Source: a virus
IMG/VR virus record: IMGVR_UViG_3300035696_000013
Span: 68,624-132,623 of that record
Length of the DNA: 64,000 bases
Strand: one strand, 5' to 3'
Shown: positions 1-64,000 of the stretch, in pieces
Layout of the letters: the number at the start of each line of letters is the position of its first letter
How positions within the stretch are numbered: the first letter of the stretch is position 1
The notes under the pieces: generated by a model
The model's input: the letters and a program-made list of their open reading frames with translations, nothing else
Databases searched by the model: none
What the model was told of the DNA's origin: nothing
Translations under genes and position numbers: made by a program

Positions 1-1
1 G

Positions 2-253
2 ATGCTCATGATCATGGTGATTATCCCCACCTTGATTATTTGCTGGTGCTTCTATCACCCGGCTCTTGCTCACTTCTATTTTGCCAATGCTATTCCGGTT
101 CTTTGGAATGGTGGATTGGCCACCCAACTGGTTCTTGTTTTCTTTGTTCTACTTGTTCTTACCCTCTTCAAAGCCACAAAAAAGATTGCCAAGACTATCC
201 TCTGGTCAGCTATAGTTGTTGGGGTTTGTTTCTACATCTACAAGATTTTCTAA
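2..253 (+). CDS. small membrane protein (possibly 5'-truncated)
   Basis: three hydrophobic stretches; lies at the window edge. Confidence 0.55.
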   Translation: MLMIMVIIPTLIICWCFYHPALAHFYFANAIPVLWNGGLATQLVLVFFVLLVLTLFKATKKIAKTILWSAIVVGVCFYIYKIF

Positions 254-274
254 ACAGCCAGTATTAAGCTGTTA

Positions 275-910
275 ATGAAAACGATCTATGTCGCGGGTCC
301 ATTTTCTTGGCAACAACGCATTAAACAACATGCCGATGAACTCATTGCTCTAGGCTATGAGATTACTGCGGAATGGCTTCAACAGAGCAGCAACTTCACT
401 CGCCCGGATAATTCTACCATTGAACGTCCTGACCTTCCTACCATCTGTAAGATTCTTTCTCAACGAGATATCCGCAATATCTTTGAAGCCGATACATTCA
501 TTGTATTCGAGCCGGGTACAACAATGGAACGTGTAACTCGTGTCGCCGAGTTTGGTGGAGCATTGTTTACAGGGCGTCAATGTATCGTTATTGGACCAGA
601 AGAGGAGGATAAGAAGGATGTCATTAGTAGCATTTTTATTCATTTCTCTGAAGTTCCTGAAATTTGGCAACGACATTGGTGTCGGGAGTTAGATCGTCTT
701 AAGCCTGTTCTTCACTATCAGAATTGGGATGCATTCAAAACCGATATCACCAACCCGGTAAAGCATTTACGTTGTGCTACTTGCGGAATTGAAACTGTAG
801 GTGAAGAGAGTTCTAATTGCAGTTGTGAAGGACTTTCGTTTGTCAAGTGGAGAACTAAGAATTCAGATATTGAAGTTTACCCTCCTAAAGATTCAACTTC
901 CAACCCCTAA
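275..910 (+). CDS. nucleoside 2-deoxyribosyltransferase-like protein
   Basis: N-terminal IYVAGPF motif, D..nI.eAD motif and a later EFG. Confidence 0.6.
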   Translation: MKTIYVAGPFSWQQRIKQHADELIALGYEITAEWLQQSSNFTRPDNSTIERPDLPTICKILSQRDIRNIFEADTFIVFEPGTTMERVTRVAEFGGALFTGRQCIVIGPEEEDKKDVISSIFIHFSEVPEIWQRHWCRELDRLKPVLHYQNWDAFKTDITNPVKHLRCATCGIETVGEESSNCSCEGLSFVKWRTKNSDIEVYPPKDSTSNP

Positions 911-928
911 ATTGAAGGAGACATAATC

Positions 929-1129
929 ATGTCTATTAATCTCGCAGATATCGTGAAGGACTTAGTTACGTGGGCATCGGCTGCCAAGGTTGCAATTGGC
1001 GTAGTAGCAGGATGGCTAGCTAAGAAATGGGCTGTAGCAAAGGCCGAAGCCAAGAAATTGGAAGCTGATGTAAAGGCCGAAGCCGAAAAGCTAGAAGCGG
1101 ACGCAAAGACTGAACTTAAGAAACTGTAA
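929..1129 (+). CDS. small membrane-anchored coiled-coil protein
   Basis: GAAGGAG SD; repeated AEAKKLEAD/AEAEKLEAD. Confidence 0.65.
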   Translation: MSINLADIVKDLVTWASAAKVAIGVVAGWLAKKWAVAKAEAKKLEADVKAEAEKLEADAKTELKKL

Positions 1130-1143
1130 AGTATTAGTTCAGT

Positions 1144-1941
1144 GTGACGCAGAATCCCAAAAAGATAAGATCAGGAGTACGGAACTCTCTATTTCCCACC
1201 ACTCCTCTTCTATTGAGCAAGACTCGCAAACGAAATAATATCCTTGTAGGGGACGACCCTGCGCAGGAGCGATTTGCTGAGCAATTGCTCGGAGTTCAGT
1301 GTAAGTTTGTTCCGACTGTTCAAGATGACGATCTACTTGGGCAAAATCGACCAGTTTTGCTCCGAGTAGAATATGCTCGTTCCATTGAACTCTCCACTCA
1401 AGTTCGCTCTCAAACCGATATTTGGTCTCTAGATCCCATAGAAAAGGGTAGTGCTGGAGCAAACGCCATAGTACGTCATGCTTGTAAGTTATTGGGAATA
1501 GAGAAACCTAATCTAACACTTATTCAGCGAATCGCCGATTTACTTTGCGAAGAACCTATATCCGACATTAAAGCCGCCGTCTGGCACGCTGCTTGGCTGC
1601 TTACCGGGCCTATGCCCGATGAATTTAAACCTTGGTCACAACCTTGGAATTCTCAGAATTGGCTCCCCATAAATGTTGATCCGCAGTATCGTTTGAACAG
1701 TTTGTATCGAGATTTTGTGGGTGTTGTATTTGCTCGCCAAAATCCACCTGATTGGAATGCTGCTCAGAAATTCTTTATCAAGCCCACGAAATTCAACATT
1801 CTTAAGAATGAAGCTTCTACATTGGATTTAAACAAAGTGCGAGCTAGCATTAAAGAACTTAGTCGTTGGCGACTACAAAAGTACAATCCTCTCATTTGTG
1901 CTTTAAAAATCACTGCAATTTGGAGTGGAACAGTATCATAA
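1144..1941 (+). CDS. hypothetical protein
   Basis: 265-aa ORF after an AGTATTA motif. Confidence 0.6.
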   Translation: MTQNPKKIRSGVRNSLFPTTPLLLSKTRKRNNILVGDDPAQERFAEQLLGVQCKFVPTVQDDDLLGQNRPVLLRVEYARSIELSTQVRSQTDIWSLDPIEKGSAGANAIVRHACKLLGIEKPNLTLIQRIADLLCEEPISDIKAAVWHAAWLLTGPMPDEFKPWSQPWNSQNWLPINVDPQYRLNSLYRDFVGVVFARQNPPDWNAAQKFFIKPTKFNILKNEASTLDLNKVRASIKELSRWRLQKYNPLICALKITAIWSGTVS

Positions 1942-2219
1942 ATGGGTGTCTTTTAATGTTAACAACAAATAAAAAGATAGCAATTGGATACGCGGGAATA
2001 GGAGTACTCTACATAGGACTTCTTTTTCTCTTTCTTCTTTCTCCGGATAATTCTCACCTTTCGCACAGATCGAATATGCTCATTAATTTGTTTCCAATTG
2101 TCATCATAGTTTTCAGTGGAATTGCAACTTGGATATGCTGGACAGCAAGATAAACACTCTTCGCTGCTAAATTTCAGGATGAAATTGGTAAAAAGGAGTA
2201 TTGAGTGTTGAGGGAAACA

Positions 2220-2549
2220 ATGCCAGATAAAACAAAAGGTCGCGATCAACTTATCAATATCCTCCAAGAAGACTTACCTCCGGTTATAAATCAGACCAGT
2301 TTAACCAAGAAAGAGGTTGAAGCTATCCTAGGAGTTGTAATTCAAGGAATTGAAAAGACACTTTTACAGAATCTAGACATTAACGGATTCTCGCTTAAGT
2401 TGAACCAATTAGCTAAACTCACTGTTCGTCATAAGGCAGGTATTATTCGTAAGATCCCTTTCAATGGGGAAACCACTCTCACAAAAGATAAGCGTAAAAT
2501 CAAACTTGTTATTCTCGGTAAATTGCGTGAAAACGAAATCGTTAAGTAA
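2220..2549 (+). CDS. HU/IHF-like DNA-binding protein
   Basis: LTKKEVEAIL helix, then KLTVRHKAGIIRKIPFNGE arm resembling HU RNP.TGE. Confidence 0.7.
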   Translation: MPDKTKGRDQLINILQEDLPPVINQTSLTKKEVEAILGVVIQGIEKTLLQNLDINGFSLKLNQLAKLTVRHKAGIIRKIPFNGETTLTKDKRKIKLVILGKLRENEIVK

Positions 2550-2566
2550 TCAAGGAGAAGATCAGT

Positions 2567-3451
2567 ATGGCAAAACAATTTGTTGATGATGAATTAGATG
2601 ATGTACAACCCGCAAAAGCAGCCGTTCCTCCCAATGCTCCGACCAGTCCTACACCATCTCAGCAAAGGAACACTGCTCCGACTCCCGCTGCTCCTACAGC
2701 TACGGCTCGTCGTGCAGCAGCTGTAACGACTGAGGAAGATGTCGAAGATACTGCAAAGCCGGACATTACTACAGATGATGTAGAATTCGGCGACGAAGAG
2801 TTAATGAAGCGTGAAGGATTGATGAAGCTTCTTCCTGAAAAGGGCAAGACTGTTCGTGCTAGCATCTTAAGCTTTGTCAAACCAAAGAAGGGCTACTCTC
2901 ATTACATCCCACAAAAAGGCACATTCCGCTGCCTGTCGGCACGTGATGCTAAAGGCAATGTTCTTGAGCCAGCTGTCTGTTGCGAAAAATTGGGTGATGC
3001 CGATATGATTATTGCTGGTCTCGTTTTGCATTACACCAATGCTCCGACCACCAATGGTAAATACGTTTCTACAAAGGGACCTGATGGCAAAACGCTACCT
3101 GTTTTGCTGGAATGGGACATCAAATGGATCAAACTAAGTCGCTCAGGTTATCGGGCTGTCAGTGCTCTCCCGCCTGAGGACATGACTGTGTACGATATCG
3201 ATTTTACTATCGCATGGCGCAACGCGCAAGGTGGCGGTTTCAATTACAATTATGCTAGCAAGGCACGCTGGAAGTTGAATCCTGAACTAGCCGCAGAAGT
3301 TGAAGCTGCTTGCAAGCCTTACTTAGACGGCAAACGTCTTGTTGACAAACTGGGCAAACGAGCTACTCTATTGGAACTCAAGGCCGCTATGTCCGGGGCT
3401 GCTACAACCGATGTTGAAGATGCCAGTCTTGGTGAAATGGATCAGTTATAA
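2567..3451 (+). CDS. putative single-stranded DNA-binding protein (gp32-like)
   Basis: His/Cys cluster, acidic C-terminal tail, replication-gene context. Confidence 0.5.
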   Translation: MAKQFVDDELDDVQPAKAAVPPNAPTSPTPSQQRNTAPTPAAPTATARRAAAVTTEEDVEDTAKPDITTDDVEFGDEELMKREGLMKLLPEKGKTVRASILSFVKPKKGYSHYIPQKGTFRCLSARDAKGNVLEPAVCCEKLGDADMIIAGLVLHYTNAPTTNGKYVSTKGPDGKTLPVLLEWDIKWIKLSRSGYRAVSALPPEDMTVYDIDFTIAWRNAQGGGFNYNYASKARWKLNPELAAEVEAACKPYLDGKRLVDKLGKRATLLELKAAMSGAATTDVEDASLGEMDQL

Positions 3452-3455
3452 AACC

Positions 3456-3731
3456 ATGAAAAAAGCAATAAAGGTACGGACGATCACTATAGTAATAGCA
3501 CCAGGTATTCCTCAAGAAGAGCTTGAAAAACTTAAGAAACGTTGGTTAACTAATGCCATTGTCGTTGCTAACTATGAAATTGTCGTGGAAGAATTTCAAG
3601 TTTTATCCAGCGAAAAGCTCATCGTTTGTGCTGATGGTATTCCACGGGCTGAAGTCAAGGCATTGAATCGTAAACTTAAACAACAAGATTTAATCTTTGT
3701 AAACTATGCAGTTACAGTAATGGTTCGTTAA
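3456..3731 (+). CDS. hypothetical protein with internal duplication
   Basis: APGIPQEELEKL..VANY and ADGIPRAEVKAL..FVNY repeats. Confidence 0.55.
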   Translation: MKKAIKVRTITIVIAPGIPQEELEKLKKRWLTNAIVVANYEIVVEEFQVLSSEKLIVCADGIPRAEVKALNRKLKQQDLIFVNYAVTVMVR

Positions 3732-3913
3732 GGATCCATGCAAAGAAAAAGCAACAAATTCAAGGTAGAAATTCGAGTGACAGCCAAGGATCGTACTGAA
3801 GCTGCTGTTTCCGGTTGGAGTAGAAAGAATTCAATTCTCTTTCAGGAGAATCCGGCGATTTTGAAAGTCCTAAAGTTTTTGCTCTTGAATCAAAAGTTAG
3901 CAGGAGAAGAATA

Positions 3914-4969
3914 ATGAAACAATACATCGGAATCAGTCGAGATCATAGTGCAAGCATGATGCAAAGCTACCTTACCGAAGGAGCTTGCAACGATTTCAAC
4001 AATGTTATCAAGATTATCAAGTCAGAAGCAAGAGAAAAGGACATCGATACAATTGTTTCTGTTGTCAAGTGCGGTGTAGGTGGTCGAGGTTTAATAGAGC
4101 GGGAAACAGTTAATTCTAGTGTTCAAAGACTTCGACCTCTTTCGAATTACATAGCAGACGGAGGTTCGACTCCTCTCTTTGACAGCGTTGGTGAATTGAT
4201 TGAAATTTTGCAGAGTGCTCCCGATGCTAATGACGATGTTTCTTTTCTTATCATAGTCATAACGGATGGCCGGGATAATTCCTCTGTGCATTATGATGCT
4301 CACACTTTGAGTGAAAAGATACGTTTCCTTCAGAATACCACGGATGGATGGACTTTTGTGTTCCGTGTTCCTTACGGCTATAAGCAAGAACTAGTTCGTA
4401 TGGGTATTCCTGCAGGCAACATTCAAGAGTGGGAACAAACGGTTGAAGGTATTAGAGAAGCTTCTCGAGTCACTCTTGCTGCCATGTCCGATTATTATGG
4501 ACAACGTTTGAAGGGAGTCCGCAGCACTAAGAATTTCTATGCTGATTTGAGTGGTGTCACTCGTCAAGAAGTTAAGACTGTGCTAACCGACATCAGTCAC
4601 GAAGTTCGCATTTGGCCTGTAAAGCGTGGAGGTCAGCAAATTCGTGCCTTTGTGGAAAGAAAGTTACGTCGAGAAATGGCTCTAGGTTCGGCTTTCTACC
4701 AATTGACTAAGCCTGAAAAAGCTGTTCAAGACTACAAAGTCATCATCATTCGAGATAAGAAGACAGGTTCAGTTTACAGCGGTCAGTCGGCTCGAGATCT
4801 TCTGGGGCTTCCTTTCTCAGGAACTATCAAACTCTCGCCGGGTGATCATGGCAATTATGATATTTACATTCAGTCAACAAGTGTAAATCGTAAATTGATT
4901 GCCGGAACTAATGTTCTGTATTGGCCGAAAGCAGTATTACTAGCCAAGGCTGCAAAAGCTGTGAGTTAA
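3914..4969 (+). CDS. vWA domain protein
   Basis: MIDAS-like DHSASM, GSTPLFD, VITDG. Confidence 0.8.
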   Translation: MKQYIGISRDHSASMMQSYLTEGACNDFNNVIKIIKSEAREKDIDTIVSVVKCGVGGRGLIERETVNSSVQRLRPLSNYIADGGSTPLFDSVGELIEILQSAPDANDDVSFLIIVITDGRDNSSVHYDAHTLSEKIRFLQNTTDGWTFVFRVPYGYKQELVRMGIPAGNIQEWEQTVEGIREASRVTLAAMSDYYGQRLKGVRSTKNFYADLSGVTRQEVKTVLTDISHEVRIWPVKRGGQQIRAFVERKLRREMALGSAFYQLTKPEKAVQDYKVIIIRDKKTGSVYSGQSARDLLGLPFSGTIKLSPGDHGNYDIYIQSTSVNRKLIAGTNVLYWPKAVLLAKAAKAVS

Positions 4970-4997
4970 CCTCTTCTTCTCCGAGGTTGATTGAAGG

Positions 4998-5030
4998 AAA
5001 GGCTGGGGGTGCAAACTCCCAGCCTTTTGT
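4998..5030 (+). terminator. intrinsic terminator
   Basis: AAAGGCTGGGGG-tgcaaa-CTCCCAGCCTTTT. Confidence 0.75.
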
Positions 5031-5039
5031 GTATAAGGA

Positions 5040-5762
5040 TTGAAAATGCTCTTAATTGGTATCGATTTTGAAACCACTGGCATGTCTCCCGAAAAGCATG
5101 CTGTAATAGAAGTGGGAGCGATACTTTGGGATACGGATCTTCGTGCCCCTATTCGTGTAATAGGATATCTAGTAAATCCTAGAAAAGATTGTGAATGGGA
5201 CCCAGAAGCAATGGCAAAAAACGGTCTTTCGCAGGAACTTTGTCAGAAATACGGCTATGAAGATGAACGTGCTCTGAAGCAATTATTAGTTTGGTATCAA
5301 CAAGCTGAGATTGCTTGTGCTCATAATGGAACAAAATTTGATCGTCCATTTTTTAGTGCTTGGTGTGCTCATTATGGCTATGATGATCAGCCAAAGAAAC
5401 TCTGGATTGATACCGACACAGATATAGACTTTTCTAGAGGACAAAGTCATCATCTAGATTATATGGCTGCTGATCATCGTTTCCTAAATCCTTTTCCTCA
5501 CAGAGCAGTTTTCGATGTAATGACGATGCTGAAAATTATGGATGAACATGATTGTGCTAAGATCATTGAATCGGCTAAAGAACCCAAGATTATTGTTCAA
5601 GCACTAGTCAGTTTTGAAAACAACAATCTGGCTCGAGTACGAAATTATCGTCCTCATTATGAAGATGGCCGATTTAAAGCTTGGTTAAAAACCATCAATC
5701 AACGTGATTATGCGAAAGAAGCGGAAGAAGCAGGTTTCCCTGTAAGAATATTCAAGTCGTAG
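5040..5762 (+). CDS. DEDDh 3'-5' exonuclease (DnaQ/epsilon-like)
   Basis: IDFETTG, AHNGTKFD, HRAVFD motifs. Confidence 0.85.
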   Translation: MKMLLIGIDFETTGMSPEKHAVIEVGAILWDTDLRAPIRVIGYLVNPRKDCEWDPEAMAKNGLSQELCQKYGYEDERALKQLLVWYQQAEIACAHNGTKFDRPFFSAWCAHYGYDDQPKKLWIDTDTDIDFSRGQSHHLDYMAADHRFLNPFPHRAVFDVMTMLKIMDEHDCAKIIESAKEPKIIVQALVSFENNNLARVRNYRPHYEDGRFKAWLKTINQRDYAKEAEEAGFPVRIFKS

Positions 5763-5788
5763 TATTAAATAGAGTCGCGCAAACATCA

Positions 5789-6760
5789 TTGTTTGAGTTG
5801 GAGAACATGCCTAAGAAAGAAATCTCTTTACAGATCCCGCCTAAAATGGATCATATTAAGCATTGGCTCATCATGGGCCTGGATCCTTCTTTGTCTTGTA
5901 CTGGATATGCTTTTTTGCATGTTGAACCCAGCAGTTCGGAGCATTCTTTCTCTGAATGGCTTCGGGTAGGATCGTGTAAGCCTGATGCAACTAAGAATCC
6001 TGTATGGTTGCGTGCCAAGCTCATGGCTGTCTATTTGAAAGAGCAACTTGACGAAGTATCCTCAGACCTCAGAATAGCTACTCCTTATCATTCAGATCAT
6101 GTTTGTGAACCTAGAGTTAGTTCAGAGATGGGTGCTACTTATGGCAGTGAATTGGCTGGAGATGCTCTAAATTGTAAACATTGTGGGCGAGGTCCGGCGG
6201 AACAAAATCTTGAAGGTGGTCTAGGTCTTCTAGTTGTTATGGAAGCACCTACTCCCACTGATGATTTCCTCAATCGAGTAAATGCTATCTTCCACGAACA
6301 TTTCTTTGAAGGCGATTTATTTCGTCGGTTTAAAACTATTCGTATTTTGACCATAAATGCTAGTACACTTCGTTCTCTTATGGGTTTATTCAAACGAGGT
6401 AACAATAAGGGAGAGAATATCAAACGAGCCTATGATTTCATAGACAAGGAAAATTATGGCAATTTAGATTCAGATGCTTGTGACGCTGTAATGCTTGCTA
6501 TGGTAGCAAGGGCTGCGGCTTCAATCTTATTGGGACTTGCGAATGAAGTTCCTCCTAAATTCCTAAACACACTTTGTAGTGCTGAACTTGTTGCACGGGG
6601 CAATGGTCGTAATGCGCGAGTTACCACAAAAGGTTTGCTTCATACCACAGGGCAGAGACCTGAGTATTGGTATTCATACGACCGTCAAGATTATGTTCTT
6701 TGTGTTAGAGATGCGGCTCAACCAAAGAAGATTCTGCTCCGCAAAAGCTATCAAATCTAA
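5789..6760 (+). CDS. RuvC-like Holliday junction resolvase with insertion
   Basis: MGLDPSLSCTGYA, VVMEAP, DSDACDA. Confidence 0.7.
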   Translation: MFELENMPKKEISLQIPPKMDHIKHWLIMGLDPSLSCTGYAFLHVEPSSSEHSFSEWLRVGSCKPDATKNPVWLRAKLMAVYLKEQLDEVSSDLRIATPYHSDHVCEPRVSSEMGATYGSELAGDALNCKHCGRGPAEQNLEGGLGLLVVMEAPTPTDDFLNRVNAIFHEHFFEGDLFRRFKTIRILTINASTLRSLMGLFKRGNNKGENIKRAYDFIDKENYGNLDSDACDAVMLAMVARAAASILLGLANEVPPKFLNTLCSAELVARGNGRNARVTTKGLLHTTGQRPEYWYSYDRQDYVLCVRDAAQPKKILLRKSYQI

Positions 6761-6769
6761 GGGGAATCC

Positions 6770-8095
6770 ATGGCACCAGGAAAAAAGAAAACAGAAGAGA
6801 AAGAAAAAGAGAAGCCTATTCATCCTCGTTTAATGACGCCAACACAACGACGAGAAAAATTGTTGGAAGCACGTAAGAAGCTTGATGACGATTACAAGGT
6901 TCTTAAGACTGATGACAATGAAAAACTCGTCCCTTATGGTATGCTAGTGATGGATCATGTTCTTCGGCTCCAAGGCATTGGTATGCGTGGTCGTGTAAGT
7001 CAAATTCATGGTAATGAAGGTGCGGGCAAATCTACTTTGACTTACAAAATTGCTCGAAATTTTCAATTAGCAACGGGTGAACCATTGGCCATTTTCGATT
7101 TTGAACGTACAGGTACTGTTCCTTATTTGAAAGCTATCGGCGTGGATATGAGTCCTGAAATGTGCTTCTTCAAGCAGCCGGATTCGGTTGAAGATTGCCA
7201 ACAAGATGTTATCCGTCTTATGCAAGCAGGTACAAGATTCTTCATCTTTGATTCCATTCCTCGTATGAAGAGTAAGATTGATGCTAAATTCATTTTGGAT
7301 GGAAAAGCTTTTAAAGCATCCATGGCTGTTCACGCTCGTGTTATGGCTCAATTTTATGACAATATGCTGCCTCATGTAGCTGAGTATGATGGTCATTTTA
7401 TGATGGTAAACCAGACTCGTGATCGTATAGATTCTGGAGCAGAAAATGCTCAAAAATACCCCACGTATACCAATCTTCCTTACACTCTACCGGGAGGCCG
7501 TTCTTGCCGTTTTACACCATCCGTTATGATTGAGAACAAGATGATGAAAGCATTTAAGGCAGGTGGGGTTGACTTGGGCGGTGGTACGAAAGATGACTTC
7601 ATTCTTGAACCTGAGACTCCTGAAAATAAAGATATCATCGTTGCAACTCGTGTTCGACTTCGCGCTCTTAAGAACAAAGTTGGCGGCGGTGGATATCGAG
7701 AAGGCTATGTTTGGATGCGTCCCGACGGTATCGGTAGGGTCCCCGGTATTGACGAGAATGCTTCTATAAGAGAATTCGCTCGTGCTTATGGTTTGATTGA
7801 TTACACTGGAGGAGGTAAGAATACAAAATGGTTTGTGGGCGCTTCTCCAGAAGAAGCCATTATTACTTACAACAATAAAGAAGAGGCTATTAAGGATCTC
7901 GTAGTCGACGAAAATCCCGAAGTATTGCGAAGACTAAGTATCCTAGTTGCCAAAGCAATAGATTCCGATAGTTCCAGCAAATATGCTACTGAGGTCTCTG
8001 GTCAGTTGGCAACTTATCTGTCGGGAACTGAAGATGATGAAACTGATCCAAATGTAACAGTGAACAAAGCATTTCAAGTCGAAGAAGACATTTAA
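6770..8095 (+). CDS. recA: RecA/UvsX-like recombinase
   Basis: GNEGAGKST Walker A, DFE, FIFDSI, MVNQTR, PGG, KNKV. Confidence 0.85.
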   Translation: MAPGKKKTEEKEKEKPIHPRLMTPTQRREKLLEARKKLDDDYKVLKTDDNEKLVPYGMLVMDHVLRLQGIGMRGRVSQIHGNEGAGKSTLTYKIARNFQLATGEPLAIFDFERTGTVPYLKAIGVDMSPEMCFFKQPDSVEDCQQDVIRLMQAGTRFFIFDSIPRMKSKIDAKFILDGKAFKASMAVHARVMAQFYDNMLPHVAEYDGHFMMVNQTRDRIDSGAENAQKYPTYTNLPYTLPGGRSCRFTPSVMIENKMMKAFKAGGVDLGGGTKDDFILEPETPENKDIIVATRVRLRALKNKVGGGGYREGYVWMRPDGIGRVPGIDENASIREFARAYGLIDYTGGGKNTKWFVGASPEEAIITYNNKEEAIKDLVVDENPEVLRRLSILVAKAIDSDSSSKYATEVSGQLATYLSGTEDDETDPNVTVNKAFQVEEDI

Positions 8096-8101
8096 CAATA
8101 G

Positions 8102-9271
8102 ATGAAATTTTTAGGTAAGAACTTTCAACCTTGGGCCGAATTCAACCTAAATCTGGAAGGGTTAACCGTCTTGGTCGGTCCTTCGGATAAAGGTAAATCC
8201 TCGATTTTTCGTGCATTGAAAGGCTTGCTGCGCAATGAACTTCCCGCCACTTTTGTTCGTAATGGGCAACCTAATCCATTGGATCTTACATTAGAGGTTC
8301 CTGATCATACAATTCAGGCAATTCGTAAAGCTAATGGTTCTACAGAGTACATTGTAGATGGCGGTAAGAAATTCACTAGTTTGGGCGGAAAACTTCCTCA
8401 ACAAGTGATTGACTTGAATATGGGTGAGATTCAGATTGGGGAATATCATATTGATCCAATCTTTGCTTCTCAATTCGGTAGACAGTTTATGTTGGAAACT
8501 TCAGGTCCTACAGAATTGAACACCATCTTAGGCGCTTTCGCTTCCACAGAAAATCTAGAATTTGGCAAGAAACAAGCCAATCTGTTCATCACTCAAAAGA
8601 ATAATGAAGCTCGCACTCTAGCTCGTGAAATCAGCGAAGCTGAAGAGCGAAAGAGCAGATTGAGCAGTCTGCTTTCCGAAGCTACTGTGGTTAAAGATGA
8701 AATTGCTCGGATAGAACCTTTCGTTCGTTCGCTAGAAGCAGGACAATTCTGGTTGGGTAAGGTAGCCATCAGCCGTGCTCGTATCTTCCCCCTGCAGCAA
8801 ATCGTAGCTTCTCTTACCATACCTGATACGTCCCAGGCTCAGTTGTTGAAGCAGCAAAAGGACTATTTGTTACAGGCTGCTGAGAGTCTAAAATGGGCAT
8901 CTTTCTTGCGACAAGTTGAAACCGCTATTACACCTCTTACAATTCTTTGGAGCGAAATTGTAACACAAAATCGTCGGGTTAGAGCATTGAACGAAGTTTT
9001 GGTACAAGTTCAGCGAAAAGAGCAGCTTTCCAATCTTGATGTTATTCATAAATTGAATGTTTTGATTAAAAGAACAACCAACGAATTAGAAACAACTATT
9101 CATCAACAAGACAGTATTAAATACGCAGAGCAAGCCGCATTTTTGAAGAAACGAGTGGTCGCTAAACAATCGGAACTCGCTAGCTTAGAGAAACAAATCT
9201 CATCTCTACAGAAAACTAGCGGTCTTTGTCCAAAGTGCGGTAAACCATTGGAGCATGTCTGTGGATCTTAA
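8102..9271 (+). CDS. SbcC/Rad50-like ATPase, N-terminal half (ends in zinc hook)
   Basis: KNFQ..., GPSDKGKS Walker A, coiled coil, C-terminal CPKC; no Walker B or ABC signature. Confidence 0.75.
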   Translation: MKFLGKNFQPWAEFNLNLEGLTVLVGPSDKGKSSIFRALKGLLRNELPATFVRNGQPNPLDLTLEVPDHTIQAIRKANGSTEYIVDGGKKFTSLGGKLPQQVIDLNMGEIQIGEYHIDPIFASQFGRQFMLETSGPTELNTILGAFASTENLEFGKKQANLFITQKNNEARTLAREISEAEERKSRLSSLLSEATVVKDEIARIEPFVRSLEAGQFWLGKVAISRARIFPLQQIVASLTIPDTSQAQLLKQQKDYLLQAAESLKWASFLRQVETAITPLTILWSEIVTQNRRVRALNEVLVQVQRKEQLSNLDVIHKLNVLIKRTTNELETTIHQQDSIKYAEQAAFLKKRVVAKQSELASLEKQISSLQKTSGLCPKCGKPLEHVCGS

Positions 9272-9539
9272 ACAAATTCAAGAACAAATCAAAACTTTTG
9301 CTGCCAAGCGAGATCAAATCATAGGGGAAATTGGTCGTGAAGAAGGCCAATTAGAAAACTCTTATGCCAAGCTTCGTGAACTTGGTATCGAGAAGCCCGA
9401 AGAAATGACGGCTGCTCAGCTAGAAGCTGTGGCTCAAGATGTTCAAAAACAATTGACTGAGAAGATTTCTGCTCTAGAAGTACAACTTAAAACAGGTGAA
9501 CAACTTATTGCTAAGTACGATTCGCTACAGGAGAATTAA
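9255..9539 (+). CDS. coiled-coil protein
   Basis: heptad-rich 94 aa, overlaps the end of the sbcC half. Confidence 0.65.
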   Translation: MSVDLKQIQEQIKTFAAKRDQIIGEIGREEGQLENSYAKLRELGIEKPEEMTAAQLEAVAQDVQKQLTEKISALEVQLKTGEQLIAKYDSLQEN

Positions 9540-9540
9540 A

Positions 9541-10020
9541 ATGGATATTCCTATGTACAAAGTTGCATCACAGAAACAGGGTGATGGATCTTACCAAGTT
9601 CGTGTAATTCATGACATCAATGGAAATAGTACAGATGTAGTATTTCCTGCTGGAGCATATACTGCCGATTTAGCCGAAGAATACGCAGAATTCAAACGCA
9701 GACAAGTATTTTCAAAGTACGATTTCAATACTGCACTGACAGGTGAAAAAGCTGAACCAGTAAGTCCTCCAACGTTTGTTGGGGATGTATCCACCACTAA
9801 TGTCCCCGTCATTCCTACGATACTAGAGGATGCCTCAGCTGCTACTCTTCCGGGAACAGTAGGAATTGAAGTTGCTCAACCTCCAATTGTAGATGTTGTA
9901 TCGGATCGGTTGCAAGGAGTAGATTGCTCACTCTGCGAGGATGAAACTCCTCACACTCATGAGACTGTACAAATTTCCGGGGGAGAAGTGCAAACGAATA
10001 ATGAGGTAAAGAATGAGTAA
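9541..10020 (+). CDS. hypothetical protein
   Basis: AGGAG SD then ATG at 9541. Confidence 0.6.
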   Translation: MDIPMYKVASQKQGDGSYQVRVIHDINGNSTDVVFPAGAYTADLAEEYAEFKRRQVFSKYDFNTALTGEKAEPVSPPTFVGDVSTTNVPVIPTILEDASAATLPGTVGIEVAQPPIVDVVSDRLQGVDCSLCEDETPHTHETVQISGGEVQTNNEVKNE

Positions 10021-10477
10021 TCAAAGTTGGGATAATCGATTTATGGAAATGGCCTTGCTAGTAGCTAGTTGGAGCAAGGATCGAAACACCCATGTTGGTT
10101 GCATTATTGTGGGACCTCAACGAGAAGTTCGTTCAGTAGGATACAATGGATTTCCTCGTGGAGTAAATGATGAAGTTGAAGCTCGTTTTGAGTGTCCTTT
10201 AAAATATATGTGGACGGAGCACGCCGAGCGCAATGCCATCTACAATTCATCTCGTATGGGATTGTCGTTAGAAGGGTGCACCATGTACCTCAACGGAGAC
10301 CATGGATTCCCTTGTACAGATTGCGCACGAGCGATTATTCAGTGCGGAATCAAATTTCTAGTTGGATTGGCTCCTGATTTTGATAATCCCAAGTACGGCG
10401 CAGAATACAGAAATACGATTACGATGTTTCAAGAAGCCGGGATGGCATTTAGAAGCATTGAAAAGGAAACTAAATGA
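10013..10477 (+). CDS. dCMP deaminase
   Basis: SKD...VG, GYNG, HAERNAI, PCTDC. Confidence 0.9.
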   Translation: MSNQSWDNRFMEMALLVASWSKDRNTHVGCIIVGPQREVRSVGYNGFPRGVNDEVEARFECPLKYMWTEHAERNAIYNSSRMGLSLEGCTMYLNGDHGFPCTDCARAIIQCGIKFLVGLAPDFDNPKYGAEYRNTITMFQEAGMAFRSIEKETK

Positions 10478-11160
10478 GTTACATACTTTCCCGACAAAAA
10501 TGCGGAAATTGCAGTGCCGAGTGGAATTCTGCAGTCGGAGTTGTAGGCACCACTCAAATTGCTGCTGCTCCTACAAAATGTCCTCATTGTGGGTCGACAA
10601 ATTTTACTAAGATTTCCGATAGTTGGGAAATGCTTCCTTCTATAGGAACTATGCTTGATCCTATTAAATTTGATTTCCCCCAAAAGCAAGCGCAAGATTT
10701 TCTTCCTCAAGAGCAATTTAGACACATTCAAATTGATTATCCCAATAATATCGCTTCGATTCCAATCGTAGGCAAATTGATCTACCTTGCTTCTCCCTAT
10801 ACGCATGAAAACATGGATATTCGTGTTGAACGTTTTAACCAAGTTTTAGATTGTTGCGGTTGGTTCATGAATCACTCCAAGAATGAGTTCTTCTATTCTC
10901 CTATTGCTCACACTCATCCTATCGCTATGCGTTGTACTCTACCGGGTGAATGGCAATTCTGGTCTGACTTTGACGAATGCATCCTTTCTCGTTGTAATGA
11001 AATCTGGATTCTTACTCTACCTGGATTTTCTAAATCAACCGGGGTTAAAGCAGAACGTAAAATTGCTGAGAGATTCGGTCTTCCTGTTCGTTTTATCATA
11101 AAGAATACAGATGGCAGTTACACAGTAACAGATACAGAGCCAGAAGATGTTGAAATATAA
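10474..11160 (+). CDS. Zn-ribbon plus DUF1937-like (deoxyribosyltransferase-fold) protein
   Basis: CxxC..CxxC N-terminus; IYLASPYT, YSPIAHTH, STGVKAE. Confidence 0.65.
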   Translation: MSYILSRQKCGNCSAEWNSAVGVVGTTQIAAAPTKCPHCGSTNFTKISDSWEMLPSIGTMLDPIKFDFPQKQAQDFLPQEQFRHIQIDYPNNIASIPIVGKLIYLASPYTHENMDIRVERFNQVLDCCGWFMNHSKNEFFYSPIAHTHPIAMRCTLPGEWQFWSDFDECILSRCNEIWILTLPGFSKSTGVKAERKIAERFGLPVRFIIKNTDGSYTVTDTEPEDVEI

Positions 11161-12166
11161 ATCTGTACTTCTCCCTACAGAGAAGATTAACTTTGTGTAT
11201 TCCACCGATTGGCACTTTAGTGATCGTCCGCCTGGTCGTCGTCGAGATAATTACAAGACAGCTATCTTAGAGAAAATCCATTTCATTCGCAGTATTGCTC
11301 AGCAGTATGAAGCCGTAGGTCTTTGCGGTGGTGACGTATTTCACTTAAAGAATCCAAAGCATCCCGCTAATAGTCTGAGTCTGGTTGTCGATATACTACA
11401 TGCGCTTCGTCAATTTCCTCTATTCACAGTCTTTGGTTCGATAGGTAATCACGATCTATCGTTCGATCGTATGGAATCATTGTCTAATCAACCCTTGGGT
11501 TTACTTATTGCCACAGGTGTGTATCATGATTTAAACACTGAACCAGTTTTATTCTTCAACAAAGACAGATCTTTCAGTGTGCTGGTAGAAACCTTCCCCT
11601 ACGAGAATAATGGGGCCAATACACTAAAACGCATCCTAGAAGCACCCGTTCGTCCTGCAGAAGCAACTTATCGTATTGGTATTGTTCATCAATATGGGGC
11701 ACCAGGAAATCGTGGTGATATGTGGGGAACACCCATTATTGGTTACAATGAAGTTCAAAACTGCGATTATGATATACTCCTCTGGGGCCATGACCATTCT
11801 CGTAAAGAAACAGTAACCGTAGGTAATACAACACATGTCAACCTGGGAAGTCTAGCACGAGCCGCGCTCCCCACAGATGAAGATGGACATCCGGTAGTAG
11901 CAACTTTGCTTTCTTTTACTAAAGAAGGAGCCTATCGTCCCCATGAGATACCCATTCCTATTCGTCCTTTAGAAACAGTATTTGCCGCAGCTGATAAAGG
12001 AATGGACAATGTGGGTAATTCTGAAGAAGTTTCGGATTTCTTTCAAAATATGGATACTTCTATAGAGAAAATGGATTCGGTAGATCCTCGCGAAGTTCTT
12101 AAGCTTCTATGCAGTGAAGACCCCGAAACATTGAATTTTACATTGGAATTGTGTAATTTTTCGTAG
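11147..12166 (+). CDS. SbcD/Mre11-like metallophosphoesterase nuclease
   Basis: DWH, GGDVFH, GNHD, GHDH, NLGSLAR. Confidence 0.8.
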   Translation: MLKYKSVLLPTEKINFVYSTDWHFSDRPPGRRRDNYKTAILEKIHFIRSIAQQYEAVGLCGGDVFHLKNPKHPANSLSLVVDILHALRQFPLFTVFGSIGNHDLSFDRMESLSNQPLGLLIATGVYHDLNTEPVLFFNKDRSFSVLVETFPYENNGANTLKRILEAPVRPAEATYRIGIVHQYGAPGNRGDMWGTPIIGYNEVQNCDYDILLWGHDHSRKETVTVGNTTHVNLGSLARAALPTDEDGHPVVATLLSFTKEGAYRPHEIPIPIRPLETVFAAADKGMDNVGNSEEVSDFFQNMDTSIEKMDSVDPREVLKLLCSEDPETLNFTLELCNFS

Positions 12167-12201
12167 CTCTTATTCCGACAACAATCGTAGTTTAGAAATA
12201 C

Positions 12202-12289
12202 GAGTGGGACTCTGGCCCAAAGAGAGTCGTGGAATATCCACACTCAGGGATGGCCAAATAGGCTGTCTAATAAAACGGAGAGTGATCCC
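12202..12289 (+). ncRNA. structured 5' leader or ncRNA candidate
   Basis: GAGT/ACTC enclosing GACTCT/AGAGTC and GTGGA/TCCAC; then a GGGAT/ATCCC domain. Confidence 0.35.
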
Positions 12290-12337
12290 AGCTGTTTAAG
12301 TAAAACTTTTGACAGTTGGGATCTACGAGGATGAAAA

Positions 12338-12952
12338 ATGGCTAATATCAATAAGGGAACGCCGATGATTTGGTTTTCGGCTGATAAGCACCTGTTCCAT
12401 GAATTTATGCTTCGGGGTGTGCCTCCAAAGAACCCGCCTGTTCGACCAATGTTCTCTACCGTCGAAGAGATGAACGAAACCATTGTCGCTCGCCACAATG
12501 AAGTTGTAAAGAAGGGTGATTTGGTGTATGAATTGGGCGACATGTTTCTTAAGTGCGATGTTGAAGCGGCTCGGCAAATGAAGCGTCGGATGACTGGCAA
12601 TTTCTATTACATCTTGGGAAACCACGAAGCTGTTACCGAAAATCTTACCGAAGAATTTGTTTGGATGCGCAATTTGGAACGTATCCGTCCACGTGCCTTT
12701 GCTGCTCCTCACATTACTTTGTGCCATTATGCTATGCGAACTTGGAATGGTTCGCACAAGGGAACTTGGCAATTGTATGGTCATTCGCATGGTCAATTGC
12801 CCGAACGTCCCGAACTTTTGTCATTTGATGTTGGGGTAGATTGCTGGAACTTTTACCCGATTTCTATCGAACAAGTAATAAAGAAGATGACGGCTAAGAT
12901 TCCTGCTTGGGAAGCTTGGAAGCAGCGAGTGGGTAGGTATGTAGGGATCTAG
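12338..12952 (+). CDS. calcineurin-like phosphoesterase
   Basis: ADKHLFH, LGD, GNHE, LCHY, GHSH, DVGVD. Confidence 0.85.
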   Translation: MANINKGTPMIWFSADKHLFHEFMLRGVPPKNPPVRPMFSTVEEMNETIVARHNEVVKKGDLVYELGDMFLKCDVEAARQMKRRMTGNFYYILGNHEAVTENLTEEFVWMRNLERIRPRAFAAPHITLCHYAMRTWNGSHKGTWQLYGHSHGQLPERPELLSFDVGVDCWNFYPISIEQVIKKMTAKIPAWEAWKQRVGRYVGI

Positions 12953-12961
12953 GGAGAAAGT

Positions 12962-13498
12962 ATGGATATGAAAGGTCATGGAGAGTTTTGTTACTATTGT
13001 CACAAACGTTGCAACTCATTAGCAGGAAATCCAGGTGAATGGCCTATTCCGCTTTGTCATGCTGATGATCCTGGTCGAGTAAAATGGCATCATATTGAAT
13101 GTGTTAGTATGCGTCTTAGAGGTTACGCTCGACTGGATAGTTTGTATCATAAGATGAAACACGATACATTTGGTGATGAACTATTAGGCACTTTACATAA
13201 TAATACTGATTGTGCAAAGTGTGAATTAGCTGAAATTCTAGGATACTCTTCCTATCTACCTTCCAAGTCAAAAAATTCAGTAGTAAAAACAGAAAGGAGA
13301 TCTTGGTCAAAATTCGAATGGTCTGAATTCCTGACAGGATTAGGTTTATTGACATGGATTGTTGCAACCTCTCATGAAAAACTTCAATTATTCCTCGGTT
13401 GTTTCGCAGTATTAATAATGGGAGAAGCCTTTTTTCACGAAGTATTCCGAAGAAAACTCAAGGGTGGTTCTGATGAACGAAATGTTGGGGATGTATAA
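12962..13498 (+). CDS. hypothetical Cys/His-rich membrane protein
   Basis: SD GGGAG; C-terminal hydrophobic segments. Confidence 0.55.
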   Translation: MDMKGHGEFCYYCHKRCNSLAGNPGEWPIPLCHADDPGRVKWHHIECVSMRLRGYARLDSLYHKMKHDTFGDELLGTLHNNTDCAKCELAEILGYSSYLPSKSKNSVVKTERRSWSKFEWSEFLTGLGLLTWIVATSHEKLQLFLGCFAVLIMGEAFFHEVFRRKLKGGSDERNVGDV

Positions 13499-14633
13499 GC
13501 AAGTTGCTGAGCTATTTTGTGAACGAATTAACAAAATTTTTGAATCCGAACAAACATTAGAAGCCGAATTCAAACGTAATTTTGAAAACCTTCCTTTCTC
13601 TCGTACAGATCACTGGCAAGCAATTTTGTATCGTGTCTTTAGAGATTGCTGGATGGAAAAGGGGCCAGCAGTTAAAGCCGAACCTACTGGCTATGATCGT
13701 CTAGCTGTACTTAAACAACTTTGTCCTATGCTGGACTACAATTTGTTCTCACAAGTGTTGTTGAATCTTCAGACTTACAATGGTTTAGCCTATCAAACTG
13801 CTGATGCTGAAAAAGAGATTGAACATTTAAAATCAGCTTGGGCCGAGAAACAGTATAAACTTGATCCTTTTGCTCCTAAAGTGAAAATGCTCAAGATTGC
13901 AGCAACAGCAGAAGAGCAAGAATTCAATACAGTTCTAAGCGCCATCCGTTCTCTCAGAATCATAGCTAACTTTACACCTATGATTAGTTTTCGAGTGTCG
14001 CCAAAAGGTTCAACTCCTGCCTTTGCCGACAGCAATAATGTCAGTATGCTAGGAATGGGAGCAGATAAATATCTAAAATTGCTGTCTTCGTTGGAAGCTT
14101 ACTACTTAATCTGGGAACCGGGTAGATTTATATCGGCTCAGCAGATGGGAGATGCAACTCCTGAGGGAATCAGATTCTTTGCACAGGGCATTCCTTATCC
14201 GTTTGTTTCTAAGTCTGGTGGGGAAATTCTTCAGGAAGTGTTGTTTGCTCGAAACTTGATGTATACAATCTTTAGAGCAATTGATGTCACTAGTACAAAT
14301 CTTATCCTTTTGCCGAGAATGAATTCTCTCTTAGTTGTAACGGATAAATCCAATGTAACAGTTAAACAATTACTCAAGAATTTGGAAGAGTATTACCCAA
14401 CGTTGAAAGTTCAAATAGGAAGCCGGATTCGTTCAGTAGAACAAGAGCATCCAATCTCTCGAGTTCCCGATCCTCCGGTATGGGCTATGAATGCAGCAAA
14501 GCAGATTTTTGGGCAACTTCCTCTTTCTCAATTTGACGGAACAAAGGATATGTTGGATCCTATTTCTGCTGCAAGAATAATTGAAAAAGAATGGGAAATT
14601 TTTTACGCAGAAAGAATTTCTGTCGAGCATTGA
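13464..14633 (+). CDS. hypothetical protein
   Basis: 389-aa ORF in the operon. Confidence 0.65.
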   Translation: MVLMNEMLGMYKQVAELFCERINKIFESEQTLEAEFKRNFENLPFSRTDHWQAILYRVFRDCWMEKGPAVKAEPTGYDRLAVLKQLCPMLDYNLFSQVLLNLQTYNGLAYQTADAEKEIEHLKSAWAEKQYKLDPFAPKVKMLKIAATAEEQEFNTVLSAIRSLRIIANFTPMISFRVSPKGSTPAFADSNNVSMLGMGADKYLKLLSSLEAYYLIWEPGRFISAQQMGDATPEGIRFFAQGIPYPFVSKSGGEILQEVLFARNLMYTIFRAIDVTSTNLILLPRMNSLLVVTDKSNVTVKQLLKNLEEYYPTLKVQIGSRIRSVEQEHPISRVPDPPVWAMNAAKQIFGQLPLSQFDGTKDMLDPISAARIIEKEWEIFYAERISVEH

Positions 14634-14637
14634 TTTT

Positions 14638-14871
14638 ATGAATTTTATTGACATTCTTAGCTGGACAGGTAATGTATTTATCTGTTTAGGTCTTTGGTAC
14701 ATCGGGACTAAAAAGTGGTGGGCATTCTTGTTCTCTATTATAGGCGAAGCAGTTTGGTTCGTTTATGCTATTGAAATTCGCATGTGGTCTTTAGCTTTCA
14801 TAACAGCAGTGTTTGCGGGTTTAGCGGTTCGTAATCTGTATCTTTGGAGGAAAAATGGCAGGTTCGTATAA
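14638..14871 (+). CDS. small 3-TM membrane protein (PnuC/PQ-loop-like)
   Basis: three TM helices, W-rich, ends in YLW. Confidence 0.45.
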   Translation: MNFIDILSWTGNVFICLGLWYIGTKKWWAFLFSIIGEAVWFVYAIEIRMWSLAFITAVFAGLAVRNLYLWRKNGRFV

Positions 14872-15214
14872 ACATTGCATTACGCCTGAGGGAAAATTCA
14901 GAAGCGAAGATTTCACTGATATGATAGAAAATCTCAGCGATGCTTATGAAGCATGCGAAGAAATGGTTTTCATGATTGATTTTCTCGCTGATGGTGATAG
15001 CTGTCGCATAGAGAATGCATTAGAAGCTTTTTATGCTTCTAAACAAAAAGAAATTGAAATGAAAAATGACTCAGAATTTGGTACAATAATTGGAGACGTA
15101 CATGGTGGTCAAATCATTTTAACCGAAACAGGTCAAAAGGTCTACCTCTCAATGGCTTTTAATCCCCTCACTGCTCAGCAACTGAAGGAAATTAAGGAAC
15201 AAATGGATGCTTAA
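14855..15214 (+). CDS. hypothetical protein
   Basis: GGAGG SD, 119 aa. Confidence 0.6.
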   Translation: MAGSYKHCITPEGKFRSEDFTDMIENLSDAYEACEEMVFMIDFLADGDSCRIENALEAFYASKQKEIEMKNDSEFGTIIGDVHGGQIILTETGQKVYLSMAFNPLTAQQLKEIKEQMDA

Positions 15215-15423
15215 GGATTCTTAGAAGTAAATGATAATAACAACTGTTAAACTCTATCCCGAACTTTTGATGTGGCCAGATGATTCATTTACATTAGAAT
15301 CCATTTGCCCTAAAGATTTTACAGAAACACCGAAAACACCAATTTTTCGTGGTTTTCCATATATTGGACCTGAAGTTGATTATAGAACAGTACAATGCAA
15401 TCTTTAAAATCAATCGCTAACGA

Positions 15424-15454
15424 ATACCTGATTTTTCGCTGTCTGCCGTATTAT
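15424..15454 (+). promoter_or_regulatory. phage promoter (TACCTGA-N16-GTATTAT) of tRNA array 1
   Basis: same bipartite motif and spacing as at 16611, 18752, 19391, 19673, 30247 and 54008. Confidence 0.7.
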
Positions 15455-15460
15455 ACGAAC

Positions 15461-15532
15461 ATGAACACGAATCTAAATTCGCACTTGTATACGCTGCTTA
15501 ATGGCAGCTGCGGCGAGATGTTGCTGGCCTAA
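15461..15532 (+). CDS. leader peptide MNTNLNSHLYTLLNGSCGEMLLA (putative attenuator of the Tyr/Leu tRNA array)
   Basis: ATG 6 nt after the -10 box (leaderless); Leu codons CTA, TTG, CTG, CTT and Tyr TAT match the downstream tRNAs. Confidence 0.7.
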   Translation: MNTNLNSHLYTLLNGSCGEMLLA

Positions 15533-15556
15533 AAACACTAGCAACCGATCGCAAGC

Positions 15557-15586
15557 AGCCGCCCGATGTGGCGGCTTTTTTATTTT
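15557..15586 (+). terminator. attenuator terminator
   Basis: AGCCGCC-cgatgt-GGCGGCT followed by TTTTTATTTT immediately before tRNA-Tyr. Confidence 0.85.
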
Positions 15587-15588
15587 AT

Positions 15589-15676
15589 GGAGTGGAAGTC
15601 ACAATGGTGTGACAGGAGGCTGTAACCCTCCCGCCCCTTGTGGGCACGATAGGTTCGATCCCTATCCACTCCACCA
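15589..15676 (+). tRNA. tRNA-Tyr(GTA)
   Basis: GGAGTGG/CCACTCC acceptor, CTGTAAC loop, long variable arm, GTTCGA, encoded CCA. Confidence 0.9.
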
Positions 15677-15739
15677 AGCTACAACGGTCCCGGTAGTCCT
15701 CTTCGGGCAACTGTGCGGGAATGGGAAAACCGCAACTAT

Positions 15740-15828
15740 GCCAGAGTGGTGGAATTGGTAGACACACTACGCTCAGAACGTAGCGGCAATTAACAGCCGT
15801 GCGGGTTCGAATCCTGTCTCTGGTACCA
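15740..15828 (+). tRNA. tRNA-Leu(CAG)
   Basis: cloverleaf, CTCAGAA loop, long variable arm, CCA. Confidence 0.92.
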
Positions 15829-15886
15829 AGTTTGATATATAAGGACATATATCTGTAGTAAAATGATATAATGTCGTATATACAGA

Positions 15887-15972
15887 GCGCCTGTGGTGAA
15901 ACGGCATACACGCTAGCTTGAGGTGCTAGTGATCGCAAGATCGTGGAGGTTCGACTCCTCTCAGGCGCACCA
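15887..15972 (+). tRNA. tRNA-Leu(GAG)
   Basis: GCGCCTG/CAGGCGC, TTGAGGT loop, CCA. Confidence 0.92.
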
Positions 15973-15992
15973 AAATCCTAGTATTAATCTGT

Positions 15993-16484
15993 ATGGATAA
16001 GAAATCCAAACAGTTAGGCATGAATTTTAGCACAGCATCTGCAAGATTAGATCGTATGATATTATTCATGCTGGTGAAAGAGTGCAATCGTGATACATGT
16101 TATCGTTGTAATAAGAAAATTGAACGATACCAGGATCTAAGTACGGAGCACAAAGAACCTTGGCAGGACATTGATTCAGCTTTGTTTTGGGATTTGGATA
16201 ACATTTCATTTTCACATCGTAGCTGCAATGCTGCAGCTGGAGCACGAGGCAGGTTGCCTGGAAATGAAAAAGCCTCTAAAGCTCCTTTTGGGACCGTATG
16301 GTGTTCGGGGCATAAAGATTATTTGCCTAAAGAAAATTTTCATCGGGAAGCTCGTAATAAAAGTGGTTTTTCAAGCTTGTGCAAAAAATGCTATAAAGAA
16401 CGAGAATATCCTGGTAGTTATGGCCGAGTGGCGAAATTGGTAGACGCGCATGGCTTAGAACCATGTGAGCTTGATCACTCGTAG
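15993..16484 (+). CDS. HNH-family endonuclease (homing-type) inside the tRNA array
   Basis: CYRC, STEHKEP, N.SFSH.SCN, C-terminal Zn-finger; 3' end overlaps tRNA-Leu(TAG). Confidence 0.7.
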   Translation: MDKKSKQLGMNFSTASARLDRMILFMLVKECNRDTCYRCNKKIERYQDLSTEHKEPWQDIDSALFWDLDNISFSHRSCNAAAGARGRLPGNEKASKAPFGTVWCSGHKDYLPKENFHREARNKSGFSSLCKKCYKEREYPGSYGRVAKLVDAHGLEPCELDHS

Positions 16485-16510
16485 GGGTTCGAATCCCTTC
16501 TCGGCCTCCA
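16422..16510 (+). tRNA. tRNA-Leu(TAG)
   Basis: GGCCGAG/CTCGGCC, CTTAGAA loop, CCA; discriminator is T. Confidence 0.88.
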
Positions 16511-16516
16511 AAGATT

Positions 16517-16603
16517 GGCCGAGTGGTGGAACTGGTAGACGCGGTAGCCTCAAAAGCTACTTCTCGCAAGAGAGTGGGGGTTCGACTCCCTCCTCGGTCA
16601 CCA
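16517..16603 (+). tRNA. tRNA-Leu(CAA)
   Basis: cloverleaf, CTCAAAA loop, CCA. Confidence 0.92.
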
Positions 16604-16657
16604 AATTATCTTACCTATCCCGTTGTTATCCTCCGTAGATTAAACATGGAGGATTAG

Positions 16658-17062
16658 ATGCTGTACTTCTCAAACAAGTGGGACATACTTGACATGGAAG
16701 ACCTCGCAGGAGGTCTCCAAATAGTCAGTCAGGGTCGTAGTAATCCTCCTATTGTCTTAGTTTACGTCTTCAATAAAGAAAAACAAATCTATTTTTACGA
16801 GATCTTTCGATGCCCGGTTACTCTAATGGGATTGGCCGAAGATCCCGATGCAATCATGGAAGCCAAATCAGAACAGGAAGCAATTGATATCCTGAACGGC
16901 ACCAGTGATGTCGCTGCGGCTGATATACTGATTGACCTTTCTGAAGGTCGTCCAGCTGGAGGCAGCAAGACCAAGCTACTCTTTAAGGGCACTCATCCCG
17001 CTACAAAGACAGCCGAATGGGTTCAAGCTTATTTGCAATCCATTGTCCCAGAAGTTTTATAG
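16658..17062 (+). CDS. hypothetical protein
   Basis: GGAGG SD and promoter motif at 16611. Confidence 0.6.
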   Translation: MLYFSNKWDILDMEDLAGGLQIVSQGRSNPPIVLVYVFNKEKQIYFYEIFRCPVTLMGLAEDPDAIMEAKSEQEAIDILNGTSDVAAADILIDLSEGRPAGGSKTKLLFKGTHPATKTAEWVQAYLQSIVPEVL

Positions 17063-17072
17063 GGAAAAGAAT

Positions 17073-17450
17073 ATGACCATCCTCGTTATCGACGATGAAG
17101 AAGATGTTTTGAAGGCTACGACTCGATATTTGAAAGATGCAGGATTTGATGTTTACGGTTCTCTAGGGGGAGAGAAAGGTGTTGAGGATTATCGTGAATT
17201 AGTACCTTTTAACAAGCGATTTGATTGTGTCATAACTGATTACAACATGTACGATATGGATGGTGTACATGTTGCTCTAGCTATTCGGAAAATTGAACCG
17301 AAACAAAAGATTATTATTTTCACAAATAGCTCAACTTTGGCTCAAACCTTTCACATTTATGGATTGAATGGTGTGAAAATAGTTGATAAAGGGAAGGGTG
17401 CTGGTACTTTGTTGACGGAGTTATGTGCTTTATTAGTGGAGTTGCAATGA
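17073..17450 (+). CDS. stand-alone response regulator receiver (CheY-like)
   Basis: ILVIDDE, DCVITDYNM..MDG, IIIFT, K. Confidence 0.8.
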   Translation: MTILVIDDEEDVLKATTRYLKDAGFDVYGSLGGEKGVEDYRELVPFNKRFDCVITDYNMYDMDGVHVALAIRKIEPKQKIIIFTNSSTLAQTFHIYGLNGVKIVDKGKGAGTLLTELCALLVELQ

Positions 17451-17773
17451 AAATCGAATTGTGGGAAATCCTGGTCCCGGTTAGGAACAAAGATGTTCCT
17501 ATCATCAAGCGTTTCCACAAGCGTTGGGATGCTAAGGTTCGAGCCATTACCGGAGGTCTTACTATTCGTCCGCCTGAAAAGGGGCAATGGCACAATTCTA
17601 AGATTGGTGCCGTAGAAGCAGAACAAATGATTCCGGTCAAGATTGCTGCTACACGAGAGCAGATGTTGCAAATTGGTCAAATGACCGCCGAATACTACAA
17701 TCAAGAAGTGGTCATGTTCTACCGTATCAGTGATGAAGTCATCTTCATGCGAAAGGATGGAAGCCTGTCATGA
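17447..17773 (+). CDS. hypothetical phage protein
   Basis: overlapping ATGA start. Confidence 0.65.
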   Translation: MKIELWEILVPVRNKDVPIIKRFHKRWDAKVRAITGGLTIRPPEKGQWHNSKIGAVEAEQMIPVKIAATREQMLQIGQMTAEYYNQEVVMFYRISDEVIFMRKDGSLS

Positions 17774-18081
17774 TGCCTCCTTGGGATATGACGAAGCACG
17801 AGCAAGCTGCGTTTGCTAGCAAGATTGCTGATGAACGTTATGCAAAAGTCATGAATTTGACTCCAAAGGCACGATTCAATTATTTAACAGCAAAAGGATG
17901 GGAACGAGTGAGCAAGTATACTGGTTCCGATTATATGTTTGTAACCTGGCGCAATCCCAGGAAAGAAAAAGGTCCTTGGGCTGTTATGAAGCAAACGCAA
18001 GCAATTCGATGCCAGATTTGGTACGACATGGAAGATGAAGGTTTGCTGATTCGAGCGAAAGAAGGATTGACAATTCTATGA
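17770..18081 (+). CDS. hypothetical protein
   Basis: coupled ORF. Confidence 0.55.
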   Translation: MMPPWDMTKHEQAAFASKIADERYAKVMNLTPKARFNYLTAKGWERVSKYTGSDYMFVTWRNPRKEKGPWAVMKQTQAIRCQIWYDMEDEGLLIRAKEGLTIL

Positions 18082-18299
18082 AGTTTAAGCCGGGTCAATA
18101 CTACTACACATGGTACGATAATGGCATTGGCATGACCACTGTTTTCTGCCGTGTAGTGAAAGTGACTCCGAAAATGGTCATCATTCGTGGCGAAGATTGT
18201 AAAAATACAAAGCGATGGATGCAGAGTTACTTCAAAGCTAACTATAGCCGGGTTGGCCCAAGTGATTGGCACCCGCAGATTCCGTTGGGAGAGGAGTAA
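18078..18299 (+). CDS. hypothetical protein
   Basis: coupled ORF. Confidence 0.55.
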   Translation: MKFKPGQYYYTWYDNGIGMTTVFCRVVKVTPKMVIIRGEDCKNTKRWMQSYFKANYSRVGPSDWHPQIPLGEE

Positions 18300-18305
18300 A
18301 ATAAC

Positions 18306-18560
18306 ATGTATTTTGATCCAGGTATTATTTTTGTTCTAATCATTTTAGCTGTGCTTGTGTTCGCTTCATTTGCTGGAAGTGATCGTGACCCCGGACTTGA
18401 TCGTAGTATGGATTGGCACCGTCGTAATGGGGATTATCGTGTGCAGTATCTCGATACAATTGATCCTCGAACGGGAAAATTTGCGGTTTCACAACCATTT
18501 ACATACGAAGTCGCTCTGTCTTATGCTCATATGTTCAACGGGAGAGTTATCTCCAGATAG
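18306..18560 (+). CDS. small membrane-anchored protein
   Basis: GAGGAG SD, N-terminal TM. Confidence 0.55.
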   Translation: MYFDPGIIFVLIILAVLVFASFAGSDRDPGLDRSMDWHRRNGDYRVQYLDTIDPRTGKFAVSQPFTYEVALSYAHMFNGRVISR

Positions 18561-18799
18561 GCAGGTCAGTCATGGCTTTCTATGTTGATCTCTCGGATGA
18601 ATGTAAGGATTTTAGCAAAGTTTGGATTTATATAGTAGCAGTGGTGGTAATCATGTTTGGGTCCGTTTGTGGTCTCATTCTCTGGCTAATTAGCAGGTAT
18701 TCTCCTCTCCTCCTTCGCCTACTCGCACAACACAAGGGATGAAAAACTTCGTTACCTGATAAGTTAACTTTTTAAGTAGTATGCAAGTGAGGAGTTACA

Positions 18800-19381
18800 A
18801 TGAAAAAGTTGTCTACCTTGGCTTTGCTGATTTTATTTTCATCTCTTTCTGTGCTCGCTCAAAATGTAAAACCACCACTTCCTCCTAAGCAATTGTCCTT
18901 CAAGGGACCAATTAAAGTTGCTATCGGTAACGAGAATGTTGACCCGCATGTAAAGGCTCAATTTCTCAACGCGATCGGCAATTCAGAACGATATGTCTAC
19001 ACAACTGACGATGAAACAAAAGTCATCAATGTATTTCTAGTCTGTTCTCACCCTTTAAATGGTAAAAATGAATCAATTGGAACAGTATGTGCTCTTACAG
19101 TTAACTACATTTCTCCTCTCTTTCGTGGAATTGCAATTTCTCTAGATATTTTTGTTCTCGCTTATCCTGATGATGTCAATGTTGGTCAAAAGGTATTCGA
19201 AAATGTGGTAGAACTAACAACAAATGAGAAATTAGACGAGGCCGAGGCTTTGGCTGAAAATGTGGCTACTATTTATTACAATTTTGGATTGGACGATTGC
19301 AAATCACCCGCCAAGAAACCCGATACCAATCCTGAACAGGAACCCATACTTCCTCCCGACACTACTATTGCTAAGACCTAA
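18800..19381 (+). CDS. secreted/periplasmic protein
   Basis: Sec signal MKKLSTLALL..VLA-Q; own promoter at 18752; GAGGAG SD. Confidence 0.7.
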   Translation: MKKLSTLALLILFSSLSVLAQNVKPPLPPKQLSFKGPIKVAIGNENVDPHVKAQFLNAIGNSERYVYTTDDETKVINVFLVCSHPLNGKNESIGTVCALTVNYISPLFRGIAISLDIFVLAYPDDVNVGQKVFENVVELTTNEKLDEAEALAENVATIYYNFGLDDCKSPAKKPDTNPEQEPILPPDTTIAKT

Positions 19382-19427
19382 TTTTCTTGTTTACCTGATT
19401 TTTCCGTTTATCCCGTATTATACAAGT

Positions 19428-19657
19428 GGAGAAAGCGGGACCAGTAGGTTCTAAATTCTTCCCCCGAAATTGGTGACGACCTGCTTAAGGGTTGCGCAGC
19501 CCAAGTTGCCGAGGACGGGATTATAGTCCACTGTAAGAGCAGGGGTTTCTAGAGCCTTGTGGTGGACAGATAACTAAGCTAAGGTATGGAACATCAGACG
19601 CCAAATTGCGGCGTCGAGGAAGCAGGGTTAGTGAAGATGCTGACCCTGCTTTTTCTT
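19428..19657 (+). ncRNA. stand-alone ~230-nt structured RNA
   Basis: lies between the promoter at 19391-19421 and the terminator at 19621-19657; nested stems; no good + strand ORF. Confidence 0.55.
19621..19657 (+). terminator. intrinsic terminator
   Basis: AGCAGGGTTAGT-gaagat-GCTGACCCTGCT followed by TTTTCTTT. Confidence 0.85.
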
Positions 19658-19672
19658 TTAGAAAGAATTTCT

Positions 19673-19703
19673 TTACCTGATTTTTCAACTTTCCACGTAT
19701 TAT
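19673..19703 (+). promoter_or_regulatory. phage promoter of tRNA array 2
   Basis: TTACCTGA-N16-GTATTAT. Confidence 0.7.
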
Positions 19704-19815
19704 TAGAACGACAGGCCAGAATTTCCGTCCAGCAATAGAGCGCAAGCGGATATTGCACTGGATCGGCGATCAGCGGAAGAGGACCAGCCATCCTTACTGA
19801 GCCTGAGAGTAAAAT

Positions 19816-19878
19816 ATGCGATTTATGAACCCAATGATGCGACCGCCTATGTCGCTCGGGGATGGTACTGGTGGTTAA
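19816..19878 (+). CDS. leader peptide MRFMNPMMRPPMSLGDGTGG (putative attenuator of the Pro/Met/Phe tRNA array)
   Basis: 5 Met, Pro CCA/CCG/CCT and Phe TTT in the first 12 codons; 3' half pairs with the downstream hairpin arm. Confidence 0.65.
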   Translation: MRFMNPMMRPPMSLGDGTGG

Positions 19879-19998
19879 TCATGTTTTGTGGTGATGATTA
19901 GCTCCTCAATGCCCCGAGCCGGAAATGGCTGCGGGGTTCCGCCTAAGTAGTTCCCTCCTGCAGTAATTTCCTAGCTCGGTTGAAAAGTTTAGATTTCT

Positions 19999-20072
19999 CG
20001 CGGAATCTTATAACGGAAGTATACACGCGTCGGAAGCGTGAGGTGGGAGTTCGATTCTCCCTTCTGCGACCA
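19999..20072 (+). tRNA. tRNA-Pro(CGG)
   Basis: CGCGGAA/TTCTGCG, CACGC-GTCGGAA-GCGTG, CCA. Confidence 0.8.
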
Positions 20073-20077
20073 AGTTT

Positions 20078-20164
20078 CGGGGTGTAGGCAGGTAAATGGT
20101 AGCCTTCCTGCTTTGGAGGCAGGTGTCAATTATGACCTTGGAGGTTCGAGTCCTCTCACCCCGA
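20078..20164 (+). tRNA. tRNA-Pro(TGG) with long variable arm
   Basis: CGGGGTG/CACCCCG, CCTGC-TTTGGAG-GCAGG, GTTCGA; CCA not encoded. Confidence 0.8.
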
Positions 20165-20208
20165 CTTTCGTGACTTCTTGAGTATTAGTAGAATGCTCAA
20201 GAAGGTTC

Positions 20209-20859
20209 ATGATAATGTACACTGTCTATAAAACAGTGAATTTAGTCAATGGTAAGTTCTACATCGGAGTCCATAAAACGGACAATCCGAATGATGACTA
20301 TCTCGGAAGCGGGAAGCTCATCATACGAGCCATTGAGAAGTATGGTCTTCAAAATTTCCAGAAAATCATTTTGGAGACATTTGATGATTTAAGATCAGCA
20401 TTCAAAATGGAAGAAGAACTTGTAGCAAAAGAATTAGGATTGCCTGGTTGCTACAATCTTCGTAAAGGTGGAGAAGGTGGATTTGATTGGATAAATCAAA
20501 AGAATCTCCATAGTACAAAAGAAGGATTAAAACGAATTCGAGAGTTGCAGGAAAAAGATCCTAATTTCTGGGATCAAATTTGTAAAAAGCGTAGTATGGA
20601 TAATCCCGATTGGGTAAAAGCTTGTTCAGAGAGAATAACTACTTTTGGAAGATCAAAAATTTTTAAAGGGCATAAGCATTCTTTAGAAGCTTTAAAGAAG
20701 ATTTCTGAAAAAGCAAAGATGCAAAAAGGCAAGCGCAATTCTCAATTCGGAACTTGTTGGATTTACAAAGATAACATAGAGCGAAAAATTAAGGTTGCTG
20801 ATTTGGCGATGTTTCTATCAAATGGATGGAAACAAGGTCGTAGAAGTTACAGGGCATAG
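20209..20859 (+). CDS. GIY-YIG (Seg-like) homing endonuclease
   Basis: VYKTVNLVNGKFYIGVH, YLGSG, YNLRKGGEGG, NUMOD-like GHKHS. Confidence 0.88.
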   Translation: MIMYTVYKTVNLVNGKFYIGVHKTDNPNDDYLGSGKLIIRAIEKYGLQNFQKIILETFDDLRSAFKMEEELVAKELGLPGCYNLRKGGEGGFDWINQKNLHSTKEGLKRIRELQEKDPNFWDQICKKRSMDNPDWVKACSERITTFGRSKIFKGHKHSLEALKKISEKAKMQKGKRNSQFGTCWIYKDNIERKIKVADLAMFLSNGWKQGRRSYRA

Positions 20860-20926
20860 CTTAGTCTGGTAAAGCGCGTGCTTGGGGTGCACGAGAGCGG
20901 AGGTTCAAATCCTCTTGCCCTGACCA
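20850..20926 (+). tRNA. tRNA-Pro(GGG)
   Basis: CAGGGCA/TGCCCTG, TTGGGGT loop, CCA. Confidence 0.9.
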
Positions 20927-20940
20927 AGTTTAGTTGTTGT

Positions 20941-21011
20941 GCCTCGCGATAGTCTGGAGAAGTTCGTAGCGGCTCTACGAATAGCTGGGTCAGAACCAGC
21001 GCGGGGAGCCA
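20941..21011 (+). ncRNA. aberrant tRNA-like RNA ending in CCA
   Basis: CCTCGC/GCGGGG acceptor, TTCGTAG/CTACGAA arm, GCTGG/CCAGC T-like arm, non-canonical loops. Confidence 0.5.
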
Positions 21012-21016
21012 AGTTT

Positions 21017-21093
21017 CGGAAAGTGGCTCAGCCTGGAAGAGCACACGCTTTGGGAGCGTGGGGTCGCGGGTTCAAATCCCGCCTTTCCGACCA
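21017..21093 (+). tRNA. tRNA-Pro(TGG)
   Basis: CGGAAAG/CTTTCCG, TTTGGGA loop, CCA. Confidence 0.92.
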
Positions 21094-21135
21094 AAGTTTG
21101 GTCAATCTCTAAGTATTAAACATTGGGAGATTGAA

Positions 21136-21624
21136 ATGGAACATGTACCGGGTATTGGGAAGATCACGGTTACAACGATAACGGGAGATCAACCCAAATG
21201 GGATTCTTCGAATCCCGATCCTGATTTTCGATATCGTGGGGCAGAAGGTACATTTGTAGACGAATGGCTGGCTCAGCATCCGGCTAGTGAGGAAGAAGCT
21301 GTAGAAGGTCTGACTTCAGATCGTCTAAAGGTAGCTTCAGGAGCCGGATACACACGAGGATTCGAAAAGGAAGCGGCTGAGATCTCAAGATACGGCTCTA
21401 TGGAAGAGTTTTATGCTTCGTTTGAGCATTGTGACTTCTTTGCCGATATGCCTGAGATTCCGTTCAAGTATCAGTTCTTAGTGGAGATGCACAGACGAGG
21501 TCGTTTGAGAAATTACGAACTGAATGAAGAGATTAAGGAAGCAAGTAGTAAACGTCAAATTACTCCTGCTGTAGAGCCGAAAAAGGCTCCAGTGATAAAT
21601 TTGGCAGCTGATTTTGATTTTTAG
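21136..21624 (+). CDS. hypothetical protein within the tRNA array
   Basis: GGGAG SD inside a hairpin; ATG at 21136. Confidence 0.6.
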   Translation: MEHVPGIGKITVTTITGDQPKWDSSNPDPDFRYRGAEGTFVDEWLAQHPASEEEAVEGLTSDRLKVASGAGYTRGFEKEAAEISRYGSMEEFYASFEHCDFFADMPEIPFKYQFLVEMHRRGRLRNYELNEEIKEASSKRQITPAVEPKKAPVINLAADFDF

Positions 21625-21627
21625 TAT

Positions 21628-21701
21628 GTCGGTATAGTTCAATGGTAGATCTGCGGTCTCATAAGCCGACGACAGAGGTTCGATTCCTCTTACCGATACC
21701 A
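21628..21701 (+). tRNA. tRNA-Met/Ile2(CAT)
   Basis: GTCGGTA/TACCGAT, CTCATAA loop, CCA. Confidence 0.85.
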
Positions 21702-21742
21702 AACTTTCTTTTTTGTTTTGTCAGATTAAGTAATAGACGTTT

Positions 21743-21819
21743 GCCGTCGTAGCTCAAGGTGCATAGAGCATCTGATATTTAATCAGAGGGTTGAAAGGCG
21801 CTACTTTCCGACGGCTCCA
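21743..21819 (+). tRNA. atypical tRNA-Lys(TTT)-like
   Basis: GCCGTCG/CGACGGC, TCTGA-TATTTAA-TCAGA (A33), T-loop GCGCTA lacks TTC; CCA. Confidence 0.55.
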
Positions 21820-21901
21820 AGTTTAAGGAGGAGATTCATGGCTACACCGGACATCACTACCCATACTGCGTAAAGTGTGGGCAGTCGGAAAGGTAAAGTC
21901 A

Positions 21902-22201
21902 ATGAATCATCCTCGCAGTCGCAGAGAGCGTCGTGCTGTACGCGAAGAAATTATACAGCATCGTAAGTGGATCGTTACCCGAATTTGGCACCGTGGCTCG
22001 TATTATAGTAGCAATGAGCGGGAACGAGAATGGCTCAGAAATTTTGAGTGGGGCAAGTACGCAAAGTACAATTTAAATTGCGGATGCTCAATGTGCCATT
22101 ATAGCAAGTATTATTCATGTAAGCGCAGACGTCGTTGCGCACTGAATAGAGCTAATTCACAGGCGGAATTTCGCCGGATGGATAAGTTAGCAGGACGGTA
22201 G
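21902..22201 (+). CDS. Arg-rich basic protein with CxCxxC
   Basis: RSRRERR, CGCSMCH; preceded by a uORF at 21838-21873. Confidence 0.6.
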   Translation: MNHPRSRRERRAVREEIIQHRKWIVTRIWHRGSYYSSNEREREWLRNFEWGKYAKYNLNCGCSMCHYSKYYSCKRRRRCALNRANSQAEFRRMDKLAGR

Positions 22202-22372
22202 CGATGAGCATTTTGACAATGCAAGAGAAGTTGCAAAAGACTCTTGAACTTTTTGGCGTCACTAGTATCAAGAGGATAGAACAAAGAAATGGAGATTTCT
22301 TTATTCATCGTATTGACGGTACGAATTGGGTGATCCGTCAAGGAAGTGGCGGCGTAAAGGCTTGTTAAGTTT

Positions 22373-22416
22373 TCGTGATGGCATATAGCTGAACTGGTCC
22401 GAATCCAGCATCACGA
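22373..22416 (+). ncRNA. mini tRNA-like RNA lacking an anticodon arm
   Basis: TCGTGATG/CATCACGA stem plus CTGG-TCCGAAT-CCAG T arm. Confidence 0.5.
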
Positions 22417-22505
22417 TAAAACTTTAGCAACTGGAACAGGAGGTGCCGGGATGCCAAACGAACCGGGACAAGTTTCCAGGTGCAAAGTTTAGCATGATTT
22501 CTGAC

Positions 22506-22589
22506 TGCGGGGACGTGCTCCGGGTGCACGTGAGACTCATAACCTCACGCCTTTGGCAAAGTGGCGTTCGATTCCCACCCCCGCTACCA
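22506..22589 (+). tRNA. tRNA-Met(CAT), initiator-like, extended variable loop
   Basis: 1:72 mismatch, GCGGGG/CCCCGC, CTCATAA, CCA. Confidence 0.75.
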
Positions 22590-22599
22590 AAATTTCTAT

Positions 22600-22677
22600 C
22601 GCGGAGTAGAGCAGCCAGGACAGCTTGCCTGCCCCATAAGCAGGAGGTCGGTGGTTCGAATCCATCCTCCGCAACCA
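22600..22677 (+). tRNA. tRNA-fMet(CAT)-like
   Basis: C1:A72 mismatch, CGCGGAG start, CCTGC-CCCATAA-GCAGG (C33), CCA. Confidence 0.85.
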
Positions 22678-22703
22678 AGGTTTGGTACACCATATTTAAA
22701 AGT

Positions 22704-23335
22704 TCCGGTTGGCCAGAGATGCCAAGCACCTCTGAGAGACGCTGGCGTCTCGCGCTAACCGAATCAATTTCGCTAGTGCTGTGACATTACAGCTTGTTTG
22801 CAGTGCACGTGGCAACCGGGCCGCACATCCGGACTAGCGATTTCTAGTTTGTGCGTCATGGGAGAACCGATGCCAAGAAATTATTGGTAAGTTTCCATGG
22901 ACTCGGCGGTACGAGAGCAGTAAATAAAATTGAATCCCTGGTATCCAGGCAACAAGATCGGTGGCAGACTTACAGGTAATCAATCCTGGTGCCTCGCCTT
23001 AATGGAAAAGCATCCAGCCGTCGCTCGTTGTCTGAATATCAGGGATTTGATTCGCTGCTCTTGGAATTTGTAGGTTTCCTGCTTCCTAAAAGCAGGTGGC
23101 GGAGTGGTCGGCGTGAGCGTTTCCTACTTCGTAAAAGTAGGTGATGGACCGATGTATCGTAGCCCCGTTTTTCACTTCGTAAAAGTGAAGATAGTCCCAG
23201 CCCTAATAATGACTGGGTGGTTGCTAAACCCCGCACGTTTCCAGACGTAAACTGGATGGTGGAGGCGACCTGAGAAATCGGGTCGCCCCAGTAGTTTTGG
23301 TGAAAGTTATGAATCGCAAACGCTACACAACCGGA
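22704..23335 (+). ncRNA. large structured non-coding region (one large RNA or an array of small RNAs)
   Basis: 630 nt with no credible ORF, dense stems and repeated hairpin motifs, between tRNA-fMet and tRNA-Phe. Confidence 0.6.
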
Positions 23336-23380
23336 GAACGCTTTAGTTGCTAACTCAGCAATTAAGTCGGTAGTCTGTGT

Positions 23381-23456
23381 CCGGTGGTAGCTGATGTGGT
23401 CTTAGCGTCGGTCTGAAAAACCGAAGATGGGAGTTCGATTCTCCCCCACCGGGCCA
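23381..23456 (+). tRNA. tRNA-Phe(GAA)
   Basis: CCGGTGG/CCACCGG, TCGGT-CTGAAAA-ACCGA, CCA. Confidence 0.9.
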
Positions 23457-23494
23457 AATCTTCTTCCTCAAGTTTACCCAGTATTACAGTCGAT

Positions 23495-24265
23495 ATGAAT
23501 CATTCCTTTGATCCAACTTGGAAAGTAGTTCCTATCTGTGATTATCAAAAGCTGGATGTTCGTCCCGAAGATCTCTTAAACAATGGTGATTTTCGCAAAT
23601 GCGAGACTTATCGAGGTGGCGGAGGATATGATCAGTTTCCTGCCATTTGTGAAAAACGATTTGGTATCCGTGCTCACGCTCAATTTGTTGTTCAACTTTA
23701 TGGTTGTAATTTAGATTGTCCTTACTGTTATGTCACTCGTTCGGGTGTATGGGGAAAGTGGAAATCCTATACAACTGAAGGACTAGTCCAAGCTTACAAA
23801 GACAGCGAACAGCAGATTTTCCATCTTATGGGAGGAGCGCCAGCAATCTATCTGAATCAATGGCCAGACTTGATTCTAGCTCTTCCCGATACAGCTATTT
23901 TTCATTCAGATTTCTTGCTAACAGAACACAAATACGACGAGAATATACTGCAAGTTCTTCGTTCGTTACAGACAGAACGCAAGATGTTATTCGCTGTGGA
24001 TATCAAGGGTGTAACGCCTGACAATTATGAAAGGAACACTCGTAAGTTGTTTAAATACAGCTTGTTCTGGGACAATCTGAGTAAGCTCGTAGACAATAAA
24101 ATTAACTTCTATCTCACTTTCACTAATCCGGATGAGAATTACTTACCCCTGTTTAAACTTTTCTTAGAAGGAGCGTTTGGAAGTCAGATATTAGACGACA
24201 GTTTTGTCATTTCTCTCATTCAATATCATACTGCTCCGTTTGTTGATTTCTTACCTATGAAATGA
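23495..24265 (+). CDS. radical SAM protein
   Basis: GCNLDCPYC (CxxxCxxC), LMGGAP. Confidence 0.75.
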   Translation: MNHSFDPTWKVVPICDYQKLDVRPEDLLNNGDFRKCETYRGGGGYDQFPAICEKRFGIRAHAQFVVQLYGCNLDCPYCYVTRSGVWGKWKSYTTEGLVQAYKDSEQQIFHLMGGAPAIYLNQWPDLILALPDTAIFHSDFLLTEHKYDENILQVLRSLQTERKMLFAVDIKGVTPDNYERNTRKLFKYSLFWDNLSKLVDNKINFYLTFTNPDENYLPLFKLFLEGAFGSQILDDSFVISLIQYHTAPFVDFLPMK

Positions 24266-24441
24266 ATTTCTACTTGATAGGTAGGAGGCACCTTTCTATG
24301 CTATCTATCTTTAAATTGGCACTTGAGTTAGTCGTTGCAGCTATTTTTGTAATAGCGGGCATCAAATTGGGCGCAAAATATCCCACTCTTTCAGCAAAAG
24401 TTAACACACTTTTGAGTTGGGCCAAGAAAGAAGTCTAATCG

Positions 24442-24672
24442 ATGTTGGCGCTTCTTCAAAGTGCAGCAGAAGTTGCAGCAAAACATAAGGCTGATCTTGA
24501 CGATCGTATTTTGCATTATGCCTTATTTGCTGGAGGAGCATTTGCTGTTTCCTTTTTCAAGATAGGATTCGATTACATAGCAAAACGCACTTGGGATAAA
24601 ATTGACGAAGAAGCTAAAGACATTAAAGAATTCAGGGCATGGAAGAAAGCCGGAAAGCCGAAAGCATCTTAA
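24442..24672 (+). CDS. small membrane protein
   Basis: single TM and basic tail. Confidence 0.5.
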   Translation: MLALLQSAAEVAAKHKADLDDRILHYALFAGGAFAVSFFKIGFDYIAKRTWDKIDEEAKDIKEFRAWKKAGKPKAS

Positions 24673-24683
24673 GGAGATAAATT

Positions 24684-25034
24684 ATGGCTCGCACACTTAT
24701 TCAAGCAACTTTAAACACTCTTGCTACTACGGGAGCTAGTTCGCCTCAATTGGACGCAACATTTACTCCTGCTGATCCTGTAAGTTTTAACATGTTTACG
24801 GCTACAGGGCGCGACATTCTAGTCATTTGGAATTCTGATACCAATCCGCATACTTTTACACTGCACTCTGCTCCTGATGCTGCTGGTCGCATTGCTGATG
24901 TAGTTAACTATCCTGTTCTTGCAGGAGCATATGCTCAAGTAATCATTCCCGCGTCTGCATTGTTTACACAGACAGACGGCAATGTTTACATCGATGCTGA
25001 TTCTGCTCTTGTAAAATTCCTACTAACACACTAA
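24684..25034 (+). CDS. putative virion structural protein
   Basis: AAGGAG SD; beta-rich Ala/Thr composition. Confidence 0.55.
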   Translation: MARTLIQATLNTLATTGASSPQLDATFTPADPVSFNMFTATGRDILVIWNSDTNPHTFTLHSAPDAAGRIADVVNYPVLAGAYAQVIIPASALFTQTDGNVYIDADSALVKFLLTH

Positions 25035-25264
25035 TTTTAGGGAACTACTTGTGGGAAGAACCCTAGCGTAGCAGGGAGTTCGCTGGGCGCACTTCTTCCT
25101 AAAACTCTATGAGTATAGATGGCACCACAAGATAGGAAACCTGCGCCATTTTTCGCTAGTTAAAGCAACAAAAACGTTAGAAGCAGTATTATTCGAATGC
25201 AGTAAAACCAACTGACTTTAAGCAATTGGGTGTTTAGTCAGTACACCGTTAAAGGAGAACGTCC

Positions 25265-26221
25265 GTGGTATATCGTAAACAATTAGTAGCATGCGTCAAA
25301 GTCAACGGTCAAATTTTGCGCGAGACCGATGACACTGTAACAATCCCCTTTGGATCTGAATATTCAATCCTACTGAAAAACCTTAACTCTGTTCGTGTTC
25401 AAGTGAAAGTATCTGTTGATGGTACAGATGCTACTGAAGGCACTTGGCTTGTTATTCAACCAAACTCCAGTCTTGAACTAGAACGCTTTATTCGCAATGG
25501 TAATTTGCAGGCGGGCAACCGATTCAAATTCATTCATCGCAGTAAAGAAATTGAAAAACATCGTGGTCTTAAATCTGATGATGGTCTAATCCGTATCGAG
25601 TACATGACTGAAAAAGTTACTCGGACGGAAGATGTTACAGTTCGCCGTCATTACTATGACGACTATCACTACTGGCCTACCATTTATCCGCATTACCCTT
25701 GGCCTTATAAGTACTGGTGGGACTATCCTTACAATCCTAATGTTGTTTACACTTCCACGCTCGGTTCTGTTGAAACTTCGGGAAACATTTCGTCTGCTAA
25801 TTGCGGATCAAATAATGTAGATGTAAATTGTTCTGTCGGAGCAGCCGGATTGAGTTCTAGCAACTTTACCTCGCATGTGAATAACAATTCCAGCTTCAGT
25901 GGTCAAGGTGTAATGAAGTCAGCTTCAGCACGATCTTTGCGCTCTTCACAGAAGAATGAAGTTCGTGAATCTCCAATTGATGACTCGGGTATCACGGTTC
26001 CTGGCAGCGAGAGCTTCCAGCAATTTCATCACACTGGTGCTTTCCTTGTGCATGAGCAGAGCGAAGTTATTGTTCTGCGTCTGCGTGGTGAAGTTGGTGG
26101 AAAAGTAGTTGCCAAAGCTGTGACCGTTAAGAGTAAGCCGCGTTGCACAAGTTGTGGCAAATCAAATCGAGGCTCAAGTAAGTATTGTGCCAGCTGTGGT
26201 ACTGCACTTGAAATAATCTAA
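25265..26221 (+). CDS. hypothetical protein with C-terminal double zinc ribbon
   Basis: AAGGAG SD; CTSC..CASCG; terminator at about 26225-26260. Confidence 0.7.
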   Translation: MVYRKQLVACVKVNGQILRETDDTVTIPFGSEYSILLKNLNSVRVQVKVSVDGTDATEGTWLVIQPNSSLELERFIRNGNLQAGNRFKFIHRSKEIEKHRGLKSDDGLIRIEYMTEKVTRTEDVTVRRHYYDDYHYWPTIYPHYPWPYKYWWDYPYNPNVVYTSTLGSVETSGNISSANCGSNNVDVNCSVGAAGLSSSNFTSHVNNNSSFSGQGVMKSASARSLRSSQKNEVRESPIDDSGITVPGSESFQQFHHTGAFLVHEQSEVIVLRLRGEVGGKVVAKAVTVKSKPRCTSCGKSNRGSSKYCASCGTALEII

Positions 26222-26279
26222 CCGAAAAGAGGGGCAGAGAGTACCTCTGTCCCTTTCTTTCCCACGGTATTAAAGCTAC

Positions 26280-26663
26280 ATGGGATACCCGTGTCCGTCC
26301 GCTCAAGCCGAACTTATTACTCAAGCGATCTACAATACAAAATTTCGATTCTGTAACGAAATTACACTGCAGAGAGGAATCGCTAATGTATTGCAAGGCT
26401 TGAACTTAGAATTCCAACGCGAAGTAAAGCTAACACCCAAAGATAGGATTGATTTTCTTGTCGGGGATTCACAAAAAATAGGTATTGAAGTTAAAGTAAG
26501 TGTAGGATTAGCCGTAGTAACCCGGCAACTTTGGAGATACGCTGATTGCCCCGAAGTGGCTGAATTAATCTTAGTAACAACGCGATGGCAACATCAACAG
26601 TTACCTGCAGAAATGAAAGGAAAATCAATCTCTGTAGTTTACTTGATTAACAGCTTCCTATGA
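26280..26663 (+). CDS. PD-(D/E)xK-like nuclease
   Basis: FQREV..DRIDFLV..IGIEVK..QLWRYA. Confidence 0.65.
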   Translation: MGYPCPSAQAELITQAIYNTKFRFCNEITLQRGIANVLQGLNLEFQREVKLTPKDRIDFLVGDSQKIGIEVKVSVGLAVVTRQLWRYADCPEVAELILVTTRWQHQQLPAEMKGKSISVVYLINSFL

Positions 26664-26875
26664 TCATACCATTCCCTAAGAAGAAAGCCGATTTAAGCCT
26701 TAAACCAGCATTGAAACCAATGTGTGCATATCCCGAATGTTCCAATCGAGCCGAATGGCTTTATAATTCACCTGGTTTTGGCAATGGGCCTGTGATTAAA
26801 CCTGTTTGTGGTAAGTGTCGTGCCGAAATTATCAAACTGGTTCCTTACTGTGTAGGAAATTTTTCGCCTCTATGA
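26660..26875 (+). CDS. small Zn-finger protein
   Basis: CAYPEC..CGKC. Confidence 0.5.
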   Translation: MIIPFPKKKADLSLKPALKPMCAYPECSNRAEWLYNSPGFGNGPVIKPVCGKCRAEIIKLVPYCVGNFSPL

Positions 26876-28575
26876 ATAAATCTTACGGAACTGTAAAGTA
26901 TCTGTCAAGACGAAAAATGTGGGAGATAGTGTGTCAACCGCATGTTGCTATTCAATTAAAACGAGTTTTTGCCAAGATTGATACTTTTGAATTTGGAGTT
27001 CATCATCTTAGTGCTACACCAGAGAACAGCAATAATTTACAGTGGTTCCTGCAGAGATGGCCTATGGATGTGGAGCAACCAACTACGCTGGAAACAATTG
27101 CAGCCCGTTGGAGGGAGCGAGAGTCCCTTGTAGACCAAATCCTAAGCCAGATGCAGATTGATCCAACCTATTTCAAGATGAAACTCCCTCCACGTGAATA
27201 TCAATCTTTAGCAACAATGATGTGGCTTGCAGCGGAAGGATTGCTTCTTGCTGATGATGTAGGATTAGGTAAGACAGCTGAAGCAATTGCCGGATTCACC
27301 GATCCTCGTACTCGTCCCGGTCTAGTTGTTACTCTGACTCATCTACCTCATCAGTGGGAACAGGAAGTTTATAAGTTTACAGATTTGCAATGTCATATCC
27401 TTCGAAAAACAACACCTTACGATTTGACAAAATATTGTGGCGGACGCTTCCCGGACGTCGTCATTAGCAATTACCATAAACTCTCAGGATGGGCCGAAAC
27501 TATTGCTCCGCTCATTAAATCTGTAGTCTTTGACGAAGTCCAAGAACTCCGTCACCAAGGAACAAATAAGTACCGGGCTGCTCAGCATATTGCTAAGAAC
27601 ACTAGTTACCGTTTAGGGTTATCGGCTACTCCCATTTACAACTACGGTGGAGAGATCTACAATGTCATCTCCATCCTCCAACCTGATGCTTTAGGAACTT
27701 GGCAAGAGTTCCAGCGGGAATGGTGTGTCTACGATGAGCAGAAGCCCAAGATTAAGGACCCTCCGGCATTTGGCATTTATGCTCGCGAAGCAGGACTTAT
27801 GTTGCGTCGTACCCGTAAAGAGGTTAAGCGTGAATTGCCTCCAGTTACAGTTGTGCCTCATTACATAGATGCAAATCCTGAAGCTCTACTTGCTATGGAA
27901 GGTGATGCTATCAATTTGGCTAAGTTGATTCTCGCCCAAAAAGAGCAATTCCGTGGTCAACGCATGCAAGCCTCTAGTGAATTCAATATGCGCATGCGTC
28001 AAGCAACAGGTATTGCCAAGGCTCCATTTGTTGCTGAGTTTGCTAAGTTCTTAGTAGAAGATAACGATGAACCTGTAGTACTCTACGGTTGGCACAGAGA
28101 AGTTTACAAGATCTGGTTAGAGAAGCTAAAGCATCTGAATCCAGTCATGTTTACCGGATCGGAAGATGCAAAACAAAAAGAAGAATCTAAGCGGAAATTC
28201 ATTGCTGGCGAAAGCAAAGTGATGATAATTTCGCTCCGTGCTGGAGCCGGAATGGATGGTCTGCAGGATGTTTGTCACGTTACGATTTTTGGCGAATTGG
28301 ATTGGTCTCCCGGCGTGCATGAACAGTGTGTAGGTCGTATACATAGAGATGGTCAAGATGAGCCTGTAACCGCGTATTATCTTATAGCTGATACAGGATC
28401 GGACCCAATAATTTCCGATGTGCTGGGTGTTAAGAAGCAACAGATAGAAGGTTTACGGGATCCTAATCAGGATTTGGTTAGCAAGCTTCAGATAGAATCT
28501 GAGTATATTAAGAGATTGGCCGAAAAATTCTTGACTGATCGCGGAATAGTGATTCCGATTTCTTTAGGAGTGTAA
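26872..28575 (+). CDS. SNF2-family helicase
   Basis: LLADDVGLGKT, DEVQ, LSATP, GMDGLQ, QCVGRIHRDGQ. Confidence 0.88.
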   Translation: MNKSYGTVKYLSRRKMWEIVCQPHVAIQLKRVFAKIDTFEFGVHHLSATPENSNNLQWFLQRWPMDVEQPTTLETIAARWRERESLVDQILSQMQIDPTYFKMKLPPREYQSLATMMWLAAEGLLLADDVGLGKTAEAIAGFTDPRTRPGLVVTLTHLPHQWEQEVYKFTDLQCHILRKTTPYDLTKYCGGRFPDVVISNYHKLSGWAETIAPLIKSVVFDEVQELRHQGTNKYRAAQHIAKNTSYRLGLSATPIYNYGGEIYNVISILQPDALGTWQEFQREWCVYDEQKPKIKDPPAFGIYAREAGLMLRRTRKEVKRELPPVTVVPHYIDANPEALLAMEGDAINLAKLILAQKEQFRGQRMQASSEFNMRMRQATGIAKAPFVAEFAKFLVEDNDEPVVLYGWHREVYKIWLEKLKHLNPVMFTGSEDAKQKEESKRKFIAGESKVMIISLRAGAGMDGLQDVCHVTIFGELDWSPGVHEQCVGRIHRDGQDEPVTAYYLIADTGSDPIISDVLGVKKQQIEGLRDPNQDLVSKLQIESEYIKRLAEKFLTDRGIVIPISLGV

Positions 28576-28577
28576 TC

Positions 28578-28850
28578 ATGAATCAAGAAGAAATGGATGC
28601 AAAAGCAGTAGAATTTGCTAAAGAATACGAAGAATGGAATGACAAACTTACAGCAGCGCAAAAGAATCCCGCTCTAACTCCTAAAGAATTTAAAGCTATC
28701 TACATGGAAGGAATAGACATAATACAAAGAAGTATGGAATTTTTGCTTCCTCGGTTAGATGATTTCCCTGAAGAACAAAGACAACAGGCTGAAAGTGTCA
28801 TGGCTGAAGTTCCGCTCTTACAAGAATTAGTGAATCAGATTGTCGTTTAG
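28578..28850 (+). CDS. hypothetical protein
   Basis: AGGAG SD. Confidence 0.55.
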   Translation: MNQEEMDAKAVEFAKEYEEWNDKLTAAQKNPALTPKEFKAIYMEGIDIIQRSMEFLLPRLDDFPEEQRQQAESVMAEVPLLQELVNQIVV

Positions 28851-28864
28851 TATTAGTAGAAGAG

Positions 28865-29149
28865 GTGTCTATGCCAAGGAAATTCGTAGAGATAAAAGTT
28901 GGAGAGCCGTTTACTGCTCTTGGTGAACGATATATAAAAACCGGACCATTGACCTATCGTAGTATTGATAATCCTACCATGGGAGAATATACGGCGGGAC
29001 CAATTTTGGATCGTCAAATTGATGTCGAGCCAAAGTCAGGCATTAATACTCGAGTGATTGTTACCAAAGATCCTGAAGTCGATGCTGTCGATCAAGCCAT
29101 TAAGCAGGGTCAAACAACCCCAATTAAGAAGACCAAAAAATCCAAGTAG
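28865..29149 (+). CDS. hypothetical protein
   Basis: ORF after AGTATTA. Confidence 0.55.
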   Translation: MSMPRKFVEIKVGEPFTALGERYIKTGPLTYRSIDNPTMGEYTAGPILDRQIDVEPKSGINTRVIVTKDPEVDAVDQAIKQGQTTPIKKTKKSK

Positions 29150-29160
29150 TTGGAGGAAGC

Positions 29161-29649
29161 ATGGGACACGGAATCACCAAAGAAAAGAAAGCAAAGAAAT
29201 TGTACTTCCTCGCTCAAGCTACGAGAGAACTTGAGCGTGCGCAAACTGAAATCAATCGTTTGCAAGCAGAGAATAAACTGCTAAAAGAGGATCCTAACGG
29301 CGTCATCAAACAATTCCTCGATCAGTACAATTCAGTTGTGATTCAAAACAATCGTATGTCTGCCTTGTGCGCTGCTCTTATTGATCAATTGAATGGCCGT
29401 GTCGAAGTCACAAAAGAAAAGATCAAGAGCTTTGAAGGTATGCGTTTAACCATCAAGATTGAAGCACCCGAGGGCATTGAGAAATTTGAAGATTCTGATC
29501 GTTACATTTTCAGTTATGAAGCAACGAAAGTAGAACCACCTCCACCCCCAGCTAAAACAGACACTCCGTCACCTCCTTCTCCGTCACAAACTCAGACCGA
29601 AGAAAAACCTGCTGAGGGATTGCCTCCCGGTTCACAGATAATGGTGTAA
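29161..29649 (+). CDS. coiled-coil hypothetical protein
   Basis: GGAGG SD, Pro-rich tail. Confidence 0.6.
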   Translation: MGHGITKEKKAKKLYFLAQATRELERAQTEINRLQAENKLLKEDPNGVIKQFLDQYNSVVIQNNRMSALCAALIDQLNGRVEVTKEKIKSFEGMRLTIKIEAPEGIEKFEDSDRYIFSYEATKVEPPPPPAKTDTPSPPSPSQTQTEEKPAEGLPPGSQIMV

Positions 29650-29650
29650 A

Positions 29651-30025
29651 ATGAGTTCACCCGATTCTTACGATATCTGCCGAGTATGTTCTCGAAGATT
29701 AACAGAAGCGGACGATTATGATCCTGAAAACGGGGCATTGTGTGAAGATTGCAAAAATGGAGAGACTCCTTTGTTTCAAAGCGGTTTTGGTAATACAATT
29801 TGGAATAGACATGAAGTAAGGCACATGTCTCCAAGAAGTTGTTTCCTTGAAGAAGTTCATTATTTCGATGTTTGCGAATGTTCTTTTTGCAGAAAGATAA
29901 AAGCAGGGAAATTTCGTTGGCAATTTTGGGCACCTGCTTTTCGTTATTGGACCAGCGGATGGTGGACACTCGTCCACGTATTGAGAAGATCCAAAATTGT
30001 AATTTATTTCAGGTTCACTTTCTAG
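29651..30025 (+). CDS. Cys-rich hypothetical protein
   Basis: three CxxC motifs. Confidence 0.5.
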   Translation: MSSPDSYDICRVCSRRLTEADDYDPENGALCEDCKNGETPLFQSGFGNTIWNRHEVRHMSPRSCFLEEVHYFDVCECSFCRKIKAGKFRWQFWAPAFRYWTSGWWTLVHVLRRSKIVIYFRFTF

Positions 30026-30285
30026 AGGCAACACTATGGATTTAACTGTCCCATTTGAATGTGCAGCAGATAGAATAGAAGAGTTAGTTGCTACTCATGT
30101 ACGAACACTTTTAAGTGGCATTGTATTATCTGCTGATGAACAAGGGAAACATATTGGACGTGTTGCTTCCAAAGCATTTAAAGAAGAAGCTAGGAAACTC
30201 ATTAAGAGTGTGGCTCCAAATACAGAATTAGAATAACTCTCCAAATTTACCTTTTTATCAGAACAACTTCGTAGTATTAAATAGA

Positions 30286-30424
30286 CATGGGATTGGGCTA
30301 CGAGACAATAAGCCCAAGTGACATGAGTGGAAAAATCCCACGCGCTCCCTATTAAACGGCAGCGAAACAACGGTCCCAGAGCGGCTCAGAGTAGACAAAT
30401 TCTATTCGTAAGCCCAATCCCATG
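30286..30424 (+). ncRNA. ~140-nt structured RNA with a 14-bp perfect closing stem
   Basis: CATGGGATTGGGCT / AGCCCAATCCCATG; starts just after the promoter at 30247-30277. Confidence 0.55.
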
Positions 30425-30489
30425 GATTTCCTTCAGGAGGACAACATGAAATGTATAGATAAGCTTTAGGTCAAGGAGGCCAAATCTAT

Positions 30490-31077
30490 ATGCGTCATGG
30501 TGTCAGCAAAGAGTACCTTAATGGTTCTCGGCGAGGTCGCCGAAACTATCGTTCTTTTCCGTTTGATCGTTTTCTTCAAAGTCGTCTTGGACGTCCCTGG
30601 AATGATGTCTATGCCGAAGTTTGTCAAGAATTCGATAGCCGTTCCTACCGTGGTCAACAATTTCTACACATTTTGGAGTGGAATGTAAATACCCATTGTT
30701 GGATCGAAGATGGAGTTATTTACTGCCACAGCCCGTATGTTGGAACTCGTCCTGTTGACGAGTACTATGTCCATCCTGAGACAGGACTTCTCAGCTATGC
30801 CGAACCAATAAAACGGCATTATCCTGTTCCTCCCTGCACTCACATCAAAATCGACGATCTACACTTCTACGACAAAATCGATGGTATCTGGTACTATTCT
30901 GTCTACGAAGTGAATCCTTACTATGTTCATTGGAGCCGATTTGAAGATCGAAAGATTTTGATTGTTTCCAAACGGCAACTGGGGAAGAAAGAATTGCGCA
31001 AACTGGGCCTTGTGAATGGTCCAGTTCCATTGGTAAAGAAGAAAACTAAGAACGAATTCCTTCGGTTATGGTCTTAA
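30490..31077 (+). CDS. conserved-looking hypothetical basic protein
   Basis: RFLQSRLGRPWNDVYAE, YVHPETGLL; uORF at 30446-30469 upstream. Confidence 0.65.
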   Translation: MRHGVSKEYLNGSRRGRRNYRSFPFDRFLQSRLGRPWNDVYAEVCQEFDSRSYRGQQFLHILEWNVNTHCWIEDGVIYCHSPYVGTRPVDEYYVHPETGLLSYAEPIKRHYPVPPCTHIKIDDLHFYDKIDGIWYYSVYEVNPYYVHWSRFEDRKILIVSKRQLGKKELRKLGLVNGPVPLVKKKTKNEFLRLWS

Positions 31078-32320
31078 AGAATTCTTCGGGTTTGCCTTGC
31101 TTCTTGCACCACTCGACCCATTCGGGATCATAGTCTTTGCGGAAGTAATACTTGCCCAAAGCACAGACCCATTCGTCAGAAAATATAACATGATCAGGAG
31201 TAGCAGTTTTCTTCTCTGTATCAACGTGCCACAGAACAAAAGACTGATGAGACTTGTTCATCTTTTCCTGATAATCGAAATCAATACGACACATGCAGCC
31301 CATTTCTACCCAGTGAATGGCTCCACGTATCACATTGGCCGAAGAATGCATACTGACTTTGTGCCAATGACCATTGCAGCCGGAAGTACCGTATTTGTCG
31401 TCTCCGACGTGATCTAATGTTACACAATCCCAATAGGTCTTGAAATTGTTCCTGATTTGCTCACGAGTTAAAGCCGGAGTAAATTCGTTCAAGTCGAGAC
31501 GAGATACCAAATTGATCTTGTATTTTGGCAGACCGAAAAGATCGGCTAGAGTAAGTCCAGTAATGTTGCTCAATAGAGTTAGAGCGTTGGGATTCTTGTC
31601 CTTGAAGTAACGTAAGATGCGCCAGTCGTGGTTGCCGATAATGAAATCAATCTGCGTGTCATCGCCTACAGTAGCGCGGAGCGGAGCGTACACTTGCTCT
31701 CGTACAAATTTGAAAGCTTTTTCCAGGTCTATGCGACGTGGATCATAGCTGTATTTGCTGAATTCCACTTCGTCAAATACATCACCATTTATAGCAACAA
31801 CGTCAGGCTTGACTCGTTTTGCTACATCAAGAAATACACCCCAGCAGAATGGATCCAGGCTTACATCATGCAAGTCAGCACAAACTAAGAGAGTCTTGAA
31901 TCGATTACCGTTGTCTGGTTTGACAAAAAGATCGGCATATTGCTTTACTTCTTCGTATAACTCTCGATAGATATCGTGCGACTTATGCTTAGCAACATGA
32001 CGCTCTACAGCATGCTGATTACGACTAATCTCTAGCCCAGCTTGACGACGGAATTCCAAAAAAGTCCCAAAATAGCGATTCCAAGTGCGGTCCGAGTATT
32101 CACCATGAACTCGATAGAAATTGCGTGTAATAAACTTGTCTTCGTTTTCCATCTGGACACGACGCAAGTCATTTAAGCAGTCTTCTTCGGTAGCTTTGGC
32201 GTCAAATTTCTTGGCTCTTTCGGACAAAATAGCTTGGGCAGCTAGGGATCTCTTTCGTTCTTTTATAGGCTTCTCAGGCTTTACTTCAGGTGGGCAAACA
32301 GGTGTTTCTTCTACAGTCAT
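31046..32320 (-). CDS. HTH-repeat plus metallophosphoesterase protein
   Basis: ADLHD, NGDVFD, GNHD, GHWH; N-terminal endonuclease-associated-like repeat. Confidence 0.75.
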   Translation of the reverse strand: MTVEETPVCPPEVKPEKPIKERKRSLAAQAILSERAKKFDAKATEEDCLNDLRRVQMENEDKFITRNFYRVHGEYSDRTWNRYFGTFLEFRRQAGLEISRNQHAVERHVAKHKSHDIYRELYEEVKQYADLFVKPDNGNRFKTLLVCADLHDVSLDPFCWGVFLDVAKRVKPDVVAINGDVFDEVEFSKYSYDPRRIDLEKAFKFVREQVYAPLRATVGDDTQIDFIIGNHDWRILRYFKDKNPNALTLLSNITGLTLADLFGLPKYKINLVSRLDLNEFTPALTREQIRNNFKTYWDCVTLDHVGDDKYGTSGCNGHWHKVSMHSSANVIRGAIHWVEMGCMCRIDFDYQEKMNKSHQSFVLWHVDTEKKTATPDHVIFSDEWVCALGKYYFRKDYDPEWVEWCKKQGKPEEFFKTITEGIRS

Positions 32321-32495
32321 TAAGCATCCCTCCGCATATCAAAACCCGTTTCATTTATGGGTCCCGAAGTCTTAAGATTACAGACGCGACAATGGTTAAT
32401 ACTGCGCATCTTTGTGAAGGTCTTGGTTTTTCTAAACCTTCATTAGTAGGAGTGTTTCTATTACTCTCTACATTTTCCAATAAGACTGGGATTTC

Positions 32496-35000
32496 ATGAT
32501 TTTTACGGCTCCATTCCTAAGAACAGCAGACCAAGAAGAAGGGGAACAACGCATGTTCCACGGCCTTCCGATCATTATCGAAAATGAGAAAGGATCTGTC
32601 CGAGAAGGTGTCAATGCAGATGGAAAAACTTGGGAACGTCTTATGCATTGTGACTACGGGTACATACCCGATACCGAAGGAGCCGGGGACAAGGAAGGTT
32701 TAGACGTTTACATTGGAGACGACAAGAATTCTCCGTATGCTTACATCGTCGAACAGCTAGATGACGAAGGACAATTTGATGAATACAAGGTCTTACTGGG
32801 ATTTCCAGATCTGACTTCGGCTGAGGAAATGTATGATAAGCATTATCCAGCAGGTTGGGGAGAAGAGCATGTTGGAGAAATCTGGGAAGTTCCGTTGTCT
32901 ACTTTGTCCAAAGGCGTTAAACACGAGCAACAAAAAGAAGATCAAAAATACGGCAGTACAAAGTGGGGATTAAGATATCACGGAACTACTGTAGAAAATG
33001 CAAAATCCATTTTGAAAAATGGATTAAAACCTTCCGGTAAGCCGCTTCTAAAAGGCGAACCTCCAAGCGATCGAGTGTACGCTGTAGACACTAAAGCCGA
33101 TGCTATCGTGTACGGACTTATGCAGTCTAAAAGTGATACTTGTGCTGTTGTAGTGATAAGGAATAGAGTGGGATTTCCTATCAATGAAACCTTTGGATAT
33201 CAAGGAATGGTTCCTCCCAGCGATATAGTAAGAGTCGAAATTTACGAAAGACCCAAGGATAAAGATTGGGGACCTACAGAAAGCAACGAACATCCAAAAC
33301 TTCCTAAGCTTCTTAAGATTTTAAAGCCTGAACAGCAAAAGGAAGATCAAAAACATGGTAGTGTAGACTTGCAAGCAGATCCATCTAAAGTTTCAATTCA
33401 ACAAACTGGAACAGGTCAGTACACTTTTAAACATGAAGGAGTAGACGGTTATTTGACTGCCATCAATACTTCTAAAAATCCAAAGAAACAAGGACTTATG
33501 GTAGTAGAATCCTTGATTGAAGAATCTTTCCGTGGAAAAGGTTATGGAAAAGCACTATATCAAGCGGCCTTAAATGCTGCAAGAAAAGCTGGATATGCAG
33601 AATTTTGCTCCGAACCGCTTCCTCTAGTTTCTGAAGATGCAAAACATATCTGGCAATCTCTAGGAGCAGTTATCTCTAAGAAACAGGGGGAAGAAGCTTA
33701 TAGGATAGATATCTCTGGAATGCCCAAGACATCTTTCGACGCAGTTAAGGAATTTCTCCGAAGCTATGATTTTGAATTCTACGAACAAGTGGCTGAAGAA
33801 GTTCGAGAAACTCTAGAAGATTTACTCAATGATGCAGGAATTCGAGCCTTAGTTACTTGTCGTGCTAAGAAAGTAAAGAGCTTGCGTCGAAAGCTGGAAC
33901 GCCGAGCACCTGATAAGAATTATCAAAATTTAATCGACATACAAAAGGACATCAAGGATTTGAGTGGCGTTCGGGTAGCTCTATATTTCCCGAACGATCG
34001 TGCAGCTGTAGAGCAGTTAATCGCCGCTAATTTTGAACAAGCTCGTCCACCAAAGCATTTTCCTGAAGAACGAGAGCCACAAGATTCCGATCACTATGTT
34101 GCAACTCACTATACTATTTGGTGGGAAAAGACAGTAGTAGAGATTCAAGTAGCCTCGTTGCTTATGCAAGCTTGGAGTGAAGTTGCTCACGACATGGTCT
34201 ATAAGCCGTTGGTGGGAGAATTGTCTCCACTTGAATTGAACATCATTGGCGAATTAAGCGATTTAATTGGAATAGGCGAAGCAACCTTAGAAGATCTTCA
34301 AACTGAGTATGAAGAACGTGCTGGTAAGAAGTTACGGTTTGAACTTGTAAGTGCTCTACAGAAAAAGTTAGGTGCTTTGAAATACAAGCAACGGGATAGA
34401 GATGTTGTTTTCTTTCGACAACGATTAGGTTCGGCACAATTGTACCAAAACAAGATACAGGAAGCTTGGCATATTGTATCCAGTGAGAATATGCGTCGTA
34501 TTGCAGCAACGGGACAATACTTCTACCACTCTACTCTATCCAAGAATCTAAACTCCATTGCTAAAGAAGGTCTTAAGCCTTCTACCAATCCACAATGGGG
34601 AGGAGAATTGGCTGATTTTAGTATGGGCAAACTTTTATTGAATCCTACTCCTAAAGGAGCGATGTACTATGGATTGCAATTGTTCTATCGTTATCTGCAG
34701 AATCAGGAAGTAAGTTATATTCCTCTCTGTTTGCGCGTGCGTATAGATAACGAAGAACTTTTTGAAGACAAACAATCTATAGGCGGAGATGTATGGACCG
34801 ACGCAACTATTTCTCCCAACAGAATCGAAGTGTGGTGGCAGGACAAGTGGCAGCCGTTGAAGTCGAACAATTGGTGGTCAGAATTTGAATATCATCAGCA
34901 AGAAGATGGAACCTGGACTGACTGGGAAGGAACATTGTTTAATAATATCCCAGATGTTGAACGAGATGTAAAATCTTTTGTCTTACCTAAAGCCGCTTAA
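32496..35000 (+). CDS. polyvalent protein: PPase-like + ART-like + GNAT + RelA/SpoT + ART-like
   Basis: ENEKGSVR/DYGYI/DEYKVLLG; YHGT; RGKGYG; RAK..S..RK, DLSGVR, EIQ, HDMVYK; YHST..I.KEGLKP. Confidence 0.75.
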   Translation: MIFTAPFLRTADQEEGEQRMFHGLPIIIENEKGSVREGVNADGKTWERLMHCDYGYIPDTEGAGDKEGLDVYIGDDKNSPYAYIVEQLDDEGQFDEYKVLLGFPDLTSAEEMYDKHYPAGWGEEHVGEIWEVPLSTLSKGVKHEQQKEDQKYGSTKWGLRYHGTTVENAKSILKNGLKPSGKPLLKGEPPSDRVYAVDTKADAIVYGLMQSKSDTCAVVVIRNRVGFPINETFGYQGMVPPSDIVRVEIYERPKDKDWGPTESNEHPKLPKLLKILKPEQQKEDQKHGSVDLQADPSKVSIQQTGTGQYTFKHEGVDGYLTAINTSKNPKKQGLMVVESLIEESFRGKGYGKALYQAALNAARKAGYAEFCSEPLPLVSEDAKHIWQSLGAVISKKQGEEAYRIDISGMPKTSFDAVKEFLRSYDFEFYEQVAEEVRETLEDLLNDAGIRALVTCRAKKVKSLRRKLERRAPDKNYQNLIDIQKDIKDLSGVRVALYFPNDRAAVEQLIAANFEQARPPKHFPEEREPQDSDHYVATHYTIWWEKTVVEIQVASLLMQAWSEVAHDMVYKPLVGELSPLELNIIGELSDLIGIGEATLEDLQTEYEERAGKKLRFELVSALQKKLGALKYKQRDRDVVFFRQRLGSAQLYQNKIQEAWHIVSSENMRRIAATGQYFYHSTLSKNLNSIAKEGLKPSTNPQWGGELADFSMGKLLLNPTPKGAMYYGLQLFYRYLQNQEVSYIPLCLRVRIDNEELFEDKQSIGGDVWTDATISPNRIEVWWQDKWQPLKSNNWWSEFEYHQQEDGTWTDWEGTLFNNIPDVERDVKSFVLPKAA

Positions 35001-35002
35001 TC

Positions 35003-36679
35003 ATGAATCCTCTACTACACATGCCTGGACATGGCTGGCTTACTACAGATGGACGATATCATCCATTACAGGAAGGCGAATCTCATGGTAGGGCAGCTTA
35101 TCGTTTAGGACTCGCAACAGAGGAAGAAATCGAAAAGTTGGCAACCACCCCCGCGCAGAAAGCTATGAAAGATGGTAATGTTCGTGTTGCGGGTGACATC
35201 CCTTTAGTATTTGCTGCTTTTCAAGATGATCCAAAAACTCGTAAAATCATAGCTGATTTTATTCGTTCAAGAAGGGGAAATCGTACAGTTATTCTCGAAT
35301 TTATTGCTCCTCATATTTATGAGTATGTAACGAGAGATCAAGCTATACATTGGATGGAAACGGGTAAACAACCCGTAAAAATTAATACGGAAAAGTGGCA
35401 CGAAATGATTGCTAGTAGTGAAACTGATCTGTATCATTGTACTCGTTACGAGAATGCTGCTAATATTCTAAAGCATAATTATTTTCGTCCGTCAAAAGGT
35501 CAAGATGGAATCTCAGGTCTGTCCACTACTACGAATCCGAACTATTGGTGGGGCAGTCATGAAGTACGTTTTGTACTGGATGCTAAAAAGTTGGCTCAAT
35601 TGTATGAGTTGAAACCCGTACAAGAGACTATCTACACAACAGGACATGAACTCTTAAATGAAAGTGAGATTTTAGTAGTGTCTGACACTGCTATAATGAA
35701 TGCTCTGGATTATGTAAAACGGATTGATTACACACCTGATACTTCAAAATATCATGAGGATAAAGAGTTTTTAGAACTAGCAGAACAGCGCGGGATAAAA
35801 CCAGTGTTATTGGCAGATAAGACCGCCAGCCATAAGCAGACTCCTAATCGGGATGAGAATTTTGTCGAGGAGACCAATGGTTACGTTACGCAACCCGAAC
35901 GAGTGAAAGGTACACAATCCTTTGTTCCACTTGAATTCATGATGCCTGAAGAGTTTGGAGAAGTAAAGACTTCAGCAGATGACCTAGCAAAAGTAAATGA
36001 CATTGTGACTGAATATATGTCGGTTTTGCAACCCGGCCTTCCTCGTCCTAAGATTACTTTCGCAAATAGCATGCGAGCCGATTGGTTGGGACAAACAGGA
36101 TGGCGTTTTGGTGAAAAAGAAGGTAAAAATTGGAGTGACGAAACCACAACCATAACTTTACAGCGACGTATCTTAGGAGATGAAAAGACTCTTCGTAGAG
36201 TGATAGCTCACGAACTTTGTCATCATGAAGAATTGTTAACTCATGATAAAGAAAAACTTGACGAAGTGGGATTCCGAACCTACAATATGCTTCGCAATCT
36301 GGGTGGAGCGCATAGACCTACTTGGTTTGAAATAGCTGCTCGTTTCAATGCTAAATATGGACCAAATTTTGTAACAGAGAAATCAGACGAAAATTATGTA
36401 GAAAATCCAGAGATGATTCGAGAGTATTTCTTACTTCTCAATAGACAGGAGAATGGCAAGATCTATTATCAGACATCTTATCGTCTTATGCCTCGTCAAC
36501 AGCAATGGCTTGCTGCTCATGATACAGAGAATTATCGTATTGTTCGCTCCCGCAATCCGAGCTTTACTCAGGGACCTACAATAGGCTCAGGACGTTGGAT
36601 GTATGTTAAATCGTATGATACAATTAGACAAGAAGAATTGGAAACTCTTTGGAATGAAGGCGTGCATGCTGTCAATTGA
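35003..36679 (+). CDS. polyvalent protein: unknown + ART-like + SprT-like zincin
   Basis: LYHCT..ILK..F, STT, E; IAHELCH. Confidence 0.7.
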   Translation: MNPLLHMPGHGWLTTDGRYHPLQEGESHGRAAYRLGLATEEEIEKLATTPAQKAMKDGNVRVAGDIPLVFAAFQDDPKTRKIIADFIRSRRGNRTVILEFIAPHIYEYVTRDQAIHWMETGKQPVKINTEKWHEMIASSETDLYHCTRYENAANILKHNYFRPSKGQDGISGLSTTTNPNYWWGSHEVRFVLDAKKLAQLYELKPVQETIYTTGHELLNESEILVVSDTAIMNALDYVKRIDYTPDTSKYHEDKEFLELAEQRGIKPVLLADKTASHKQTPNRDENFVEETNGYVTQPERVKGTQSFVPLEFMMPEEFGEVKTSADDLAKVNDIVTEYMSVLQPGLPRPKITFANSMRADWLGQTGWRFGEKEGKNWSDETTTITLQRRILGDEKTLRRVIAHELCHHEELLTHDKEKLDEVGFRTYNMLRNLGGAHRPTWFEIAARFNAKYGPNFVTEKSDENYVENPEMIREYFLLLNRQENGKIYYQTSYRLMPRQQQWLAAHDTENYRIVRSRNPSFTQGPTIGSGRWMYVKSYDTIRQEELETLWNEGVHAVN

Positions 36680-36721
36680 TCAGAAACTAAAACTGCCGTT
36701 TTAGAAGATGACAACACTTTA

Positions 36722-39700
36722 GTGTATCATGGTACAACTGTAGATGCCATTTCTTCTATTAAAGAACAAGGTATCTTGCCTGATAAGAAACGAGGAGTTT
36801 GGGCAACTAGTTCTCTAGAAATTGCACAACGATACGGATTGACAGCTGTTCCCGATTATGAATGGGATGTTGATTATCAACAGAAAACTTATACTCCTGA
36901 AGCTCAATATGCTATTGCTGTGATTCGTGTAGCAGATACAGATTTGGTGGAAATAGATCCTGGAATGTGGCACAGCAATAATCCTATTCCTCCCGAAAGC
37001 ATTGTTAGTTTTGAGATTTACGATACACAAGATCAATTAATTAAAACAGCTGTTAAGAAACCATTGAAATATGTTACGAATGATGAAGGACAAAAGATTC
37101 CTTATCCAGTAAATTGGGGTGCATTTAGTCCTGATGTATACCCAAAGGGTCAGGCACCTGAAGATCCCACTCGTACAGACATTACTGAGGTAATTCATGA
37201 ACTTGTTAAAGAATATGGGCAGACACCATATGAAATTAACAATGGTGATTGCCAGCATTTTGCTTACGAATTGCATAATCGAGTAAAAGGTGCCGAAGTC
37301 TTTGAGGTTGGTGGTTTTTGGATGCAAGAAGAAGTTGATGAACCAAGCCATTTCTTTATAAGATTCAACAATCGTTATTACGATGCCGAAACTCCTCAAG
37401 GTGTGAAAGATTGGAAAAATCTGCCCATATTTCATAACATTACCGGAAAAGAGAAACTTTATCAAACTCATTTGAAGAAGCTTCAAGAAGGCAAATTTTC
37501 CTCTGCAACTCCTTACAAGAAAGCTAATGTGCAGATTGGTCTCCCCGCTACTGCAGCTGCTAAAATCTTTGAAGTTTCGGCTAGGATTCCTGACGAAGAA
37601 TTAGGCGGGGATGGTCGTGAAGATAAGCCTCACATTACCGTGAAATTCGGTGTGGAAGAGAACATCAATAAATTGTATTGGGCTGTAGGAGAACAAGCAC
37701 CTTTCACTATAACACTGGGAAAAACTCATGTATTTAAGCCTAGTTCAAGTAGCGATGGACAAGCTCCTGTTGTAGCGGAAGCGCATGCTCCCGATCTAGG
37801 TGTGCTACACGAATTAGTAGATTCTGCCGTGGGAAATAGACCAGATGATTTTGAATACAAACCGCATGTAACTCTTGCTTATGTTAAACCAGAAGTTGCT
37901 GATAAATATGAAGGATTAGATTGGGTCGAAGGACTCAGCTTTACAGTGGATTCTCTAACACTCAGTCGTTCTACTGGGGTCAAGACTGAGATTCCGTTTG
38001 GTTACAAAAAGACTGCTGGAGAAATGCCGTTAGAAGTACCTGCATCAGGGATTTCTAAGTCGTCAGCAGTTTATCAAAATGCTCCTCAGCGTGTGGAAAT
38101 TCCAGGTGGATTCTATGCAACTTATGAACCTCATCCTGCAGAAGGACAACAATCCAATACTTGGGAGATTTTTGCTCCTATGGGTAAGAAAGAAATTCCA
38201 CGTAAAATTGGGGAAGCAACTCTTCTCTTTTACCCGGCTCCCGTTAAATATCCATCCATCGATAAGATTAATTTGCAACCGGAATACTTAGGCAAAGGCA
38301 TTGGTCGTGCCTTAATGAAAGAGATTGCTAAAGTGTACGGCGGTTTGACATCCGATCCGCAAGGTGTAACTAGCAATATGGCTGTTAGTATGTGGAAAGC
38401 AATGGGTGGTGAGCAGGTGCCAACGGATAAGAACAGTAAGGGATACATGTGGCAGATAACAGCTGCTAAAGGTATTAATATCAGTAAGTTAGAGAAAATT
38501 GCTCTGGAAGCGCGAGAAGAAATCGCTTCTTGTGAGGCAGCGGGTAAATGTCAAGAAGTTTCCGATGCTATCGTAGAGAAACTACAAGCTTTAGGTGTTG
38601 ATGCTTATACCGTAGACGGCTACTACCGGATGGAACCTCATAATTGGGTGCAATTTGACAACACTTACATCGATGGCACTTCGGATCAATTCGATTGGAT
38701 GGATGGGGAAGAAGATTCTCCCTACATTCGCATAGGCAAGATTACAGATTCAGAGTTTAAAGAGAAATATCGAGGAGGAATGAGAGTTGAAGCTGCTTGC
38801 AAAACAGGATCTGTTGAAAACATCCTACAAAAGCTGGCCAAGGAACCTAATGCGAATCAGATTGAGAAAATTGGAGAACACGATTCTTTAGTTTTGCATC
38901 GTCCTGTAGATTTCTATCATGCTACACCAACAGAGAATGTAAAACGGATTCAAAGTCAGGGATTAGTGCCTTATCATAATCCTGCCAACAGAAATGAAGG
39001 AAAGGGAATTTCTCTAGGCACAAAACAAGTTGCTGAATTCTTTGCTCGAATGATTCAAGGAGCAACATCCATTTTAGAAATACAACTCCCCACAGGTACG
39101 AGGATCTTTTGGGATGATGAAAGTCCTAATTCCATCTTTGTAACTTCTCGTATCCCAGGTGCTTATGTCAAAAATGTAGAGCAAGCTTATTCTTCTGATG
39201 AATCAAAAGAAGCTGAATCCAAATTAGCTAAGGGTCAAACCGTTGGCCAAGTCTATTTGCTCCACTTTGACCAACCCTATAAACATGCGCGACACTACCT
39301 AGGATGGGCCGAGAACGCGGAGAGTCGCATCGAGCAGCATCGTCACGGAACTGGGGCACGACTCACTCAAGTTATCAAAGATGCTGGAATCACCTTCCTG
39401 GTTGCTAAAATTTGGGATAATGTAGAGCGAGGATTCGAGCGCCGTCTAAAGAATCAAGGTGGATTGAGTCGTCATTGTCCCATTTGTCGAGCACAGGGAA
39501 TTGATCGGGATACAGTGCGCAAGCAACATCTGCAAGAACAAATAGTTCCCGCTGCTCCAGCTACGCCAGAAGCGGGGCCAGATTATGTTGAGGTTGCTAA
39601 AGCTGCTTCAAAAATGTACAATGGTGGTTCCGGTCAACCGGGTAAATTCGTTACCTATTGGACTCCAAATAAAGAAATGGCTGAGAGTTATGTTGTCATG

Positions 39701-40216
39701 CACAACGATCGATATGGCGATGATGGCAAACTGAGCGAAGCTAATTTCCAGATTTTGCATCCTGCTCCCTGGGAACAAATCGAAACAGAAGCGGAAAAGC
39801 TCGGAATTGACAATGACACTATGACTCCGGCTTCTATCTTTGATCACAATTTGCACGGTGATGCTGTCGGCGATCTCGTAAAGAAATTGAGCGAGCAAGG
39901 CTATGATGGTGCAATTCTTGACGACATCGGCTATGGTGTACAGATAGAAGACAAGGCGCATATTGTTTTTAACAAAGTTGCTAAGATTGCTATGCATAGT
40001 CCTGAAAAGGTCAGAAAATATATACAACAGTTGCATGGGCACGATTATGAATTCGAAGTTGTAGAAGATACTCCTTATGTTCTTAAGCAGCTTGAACTGA
40101 CTCAATTGAAAAATTATGCGGATTTGGCCGAGATTTCTGCTGCAGAAAAAGATAGAGTAGAGGAATACATAAAGAAAAGAAGGCTCAGATTTCCCTGCAA
40201 TTGTAGTGAATTCTAA
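36722..40216 (+). CDS. giant polyvalent protein: ART-like, papain-like, 2H phosphoesterase, GNAT, GIY-YIG, start of ParB-like
   Basis: YHGTT, NNGDC..H, PHITV/PHVTL, GKGIG, GKC..HNWV..D, FYHAT, VYLLHF..HYLG; true start probably upstream. Confidence 0.75.
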   Translation: MYHGTTVDAISSIKEQGILPDKKRGVWATSSLEIAQRYGLTAVPDYEWDVDYQQKTYTPEAQYAIAVIRVADTDLVEIDPGMWHSNNPIPPESIVSFEIYDTQDQLIKTAVKKPLKYVTNDEGQKIPYPVNWGAFSPDVYPKGQAPEDPTRTDITEVIHELVKEYGQTPYEINNGDCQHFAYELHNRVKGAEVFEVGGFWMQEEVDEPSHFFIRFNNRYYDAETPQGVKDWKNLPIFHNITGKEKLYQTHLKKLQEGKFSSATPYKKANVQIGLPATAAAKIFEVSARIPDEELGGDGREDKPHITVKFGVEENINKLYWAVGEQAPFTITLGKTHVFKPSSSSDGQAPVVAEAHAPDLGVLHELVDSAVGNRPDDFEYKPHVTLAYVKPEVADKYEGLDWVEGLSFTVDSLTLSRSTGVKTEIPFGYKKTAGEMPLEVPASGISKSSAVYQNAPQRVEIPGGFYATYEPHPAEGQQSNTWEIFAPMGKKEIPRKIGEATLLFYPAPVKYPSIDKINLQPEYLGKGIGRALMKEIAKVYGGLTSDPQGVTSNMAVSMWKAMGGEQVPTDKNSKGYMWQITAAKGINISKLEKIALEAREEIASCEAAGKCQEVSDAIVEKLQALGVDAYTVDGYYRMEPHNWVQFDNTYIDGTSDQFDWMDGEEDSPYIRIGKITDSEFKEKYRGGMRVEAACKTGSVENILQKLAKEPNANQIEKIGEHDSLVLHRPVDFYHATPTENVKRIQSQGLVPYHNPANRNEGKGISLGTKQVAEFFARMIQGATSILEIQLPTGTRIFWDDESPNSIFVTSRIPGAYVKNVEQAYSSDESKEAESKLAKGQTVGQVYLLHFDQPYKHARHYLGWAENAESRIEQHRHGTGARLTQVIKDAGITFLVAKIWDNVERGFERRLKNQGGLSRHCPICRAQGIDRDTVRKQHLQEQIVPAAPATPEAGPDYVEVAKAASKMYNGGSGQPGKFVTYWTPNKEMAESYVVMHNDRYGDDGKLSEANFQILHPAPWEQIETEAEKLGIDNDTMTPASIFDHNLHGDAVGDLVKKLSEQGYDGAILDDIGYGVQIEDKAHIVFNKVAKIAMHSPEKVRKYIQQLHGHDYEFEVVEDTPYVLKQLELTQLKNYADLAEISAAEKDRVEEYIKKRRLRFPCNCSEF

Positions 40217-41264
40217 CTTGGAAATAGTCGATGGCATGAGTCGTGCGGCTGCTGCAATTCAATGCGGAGATACTAAGATAGATGCCTTTGTCCCTGTCAA
40301 TGCTAAGATTGCTGCAGTCTCTAAAGAATGGGTAGAGAATGTAGAAATTTACTATGGGATTTCAGAGGATCCTGCCGCAAAATGCTTTATCAAACCCGAT
40401 GGCAAATTCATAAACGTTGATCAAATTCATGTCGAAATTACTGAGTTAATGCAGAAACCCGACAGAGATTTACTAGGAGGTTCTGATAGAAAAGTAGAAG
40501 CTTTCTGCAAAACAACAGGCTGCATTCGTGCTGGAGCATTCGGCTCTAATGCTTGGTATGTTATTCCGACAAAATACACAGTAACTCCTGAGCAAATTAA
40601 GGGTATGGAACGACATTTTGCAAAATGGTGTATTGGAGGAGCACTCAATATTGGCATAGGCGATGAGAAATCCGTATCGAAGATTCCAGCATTAGTTTCA
40701 TCAATTCGAGTTTTGCTCAATAAGTTGTACAAGAAGAAAGTTGCTGTTACGAATAACGCAGACATGAAAGAAATCCACAAGGAACTTCAACGTGTTGCTT
40801 TTGGTACGGTTGTGGCTCTTCCGCTCAAGAATGGATTAGTTCGAGTTATGGACAATCATTACGATGTGATAAAGCCCAGGGATGTCGATCCAACTGCTCT
40901 GTATCTCTGGTTGTCGGAATTGCCTGACAATCTCGATCTTCAAAAATTTAATGAAGAATGGCAAAGATTCGGTAGCAAATCAGCTTCTCTTTCGAAGACT
41001 GCATTCACCATCGAAGTTCCTAAGTCTGCTAGAGATCATTTCTGGGTTGAACCACCTAAAGGTAATCTGGAATTCTGGGGTTTCCGGCATCCCGTTATAG
41101 TTTTACCAGGTGAGAAAATTACTTTCACTTTTGATGGTACTCCCGTGGCTGAAGCCGTTGCACTCAAAACCGAAGAGCCGGGTAAAACGGAATGCAATCA
41201 GACGGGTCGATTCAAGAACAGTTATAAAGTGTTTTGGGACCCAGAGCAATTTCGGAAGCTTTAG
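40206..41264 (+). CDS. probable frameshifted continuation of the polyvalent protein (ParB-like C-half plus others)
   Basis: the +1 frame upstream reads EGSDFPAIVVNSNLEIVDGMSR, a ParB-like P.IVV..IVDG.R motif. Confidence 0.6.
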   Translation: MNSNLEIVDGMSRAAAAIQCGDTKIDAFVPVNAKIAAVSKEWVENVEIYYGISEDPAAKCFIKPDGKFINVDQIHVEITELMQKPDRDLLGGSDRKVEAFCKTTGCIRAGAFGSNAWYVIPTKYTVTPEQIKGMERHFAKWCIGGALNIGIGDEKSVSKIPALVSSIRVLLNKLYKKKVAVTNNADMKEIHKELQRVAFGTVVALPLKNGLVRVMDNHYDVIKPRDVDPTALYLWLSELPDNLDLQKFNEEWQRFGSKSASLSKTAFTIEVPKSARDHFWVEPPKGNLEFWGFRHPVIVLPGEKITFTFDGTPVAEAVALKTEEPGKTECNQTGRFKNSYKVFWDPEQFRKL

Positions 41265-41265
41265 T

Positions 41266-41697
41266 ATGCGAAGACATTCTTCTCTCAAAGGACACGCAGC
41301 GTCCAATTGGATGGAAATGATGGAAAATCACGAGATTGACGAAGCCACTGCTGACGAGGTAGAGGCTCAATTAGATATAGCGTTAGAGAACGATCCGACT
41401 AAAGGAGACAGTCTAGGTCATCCTGTAATCAGACGTGTAGATACGGGTAGCCGTCCCGTTGCTAAACCAGATAATTTTGAGTATGGATCAACAGGATCTC
41501 ATGGAGCTAATCGTACAACTCCACTTATCCATGCTACTCCTTCGAAACCGGGTCAACCTACTAACAAACTACAAGAAGCCGTTCAACGTCAAGGAGCACA
41601 AGCTGTACGGATAGCTGTCCGTCGAGGTAATAGTGAAGAGGTGGCTAGGTCGCATGCTCGACAGATGTTACGTCGCATTGGTAATGGAAGACGATAA
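41266..41697 (+). CDS. hypothetical protein
   Basis: ATG immediately after the previous stop. Confidence 0.55.
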   Translation: MRRHSSLKGHAASNWMEMMENHEIDEATADEVEAQLDIALENDPTKGDSLGHPVIRRVDTGSRPVAKPDNFEYGSTGSHGANRTTPLIHATPSKPGQPTNKLQEAVQRQGAQAVRIAVRRGNSEEVARSHARQMLRRIGNGRR

Positions 41698-41707
41698 GGA
41701 GTAGGTT

Positions 41708-42124
41708 ATGTGGCATATTCTTATATTTGCTCTTAAGCTTTTCTTTGGATCAGTTGCAGGATTAATCTTGGCAGGTTTCCTGGTTGCCACGTTGCGTGCT
41801 ATTCTGAATCATAAGAAAGCCGCACCTTGGAATCCAGATGATATTCCTGCTGCTATGGCTAAAGCTGCAAGTGAGAAATGGGTTCATCGCTCTCTGGCTG
41901 CTTTTGATATAGCAGTCAATGTAATCTTGCTTCGTGGTCAACAAGACGAAACTATTAGTACACATTCGTGGCGTGCGGCTCAATTAGGTAAGTTGTGGGG
42001 CCGAGCAATGTGCTGGTGGCTGAATTTGTTCCAGCCGAATCATGGACCTCTTGCTGCTTGTGGAGATTTAGTGCGTGCTATGACACGAGTCGCTGTACTT
42101 AAGAAGGCTCTCGGAATAGCATGA
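41708..42124 (+). CDS. membrane protein
   Basis: AAGGAG SD, N-terminal TM, D..vN....G..DETIS motif. Confidence 0.65.
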   Translation: MWHILIFALKLFFGSVAGLILAGFLVATLRAILNHKKAAPWNPDDIPAAMAKAASEKWVHRSLAAFDIAVNVILLRGQQDETISTHSWRAAQLGKLWGRAMCWWLNLFQPNHGPLAACGDLVRAMTRVAVLKKALGIA

Positions 42125-42444
42125 AATTGCATAGAGTAGCCGAAGATGAAGTCGAAACTCTATACGCATTCCATTGCCCCGCTTGTGGTCATGCTCACAT
42201 GCTTCCACTACGAGGACCTCGTGCCTGGATATGGAATGGAAGCATGGATAAGCCCACCATTACACCCAGTATTCGTACCTGGGGCAAGCAGGACATGAGC
42301 GATCAGTGTCATTCTTATATTACAGAAGGAAAGATATTCTTCTGTGCTGATTCTTGTCATGAACTAAGAGGTCAAACTGTAGAACTTCCCGAGTGGGAAT
42401 CCCAGTGGGATTCTCAATACACATCTCCGAATTTAAAGAACTAG
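42121..42444 (+). CDS. DUF6527-like Zn-binding protein
   Basis: HCPACGHAH, WNGS.DKPT.TPSI, CHS. Confidence 0.6.
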   Translation: MKLHRVAEDEVETLYAFHCPACGHAHMLPLRGPRAWIWNGSMDKPTITPSIRTWGKQDMSDQCHSYITEGKIFFCADSCHELRGQTVELPEWESQWDSQYTSPNLKN

Positions 42445-43092
42445 CTTTCCATTGCGTAAGAACCCATGCCAGTTGCCCGATAGAATACTCCCCGCTCCCG
42501 CTCCGCAAGTAAACCCATTCTTGTCAACAGTTATCATTGGAGGAGTTCCGTGTCTTATCCAGCAACGATGTAAACGATCTTCTTTCATAGTACAGTTGGA
42601 AGCACGACTGTCTATGTTCCAATCCCCACCCGGTGTCTTGCACATTAGTGGTGGTTCGGTTTGATTGGTCCAATCCCAAGAATATCCACTATCGTCCGAC
42701 CGCATCCACCAAGCATACCATAAAGCTCCCGGAGGAGCTTCCTGTATTGTAGTTAACTCTCCGTTGTCCGAGCGCATTTGTAAACGATGAGCGAACATCT
42801 GTCCACCCCGTTCTTGCAAATCAGAATGAACTAGTGCGGCTCCACATTTACAATTGGTTGGCCAAATAGGATCTGTTGCAGGAGGACGAATACTTTCTAA
42901 GAAAGCATTCCAATCTTCATATTCGTACTTCTTGTAAGGGAAGTCAAAATCGCCAATAAGATTCATATTATCGTGGTATGAATATTGCCCTTTGCATAGA
43001 GGACAGCAATCAGGTACATTAGCTGAATAACGTCGTGCCCACACTCGTATCTTATCAACTTCGGTAAGAAGATAGCAGGGCCATTCGTTCAT
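42433..43092 (-). CDS. Cys/Trp-rich protein with DUF6527-like C-terminus
   Basis: W.RHG.PP.IT..SI..WHGFLRNG. Confidence 0.55.
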   Translation of the reverse strand: MNEWPCYLLTEVDKIRVWARRYSANVPDCCPLCKGQYSYHDNMNLIGDFDFPYKKYEYEDWNAFLESIRPPATDPIWPTNCKCGAALVHSDLQERGGQMFAHRLQMRSDNGELTTIQEAPPGALWYAWWMRSDDSGYSWDWTNQTEPPLMCKTPGGDWNIDSRASNCTMKEDRLHRCWIRHGTPPMITVDKNGFTCGAGAGSILSGNWHGFLRNGKLVL

Positions 43093-43095
43093 ATC

Positions 43096-43365
43096 TTATC
43101 CCTTGCTGCCATCAGGAGGTGCTGTAGGAGTCGCATCAGGAGTAGCATCGGGCCACTTCTGGTAAACAAAAGCATGACCTGCTAAGAACCCAAAGAAGGC
43201 GTAAGAGAAGCTGACGAAGTTAGCTCCCAAGTCGTGTCCCGATTTAATGTGATAAGCAAGAGCAGTAATAGCGTATCCCGTTCCGATTGCTGTGTGAGAA
43301 TAGTTGGTAAGTTTACTGAGGATACCTGCGATAGTGGGATTTCCCATTAATTTTCTAAAGTCCAT
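43096..43365 (-). CDS. small membrane protein (holin-like)
   Basis: two TM segments; AAGGAG SD. Confidence 0.5.
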   Translation of the reverse strand: MDFRKLMGNPTIAGILSKLTNYSHTAIGTGYAITALAYHIKSGHDLGANFVSFSYAFFGFLAGHAFVYQKWPDATPDATPTAPPDGSKG

Positions 43366-43411
43366 GGACTCTGCTCCTTCAAAATAGTTCTCTATAAGAA
43401 GGGAAGCAAAG

Positions 43412-44599
43412 TTACGAAGATTGCTTACTGACTGGACTTGGACTCTGGCCAGCATTTACAATCAAGGGAGAAGTACGATGAGCAATAGGACGTTCTGTGA
43501 TCAACATCTCGGGTCCATATTCTTTGATGATAGTGGGAACTAGAGCATCCTCATCGCGCTTTTTACTGAAGATCAATTTTCCTTCTTCTAATTCAACTTG
43601 AACATAATCTCCTAGCTTGATTTGATTGGTAGAGATTAGATTGGCTAGCGGTAAAACAAGATTCTTTTCTAAGATTCGTTTAAGATGACGAGCACCGTAT
43701 TTGCTATCTGTTCCTTCTTTAAGAAGATATTCTTTAGCCTCTCGATTACAGACAAATACAAAAGGATTAGGCTTGGTTGCTATAATCACACGTTTCTGAA
43801 TCATTCGGAGTTCAATTTCTAGAATTTGTTTGAGGTCTTCTTCGCGCAAAGTCTTGAAAACAATGGTCTTATCAATACGATTCATGAATTCAGGAGTGAA
43901 CTTGCGGCGAGCCGCTTCTACTGCTACTTTGTCGATCTTTCCATCAAGACTGGCATCAAGAGGAAGATTACTCTGAGTAAAGCCTAGTCCTCCTTCACCT
44001 TGTAAGCGTGCGATATCTCCTGATCCAAGGTTAGAAGTCAAGAAAATCATACATCTGCTCAAATCCACCCGGCGATTATCTCCCAGAGTAACAACCGCCT
44101 TATCCATGATTCCCAGCAATAGCTGCCACAAAGCATCGCTAGATTTTTCAATCTCGTCGAAAAGTAACAGAGTCAACTTTAGATTCTCCGTGTGCCATTG
44201 ATTCAATTGTTCCTGGGTCAGGATTGGATGAGTCTCGCGATGTCCCAGGTAGCCCGGAGGCGATCCGAGTAGTTTTGCAATTTCGTGAGAGTGTTGAAAT
44301 TCTCCGCAGTCTATCTTAATGCAAGCATTGGTAGATCCAAAAAGAATCTCAGCCATTGCCTCGACAACTCGTGTTTTTCCTACACCCGTAGGGCCAAGGA
44401 AAAGCAGATTACTTACAGGACGATTGGGAGGATTCAAATTAGCCAGGAACAGTTGATAAGTTTCTACAACACCCCGGATAGCGTCTTCTTGGCCTATGAT
44501 CTTGCCGCATAAAGCTTTTTCGAAATCCTGCGCACTTGTGTTCCGTTTCGTTGTGTCTAATCTAGTCGATGCAGTTTTCACTCCAGCCGCCATTCCCAC
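43412..44599 (-). CDS. ClpA/ClpB-like AAA+ ATPase (D2 module only)
   Basis: IIGQ, GPTGVGKT, LGSPPGYLG, LLFDEIEK, PEFMNRID, YGARHL. Confidence 0.88.
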   Translation of the reverse strand: MGMAAGVKTASTRLDTTKRNTSAQDFEKALCGKIIGQEDAIRGVVETYQLFLANLNPPNRPVSNLLFLGPTGVGKTRVVEAMAEILFGSTNACIKIDCGEFQHSHEIAKLLGSPPGYLGHRETHPILTQEQLNQWHTENLKLTLLLFDEIEKSSDALWQLLLGIMDKAVVTLGDNRRVDLSRCMIFLTSNLGSGDIARLQGEGGLGFTQSNLPLDASLDGKIDKVAVEAARRKFTPEFMNRIDKTIVFKTLREEDLKQILEIELRMIQKRVIIATKPNPFVFVCNREAKEYLLKEGTDSKYGARHLKRILEKNLVLPLANLISTNQIKLGDYVQVELEEGKLIFSKKRDEDALVPTIIKEYGPEMLITERPIAHRTSPLIVNAGQSPSPVSKQSS

Positions 44600-44725
44600 G
44601 TGGATTTACCTTCTTGCTGTATGATTGCCAACACTCCAAGCTACGCAATATCTTACTGCTCATTGTTAAACTACTGCATAGACAAGGAAAACAGGTAAAT
44701 TATTTCTACGCGATTTTGCATTTTA

Positions 44726-45010
44726 TTAAGATGGAGCTACAGGTGATGGTGTAGGAGTGCTGCTGCCATTCCCATTGCCATTACCATTGTTATGATTGTT
44801 TCCATTCGAATACTTATTTTGAATGTAAAGATGGCTACCTAGAAAACCCAAAATTGAAGTCGTAAATGTTACAAATGTAGCATCCAATCCACCAGGACGC
44901 CATGTATAAATAGCGGCTCCAATTAAAAAGATTATCATTCCACAAGGAATATGTCCATCTGAAGTCAAACTGGTTAATAAAGCAGCAAATGCTTCTTCTA
45001 ATTTGCCCAT
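44726..45010 (-). CDS. small membrane protein (holin-like)
   Basis: two TM segments, similar to 43096-43365. Confidence 0.5.
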   Translation of the reverse strand: MGKLEEAFAALLTSLTSDGHIPCGMIIFLIGAAIYTWRPGGLDATFVTFTTSILGFLGSHLYIQNKYSNGNNHNNGNGNGNGSSTPTPSPVAPS

Positions 45011-45020
45011 CTATTTCTCC

Positions 45021-47033
45021 TTATTCTTGCGCACAGTACGAACCAGGTTCGATGGTTAGTATGCCTGTGCCCACGCCTTTGGCGTTCACTGCTACAGTAC
45101 CTGCCGTAGTGCCGTTATAAATAGAGACGATATATTGTCCTGTGAAAATGGTCGTTGCAGTAGTCGTTGCCACACCGGATGTTGGTATCTGCACTGCGTA
45201 AGCTGAACCAGTCAAAGATAAACTGCTAGAAGCCGTTGCCGTTGTCCACCAATTAAAAAGTTGTGTAATCGTAGTTGGAGTTCCAGGTCCAGTCACTTCC
45301 AGGATGATACCATCCGTAGTAGCCGATACCGCATAAGAAATTTCGCAGCGTATACGCATCTGCTGGCTGACAGCAATTGGGAACTGCCATGGATGGAGAG
45401 GCGTTGTCGTTTCAGTAACAGGTGTAAAACCTGTCGTTGCATTTGTATATACCGCCACGAGCATGGCCACGTTTGCTGGCGTCGCAGTCTGCGAATACCA
45501 GTTGCAGGGATATGTTGTTCGTCCCCCGGACAAGTGCTGGAAGATTTGCCTCGTAATTAGACAAGAGCCATAGTCCGTTGGATGCTGGCTGTCTGTCCAC
45601 AATAGATTATTGGATACGTCTTGAGCGATATTAGCAGCAGAGTCCTGAGCGATGAAGTTTGGATTTCCGCCTGTTCCCGACACACCTGTCACGCCTGTTC
45701 CTACCCACGCATCGGCTAAGTTGATAACATCCCAAGGGTAGCCTACAGAAGGGTTTTGAGCGTACTGCCATTCAGCAAGTTGAATCCAAGCGTACTGATT
45801 CGCCGTGGTAGAGTTGTAAGGAGTTGGAATCAACAGTTCTATGGATGCACCCGCATTCTGGCAAGCAGTTGCTACCGTTTGTAGGTTTGTAACTACACCT
45901 GCCGGAGTAATAACGCCGGGATTCTGCGCATCATTTTCGCCGTCCTCTAGAATGCAAAGAGCAGGTTGACCCGCCAACAGGTTGAACCATCCCAGTCCCG
46001 TTGCTCCTGTCCAGAAGGCACTAGAGATAGCTCCTTCACCCATGTTATCCACAACCACGCCAGTGTTACCTGTAGTTGTAATTGCTTCGTAACCACCAAG
46101 ATAAGAACTTGCTCCTGAAGCTGTAAGCGTAACGGCGGAGTTGACTAAACCACCAGTTTGAGTCAAGGTTCCACTGCTTGCCGTAGAAGAGGCGGACAAT
46201 AGATAAGTTCCTGCTCCACCAGCAGTTCCCGTCAATTGCTGAGTGATGGTTGTACCGCTCGTGACCGCAGTTCCTGACAACACGCCACCAACAGCAAATG
46301 AGCCAGATGCAACAGTAGTAACAGTGAGGACATTGCCCGAGATTGACCAAGAGGACGCAGTTCCCGTGGTGACCGTTGTATTGCTAAATTGCTGGACTAC
46401 ACCAATCGTGGTGGAAGAGGTCGTACCACAAGCAGTGCCAACGCTAGTTCCACCAATAGTGACCGCCCATCCAGTATTGGAAGCGGTTTCGACGCAGTAA
46501 ATGTTGATGCGGTTGAAGCCTTGTCCAACGTTGATAGTCAGTACACCGTCACTAGTGATTGTGAGCAACGCACTGCCGTTTAATGAATAGCCCGATTGCT
46601 GAGGGCCAAAGACTGTGCTTTCTGACACCGATCCACTAGTAAGTGTATATCCACCTTCTCCACCATCTACCGTAGCCGTCGGCATGAGTCTGAATGGAAT
46701 GCGGAGTCCAGTGGAATACTGAACATATTGTTTTAAGAATTCATTTCTTAATGCGAGAACAGGTGAGTTGGCCGCATTATATGGACCGTCGGTGCAAGGT
46801 GTAATCTGGTAGCAGGTGATGATGCTGTCGCCAAAACTGACAATGCGAACAATCTGTGTATTGGATTGCCGCAAAGCAGCATAAAAAGCATCAAGACCGC
46901 CACCACCTGTATTTGTGAATGTGGACTTTCCTGATGTAGAAGGATTATATTGCGCTTGTACTTTAGACGGAAGTATAAGAGCCAGCGCCAATATCATTAG
47001 CGCAGTTAATTTTCTGAACATTTTACCTCCCAA
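45021..47033 (-). CDS. SGNH/GDSL esterase-containing fibre-like protein with signal-peptide-like N-terminus
   Basis: FGDSI, GEND, DSQHP; Thr/Gly-rich. Confidence 0.65.

Positions 47034-64000: not shown

What the first reader, a model, noticed from the sequence alone, without database searches (positions are those of the whole stretch)
15424..16603. Codon-matched leader-peptide attenuator controlling a phage Tyr/Leu tRNA array
Seen in sequence: a promoter (15424-15454), then a 23-codon leaderless ORF (15461-15532, MNTNLNSHLYTLLNGSCGEMLLA), then a U-tailed terminator (15557-15586), then tRNAs Tyr(GTA), Leu(CAG), Leu(GAG), Leu(TAG) and Leu(CAA). Codons 5-13 contain CTA, TTG, TAT, CTG and CTT, which is one codon for each of the five downstream anticodons. 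There is no TTA codon and no Leu(TAA) tRNA. The 3' half of the leader (15503-15527) can pair with 15538-15563 (GGC/GCC, GCTGC/GCAGC, GCGA/TCGC, GTTGCTGG/CTAGCAAC), which sequesters the 5' arm of the terminator. Established: this is the logic of trp/leu/his ribosome-mediated attenuation. Inference: a ribosome stalled on hungry Leu/Tyr codons lets the antiterminator form, so the phage makes replacement tRNAs only when those host tRNAs are depleted, for example by anticodon nucleases or starvation. I do not know of leader-peptide attenuation described for tRNA genes. Caveat: the Asn, Thr, His and Ser codons in the leader have no partner tRNA in this array.
Basis: partly seen in the sequence, partly recalled or inferred. 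Interest (0 to 1): 0.95.

Follow-up and report, generated by a model that had tools for sequence, protein, structure and literature searches.

The report
Leader-peptide attenuator gating phage tRNA genes
In this giant phage a tiny gene rich in leucine and tyrosine codons, wired to a switchable transcription stop, sits just before a block of leucine and tyrosine tRNA genes, so the phage probably makes these tRNAs only when such codons are read slowly.

Summary
A phage-specific promoter motif is followed by a 23-codon ORF (15461-15532), a long hairpin, a strong U-tailed terminator and five tRNA genes: Tyr and four Leu.

The window lies in a 132.6-kb fragment of a giant phage. That genome has three tRNA arrays, and each follows a small ORF written in the amino acids of its own array.

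I fetched 38 related loci. All 17 distinct Tyr/Leu arrays among them keep the same unit:
- the ORF, with indels in multiples of three;
- the terminator;
- an ORF 3' strand that covaries with the terminator's 5' arm.

Leader composition tracks array content. Examples are Ser-rich leaders where Ser tRNAs join the array, TTA codons with tRNA-Leu(TAA), and a merged leader before a merged array.

This supports a ribosome-mediated attenuator controlling tRNA genes. Function remains an inference, because I have no expression data.

Weak points:
- The "one codon per anticodon" match is not beyond chance once amino-acid content is fixed.
- Some leader codons are unmatched.
- The switch must be kinetic.

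Seven literature searches found no published account. Earlier notes of this scan report the same kind of element in other giant-phage genomes.

The parts
15426..15454 (+). Promoter-like motif ACCTGATTTTT-N11-CGTATTAT, with -10 box TATTAT at 15449-15454. The -10 box ends 6 nt before the ATG.
   Evidence: There are 3 copies in the window against 0.00 expected. The -10 element GTATTAT recurs upstream of leaders in relatives. The generic sigma-70 scan did not call it.
15461..15532 (+). Leader ORF of 23 codons, MNTNLNSHLYTLLNGSCGEMLLA. Leu/Tyr codons sit at codons 5, 9, 10, 12, 13, 21 and 22.
   Evidence: Sequence. 7 of 22 codons are cognate to the array and 5 of 5 anticodon species are covered. 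A homologous ORF is present in 17 of 17 distinct relatives. The reading frame is conserved.
15493..15508 (+). Hairpin GCUGCU/GGCAGC (regions 1:2). It overlaps the CTG and CTT codons and ties up the start of the antiterminator strand.
   Evidence: Part of the minimum-free-energy fold of 15455-15590 (-47.8 kcal/mol, z -4.04).
15503..15563 (+). Antiterminator hairpin (regions 2:3). The 3' part of the ORF pairs with the spacer and with 6 of the 7 bases of the terminator's 5' arm.
   Evidence: -31.8 kcal/mol, z -3.84. Its own partner ranks 1 of 19 in the cross-pairing test. A narrower duplex test gave only z -0.97.
15539..15549 (+). 11-mer TAGCAACCGAT shared with the genome's GNN leader. Its TAG is in frame in both leaders: it is the stop codon in the GNN leader and a second in-frame stop here.
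   Evidence: read directly from the sequence.
15557..15586 (+). Intrinsic terminator: stem-loop AGCCGCC-CGAUGU-GGCGGCU followed by a U tract that ends 2 nt before tRNA-Tyr.
   Evidence: The stem is present in 18 of 18 aligned leaders, with 96.8% of cells paired, 3 pairs with compensatory change and 0 of 500 shuffles as high.
15589..15676 (+). tRNA-Tyr(GTA)
15740..15828 (+). tRNA-Leu(CAG)
15887..15972 (+). tRNA-Leu(GAG)
15993..16484 (+). HNH endonuclease ORF inserted in the array. Its 3' end overlaps tRNA-Leu(TAG).
   Evidence: Pfam PF01844, 26.3 bits against a cut-off of 21.4.
16422..16510 (+). tRNA-Leu(TAG)
16517..16603 (+). tRNA-Leu(CAA)

Best explanation
This is a ribosome-mediated (leader-peptide) transcription attenuator that gates a phage tRNA operon.

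Proposed mechanism:
1. Transcription starts at or just before the ATG at 15461.
2. A ribosome translates the 23-codon leader while RNA polymerase proceeds.
3. If Leu and Tyr codons are read quickly, the ribosome reaches the end of the ORF and covers or unwinds the ORF's 3' strand (15503-15527). The terminator (15557-15586) then folds, and transcription stops 2 nt before tRNA-Tyr.
4. If the ribosome lingers on the Leu/Tyr codons at 15473-15499, the 3' strand stays free and pairs with 15538-15563. That holds the terminator's 5' arm, and polymerase reads on into tRNA-Tyr and the four tRNA-Leu genes.

The products raise the supply of the very tRNAs being sensed, so the loop is self-limiting.

Shown here: the anatomy, its conservation, the conserved reading frame, the covariation of the two helices, and the match between leader composition and array content.

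Inferred: translation of the leader, stall-dependent read-through, and the physiological trigger (low host tRNA supply, poor charging or tRNA cleavage).
For: (1) Anatomy in the window.

(2) Three arrays in one genome (27 tRNAs). Each leader matches its own array:
- GNN leader: 22/33 cognate codons, 12/12 anticodon species.
- Tyr/Leu leader: 7/22, 5/5.
- Pro/Met/Phe leader: 8/19, 5/6.
- Mismatched leader/array pairs give 0-5 cognate codons.
- Among 1218 small ORFs, only 1, 12 and 1 (the leader itself included) do as well on both measures.

(3) Relatives. The 389-aa upstream protein has 227 homologues, and 38 related loci were fetched.
- 24 of these loci carry a Tyr/Leu array, 17 of them distinct.
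- All 17 have a 23-33 codon ORF (one by its internal ATG) ending 54-95 nt before tRNA-Tyr; in L016 the distance is 302 nt.
- A GC hairpin plus U tract was found in 19 of 19 leaders.

(4) Reading frame: 83 of 84 gap runs inside the ORF are multiples of 3, against 13 of 54 after the stop. The ATG is invariant in 18 of 18.

(5) Helices:
- Terminator: 96.8% of cells paired, 3 compensatory pairs, 0/500 shuffles as high.
- The ORF 3' strand pairs with the terminator 5' arm in 19 of 19, with z below -2 in 15 of 19.
- Own pairs average -30.3 kcal/mol and crossed pairs -20.7; 0 of 20000 permutations do as well.

(6) Covariation of content:
- The true leader-array pairing is the single best of 6, 120 and 2 permutations in three genomes.
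- The three leaders whose arrays hold Ser tRNAs have the three highest Ser shares of 20.
- TTA occurs in 4 of 4 leaders with tRNA-Leu(TAA) and in 4 of 16 without (Fisher P 0.014, not corrected for relatedness).
- 5 of 6 further arrays in two relatives have a matched leader.

(7) Ribosome-position model. The terminator's 5' arm is sequestered with probability 0.83-0.85 when the ribosome is stalled at codons 5, 9 or 10, and 0.28 when it is at the stop codon.
Against: - There are no expression, ribosome or 3'-end data.
- The sigma-70 scan did not call the promoter and the -35 region is not canonical. The polymerase that transcribes this unit is unknown, so transcription-translation coupling is assumed.
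- At equilibrium the terminator still wins in the window (stem probability 0.71-0.78 even with a stalled ribosome). The switch therefore has to be kinetic.
- My first model, which allowed pairing across the ribosome, did not discriminate (9 of 19). The model was chosen after that result.
- With no ribosome at all, the model predicts the antiterminator (0.83), unlike trp superattenuation.
- The codon-level match is not beyond chance given the peptide (P 0.34; 0.13 and 0.49 for the other two leaders).
- Asn, Thr, Ser and His codons in the leader have no partner in the array.
- The 17 leaders whose arrays lack Ser tRNAs still carry 1-7 Ser codons each, and TTA occurs in 4 leaders whose arrays lack tRNA-Leu(TAA).
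- An extended -10-like TGATATAAT at 15864-15872 could transcribe the three distal Leu tRNAs independently.
- One of six extra arrays (L055) showed no matched leader.
- The Pro/Met/Phe leaders have no U-tailed terminator.
Confidence: 0.7

Rival explanations
1. The unit is a translation-coupled attenuator that reports general translation capacity or amino-acid charging rather than the supply of these particular tRNAs. Any slowing of ribosomes opens the array.
For: With no ribosome, the model already favours the antiterminator (0.83). Many leader codons have no partner tRNA. The codon-level match is not significant.
Against: Leader composition differs between arrays of one genome and follows each array's own content. 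A general sensor would not need that.
Confidence: 0.15
2. The ORF is not regulatory. The unit is a small transcript (an sRNA or a micropeptide gene) with its own leaky terminator. The tRNAs are made by constitutive read-through or from internal promoters.
For: The terminator is strong and dominates at equilibrium. A possible internal promoter lies at 15864-15872. No expression data exist.
Against: Only 2 nt separate the U tract from tRNA-Tyr, so there is no room for a promoter. Paralogous leaders change composition with their arrays. The ORF 3' strand covaries with the terminator's 5' arm, which a simple terminator does not need.
Confidence: 0.06
3. The polarity is reversed. Efficient leader translation promotes read-through because the ribosome melts the terminator, as in pyrBI-type control.
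For: The ORF and terminator lie close together.
Against: The stop codon ends 24 nt before the terminator stem. A ribosome at the stop would reach the antiterminator but not the terminator. The same spacing holds in relatives.
Confidence: 0.05
4. The leader is a T-box-like RNA that reads uncharged tRNA directly through codon-anticodon pairing, without translation.
For: It sits before tRNA-related genes and has a terminator/antiterminator choice.
Against: No T-box or other curated family matches: nothing at E up to 1 over 10 kb and nothing credible at E up to 10 over 201 bases. The cognate codons lie in one conserved reading frame with an invariant ATG and frame-preserving indels.
Confidence: 0.03

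Closest known systems
Multivalent leader-peptide attenuators of enterobacterial amino-acid operons (leu, thr, ilvGMEDA, his, trp). Named from my own knowledge.
   Same: A short promoter-proximal ORF enriched in the sensed amino acids, alternative 1:2, 2:3 and 3:4 hairpins, and an intrinsic terminator before the regulated genes. More than one amino acid is sensed by a single leader.
   Different: The regulated genes are tRNAs, not biosynthetic enzymes, so the product is the sensed molecule itself. The start is probably leaderless. There is no sequence or structure match to the curated leader families; the best is Phe_leader at 16.6 bits against a gathering score of 55. The element is phage-borne and modular, with one leader per isotype-sorted array.
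pheST (phenylalanyl-tRNA synthetase) attenuator of E. coli.
   Same: Leader-peptide attenuation applied to a gene of the translation apparatus.
   Different: It controls a synthetase protein, not tRNA genes, and senses a single amino acid.
T-box riboswitches
   Same: They sense tRNA status and choose between a terminator and an antiterminator.
   Different: They bind tRNA directly, have no ORF, and control synthetase or amino-acid genes. No Rfam match was found here.
Long tRNA array (trn operon) of Anabaena sp. PCC 7120
   Same: An accessory tRNA array that is silent normally and induced when translation is impaired.
   Different: Control acts at the promoter, through direct repeats bound by the repressor TrcR. 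The words attenuat, leader and terminator occur 0 times in PMC8421152 (passages read). For PMC10272220 I read the abstract only.
Earlier notes of this scan on other giant-phage genomes (e1-5618024, e1-5381190, e1-5326844 and others)
   Same: The same layout: a small ORF in the amino acids of the following tRNA block, plus a switchable terminator.
   Different: They concern other DNA and are unchecked AI notes. I did not examine those genomes and do not count them as evidence.

Membership tests
Ribosome-mediated (leader-peptide) transcription attenuator | Short ORF with a start codon directly behind a promoter | tested here: met
   The ATG lies 6 nt after the -10 box of a motif repeated 3 times. 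The ATG is invariant in 18 of 18 aligned leaders.
Ribosome-mediated (leader-peptide) transcription attenuator | The ORF is kept as a reading frame in relatives | tested here: met
   83 of 84 gap runs inside the ORF are multiples of 3, against 13 of 54 after the stop.
Ribosome-mediated (leader-peptide) transcription attenuator | Enrichment of codons for the sensed amino acids | tested here: met
   7/22 cognate codons against a background of 0.10. The true pairing is the best of 6, 120 and 2 permutations. The match is not significant at the synonymous-codon level.
Ribosome-mediated (leader-peptide) transcription attenuator | Intrinsic terminator between the leader ORF and the regulated genes | tested here: met
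   19 of 19 leaders; compensatory changes.
Ribosome-mediated (leader-peptide) transcription attenuator | Antiterminator that excludes the terminator and involves the ORF's 3' part | tested here: met
   (19 of 19 pair; own pairs beat crossed pairs; 0 of 20000 permutations).
Ribosome-mediated (leader-peptide) transcription attenuator | Anti-antiterminator (1:2) pairing that enforces termination without a stalled ribosome | tested here: inconclusive
   Hairpin 15493-15508 is in the minimum-free-energy fold. However, the no-ribosome model still sequesters the terminator arm (0.83).
Ribosome-mediated (leader-peptide) transcription attenuator | Leader translation and stall-dependent read-through shown by experiment | not testable with these tools
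   No RNA run is listed for this DNA.
Curated Rfam leader families (Leu, His, Thr, Trp, Phe leaders) | Covariance-model match above the gathering score | tested here: not met
   The best match is Phe_leader at 16.6 bits against 55, E 1.7. There were no matches.
T-box riboswitch | Stem I with specifier loop, plus the T-box sequence | tested here: not met
   No T-box match at E up to 1 or at E up to 10 on the leader alone.

The most novel reading that the evidence does not exclude
A large clade of uncultured giant phages runs its tRNA genes as separate modules sorted by amino acid. Each module sits behind its own multi-amino-acid leader-peptide attenuator, so each tRNA set is transcribed on demand when its codons are decoded slowly. 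This works as a self-limiting tRNA homeostat. It would also act as a built-in alarm against host tRNA depletion or cleavage. The leader's composition co-evolves with the content of its array.
Probability: 0.6. Interest if true: 0.9.

Novelty: new variant of a known kind. Interest (0 to 1): 0.85.

Why it matters
Leader-peptide attenuation is textbook for amino-acid operons, but I found no account of it acting on tRNA genes.

If it works as inferred:
- It gives the first cis-acting logic for how phages regulate their own tRNAs.
- It explains why the arrays are sorted by amino acid.
- It turns the question of why phages carry tRNAs into a testable one, because the leader states which decoding shortage each array answers.
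- It offers compact, modular sensors of decoding speed for chosen codons.

Tried and rejected
Searches that led nowhere:
- BLAST of 14800-17000 against cultured phages: 153 records matched, but only tRNA-sized pieces (at most 6% of the query), so no close relative was found.
- Single-protein scans of viral contigs with four neighbouring or conserved proteins gave 1, 0, 0 and 0 relatives. The one locus, L001, has no tRNAs.
- A scan for the promoter motif gave 10 stretches, each with a single match. Nine had no tRNA and one had a single tRNA. I judged them chance matches.
- A scan for the shared 11-mer plus U tail gave 1 stretch, an AT-rich chance match without tRNAs.
- A look-up of look-alike windows in this scan found nothing.
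- Sequencing runs: no RNA holder is listed. Read laying was not used, because DNA contigs cannot show expression.
- PHROGs on six neighbouring proteins gave one family of unknown function and nothing informative.

Modelling:
- Masking the ribosome footprint while allowing pairs across it did not separate stalled from terminating ribosomes (9 of 19).
- I then folded only the RNA 3' of the ribosome. That choice was made after seeing the first result.

Readings considered and rejected:
- T-box: no family match, and the cognate codons lie in a conserved reading frame.
- Functional micropeptide: composition changes with the array.
- pyrBI-type polarity: the ORF ends too far before the terminator.
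- Lambda-type minigenes: the ORFs have 20-43 codons.

Literature: seven searches found no paper on attenuation of tRNA genes. Subscription journals and supplements were not searchable. Supplements of the Anabaena papers, which hold the promoter mapping, were not seen.

Rows dropped or chosen:
- Of the 24 loci with a Tyr/Leu array, 7 had upstream sequence identical to another locus and were counted once.
- For L024, and for the Pro leader of L040, I used the internal ATG that aligns with the other leaders rather than the first ATG.
Full report
**What is there.** The window is the last 64 kb of a 132,623-base virus record that CheckV rates 41% complete, so it is a fragment of a giant phage. The parts, in order:
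- At 15426-15454 lies the motif ACCTGATTTTT-N11-CGTATTAT. It occurs three times in the window (15427, 19394, 19676) against 0.00 expected. The generic sigma-70 scan did not list it.
- Six bases after its TATTAT box, an ATG opens a 23-codon ORF, MNTNLNSHLYTLLNGSCGEMLLA (15461-15532).
- A 7-pair stem with 6 G-C pairs (15557-15576) and a U tract follow. The U tract ends 2 nt before tRNA-Tyr(GTA).
- Behind tRNA-Tyr come Leu(CAG), Leu(GAG), an HNH endonuclease ORF (Pfam 26.3 bits), Leu(TAG) and Leu(CAA).
- The region 15455-15590 folds at -47.8 kcal/mol (z -4.04, 0 of 200 shuffles as good).
It takes 6 of the 7 bases of the terminator's 5' arm.

**Is the codon match more than chance?** The whole genome holds 27 tRNAs in three clusters.
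- Looking upstream of the third cluster (Val, Gly, Asp, Cys, Ala, Glu), I found a 34-codon ORF at genome 53111-53215, MKNAAQVERDCNGATEPGVADAGTVSSDVIVEGG. It sits 6 nt after a TATAAT box and is followed by a terminator whose 5' arm pairs with the ORF's GUGUCCUCGG. I made this observation before reading any note of the scan.
- A third ORF, MRFMNPMMRPPMSLGDGTGG (window 19816-19878), precedes the Pro/Ser/Met/Phe cluster.
- Each leader matches its own array: 22/33 codons and 12/12 anticodon species; 7/22 and 5/5; 8/19 and 5/6. Against the other two arrays the leaders score 0-5 codons.
- Among 1218 small ORFs of the genome, the numbers that do as well on both measures are 1, 12 and 1, the leader itself included.
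- The match is at the level of amino acids. With each peptide held fixed and synonymous codons redrawn from the phage's usage, full anticodon coverage has P 0.13, 0.34 and 0.49.

**Relatives.**
- Close relatives were not found with single proteins or DNA motifs.
- The 389-aa protein just upstream has 227 homologues at about 50-58% identity, many on contigs of 100-460 kb.
I therefore aligned 31 sequences and fetched 38 related loci from viral contigs.
- Gene order is kept. 24 loci carry a Tyr/Leu array downstream, 17 of them distinct.
- All 17 have an ATG-started ORF of 23-33 codons rich in Leu, Tyr and Ser. One of these is counted from an internal ATG. Examples are MTRVTLSLSLLYTLLSGVGGGVFEG and MKNIAANLYLYLLLTSGCAEVCVG.
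- The ORF ends 54-95 nt before tRNA-Tyr, or 302 nt in L016.
- All are followed by a GCCGCC-type hairpin and a U tract.

**Evidence that the ORF is read as codons.** In the alignment of 18 leaders the ATG is invariant. 83 of 84 gap runs inside the ORF are multiples of three, against 13 of 54 after the stop codon.

**Evidence for the switch.**
- The terminator stem is paired in 96.8% of cells and has three pairs with compensatory changes (0 of 500 shuffles as high).
- In 19 of 19 leaders the last 48 nt of the ORF can pair with the terminator's 5' arm and the bases before it (-17 to -35 kcal/mol). The z-score is below -2 in 15 of 19. For the window it is only -0.97 in this narrow test.
- The two strands covary. 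Own pairs average -30.3 kcal/mol and crossed pairs -20.7. The own partner ranks first in 11 of 19, the window included. No random re-pairing out of 20000 does as well.
- This also explains why the peptide's C-terminal half looks conserved: it is the antiterminator strand.

**Does leader content follow array content?**
- I took two relatives, one a complete 463-kb genome, listed their tRNAs and fetched six further arrays.
- Five of the six have a matched leader with a terminator:
  - A Ser array with one Leu(TAA) is preceded by MNRISSLSSSSSSFGG..., whose only Leu codon is TTA.
  - A Trp/His/Arg/Asn/Gln/Cys/Lys array is preceded by ...MKHNTVARKQWRNRRH....
  - A GNN array has a leader with 24/42 cognate codons.
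  - A Tyr/Leu/Ser array has 14/27.
  - A merged His/Arg/Asn/Lys/Phe/Met/Pro/Gln/Trp array is preceded by MRNRKPNPMQWQPKRHF..., with 19/30.
- One array (L055) showed no such ORF.
- Within each genome the true leader-array pairing is the single best of 6, 120 and 2 permutations.
- The three leaders whose arrays contain Ser tRNAs have the three highest Ser shares of 20 leaders. TTA occurs in 4 of 4 leaders with tRNA-Leu(TAA) in the array and in 4 of 16 without (Fisher P 0.014, not corrected for relatedness).

**How it most likely works.** The layout is that of the classical attenuator.
- A ribosome held on the Leu/Tyr codons at 15473-15499 leaves 15503-15527 free to pair with 15538-15563. The terminator cannot form, and polymerase enters the tRNA genes.
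- A ribosome that runs to the stop codon covers that strand, and the terminator forms.
- I modelled this by folding only the RNA 3' of the ribosome. In the nascent RNA the terminator's 5' arm is sequestered with probability 0.83-0.85 for stalls at codons 5, 9 and 10, 0.38-0.43 at codons 12 and 13, and 0.28 at the stop codon. In 16 of 19 leaders the value at the stop is 0.30 or less.
- This model was adopted after a cruder one failed to discriminate, so it illustrates the idea and does not prove it.
- At equilibrium the terminator still dominates in the window (0.71-0.78), so the decision must be kinetic.
- With no ribosome the antiterminator is predicted, which differs from trp.

**Weak points.**
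- There are no RNA data.
- The polymerase, and hence transcription-translation coupling, is unknown.
- Asn, Thr, Ser and His codons are unmatched here, and Ser codons are common in leaders whose arrays lack Ser tRNAs.
- A TGATATAAT at 15864-15872 might drive the distal three tRNAs on its own.
- The Pro/Met/Phe leader family (MNTMRPFTMFRPC...) is conserved in 12 relatives but has no U-tailed terminator and carries conserved Arg, Thr and Cys. It may work differently.

**Comparison with what is known.**
- The element works like the multivalent leader-peptide attenuators of amino-acid operons.
- It is not a member of any curated leader family or of the T-box family.
- The nearest published case of a regulated accessory tRNA array is the Anabaena trn operon. 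That array is controlled by the repressor TrcR at the promoter.
- Seven full-text searches found no description of attenuation of tRNA genes.
- Notes of this scan report the same kind of element in other giant-phage genomes, and first-reader notes flag the two other leaders of this genome. I did not check the other genomes and do not count them as evidence.

**Verdict.** The feature is real and conserved, and it is best read as a leader-peptide attenuator of a tRNA operon. That is a new use of a known mechanism, and its function is still to be shown.

Noticed in passing
window 19816-19878 (with promoter motif at 19676-19703): A second leader ORF, MRFMNPMMRPPMSLGDGTGG, precedes the Pro/Ser/Pro/Pro/Met/Met/Phe tRNAs (8/19 cognate codons, 5/6 species). 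A conserved family (MNTMRPFTMFRPC...) is present in 12 relatives. It has no U-tailed terminator and carries unmatched conserved Arg, Thr and Cys, so its mechanism is unclear.
   Followed up: partly
genome G000:C1:53111-53280 (15.4 kb before the window start): A third leader, MKNAAQVERDCNGATEPGVADAGTVSSDVIVEGG, with a terminator, precedes the Val/Gly/Asp/Cys/Ala/Glu array. An HNH-looking ORF (53296-53699, judged by eye, not scanned) lies between the terminator and tRNA-Val.
   Followed up: yes
window 19394-19660: Another copy of the promoter motif is followed by about 230 nt without a credible ORF, ending in a hairpin plus T run. It is a candidate stand-alone small RNA.
   Followed up: no
window 15864-15872: An extended -10-like TGATATAAT lies between tRNA-Leu(CAG) and tRNA-Leu(GAG). 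It is a possible internal promoter that would bypass the attenuator.
   Followed up: no
window 23070-23155: A sub-threshold match to wcaG RNA (36.1 bits against a gathering score of 42, E 7e-4) lies in the ORF-poor stretch before tRNA-Phe.
   Followed up: no
window 21743-21816: Rfam's tRNA model matches here (41.3 bits), but ARAGORN calls no tRNA.
   Followed up: no
window 32496-35000 and 54635-56050: An 834-aa protein combines inorganic pyrophosphatase, RelA/SpoT and acetyltransferase domains. A separate protein has the TROVE and vWA domains of Ro60, an RNA quality-control protein. It lies in the same genome as many odd tRNA-like RNAs.
   Followed up: no
L055 (relative G001), reverse strand of the locus, 2436-2750: ARAGORN calls three tRNAs with anticodon CTA. 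They are candidate amber suppressors in a 463-kb relative.
   Followed up: no
genome G000:C1:51787-53050: A weaker copy of the promoter motif is followed by about 1.2 kb without long ORFs. The stretch contains several T-arm-like sequences (GGTTCGA.TCC), suggesting a run of tRNA-like RNAs.
   Followed up: no

Follow-up and report, generated by a model that had tools for sequence, protein, structure and literature searches.

A short codon-matched ORF and competing RNA helices ahead of a Pro/Met/Phe tRNA block in an uncultured giant phage

Described leader systems and the phage locus

The attenuators of amino acid operons (trp, his, pheA, thr, ilvGMEDA) have a short promoter-near ORF with early clustered codons for related amino acids, and exclusive 1:2, 2:3 and 3:4 helices, the anti-hairpin strand lying just past the regulatory codons. 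Some of these leaders are multivalent: thr combines Thr with Ile, and ilvGMEDA combines Ile, Leu and Val. The mechanism is set out for trp in PMC4007540, which also documents, for attenuators of Deinococcus deserti, the translation of leader peptides from leaderless RNAs. The phage leader considered here is alike in its ORF, its codons and its exclusive helices. It differs in that it precedes tRNA genes, whereas the operon attenuators regulate biosynthetic enzymes, and in that its 3:4 hairpin has no U tract and its segment 3 has a fifth partner, a rod. Furthermore, segment 1 precedes the ORF instead of being part of it, and segment 2 lies within the ORF, before the stop.

The leaders of mgtL/mgtA, corL/corA and tnaC (PMC12360218) are similar in having a short uORF with Pro codons and translation that restructures the leader, and in needing no intrinsic terminator. 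Their signals are Mg2+, proline or tryptophan and their targets are protein genes, whereas the phage leader is a candidate for control of tRNA genes. The trn tRNA operon of Anabaena (PMC8421152; PMC10272220) is an accessory tRNA array that is on when translation is impaired, which is reminiscent of the proposed phage control; there, however, control is exerted by the protein repressor TrcR (PMC10272220), and PMC8421152 has no mention of attenuat-, leader, terminator or small ORF. T-box riboswitches also use a leader RNA to sense tRNA status by antiterminator choice, but their mechanism needs no ORF, and no Rfam family, T-box included, matched 19380-19998 at E up to 1. Published leader-peptide control of tRNA genes was not found in full-text literature searches, which covered mostly sources outside subscription journals and supplements.

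The record analysed, 132,623 b, comes from an uncultured giant phage and is about 41% complete; the window, the whole stretch of DNA by which positions are given unless stated otherwise, is a 64,000-nt part of it. The chance that the Pro/Met/Phe tRNA block has its transcribed leader at 19674-19998, and that this leader acts as a translation-coupled RNA switch, seems to us only a little short of even.

Promoter-like motif, candidate leader ORF and tRNA genes

The following elements define the start of the putative leader, together with a further promoter-like copy inside the array:

19674-19703, + strand: promoter-like motif, TACCTGATTT, 12 nt, then CGTATTAT containing a -10-like TATTAT (motif search)
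19805-19809, + strand: weak Shine-Dalgarno-like GAGAG, 6 nt 5' of the ATG (pairing energy -3.1 kcal/mol)
19816-19878, + strand: candidate leader ORF of 20 codons, MRFMNPMMRPPMSLGDGTGG (first ATG after the promoter motif; codon content)
21976-22006, + strand: extra promoter-like copy within the tRNA array, 13-nt spacer (motif search)

Strict matches to the promoter motif number six in the 132,623-b record, all on the + strand, and three of them are directly upstream of tRNA arrays; shuffled sequence gave no match for a related promoter pattern. The sequence-only reading had recognized the promoter type of array 1 at 19673-19703, and the motif was found again at 19674-19703, its first 13 bases being the same as those of the sites at 15425 (array 1) and 19392. 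The copy at 21976-22006 sits in a 108-codon ORF for which there was no Pfam match.

As first reported, the opening 12 codons of the ORF at 19816-19878 include ATG five times and CCA, CCG, CCT and TTT. The tRNAs of the downstream array read 8 of the 19 post-start codons (binomial p = 0.0019; 0.00053 when Ser is left out of the set). This codon score is reached by 7 of 1174 small ATG ORFs, and at least four internal ATGs were found in 12 of the 1174. The codon sets of the other arrays are not enriched in this ORF, in agreement with the claim that its codons track the Pro/Met/Phe array. Two CGA codons and the Asn codon AAC had been set aside as unmatched, and they are without a cognate tRNA across the approximately 41% of the genome analysed. 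Pairing as good as that of GAGAG, or better, occurs at 34% of 600 random ATGs, and so weak a site speaks against translation of the ORF.

The tRNA block itself comprises:

19999-20072, + strand: tRNA-Pro(CGG) (ARAGORN; Rfam tRNA, 46.3 bits)
20078-20165, + strand: long-variable-arm tRNA, Ser(GCT) (ARAGORN; in Rfam only 25.1 bits, to tRNA-Sec)
20850-20926, + strand: tRNA-Pro(GGG) (ARAGORN and Rfam)
21017-21093, + strand: tRNA-Pro(TGG) (ARAGORN and Rfam)
21628-21701, + strand: tRNA, anticodon CAT (ARAGORN and Rfam)
21743-21816: tRNA absent from the sequence-only reading (Rfam)
22506-22589, + strand: tRNA-like gene, anticodon CAT, long arm (ARAGORN at a relaxed threshold only; absent from default ARAGORN and Rfam)
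22600-22677, + strand: tRNA, anticodon CAT (ARAGORN and Rfam)
23381-23456, + strand: tRNA-Phe(GAA) (ARAGORN and Rfam)

With default settings ARAGORN calls Pro(CGG), Ser(GCT), Pro(GGG), Pro(TGG), two Met(CAT) and Phe(GAA). From the original list, Pro(CGG), Pro(GGG), one Pro(TGG), two CAT tRNAs and Phe(GAA) are retained, while the second Pro(TGG) is Ser(GCT) according to ARAGORN and the third CAT tRNA appears at the relaxed threshold only. An alternative anticodon-stem reading of 20078-20165, made by eye, gives TGG; for the tRNA as called, Ser(GCT), the leader ORF has no AGY codon.

Competing helices and the possible output

Between the promoter motif and the first tRNA, the leader RNA can form several structures:

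19721-19770, + strand: predicted leader 5' hairpin with a GCAA loop cap (in MFE and centroid folds), of putative function
19787-19802, + strand: segment 1, partner of 19854-19866 (duplex energy -19.7 kcal/mol)
19854-19861, + strand: segment 2, candidate anti-hairpin strand, complement of the hairpin 5' arm (duplex -18.3 kcal/mol)
19873-19903, + strand: 10-bp hairpin over the stop codon TAA at 19876-19878 (in MFE folds)
19912-19936, + strand: GC-rich hairpin of segments 3 and 4, GAAA loop, U tract absent (-16.5 kcal/mol)
19914-19979, + strand: alternative rod, segment 3 being paired to GCTCGG (19974-19979; z = -3.33)
19985-19990, + strand: AAGTTT spacer motif directly 5' of the first tRNA (motif count)

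GCTCGGGG (19854-19861) is the exact complement of CCCCGAGC (19912-19919) over 8 bp, as had been claimed, and this 2:3 pairing between ORF and hairpin arm is stronger than in 999 of 1000 dinucleotide shuffles (P = 0.001). The duplex of segments 1 and 2 has P = 0.048 against 1000 shuffles and a pair probability of 0.72 in the full leader. The helix said to cover the leader stop codon is present in MFE folds, where GGTTAATCAT (19873-19882) pairs with ATGATTAGCT (19894-19903). Only five hairpins as stable as that at 19912-19936, itself included, occur in 25-nt windows on the + strand of the 132,623 b. The 2:3 and 3:4 helices are mutually exclusive, and they alternate in co-transcriptional snapshots: a transcript ending at 19921 has the 2:3 helix in its MFE fold and one ending at 19940 the 3:4 hairpin, the 3:4 state being favoured over the 2:3 state by 6.4 kcal/mol. 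In the complete leader, the pair probability of the 3:4 hairpin is 0.009 and the MFE fold contains the 66-nt rod instead, which is equalled in folding by 1 of 200 shuffles. A simple ribosome block in fold modelling gave no switch of the leader fold. The folding energy of the whole leader is ordinary in comparison to chance (z = -0.68 and -1.34), and this, like the displaced hairpin and the unswitched fold, counts against the proposed switch. The layout as such, in which a promoter motif, a short ORF with a codon bias and mutually exclusive helices precede the tRNA block, is directly visible, has the statistics given above and is non-random.

If the promoter fires and the ORF is translated, as we infer, RNA would start near 19710 and the first AUG would open a 20-codon frame with mostly Met, Pro and Phe among its first 12 codons. 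When no ribosome is present, or when a ribosome reaches the stop, segment 2 (19854-19866) would be held by segment 1 or masked, and the hairpin at 19912-19936 would form. Scarcity of Met-, Pro- or Phe-tRNA would cause an early ribosome stall that leaves segment 2 free to capture the 5' arm of the hairpin once this arm is made. The choice of fold would then set the amount of RNA that reaches the tRNA genes.

This hairpin had been put forward as an attenuator with only a weak U tail. The tail is indeed weak: the sequence that follows is TTCCGCCT, with 3 T in 8 and 2 U directly after the stem. The other terminators of this phage have at least five consecutive T within 10 bases after the stem, and the three canonical terminators among its five strongest hairpins all have T-rich tails. 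By its sequence the hairpin does not qualify as an intrinsic terminator, and the attenuator claim finds no support in that form; in the full leader, the rod replaces the hairpin. Since there is no U tract, the hairpin would bring about pausing, processing or a weak or factor-dependent termination rather than the classic intrinsic kind. A terminator scan listed no terminator-like site in 19704-19998; the same scan also missed a hairpin with a T run at 19621-19660.

A second strong GAAA-loop hairpin without a tail is found at 23263, where it precedes tRNA-Phe and has no matching or coupled ORF; such hairpins may therefore have another role.

It is possible, although we consider it somewhat less likely than the switch, that the 5' leader is structured and untranslated. 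The hairpin, the rod (19912-19979 together) and the AAGUUU spacer would then constitute a self-closing unit like other non-tRNA units in the arrays, which is cut out or serves processing or stability, and the ORF codons would be coincidental. The z value of the rod (-3.33) and its dominance in the full-length fold are in line with this, as are the lack of a U tract, the weakness of the Shine-Dalgarno-like site, the likeness to the hairpin at 23263 and the occurrence of the same codon score in 5 to 7 of 1174 random small ORFs. In addition, AAGTTT is present 80 times on the + strand, where about 32 are expected, and the AAGTTT-type spacer that lies 3' of many tRNAs also lies 3' of the rod. An untranslated leader, however, leaves several things to chance together, namely the codon match (p about 0.002-0.006), an 8-bp complement that is unused at equilibrium (P = 0.001) and the recurrence of the arrangement at the GNN array.

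If, on the other hand, the translated ORF switches the fold, the output may be factor-dependent (Rho-like) termination or pausing, with the C-rich stretch 19937-19975 exposed in one fold and buried in the other, as for mgtL/mgtA and corL/corA. This stretch has 13 C versus 6 G on an otherwise G-rich strand (4.4% of windows are as C-biased), and the rod keeps it paired, whereas formation of the 3:4 hairpin leaves it open. Its C bias is nevertheless modest and extends over 39 nt only, and structured tRNA transcripts are poor Rho substrates, which counts against a Rho-like output; on balance such an output seems unlikely. Among known systems, mgtA, corA and tnaCAB are established cases of Rho-dependent termination under uORF control (PMC12360218).

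Leaders of other tRNA arrays

Two other leaders exist in this phage, at 15461-15532 of the window before Tyr/Leu tRNAs and at 53111-53215 of the genome before GNN tRNAs. They have in common with the Pro/Met/Phe leader the promoter motif, array-matched codons, ORF-to-arm complementarity and a hairpin 22-33 nt past the stop. When the first ATG after the promoter is taken as a rule, codon-matched ORFs are obtained at all three arrays (7/22, 8/19 and 22/33 codons), with p = 0.0053 for the 7/22 and p = 0.00013 for the 22/33 of the two other arrays. Full codon sets compared with a wrong array gave p of at least 0.81 in all six cases. Fisher combination of the empirical codon-match values of the three arrays yields P = 5.7e-5, and this diagonal-only match is a further argument against the untranslated leader. 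With respect to the leaders of the other tRNA clusters, the codon match is seen at three arrays and does not extend to the 21976 promoter copy: on inspection by eye, the first ORF after it contains neither Met nor Phe codons apart from its start, despite CAT and Phe tRNAs downstream.

A genome search for short ORFs with alternative hairpins, scored against shuffled controls on both strands, returned 1326 small ORFs, 83 of them with a hairpin 10-50 nt past the stop. ORF-to-arm pairing had P <= 0.01 in only 3 of the 83, these being the Pro/Met/Phe leader, the GNN-array leader and one marginal match; a second scan agrees.

In the Tyr/Leu and GNN leaders, which are leaderless, only 6 nt separate the -10 box from the ATG; both also contain the 11-mer TAGCAACCGAT and close with canonical U-tract terminators. 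None of this is true of the Pro/Met/Phe leader, where about 106 nt lie between the -10 box and the ATG, a further point against translation. At array 1, a hairpin with a T-rich tail ends 2 nt before the tRNA, and here 62 nt separate the hairpin from the tRNA. The architecture, said to match that of array 1, does so in promoter, ORF and helices, but not in leader length, U tract or hairpin-tRNA gap. The Pro/Met/Phe site is the weakest of the three leaders in this genome.

The Pro/Met/Phe leader could also be a degenerate or leaky version of the attenuators at the other two arrays, one that has kept the ORF and the competing helices and lost the U tract, so that the array would now be constitutively expressed from its promoter. 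The leader shares with that of the GNN array a Gly-Gly-stop ORF end and a pairing of ORF and arm at about -18 kcal/mol; its stem starts 33 nt past the stop, compared with about 27 nt there (manual count), and the T-rich tail of the other two leaders is absent. The intactness and high stability of the hairpin and the 8-bp complement, however, speak for ongoing selection, and decay appears quite improbable to us.

Returning to the translation-coupled switch, it could be imagined that each tRNA block is preceded by a translated 'test track' in its own codons, and that tRNAs are made on demand when decoding is slow, for example after depletion or cleavage of host tRNAs. The Pro/Met/Phe module would be a terminator-less variant that works by pausing, factor-dependent termination or processing. 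We put this forward tentatively, with somewhat less than even confidence. If this is true, phages would also employ leader-peptide attenuation, the textbook control of amino acid biosynthesis, to gauge the supply of particular tRNAs, and the phage would turn on its own tRNA genes in matched sets. A codon-sensing leader for each block would explain the sorting of tRNA genes into blocks, and it would become testable whether phages produce their tRNAs as a regulated response to a shortage of host tRNAs or to defences that cleave tRNA. The present site is of value as an example of an ORF-plus-competing-helix layout that lacks a canonical terminator.

No homologous leader was found in scans of viral contigs and metagenome contigs, and in blastn of the fetched loci a radical-SAM gene was the only match. 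A comparable order of elements occurs at locus L013 of LR756501.1, the public record of an unrelated phage, where a 26-codon ORF is followed by a U-tract terminator and then by a Met/Gln tRNA block. In this ORF, 10 of 25 codons belong to the set ATG, CAA, CAG and ATA (p = 1.8e-5); the Met, Gln and Ile(TAT) tRNAs that read this set lie in the roughly 3 kb that follow.

tRNA blocks and the promoter-like motif

The viral record comprises 132,623 b, with an estimated completeness of about 41%, and the G+C content of the window is 40-49%. It encodes phage proteins, a UvsX-like protein and a helicase among others, and HNH and radical-SAM genes adjoin the tRNAs. ARAGORN finds 27 tRNAs in the record, arranged in three blocks.

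tRNA blocks called by ARAGORN ("genome" denotes coordinates in the whole record)
genome 53690-55992: GNN tRNAs and Cys
window 15589-16603: Tyr and four Leu tRNAs
window 19999-23456: Pro, Met and Phe tRNAs

For the third block, the tRNA list of the sequence-only reading holds only in part. By default, ARAGORN calls Pro(CGG), Ser(GCT), Pro(GGG), Pro(TGG), two Met(CAT) and Phe(GAA). A third CAT tRNA (22506-22589) is seen at a relaxed threshold only, and the supposed second Pro(TGG) rests on another interpretation of a long-arm tRNA at 20078-20165, for which the call is Ser(GCT). Both of these tRNA-like genes have long variable arms, yet their anticodon readings are of the Pro or Met type. A further tRNA at 21743-21816 (41.3 bits, Rfam) is absent from the ARAGORN calls. 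By eye, its anticodon loop reads TTA and would decode the stop codon TAA, which is at odds with the use of TAA as the terminal codon in 52 of the 88 ATG ORFs of at least 150 codons. Most tRNAs of the record have an encoded CCA end followed by AGTTT, AATTT or AGATT. The + strand has 80 copies of AAGTTT where about 32 would be expected, an excess that suggests a processing signal common to the tRNA blocks. Between a CAT tRNA and tRNA-Phe lie about 680 nt (window 22700-23380) with repeated hairpins and no credible ORF; a match to wcaG RNA at 23070-23155 remains below threshold (36.1 bits versus a cut-off of 42, Rfam).

The motif TACCYGAWWT, followed after 12-13 nt by a -10-like hexamer, is present in six copies in the record, all in the same orientation.

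Copies of the promoter-like motif
genome 51785, + strand
genome 53075, + strand
genome 84048 (window 15425), + strand
genome 88015 (window 19392), + strand
genome 88297 (window 19674), + strand
genome 90599 (window 21976), + strand

From the hexamer and the positions of the copies, we infer that this motif is a promoter. A related promoter pattern has no match in 100 shuffles; looser copies of the motif, at window 18754 and 54010, lie upstream of ordinary genes. Downstream of the copy at genome 51785, tRNA-like and other structured RNAs extend over more than 1 kb (51785-53070); they include apparent tRNAs with large insertions and an Rfam tRNA match at genome 52187-52271. Behind the copy at window 19392-19421 there is about 230 nt of strongly structured RNA (z = -3.78), ending in a strong hairpin with a T run (19621-19660); the 19674 motif lies just 12 nt further on. 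The stretch 19392-19660 has the appearance of an independent small RNA unit, or else of a gate upstream of the leader. A frame starting at GTG (VEKAGPVGSKFFPRNW) opens 4 nt past the -10 box of the 19392 motif and contains two Pro and two Phe codons.

Codon content of the leader ORFs

Direct reading of the sequence bears out the ORF at 19816-19878, MRFMNPMMRPPMSLGDGTGG, together with the ATG, Pro and Phe codons ascribed to it. In the codon test, the start is defined as the first ATG downstream of the promoter motif, and therefore there is no freedom in choosing the ORF. Codons past the start were scored against those read by the tRNAs of the block behind, with background frequencies taken from 67 long ORFs.

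Own-block codons in the three leaders (count; binomial p; small ORFs scoring as high)
Tyr/Leu leader: 7/22; p = 0.0053; 54/1174
Pro/Met/Phe leader: 8/19; p = 0.0019 (0.00053 without Ser); 7/1174
GNN leader: 22/33; p = 0.00013; 2/1174

The combined empirical P for the three leaders is 5.7e-5 (Fisher), and scoring against the full codon sets of the other blocks gives p >= 0.81 in all six cross-comparisons. At least four internal ATGs are found in 12 of the 1174 small ORFs. What counts against the pattern is the ORF after the 21976 motif copy (MSGNENGSEILSGASTQSTI, by eye), which has no Met or Phe codon past its start and sits within a putative 108-codon ORF.

The leaders at window 15421-15588 and genome 53075-53285 have a common layout: the motif, an ATG 6 nt past the -10 box, an ORF of 23 or 34 codons matched to the array behind, an identical 11-mer (TAGCAACCGAT) and then a U-tract terminator. 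The Pro/Met/Phe leader, in contrast, is not leaderless and lacks the 11-mer; of the three leaders it departs furthest from the canonical form.

Competing helices in the Pro/Met/Phe leader

Segments of the leader (window coordinates)
19787-19802: segment 1
19854-19861, extending to 19866: segment 2, inside the ORF
19912-19936: hairpin, with segments 3 and 4 as its arms
19914-19979: rod, an alternative fold

Several elements of the architecture proposed from the sequence alone are borne out: 19854-19861 is exactly complementary to 19912-19919, the hairpin at 19912-19936 has a stability of -16.5 kcal/mol, and predicted folds contain the helix over the ORF stop codon. Pairing of the ORF with the 5' arm of the hairpin amounts to -18.3 kcal/mol, a value reached by 1 in 1000 dinucleotide shuffles; for the GNN leader it is 0 in 1000, and for the Tyr/Leu leader P = 0.1. 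A uniform scan took in 1326 ATG ORFs of 10-45 codons from both strands of the record; in 83, a hairpin of <= -10 kcal/mol lies 10-50 nt past the stop. Only three of these 83 have an ORF-to-arm pairing with P <= 0.01, namely this ORF, the GNN leader and a marginal match in coding sequence (window 14591), and therefore the layout is specific to sites between promoter motif and tRNA blocks. A stricter version of the scan agrees. The Tyr/Leu leader is missed by the uniform scan, in line with its P value.

Segment 2 also pairs with segment 1 (P = 0.048; pair probability 0.72). In folds of the growing transcript, the minimum free energy structure has the 2:3 helix when the end is at 19921, and 3:4 together with 1:2 when it is at 19940; the 3:4 state is more stable than the 2:3 state by 6.4 kcal/mol. 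When the leader is folded at full length, the probability of the 3:4 hairpin is 0.009, and segment 3 pairs with GCTCGG at 19974-19979 in a 66-nt rod (z = -3.33; 1 in 200 shuffles as stable). After this rod comes a spacer of the AAGTTT type typical of the tRNA units of this phage.

The features described for the leader sequence do exist, and their joint occurrence is not random. The interpretation that fits best, plausible though short of probable, would be a translation-coupled RNA switch upstream of the Pro/Met/Phe tRNAs. A serious rival, possible though less likely, is a structured leader that is not translated and contains an ORF by chance. Bearing on the choice are, on one side, the codon counts and the ORF-to-arm pairing and, on the other, the weak SD-like GAGAG ahead of the ORF and a crude ribosome-block folding of the leader, in which the fold did not flip. 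The folding energy of the whole leader is ordinary, with no unusual stability.

A switch of this kind would not seem to end in a canonical terminator. The weak U tail already noted after the hairpin is indeed poor (TTCCGCCT), and termination at 19936-19945, as had been predicted, is unsupported by the sequence, the tail having no T-rich stretch. Of the five most stable 25-nt hairpins on the + strand, three are terminators whose tails are T-rich; the other two, at 19912-19936 and 23263-23287, have no such tail. The very stable 23263-23287 hairpin lies upstream of a tRNA without a coupled ORF. A hairpin family uniting these two, defined by a GAAAU loop plus AGTAGTT, was rejected: both hairpins simply have GAAA tetraloops of the ordinary kind, the + strand has 14 copies of AGTAGTT, and blastn-short finds no similarity between the two regions. 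In the leader, Rfam matches neither a T-box nor any other family of known RNAs, and a Rho loading site was dropped, the C bias being only modest.

Relatives, other phages and published parallels

In the phage collection there are 198 matching records; the 25 matches listed each span 2-3% of the query, almost always at tRNA genes, and include no close relative. Viral contigs were scanned with three neighbouring proteins, an exact 32-base promoter stretch and two degenerate promoter patterns, and yielded a single relative (L001, 56% identity), which has neither a tRNA within its 20.7 kb nor the promoter motif. The metagenome-contig scan gave nine loci of 56-77% identity; in the eight examined with ARAGORN, two (L006 and L009) have a single tRNA each, downstream of the match. 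A homologous leader was found in neither scan: in blastn of 12 loci against window 15001-24500 the radical-SAM gene alone matched, and the looser promoter pattern gave a single unconvincing site in the fetched loci (L001/L011). Contigs from two DNA sequencing runs, X1 and X2, match the window base for base across 15300-23500 and offer no leader variant; a 151-b contig in X2 with about 87% likeness, from a low-depth relative, spans 19456-19561 only.

Full-text literature searches returned no leader-peptide control of tRNA genes, although supplements, which lay outside these searches, may list such leaders. Attenuation leader peptides are made from leaderless RNAs in Deinococcus deserti (PMC4007540), the Anabaena trn array is stress-induced under the repressor TrcR (PMC10272220), and mgtA, corA and tnaCAB are subject to Rho-dependent termination under upstream-ORF control (PMC12360218); in another Anabaena trn paper (PMC8421152), neither attenuation nor a leader is mentioned. 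Leader-peptide attenuation is already known; its use at phage tRNA blocks would be a novel form of it.

The general idea was also examined independently in two phage loci, chosen solely via tRNA similarity. In Xanthomonas phage XbC2, the tRNAs are scattered among genes and the uniform scan flagged none of 31. In the public 735-kb phage record LR756501.1, one of four isotype-sorted tRNA blocks has such a leader (17372-17500 of locus L013, reverse strand of the record), with a 26-codon ORF (MNFRIINMIQEQMQQIQNLIGGTISY) in which Met, Gln and Ile codons abound. A U-tract terminator begins 22 nt past its stop and is followed by Met/Gln tRNAs. Of its 25 codons, ten are ATG, CAA, CAG or ATA, and the tRNAs that decode this set, for Met, Gln and Ile(TAT), lie at most about 3 kb downstream (p = 1.8e-5, a score reached by 2 of 254 small ORFs). 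Its ORF-to-arm pairing has P = 0.003 with a hand-chosen arm; the uniform scan flagged 0 of 11 ORFs with hairpins. This ORF opens with AAC, TTT and CGA, three codons that also occur near the start of the ORF at 19816-19878.

Follow-up and report, generated by a model that had tools for sequence, protein, structure and literature searches.

The results indicate that an ORF-poor stretch of about 1.1 kb in the DNA of a large uncultured peat phage is probably the distal part of a plus-strand polycistronic operon, in which tRNAs alternate with small folded RNAs of other kinds and the transcript would be cut at short linkers between the units. The phage is represented by a 132.6-kb IMG/VR fragment, and peat metagenome runs contain its DNA; the window analysed here is a 64,000-nt part of that fragment. 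An initial annotation had proposed, as one of two readings, a polycistronic cassette co-processed with the tRNAs; the strand, the linker, the conservation of the linker and the stem-closed modules of relatives all fit this reading, whereas the other is not supported.

Layout and folding of the stretch

Positions 22366–23494 contain two tRNAs, one tRNA-like RNA and about seven folded non-tRNA modules, and some 60% of the stretch consists of folded RNAs other than tRNAs (Table 1). All 12 tRNAs of the window and the adjoining ORFs lie on the plus strand. A GIY-YIG homing endonuclease gene (20209–20859) is located within the same tRNA region, and the array of wcaG-type units described below is followed by tRNA-Phe and then by a radical SAM gene (23495–24265). 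Scans of 14500–25500 gave no excess of sigma-70-like promoters (25 vs 20.1 expected) or of terminators (10 vs 9.3 expected).

Table 1. Units and linkers between the end of the upstream ORF and tRNA-Phe. Fold z-scores are from 200 shuffles per module, with the number of shuffles that matched the native fold.
Feature	Positions	Strand	Evidence and remarks
Linker UAAGUUU	22366–22372	+	overlaps stop codon of ORF 22204–22368
Minihelix, 44 nt: 8-bp closing stem and T-arm-like hairpin (CUGG UCCGAAU CCAG), without CCA	22373–22416	+	z −2.8, 2/200
Linker UAAAACUUU	22417–22425	+	
Hairpin A: GAUGCCAA (22450–22457) in loop of inner CCGG/CCGG stem	22426–22483	+	z −2.5, 4/200
Linker AAAGUUU	22484–22490	+	
Non-canonical tRNA-like RNA: CAU anticodon, long variable arm, true T arm, 3' UACCA	22507–22589	+	
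Linker AAUUUCUAU	22591–22599	+	
tRNA-Met(CAU), C1/A72 mismatch	22600–22677	+	ARAGORN; Rfam tRNA 52.2 bits; first pair non-standard
Linker AGGUUU	22678–22683	+	
Module B: 8-bp closing stem CGGUUGGC/GCUAACCG around hairpin with GAUGCCAA (22718–22725)	22706–22761	+	z −6.3, 0/200
Linker AAUCAAUU	22762–22769	+	
Cloverleaf-sized module, 71 nt, closed by UCGCUAGU/ACUAGCGA	22770–22840	+	stem present, z only −1.4, 15/200
Linker UUUCUAGUUU	22841–22850	+	
Hairpin C: GAUGCCAA (22869–22876) in loop	22855–22903	+	z −1.3, 22/200
Imperfect rod, 152 nt, ~35 bp in three segments, small branched tip	22912–23063	+	−66.0 kcal/mol, z −5.9, 0/200
Linker GAAUUUGUAG	23064–23073	+	
Unit H1: GUUUCC, 7-bp stem, CCUAA loop, tail UGGCGGAGUGGUCGG	23074–23118	+	Rfam wcaG match; alignment
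Unit H2: GUUUCC, 7-bp stem, CGUAA loop, tail UGAUGGACC	23119–23166	+	Rfam wcaG match; alignment
Unit H3: GUUUUUC, stem, CGUAA loop, extra hairpin, tail UGGUUGC	23167–23236	+	alignment only, not Rfam model
Unit H4: GUUUCC, short stem, GUAAA loop, tail AUGGUGGAG running on to 23264	23237–23261	+	
GC-rich 10-bp hairpin, then AGUAGUUUU	23262–23299	+	fold; no call in terminator scan
tRNA-Phe leader, 81 nt, one 10-bp hairpin	23300–23380	+	no significant fold
tRNA-Phe(GAA)	23381–23456	+	

The folded modules listed in the initial annotation were all recovered in place on the plus strand, with thermodynamic support that varied between them. Strong folds were obtained for module B, the rod and positions 23160–23300 (z −3.7, 0/200), moderate ones for the minihelix, hairpin A and positions 23066–23160 (z −2.1, 7/200), while the cloverleaf-sized module, hairpin C and positions 23290–23380 (z −1.1, 19/200) folded no better than shuffles. 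The plus strand was more stable than the minus strand in all six modules that were folded both ways. The entire 703-nt gap between tRNA-Met and tRNA-Phe (22678–23380) reached −265.9 kcal/mol on the plus strand (z −7.5, 0/20 shuffles) and −236.5 kcal/mol on the minus strand (z −5.1). In two peat DNA runs, only source-like contigs extended across the whole stretch, other contigs covering tRNA parts only, and these contigs held no sequence variants within the modules.

GOLLD and ROOL occur beside tRNA genes, and they resemble the present stretch in being non-coding structured RNAs adjoining tRNA genes of phages. The strong fold of the whole gap could be read as a single structured RNA of this kind, about 630–700 nt long and closed by a long-range helix between the 8-nt complements at 22704–22711 and 23328–23335, a version of which, with about 630 nt, had been offered in the initial annotation. 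The closing helix, however, had a pair probability of 0.0016, compared to 0.89 for a local stem that uses the same bases, and 8-nt complements of this type were found at chance frequency (5 vs 3.5 ± 2.5 in shuffles). The stability of the gap stems from its local modules, and neither GOLLD, ROOL nor any other large Rfam RNA was matched at the gathering score or with the E limit relaxed to 10. Locally folded modules follow one another along the stretch instead of joining in one fold, and a single large RNA is extremely improbable.

The linker between units

The A-A-G/A-U-U-U spacer that had been described between the units is real, and it is specific by its placement after CCA, not by its abundance. 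When a linker was scored as AGUUU, AAUUU, AGAUU, ACUUU or GGUUU starting at most 2 nt after CCA, 18 of the 24 CCA-ending tRNAs of the genome carried one, compared to 77 of all 1972 CCA sites (3.9%). Where tRNAs abut, the linker makes up the entire 5–7-nt spacer, and the linker is found 3' of tRNAs and 3' of non-tRNA modules alike. Its consensus, A-A/G-G/A-U-U-U, is short, unpaired, and A-rich then U-rich. Between 22360 and 23480, 10 of the 13 linker 5-mers fell at module junctions, a count that is partly circular since the boundaries were drawn from stems. AAGTTT was not enriched across the window (73 vs 64.7 expected), and the density of linker 5-mers was not clearly raised (11.6 per kb in the region vs 8.3 per kb in the genome).

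The linker is lineage-specific and is conserved in the tRNA arrays of the closest relatives. It followed 14 of 32 tRNAs in the closest IMG/VR relatives (G002 and G003, with a radical SAM protein 63% identical), and none of 36 in more distant phages (0/17 and 0/19). The tRNA cluster of G002 also contains stem-closed modules between its tRNAs, three of the eight gaps being matched by no more than 3 of 200 shuffles, together with a T-arm remnant in one gap and a weak wcaG-like unit (15.8 bits). Among the papers listed by a literature search that covered few subscription journals, none dealt, by title and abstract, with such linkers of phage tRNAs.

The radical SAM protein had 713 homologues (best non-self 72%), and its homologues in IMG/VR comprised 28 loci, at most 63% identical. 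Among the 27 IMG/VR loci scanned, only L021, L022 and L027 had tRNAs and L006 had a tmRNA; L002 had no tRNA. None of nine JGI metagenome loci (radical SAM 56–77% identical) carried a tRNA upstream of the gene. When 21600–23500 was compared by blastn with the homologue loci, and by DNA search with 27 whole virus records, only tRNA parts or stretches of up to 21 nt were returned. Blastn of 22300–23500 against 50,697 phage records matched 51 records, and among the matches listed (30 of the 51 records) all fell within query positions 266–388, which correspond to tRNA-Met and the 3' end of the tRNA-like RNA.

An array of wcaG-type units

Positions 23074–23261 hold four units of the wcaG RNA hairpin (Rfam RF01761) in a row, with the same build in all of H1–H4: GUUUC, a hairpin with a UAAA-type loop and a UGG-rich tail. 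A match to a known Rfam family, which the initial annotation had named as grounds for refuting its reading, was obtained in part: the wcaG model scored 36.1 bits at 23070–23155 (E 5.1e-5 for the 706 nt searched, 2.3e-6 for the phage's own genome), which is below the 42-bit cut-off. H1–H2 align across the full 98-position model, and H3–H4 gave no further match even with the E limit relaxed to 10. Of 14 control genomes, 3 gave weak matches to the model at an E limit of 1 and 12 at an E limit of 10, all below the cut-off, and the 28 related virus records yielded two weak matches only, at 28.5 bits (G005) and at the G002 unit noted above.

A pattern derived from H1/H2 was found at nine IMG/VR loci, against a chance expectation of roughly 0.1, which is an estimate as the size of the collection is not given. 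Loci found in this way scored 57.7 (L180), 91 (L182) and 53.1 bits (L184) with the wcaG model and are bona fide wcaG RNAs. Seven of the nine loci have tRNA or tmRNA genes, and in L180 the wcaG match overlaps the start of a tRNA-Leu. The stem of the wcaG-type units showed covariation in an alignment of 14 units, from the window and seven other loci: 94.9% of cells were paired and five of the seven pairs had changed on both sides. The covariation score was 0.614, compared to 0.24 in shuffles (0/500) and at most 0.196 in slid controls, in an alignment where six rows come from a pattern fixing 20 of 25 positions and the rows for H4 and L031 are poorly aligned.

Two further searches were set aside. 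In 596 Gb of cellular genomes the H1/H2 pattern gave two matches against about one expected, one of them coding and without stem complementarity, and the pattern TAAAAGNNGGTGGTGGAGGCG gave seven loci, namely five already known and two glycine-rich coding stretches. Type III antitoxin-like repeats of the ToxI kind were likewise rejected, as TRF found no tandem array at score 30, similarity between the units is limited to a 21-nt half (81–86% identity), and the downstream gene encodes a radical SAM enzyme. Loci L178 and L179 were observed to carry the tail GGUGGUGGAGGCGG.

The likeness to known wcaG RNA lies in the GUUUC(C) units, the 6–7-bp stem, the UAAA loop, the UGG-rich tail and the covarying stems. 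The differences are the lower score, the four units instead of two, the last two being unseen by the model, and the setting: known examples belong to marine cyanophages and marine bacteria, where they lie in the 5' UTR of exopolysaccharide or high-light genes, whereas the present array belongs to a peat phage and lies in a tRNA array upstream of tRNA-Phe. The passages on wcaG RNA consulted in the literature gave no placement in tRNA arrays.

Weinberg et al. (2010, PMC2864571) put wcaG RNA forward as a candidate cis-regulatory riboswitch, and along these lines the array and the GC-rich hairpin at 23262–23290 could form a riboswitch-like attenuator that controls whether transcription continues into tRNA-Phe and the radical SAM gene. 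It would agree with such a role that the array ends in a GC-rich hairpin and then AGUAGUUUU, that the wcaG-like match in G005 lies about 1 kb from its radical SAM homologue, and that the unit is placed just upstream of a gene in L182 and L186. On the other hand, a tRNA gene and 200 nt separate the array from the ORF, the hairpin was left uncalled in the terminator scan, and four consecutive units would be an unusual build for an aptamer. The frequent company of tRNA and tmRNA genes, including the overlap with tRNA-Leu in L180, also speaks against a leader, which makes this function decidedly unlikely. Judging from the predicted fold, 23262–23299 may be a weak terminator-like end or the last linker.

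tRNA-like parts and orphan modules

The minihelix that opens the stretch is a probable tRNA remnant or mimic, its T arm being identical at 15 of 16 positions to that of the tRNA-Val(CAC) of this genome. The tRNA-like RNA aligns with other tRNAs of the genome in its T arm and 3' end; it was not called by ARAGORN, and the Rfam tRNA-Sec model gave a borderline match (21.6 bits at 22507–22584, cut-off 47). ARAGORN and the Rfam tRNA model likewise called none of the minihelix, hairpin A, module B, the cloverleaf-sized module, hairpin C and the rod as a canonical tRNA.

None of the collections searched yielded a homologue of hairpins A and C, module B, the cloverleaf-sized module or the rod. Three copies of GAUGCCAA occur in 427 nt, all in hairpin loops and on stems that are unlike each other. 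Module B has two competing inner folds, with a local stem pair probability of 0.64–0.89, and the cloverleaf-sized module is without tRNA loop signatures and matched nothing in Rfam with the E limit relaxed to 10. RNase III requires a duplex of about two turns; the rod, whose arms are 79% alike as inverted repeats and whose minus strand reaches −57.5 kcal/mol, is on its predicted fold a candidate double-strand-specific (RNase III type) processing stalk. The pattern GATGCCAA..AAGTTTCC was found in at least 117 IMG/VR loci, among the matches listed none within 600 nt of a tRNA, and was discarded as noise.

It could be argued that the stretch is instead debris from the turnover of the tRNA array, that is, decayed or rearranged tRNA genes and duplication scars which are transcribed and functionless, with linkers left over from the flanking tRNAs. 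The T arm of the minihelix, the several non-canonical tRNA-like RNAs, the tRNA-like slot sizes of 53–105 nt and the T-arm remnant in a gap of the G002 array are in line with this, as are the duplicated tRNA-Gly with identical flanks in the other tRNA cluster of the genome, the modules folding at chance level, three in number, and the fact that for most modules homologues were not found elsewhere. However, the parts that fold best (module B, the rod and the wcaG-type array) are without tRNA features, the thrice-repeated GAUGCCAA sits in the loops of differing stems, and unrelated phages share the wcaG-type unit with a covarying stem. Debris is regarded as an unlikely origin.

A different explanation for GAUGCCAA would be that its copies are the starts of three mini-ORFs (AUG CCA A..., Met-Pro-...) encoding leader peptides that sense tRNA supply. 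All three copies do start frames, of 13, 21 and 6 codons, and three tRNA-Pro genes lie just upstream; copy A can be read as AGGAGGU-N6-AUG with a 13-codon frame (22451–22492), and copy C has GGGAG five nt upstream, whereas copy B is without a Shine-Dalgarno sequence. Translation appears very improbable, given that the peptides are alike only in Met-Pro, that the window has 20 instances of GGAGG followed by a start codon, about half of these heading frames of 13 codons or fewer, and that the motifs are all held in hairpin loops.

Complementarity to tRNAs

T-box leaders carry a UGGN element that pairs with the NCCA end of a tRNA, and they present a codon-like triplet in a hairpin loop. The cassettes might, by a similar logic but in trans, base-pair with tRNAs, a reading that is suggested by complementarity and is considered unlikely. 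The complementary segments lie in the single-stranded tails of the wcaG-type units. The H4 segment UGGUGGAG is complementary to CUCCACCA, in which the Rfam tmRNA consensus and the phage's tRNA-Tyr, tRNA-Ala(GGC) and tRNA-Ala(UGC) all end at the 3' side, and UGGUCGG of H1 is complementary to CCGACCA of tRNA-Pro(UGG). In H3, UGGUUGC is complementary to GCAACCA of the C1/A72 tRNA-Met, and GCAACCA is the usual 3' end of bacterial initiator tRNA. Complementarity of at least 7 nt to a tRNA end was found for four of the nine UGG sites in the array (two overlap), compared to 166 of 2315 (7.2%) genome-wide. AUGCCA, present in each of the three GAUGCCAA loops, is complementary to the anticodon-loop sequence UGGCAU of tRNA-Ala(GGC), a match for which the chance expectation is about 4% by our own arithmetic. 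At the other loci with such units the match to their own tRNAs is only 6–7 nt, and L179, L180 and L184 have at most one CCA-ending tRNA each. The likeness to T-box leaders is confined to the UGGN-like element and the codon-like loop triplet, both of which would count under the pairing reading only; there was no Rfam T-box match, and Stem I, the T-box sequence and the antiterminator are missing.

Proposed processing of the transcript

In the favoured tRNA/small-RNA operon, canonical tRNAs would share their slots with tRNA-derived remnants or mimics, folded non-tRNA cassettes and the wcaG-type array, each unit having a terminal stem of its own and a linker between it and its neighbour. From this arrangement we infer that the units are co-transcribed and that the linkers are where the tRNA-processing enzymes of the host cleave the precursor, leaving products that may be stable and functional. 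RNase P prefers U at −1, and P1 C4 RNA and 4.5S RNA are among its substrates; it would cut just 3' of the U run, at the start of a tRNA or of an acceptor-like stem. The 5–7-nt trailer after CCA could be removed by an RNase E-type cut or by 3' exonucleases, and the 35-bp rod would be a likely site of double-strand-specific cleavage. The core site RN|WUU, which the initial annotation had named as the preference of RNase E, is in print (PMC5222698) and AG|UUU fits it, making the linker a putative RNase E site. According to PMC5291269, RNase E can cleave directly after CCA, and leuZ-3'ETS, as cited in PMC5222698, is an example of a tRNA-operon spacer that can itself be a functional RNA.

The polycistronic tRNA operons of E. 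coli likewise have short, single-stranded, A/U-rich spacers adjoining CCA. They differ in that the present linker is nearly fixed at 5–7 nt and is reused after non-tRNA modules, and in that the enzymes proposed for it are putative. Such cuts would release separate, small and stable RNAs comparable to RNAC and RNAD of T4, which are also non-tRNA small RNAs on the tRNA strand of a phage tRNA cluster with a homing endonuclease gene, in T4 that of SegB. Among the blastn matches listed from the 50,697 phage records there was no sequence similarity to the T4 RNAs, and there are about seven predicted cassettes with a standard linker here as opposed to two in T4, for which expression has been shown. 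The function of RNAC and RNAD (species 1 and 2 small stable RNAs) is described as still unexplained (PMC3014915, PMC9697503).

Implications

Phage tRNA clusters are usually annotated as tRNAs and empty spacers, while the spacers in this stretch hold folded RNAs with tRNA-type punctuation, and the stretch offers concrete substrates for processing assays and tRNA-binding tests. If the cassettes did pair with tRNAs, they would allow the phage to sequester, sense or protect selected tRNAs, of the host or its own, and tmRNA in the course of infection. The tRNA and tmRNA genes at seven of the nine loci suggest that wcaG, for 16 years a riboswitch candidate, is less likely a sugar-gene switch than a small RNA linked to tRNAs. 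Since the linker is common to the closest relatives, it points to a general RNA-operon design in these large soil and peat phages.

Setting of the RNA array

The region 22366-23494, with which the third tRNA cluster of the record ends, is a real and dense segment of a predicted RNA operon. The window makes up the right-hand 64 kb of the IMG/VR virus record (132,623 bp), whose CheckV completeness is 41%, so that the record is probably a fragment of a ~300-kb phage. The stretch was present in only two DNA runs, both from peat metagenomes. ARAGORN called 27 tRNA genes across the record; the window holds 12, all on the + strand. A 54-codon ORF (22204-22368) is followed by 1.1 kb without a credible ORF.

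Several further genes deserve comment. The GIY-YIG gene scored 42.6 bits against TIGR01453, under the cut-off of that model; T4 likewise carries a homing endonuclease gene among its tRNAs. The acceptor stem of tRNA-Met(CAU) opens with a C/A mismatch, a trait of bacterial initiator tRNAs, and its anticodon stem does not have the three G-C pairs. In the first cluster, which lies beyond the window, two tRNA-Gly(UCC) genes (genome C1:55015-55236) share identical 12-nt leaders and 16-nt trailers, suggesting that ~148 nt were recently duplicated in tandem. Several distant relatives likewise have the radical SAM gene (Pfam PF04055; NrdG2-like match weak) embedded in a tRNA or tmRNA region: viral loci L022 and L027 place a tRNA no more than about 100 nt away, as does L021, where it is downstream, and at L006 the gene is preceded at 1.4 kb by a permuted tmRNA and followed at 1 kb by a wcaG-like match. 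The encoded enzyme may act on tRNA.

Features of the RNA array, its surroundings and related viral loci (shuffles: number at least as stable as the native fold)
Feature	Position	Strand	Fold z	Shuffles	Remark
GIY-YIG homing endonuclease gene	20209-20859				between tRNA genes; phrog_314, E 1.6e-39
Minihelix	22373-22416			2/200	
Hairpin A	22426-22483			4/200	
tRNA-like RNA	22507-22589	+			CAU anticodon in 9-nt or mismatched loop, long variable arm, normal T arm
tRNA-Met	22600-22677	+			inside 1.1 kb lacking a credible ORF
Hairpin B	22706-22761		-6.3	0/200	
Cloverleaf-sized module	22770-22840			15/200	
Hairpin C	22855-22903			22/200	
Rod	22912-23063		-5.9	0/200	
Segment	23066-23160			7/200	
Segment	23160-23300		-3.7	0/200	
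Segment	23290-23380			19/200	
tRNA-Phe	23381-23456	+			inside 1.1 kb lacking a credible ORF
Radical SAM gene	23495-24265				downstream of tRNA-Phe
Loci L178, L181, L183, L185					wcaG-type unit between tRNA-Gln and tmRNA position; L183 sequence stops before tmRNA
Locus L179					wcaG-type unit 38 nt behind permuted tmRNA
Locus L180					wcaG match overlaps tRNA-Leu start

Folding of the modules and the linker between them

All folded modules listed in the initial annotation were found in the sequence, though with unequal stability. Hairpin B, the rod and segment 23160-23300 folded strongly, the minihelix, hairpin A and segment 23066-23160 moderately, and the cloverleaf-sized module, hairpin C and segment 23290-23380 no better than chance. 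The entire 703-nt gap had a z of -7.5 on the + strand compared to -5.1 on the - strand, and the + strand fold was the stronger in all six modules compared on both strands. The option that the array is a single RNA of ~630 nt with a closing helix was rejected, as that helix has a pair probability of 0.0016 and the local stem one of 0.89; 8-mer complements of this kind are expected by chance.

The linker is a lineage-specific punctuation of the RNA operon. One of the 5-mers AGUUU, AAUUU, AGAUU, ACUUU or GGUUU begins at most 2 nt past the CCA in 18 of the 24 CCA-ending tRNAs of the genome, compared to 77 of all 1972 CCA sites (3.9%). Where tRNAs abut, the 5-7-nt spacer is the linker motif in full, with U at -1, and a single linker therefore serves both as trailer to the tRNA before it and as leader to the tRNA behind it. 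It also follows 14 of the 32 tRNAs of G002 and G003, the closest relatives examined (radical SAM protein 63% identical), and is absent after those of more distant phages (0/17 and 0/19). As had been proposed, most modules are bounded by the same spacer: 10 of the 13 linker 5-mers of the region fall in unpaired junctions between stem-closed modules, a count that is partly circular, and the remaining three supply the GUUU in two hairpin arms and in the first wcaG-type unit. The word AAGTTT was not enriched across the window (73 observed, 64.7 expected), nor did linker 5-mer density rise clearly in the region (11.6 per kb, compared to 8.3 in the genome).

A divergent wcaG-type array

The possibility of a known Rfam family, raised in the initial annotation, materialised in part. 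At gathering scores Rfam yielded tRNAs only, but at relaxed thresholds 23070-23155 matched wcaG RNA (RF01761) over the full model length with 36.1 bits, under the cut-off of 42 (E 5.1e-5 for the stretch searched, 2.3e-6 for the genome). Of 14 control genomes, 3 gave weak matches to the model at E up to 1 and 12 did so at E up to 10, all of them below the cut-off. The match at 23070-23155 spans the first two of four similar units (H1-H4), each built of GUUUCC, a 7-bp stem with a C(C/G)UAA loop, and a UGG-rich tail, with starts spaced 45 and 48 nt apart.

A 25-nt search pattern derived from H1 and H2, with 20 bases fixed and the stem positions free, matched nine contigs in IMG/VR; in 596 Gb of cellular genomes it found only two matches, about the chance number. 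Three of the nine contigs exceed the Rfam cut-off for wcaG (91, 57.7 and 53.1 bits), and in all nine the bases at the free stem positions are complementary. Over 14 units, the stem was 94.9% paired with both sides changed in 5 of 7 pairs, and its covariation score of 0.614 compared to 0.24 in shuffles (0/500), or at most 0.196 when the partner was slid. Because of the model match, the pattern loci and the stem covariation, we assign 23074-23261 to the wcaG kind as a divergent member of four units. wcaG RNA was described in 2010 in a 5' UTR setting (in the account of PMC2864571), whereas here it is found in a peat phage and a tRNA context.

Seven of the nine pattern loci carry tRNA or tmRNA genes; of these seven, four are copies of a single phage lineage. 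That the array regulates the radical SAM gene in cis ranks lower as an explanation, since a tRNA gene stands between the two and wcaG-type units occur in tRNA/tmRNA contexts at other loci. The L179 phage contig, with its permuted tmRNA and wcaG-type unit, also shows a twister-P1 ribozyme-like match (8651-8713; 51.6 bits, cut-off 67.2). Within the window, the 3' end of hairpin A (22469-22486, CAAGUUUCCAGGUGCAAA) resembles the first part of H4 (23234-23251) at 78%, and may be a decayed wcaG-type unit.

The unit tails are complementary to several tRNA ends. Tail UGGUGGAG is complementary to CUCCACCA, the 3' end of tRNA-Ala(GGC), tRNA-Ala(UGC), tRNA-Tyr and the Rfam tmRNA consensus; UGGUUGC complements GCAACCA of the C1/A72 tRNA-Met, and UGGUCGG complements CCGACCA of tRNA-Pro(UGG). 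Complementarity of at least 7 nt occurs at 4 of the 9 UGG sites of the array (two of the four overlap), compared to 7.2% genome-wide; at other wcaG-unit loci it reaches only 6-7 nt with their own tRNAs. Such complementarity is suggestive of pairing, but that the tails would in fact pair with the tRNA 3' ends of the phage, and the AUGCCA loops described below with an anticodon loop, appears rather unlikely.

Orphan modules and tRNA-like RNAs

Three copies of the motif GAUGCCAA fall inside 427 nt; the two strands of the whole window hold four, where 2.6 are expected. Each of the three lies in a hairpin loop, on a stem that differs from copy to copy (CCGG/CCGG, CAGAG/CUCUG and ACC/GGU), and the AUGCCA in these loops is the complement of the tRNA-Ala(GGC) anticodon loop. 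That the copies start mini-ORFs (AUG CCA A...) is ranked lower, a strong Shine-Dalgarno being present at copy A only.

The minihelix consists of an acceptor-like stem and a T arm, the latter 15/16 identical to that of tRNA-Val(CAC) of the genome, and is therefore tRNA-derived. The tRNA-like RNA, missed by ARAGORN and scoring 21.6 bits on the Rfam tRNA-Sec model, has an extra base before CCA (3' UACCA). The rod comprises about 35 bp in three segments; as read from the alignment, its arms differ by transitions only, of which four leave G-U pairs in the + strand fold and two leave mismatches. These parts had no paralogues in the genome and no match in 50,697 GenBank phage records, in 27 related virus records or in the relatives' loci compared. 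Modules that fold weakly, like the remnants of tRNAs, may be pure debris of tRNA genes, but this reading leaves hairpin B, the rod, the thrice-repeated loop motif and the conserved wcaG-type units unexplained.

In G002 the tRNA cluster is built alike, with stem-closed modules between tRNAs, one rod (z -4.3) and one T-arm remnant, and no sequence similarity was found between its inter-tRNA modules and those of the window. In this closest complete relative (locus L031, 1926-2061, minus strand), the tRNA-Val/tRNA-Ala gap ends in an isolated T arm (GAGGGUUCGAUUCCCUC) with no acceptor end, a tRNA remnant within the array. Frames of 13 and 11 codons (22439-22492 and 21827-21875) with a strong GGAGG Shine-Dalgarno lie directly behind array RNA modules in the window.

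Proposed processing of the operon

The simplest account, and the most likely one, is that tRNAs and small RNAs derive from one polycistronic precursor by cuts at the linkers. We infer cutting steps by RNase P, by exonucleases or RNase E, and by RNase III. At each tRNA the RNase P cut would fall just behind the U run, and the enzyme might also cut at the acceptor-like closing stems of non-tRNA modules; it acts on P1 C4 RNA and 4.5S RNA, neither of which has a full tRNA body. The rod, long enough for RNase III, could serve as a site for that enzyme, and the 5-7-nt trailers would be taken off by exonucleases or an RNase E-type cut. The RNase E core is RN|WUU (PMC5222698), with which AG|UUU of the linker agrees, and the enzyme is described as able to cut immediately past CCA (PMC5291269).

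The nearest precedent for the non-tRNA RNAs is found in T4, whose tRNA region gives RNAC and RNAD, two RNAs of unexplained role (PMC3014915, PMC9697503). One part of the array belongs, as a divergent member, to a phage RNA that is catalogued yet unexplained, and the other parts are orphan cassettes; as a kind the array falls within the small RNAs of phage tRNA clusters.
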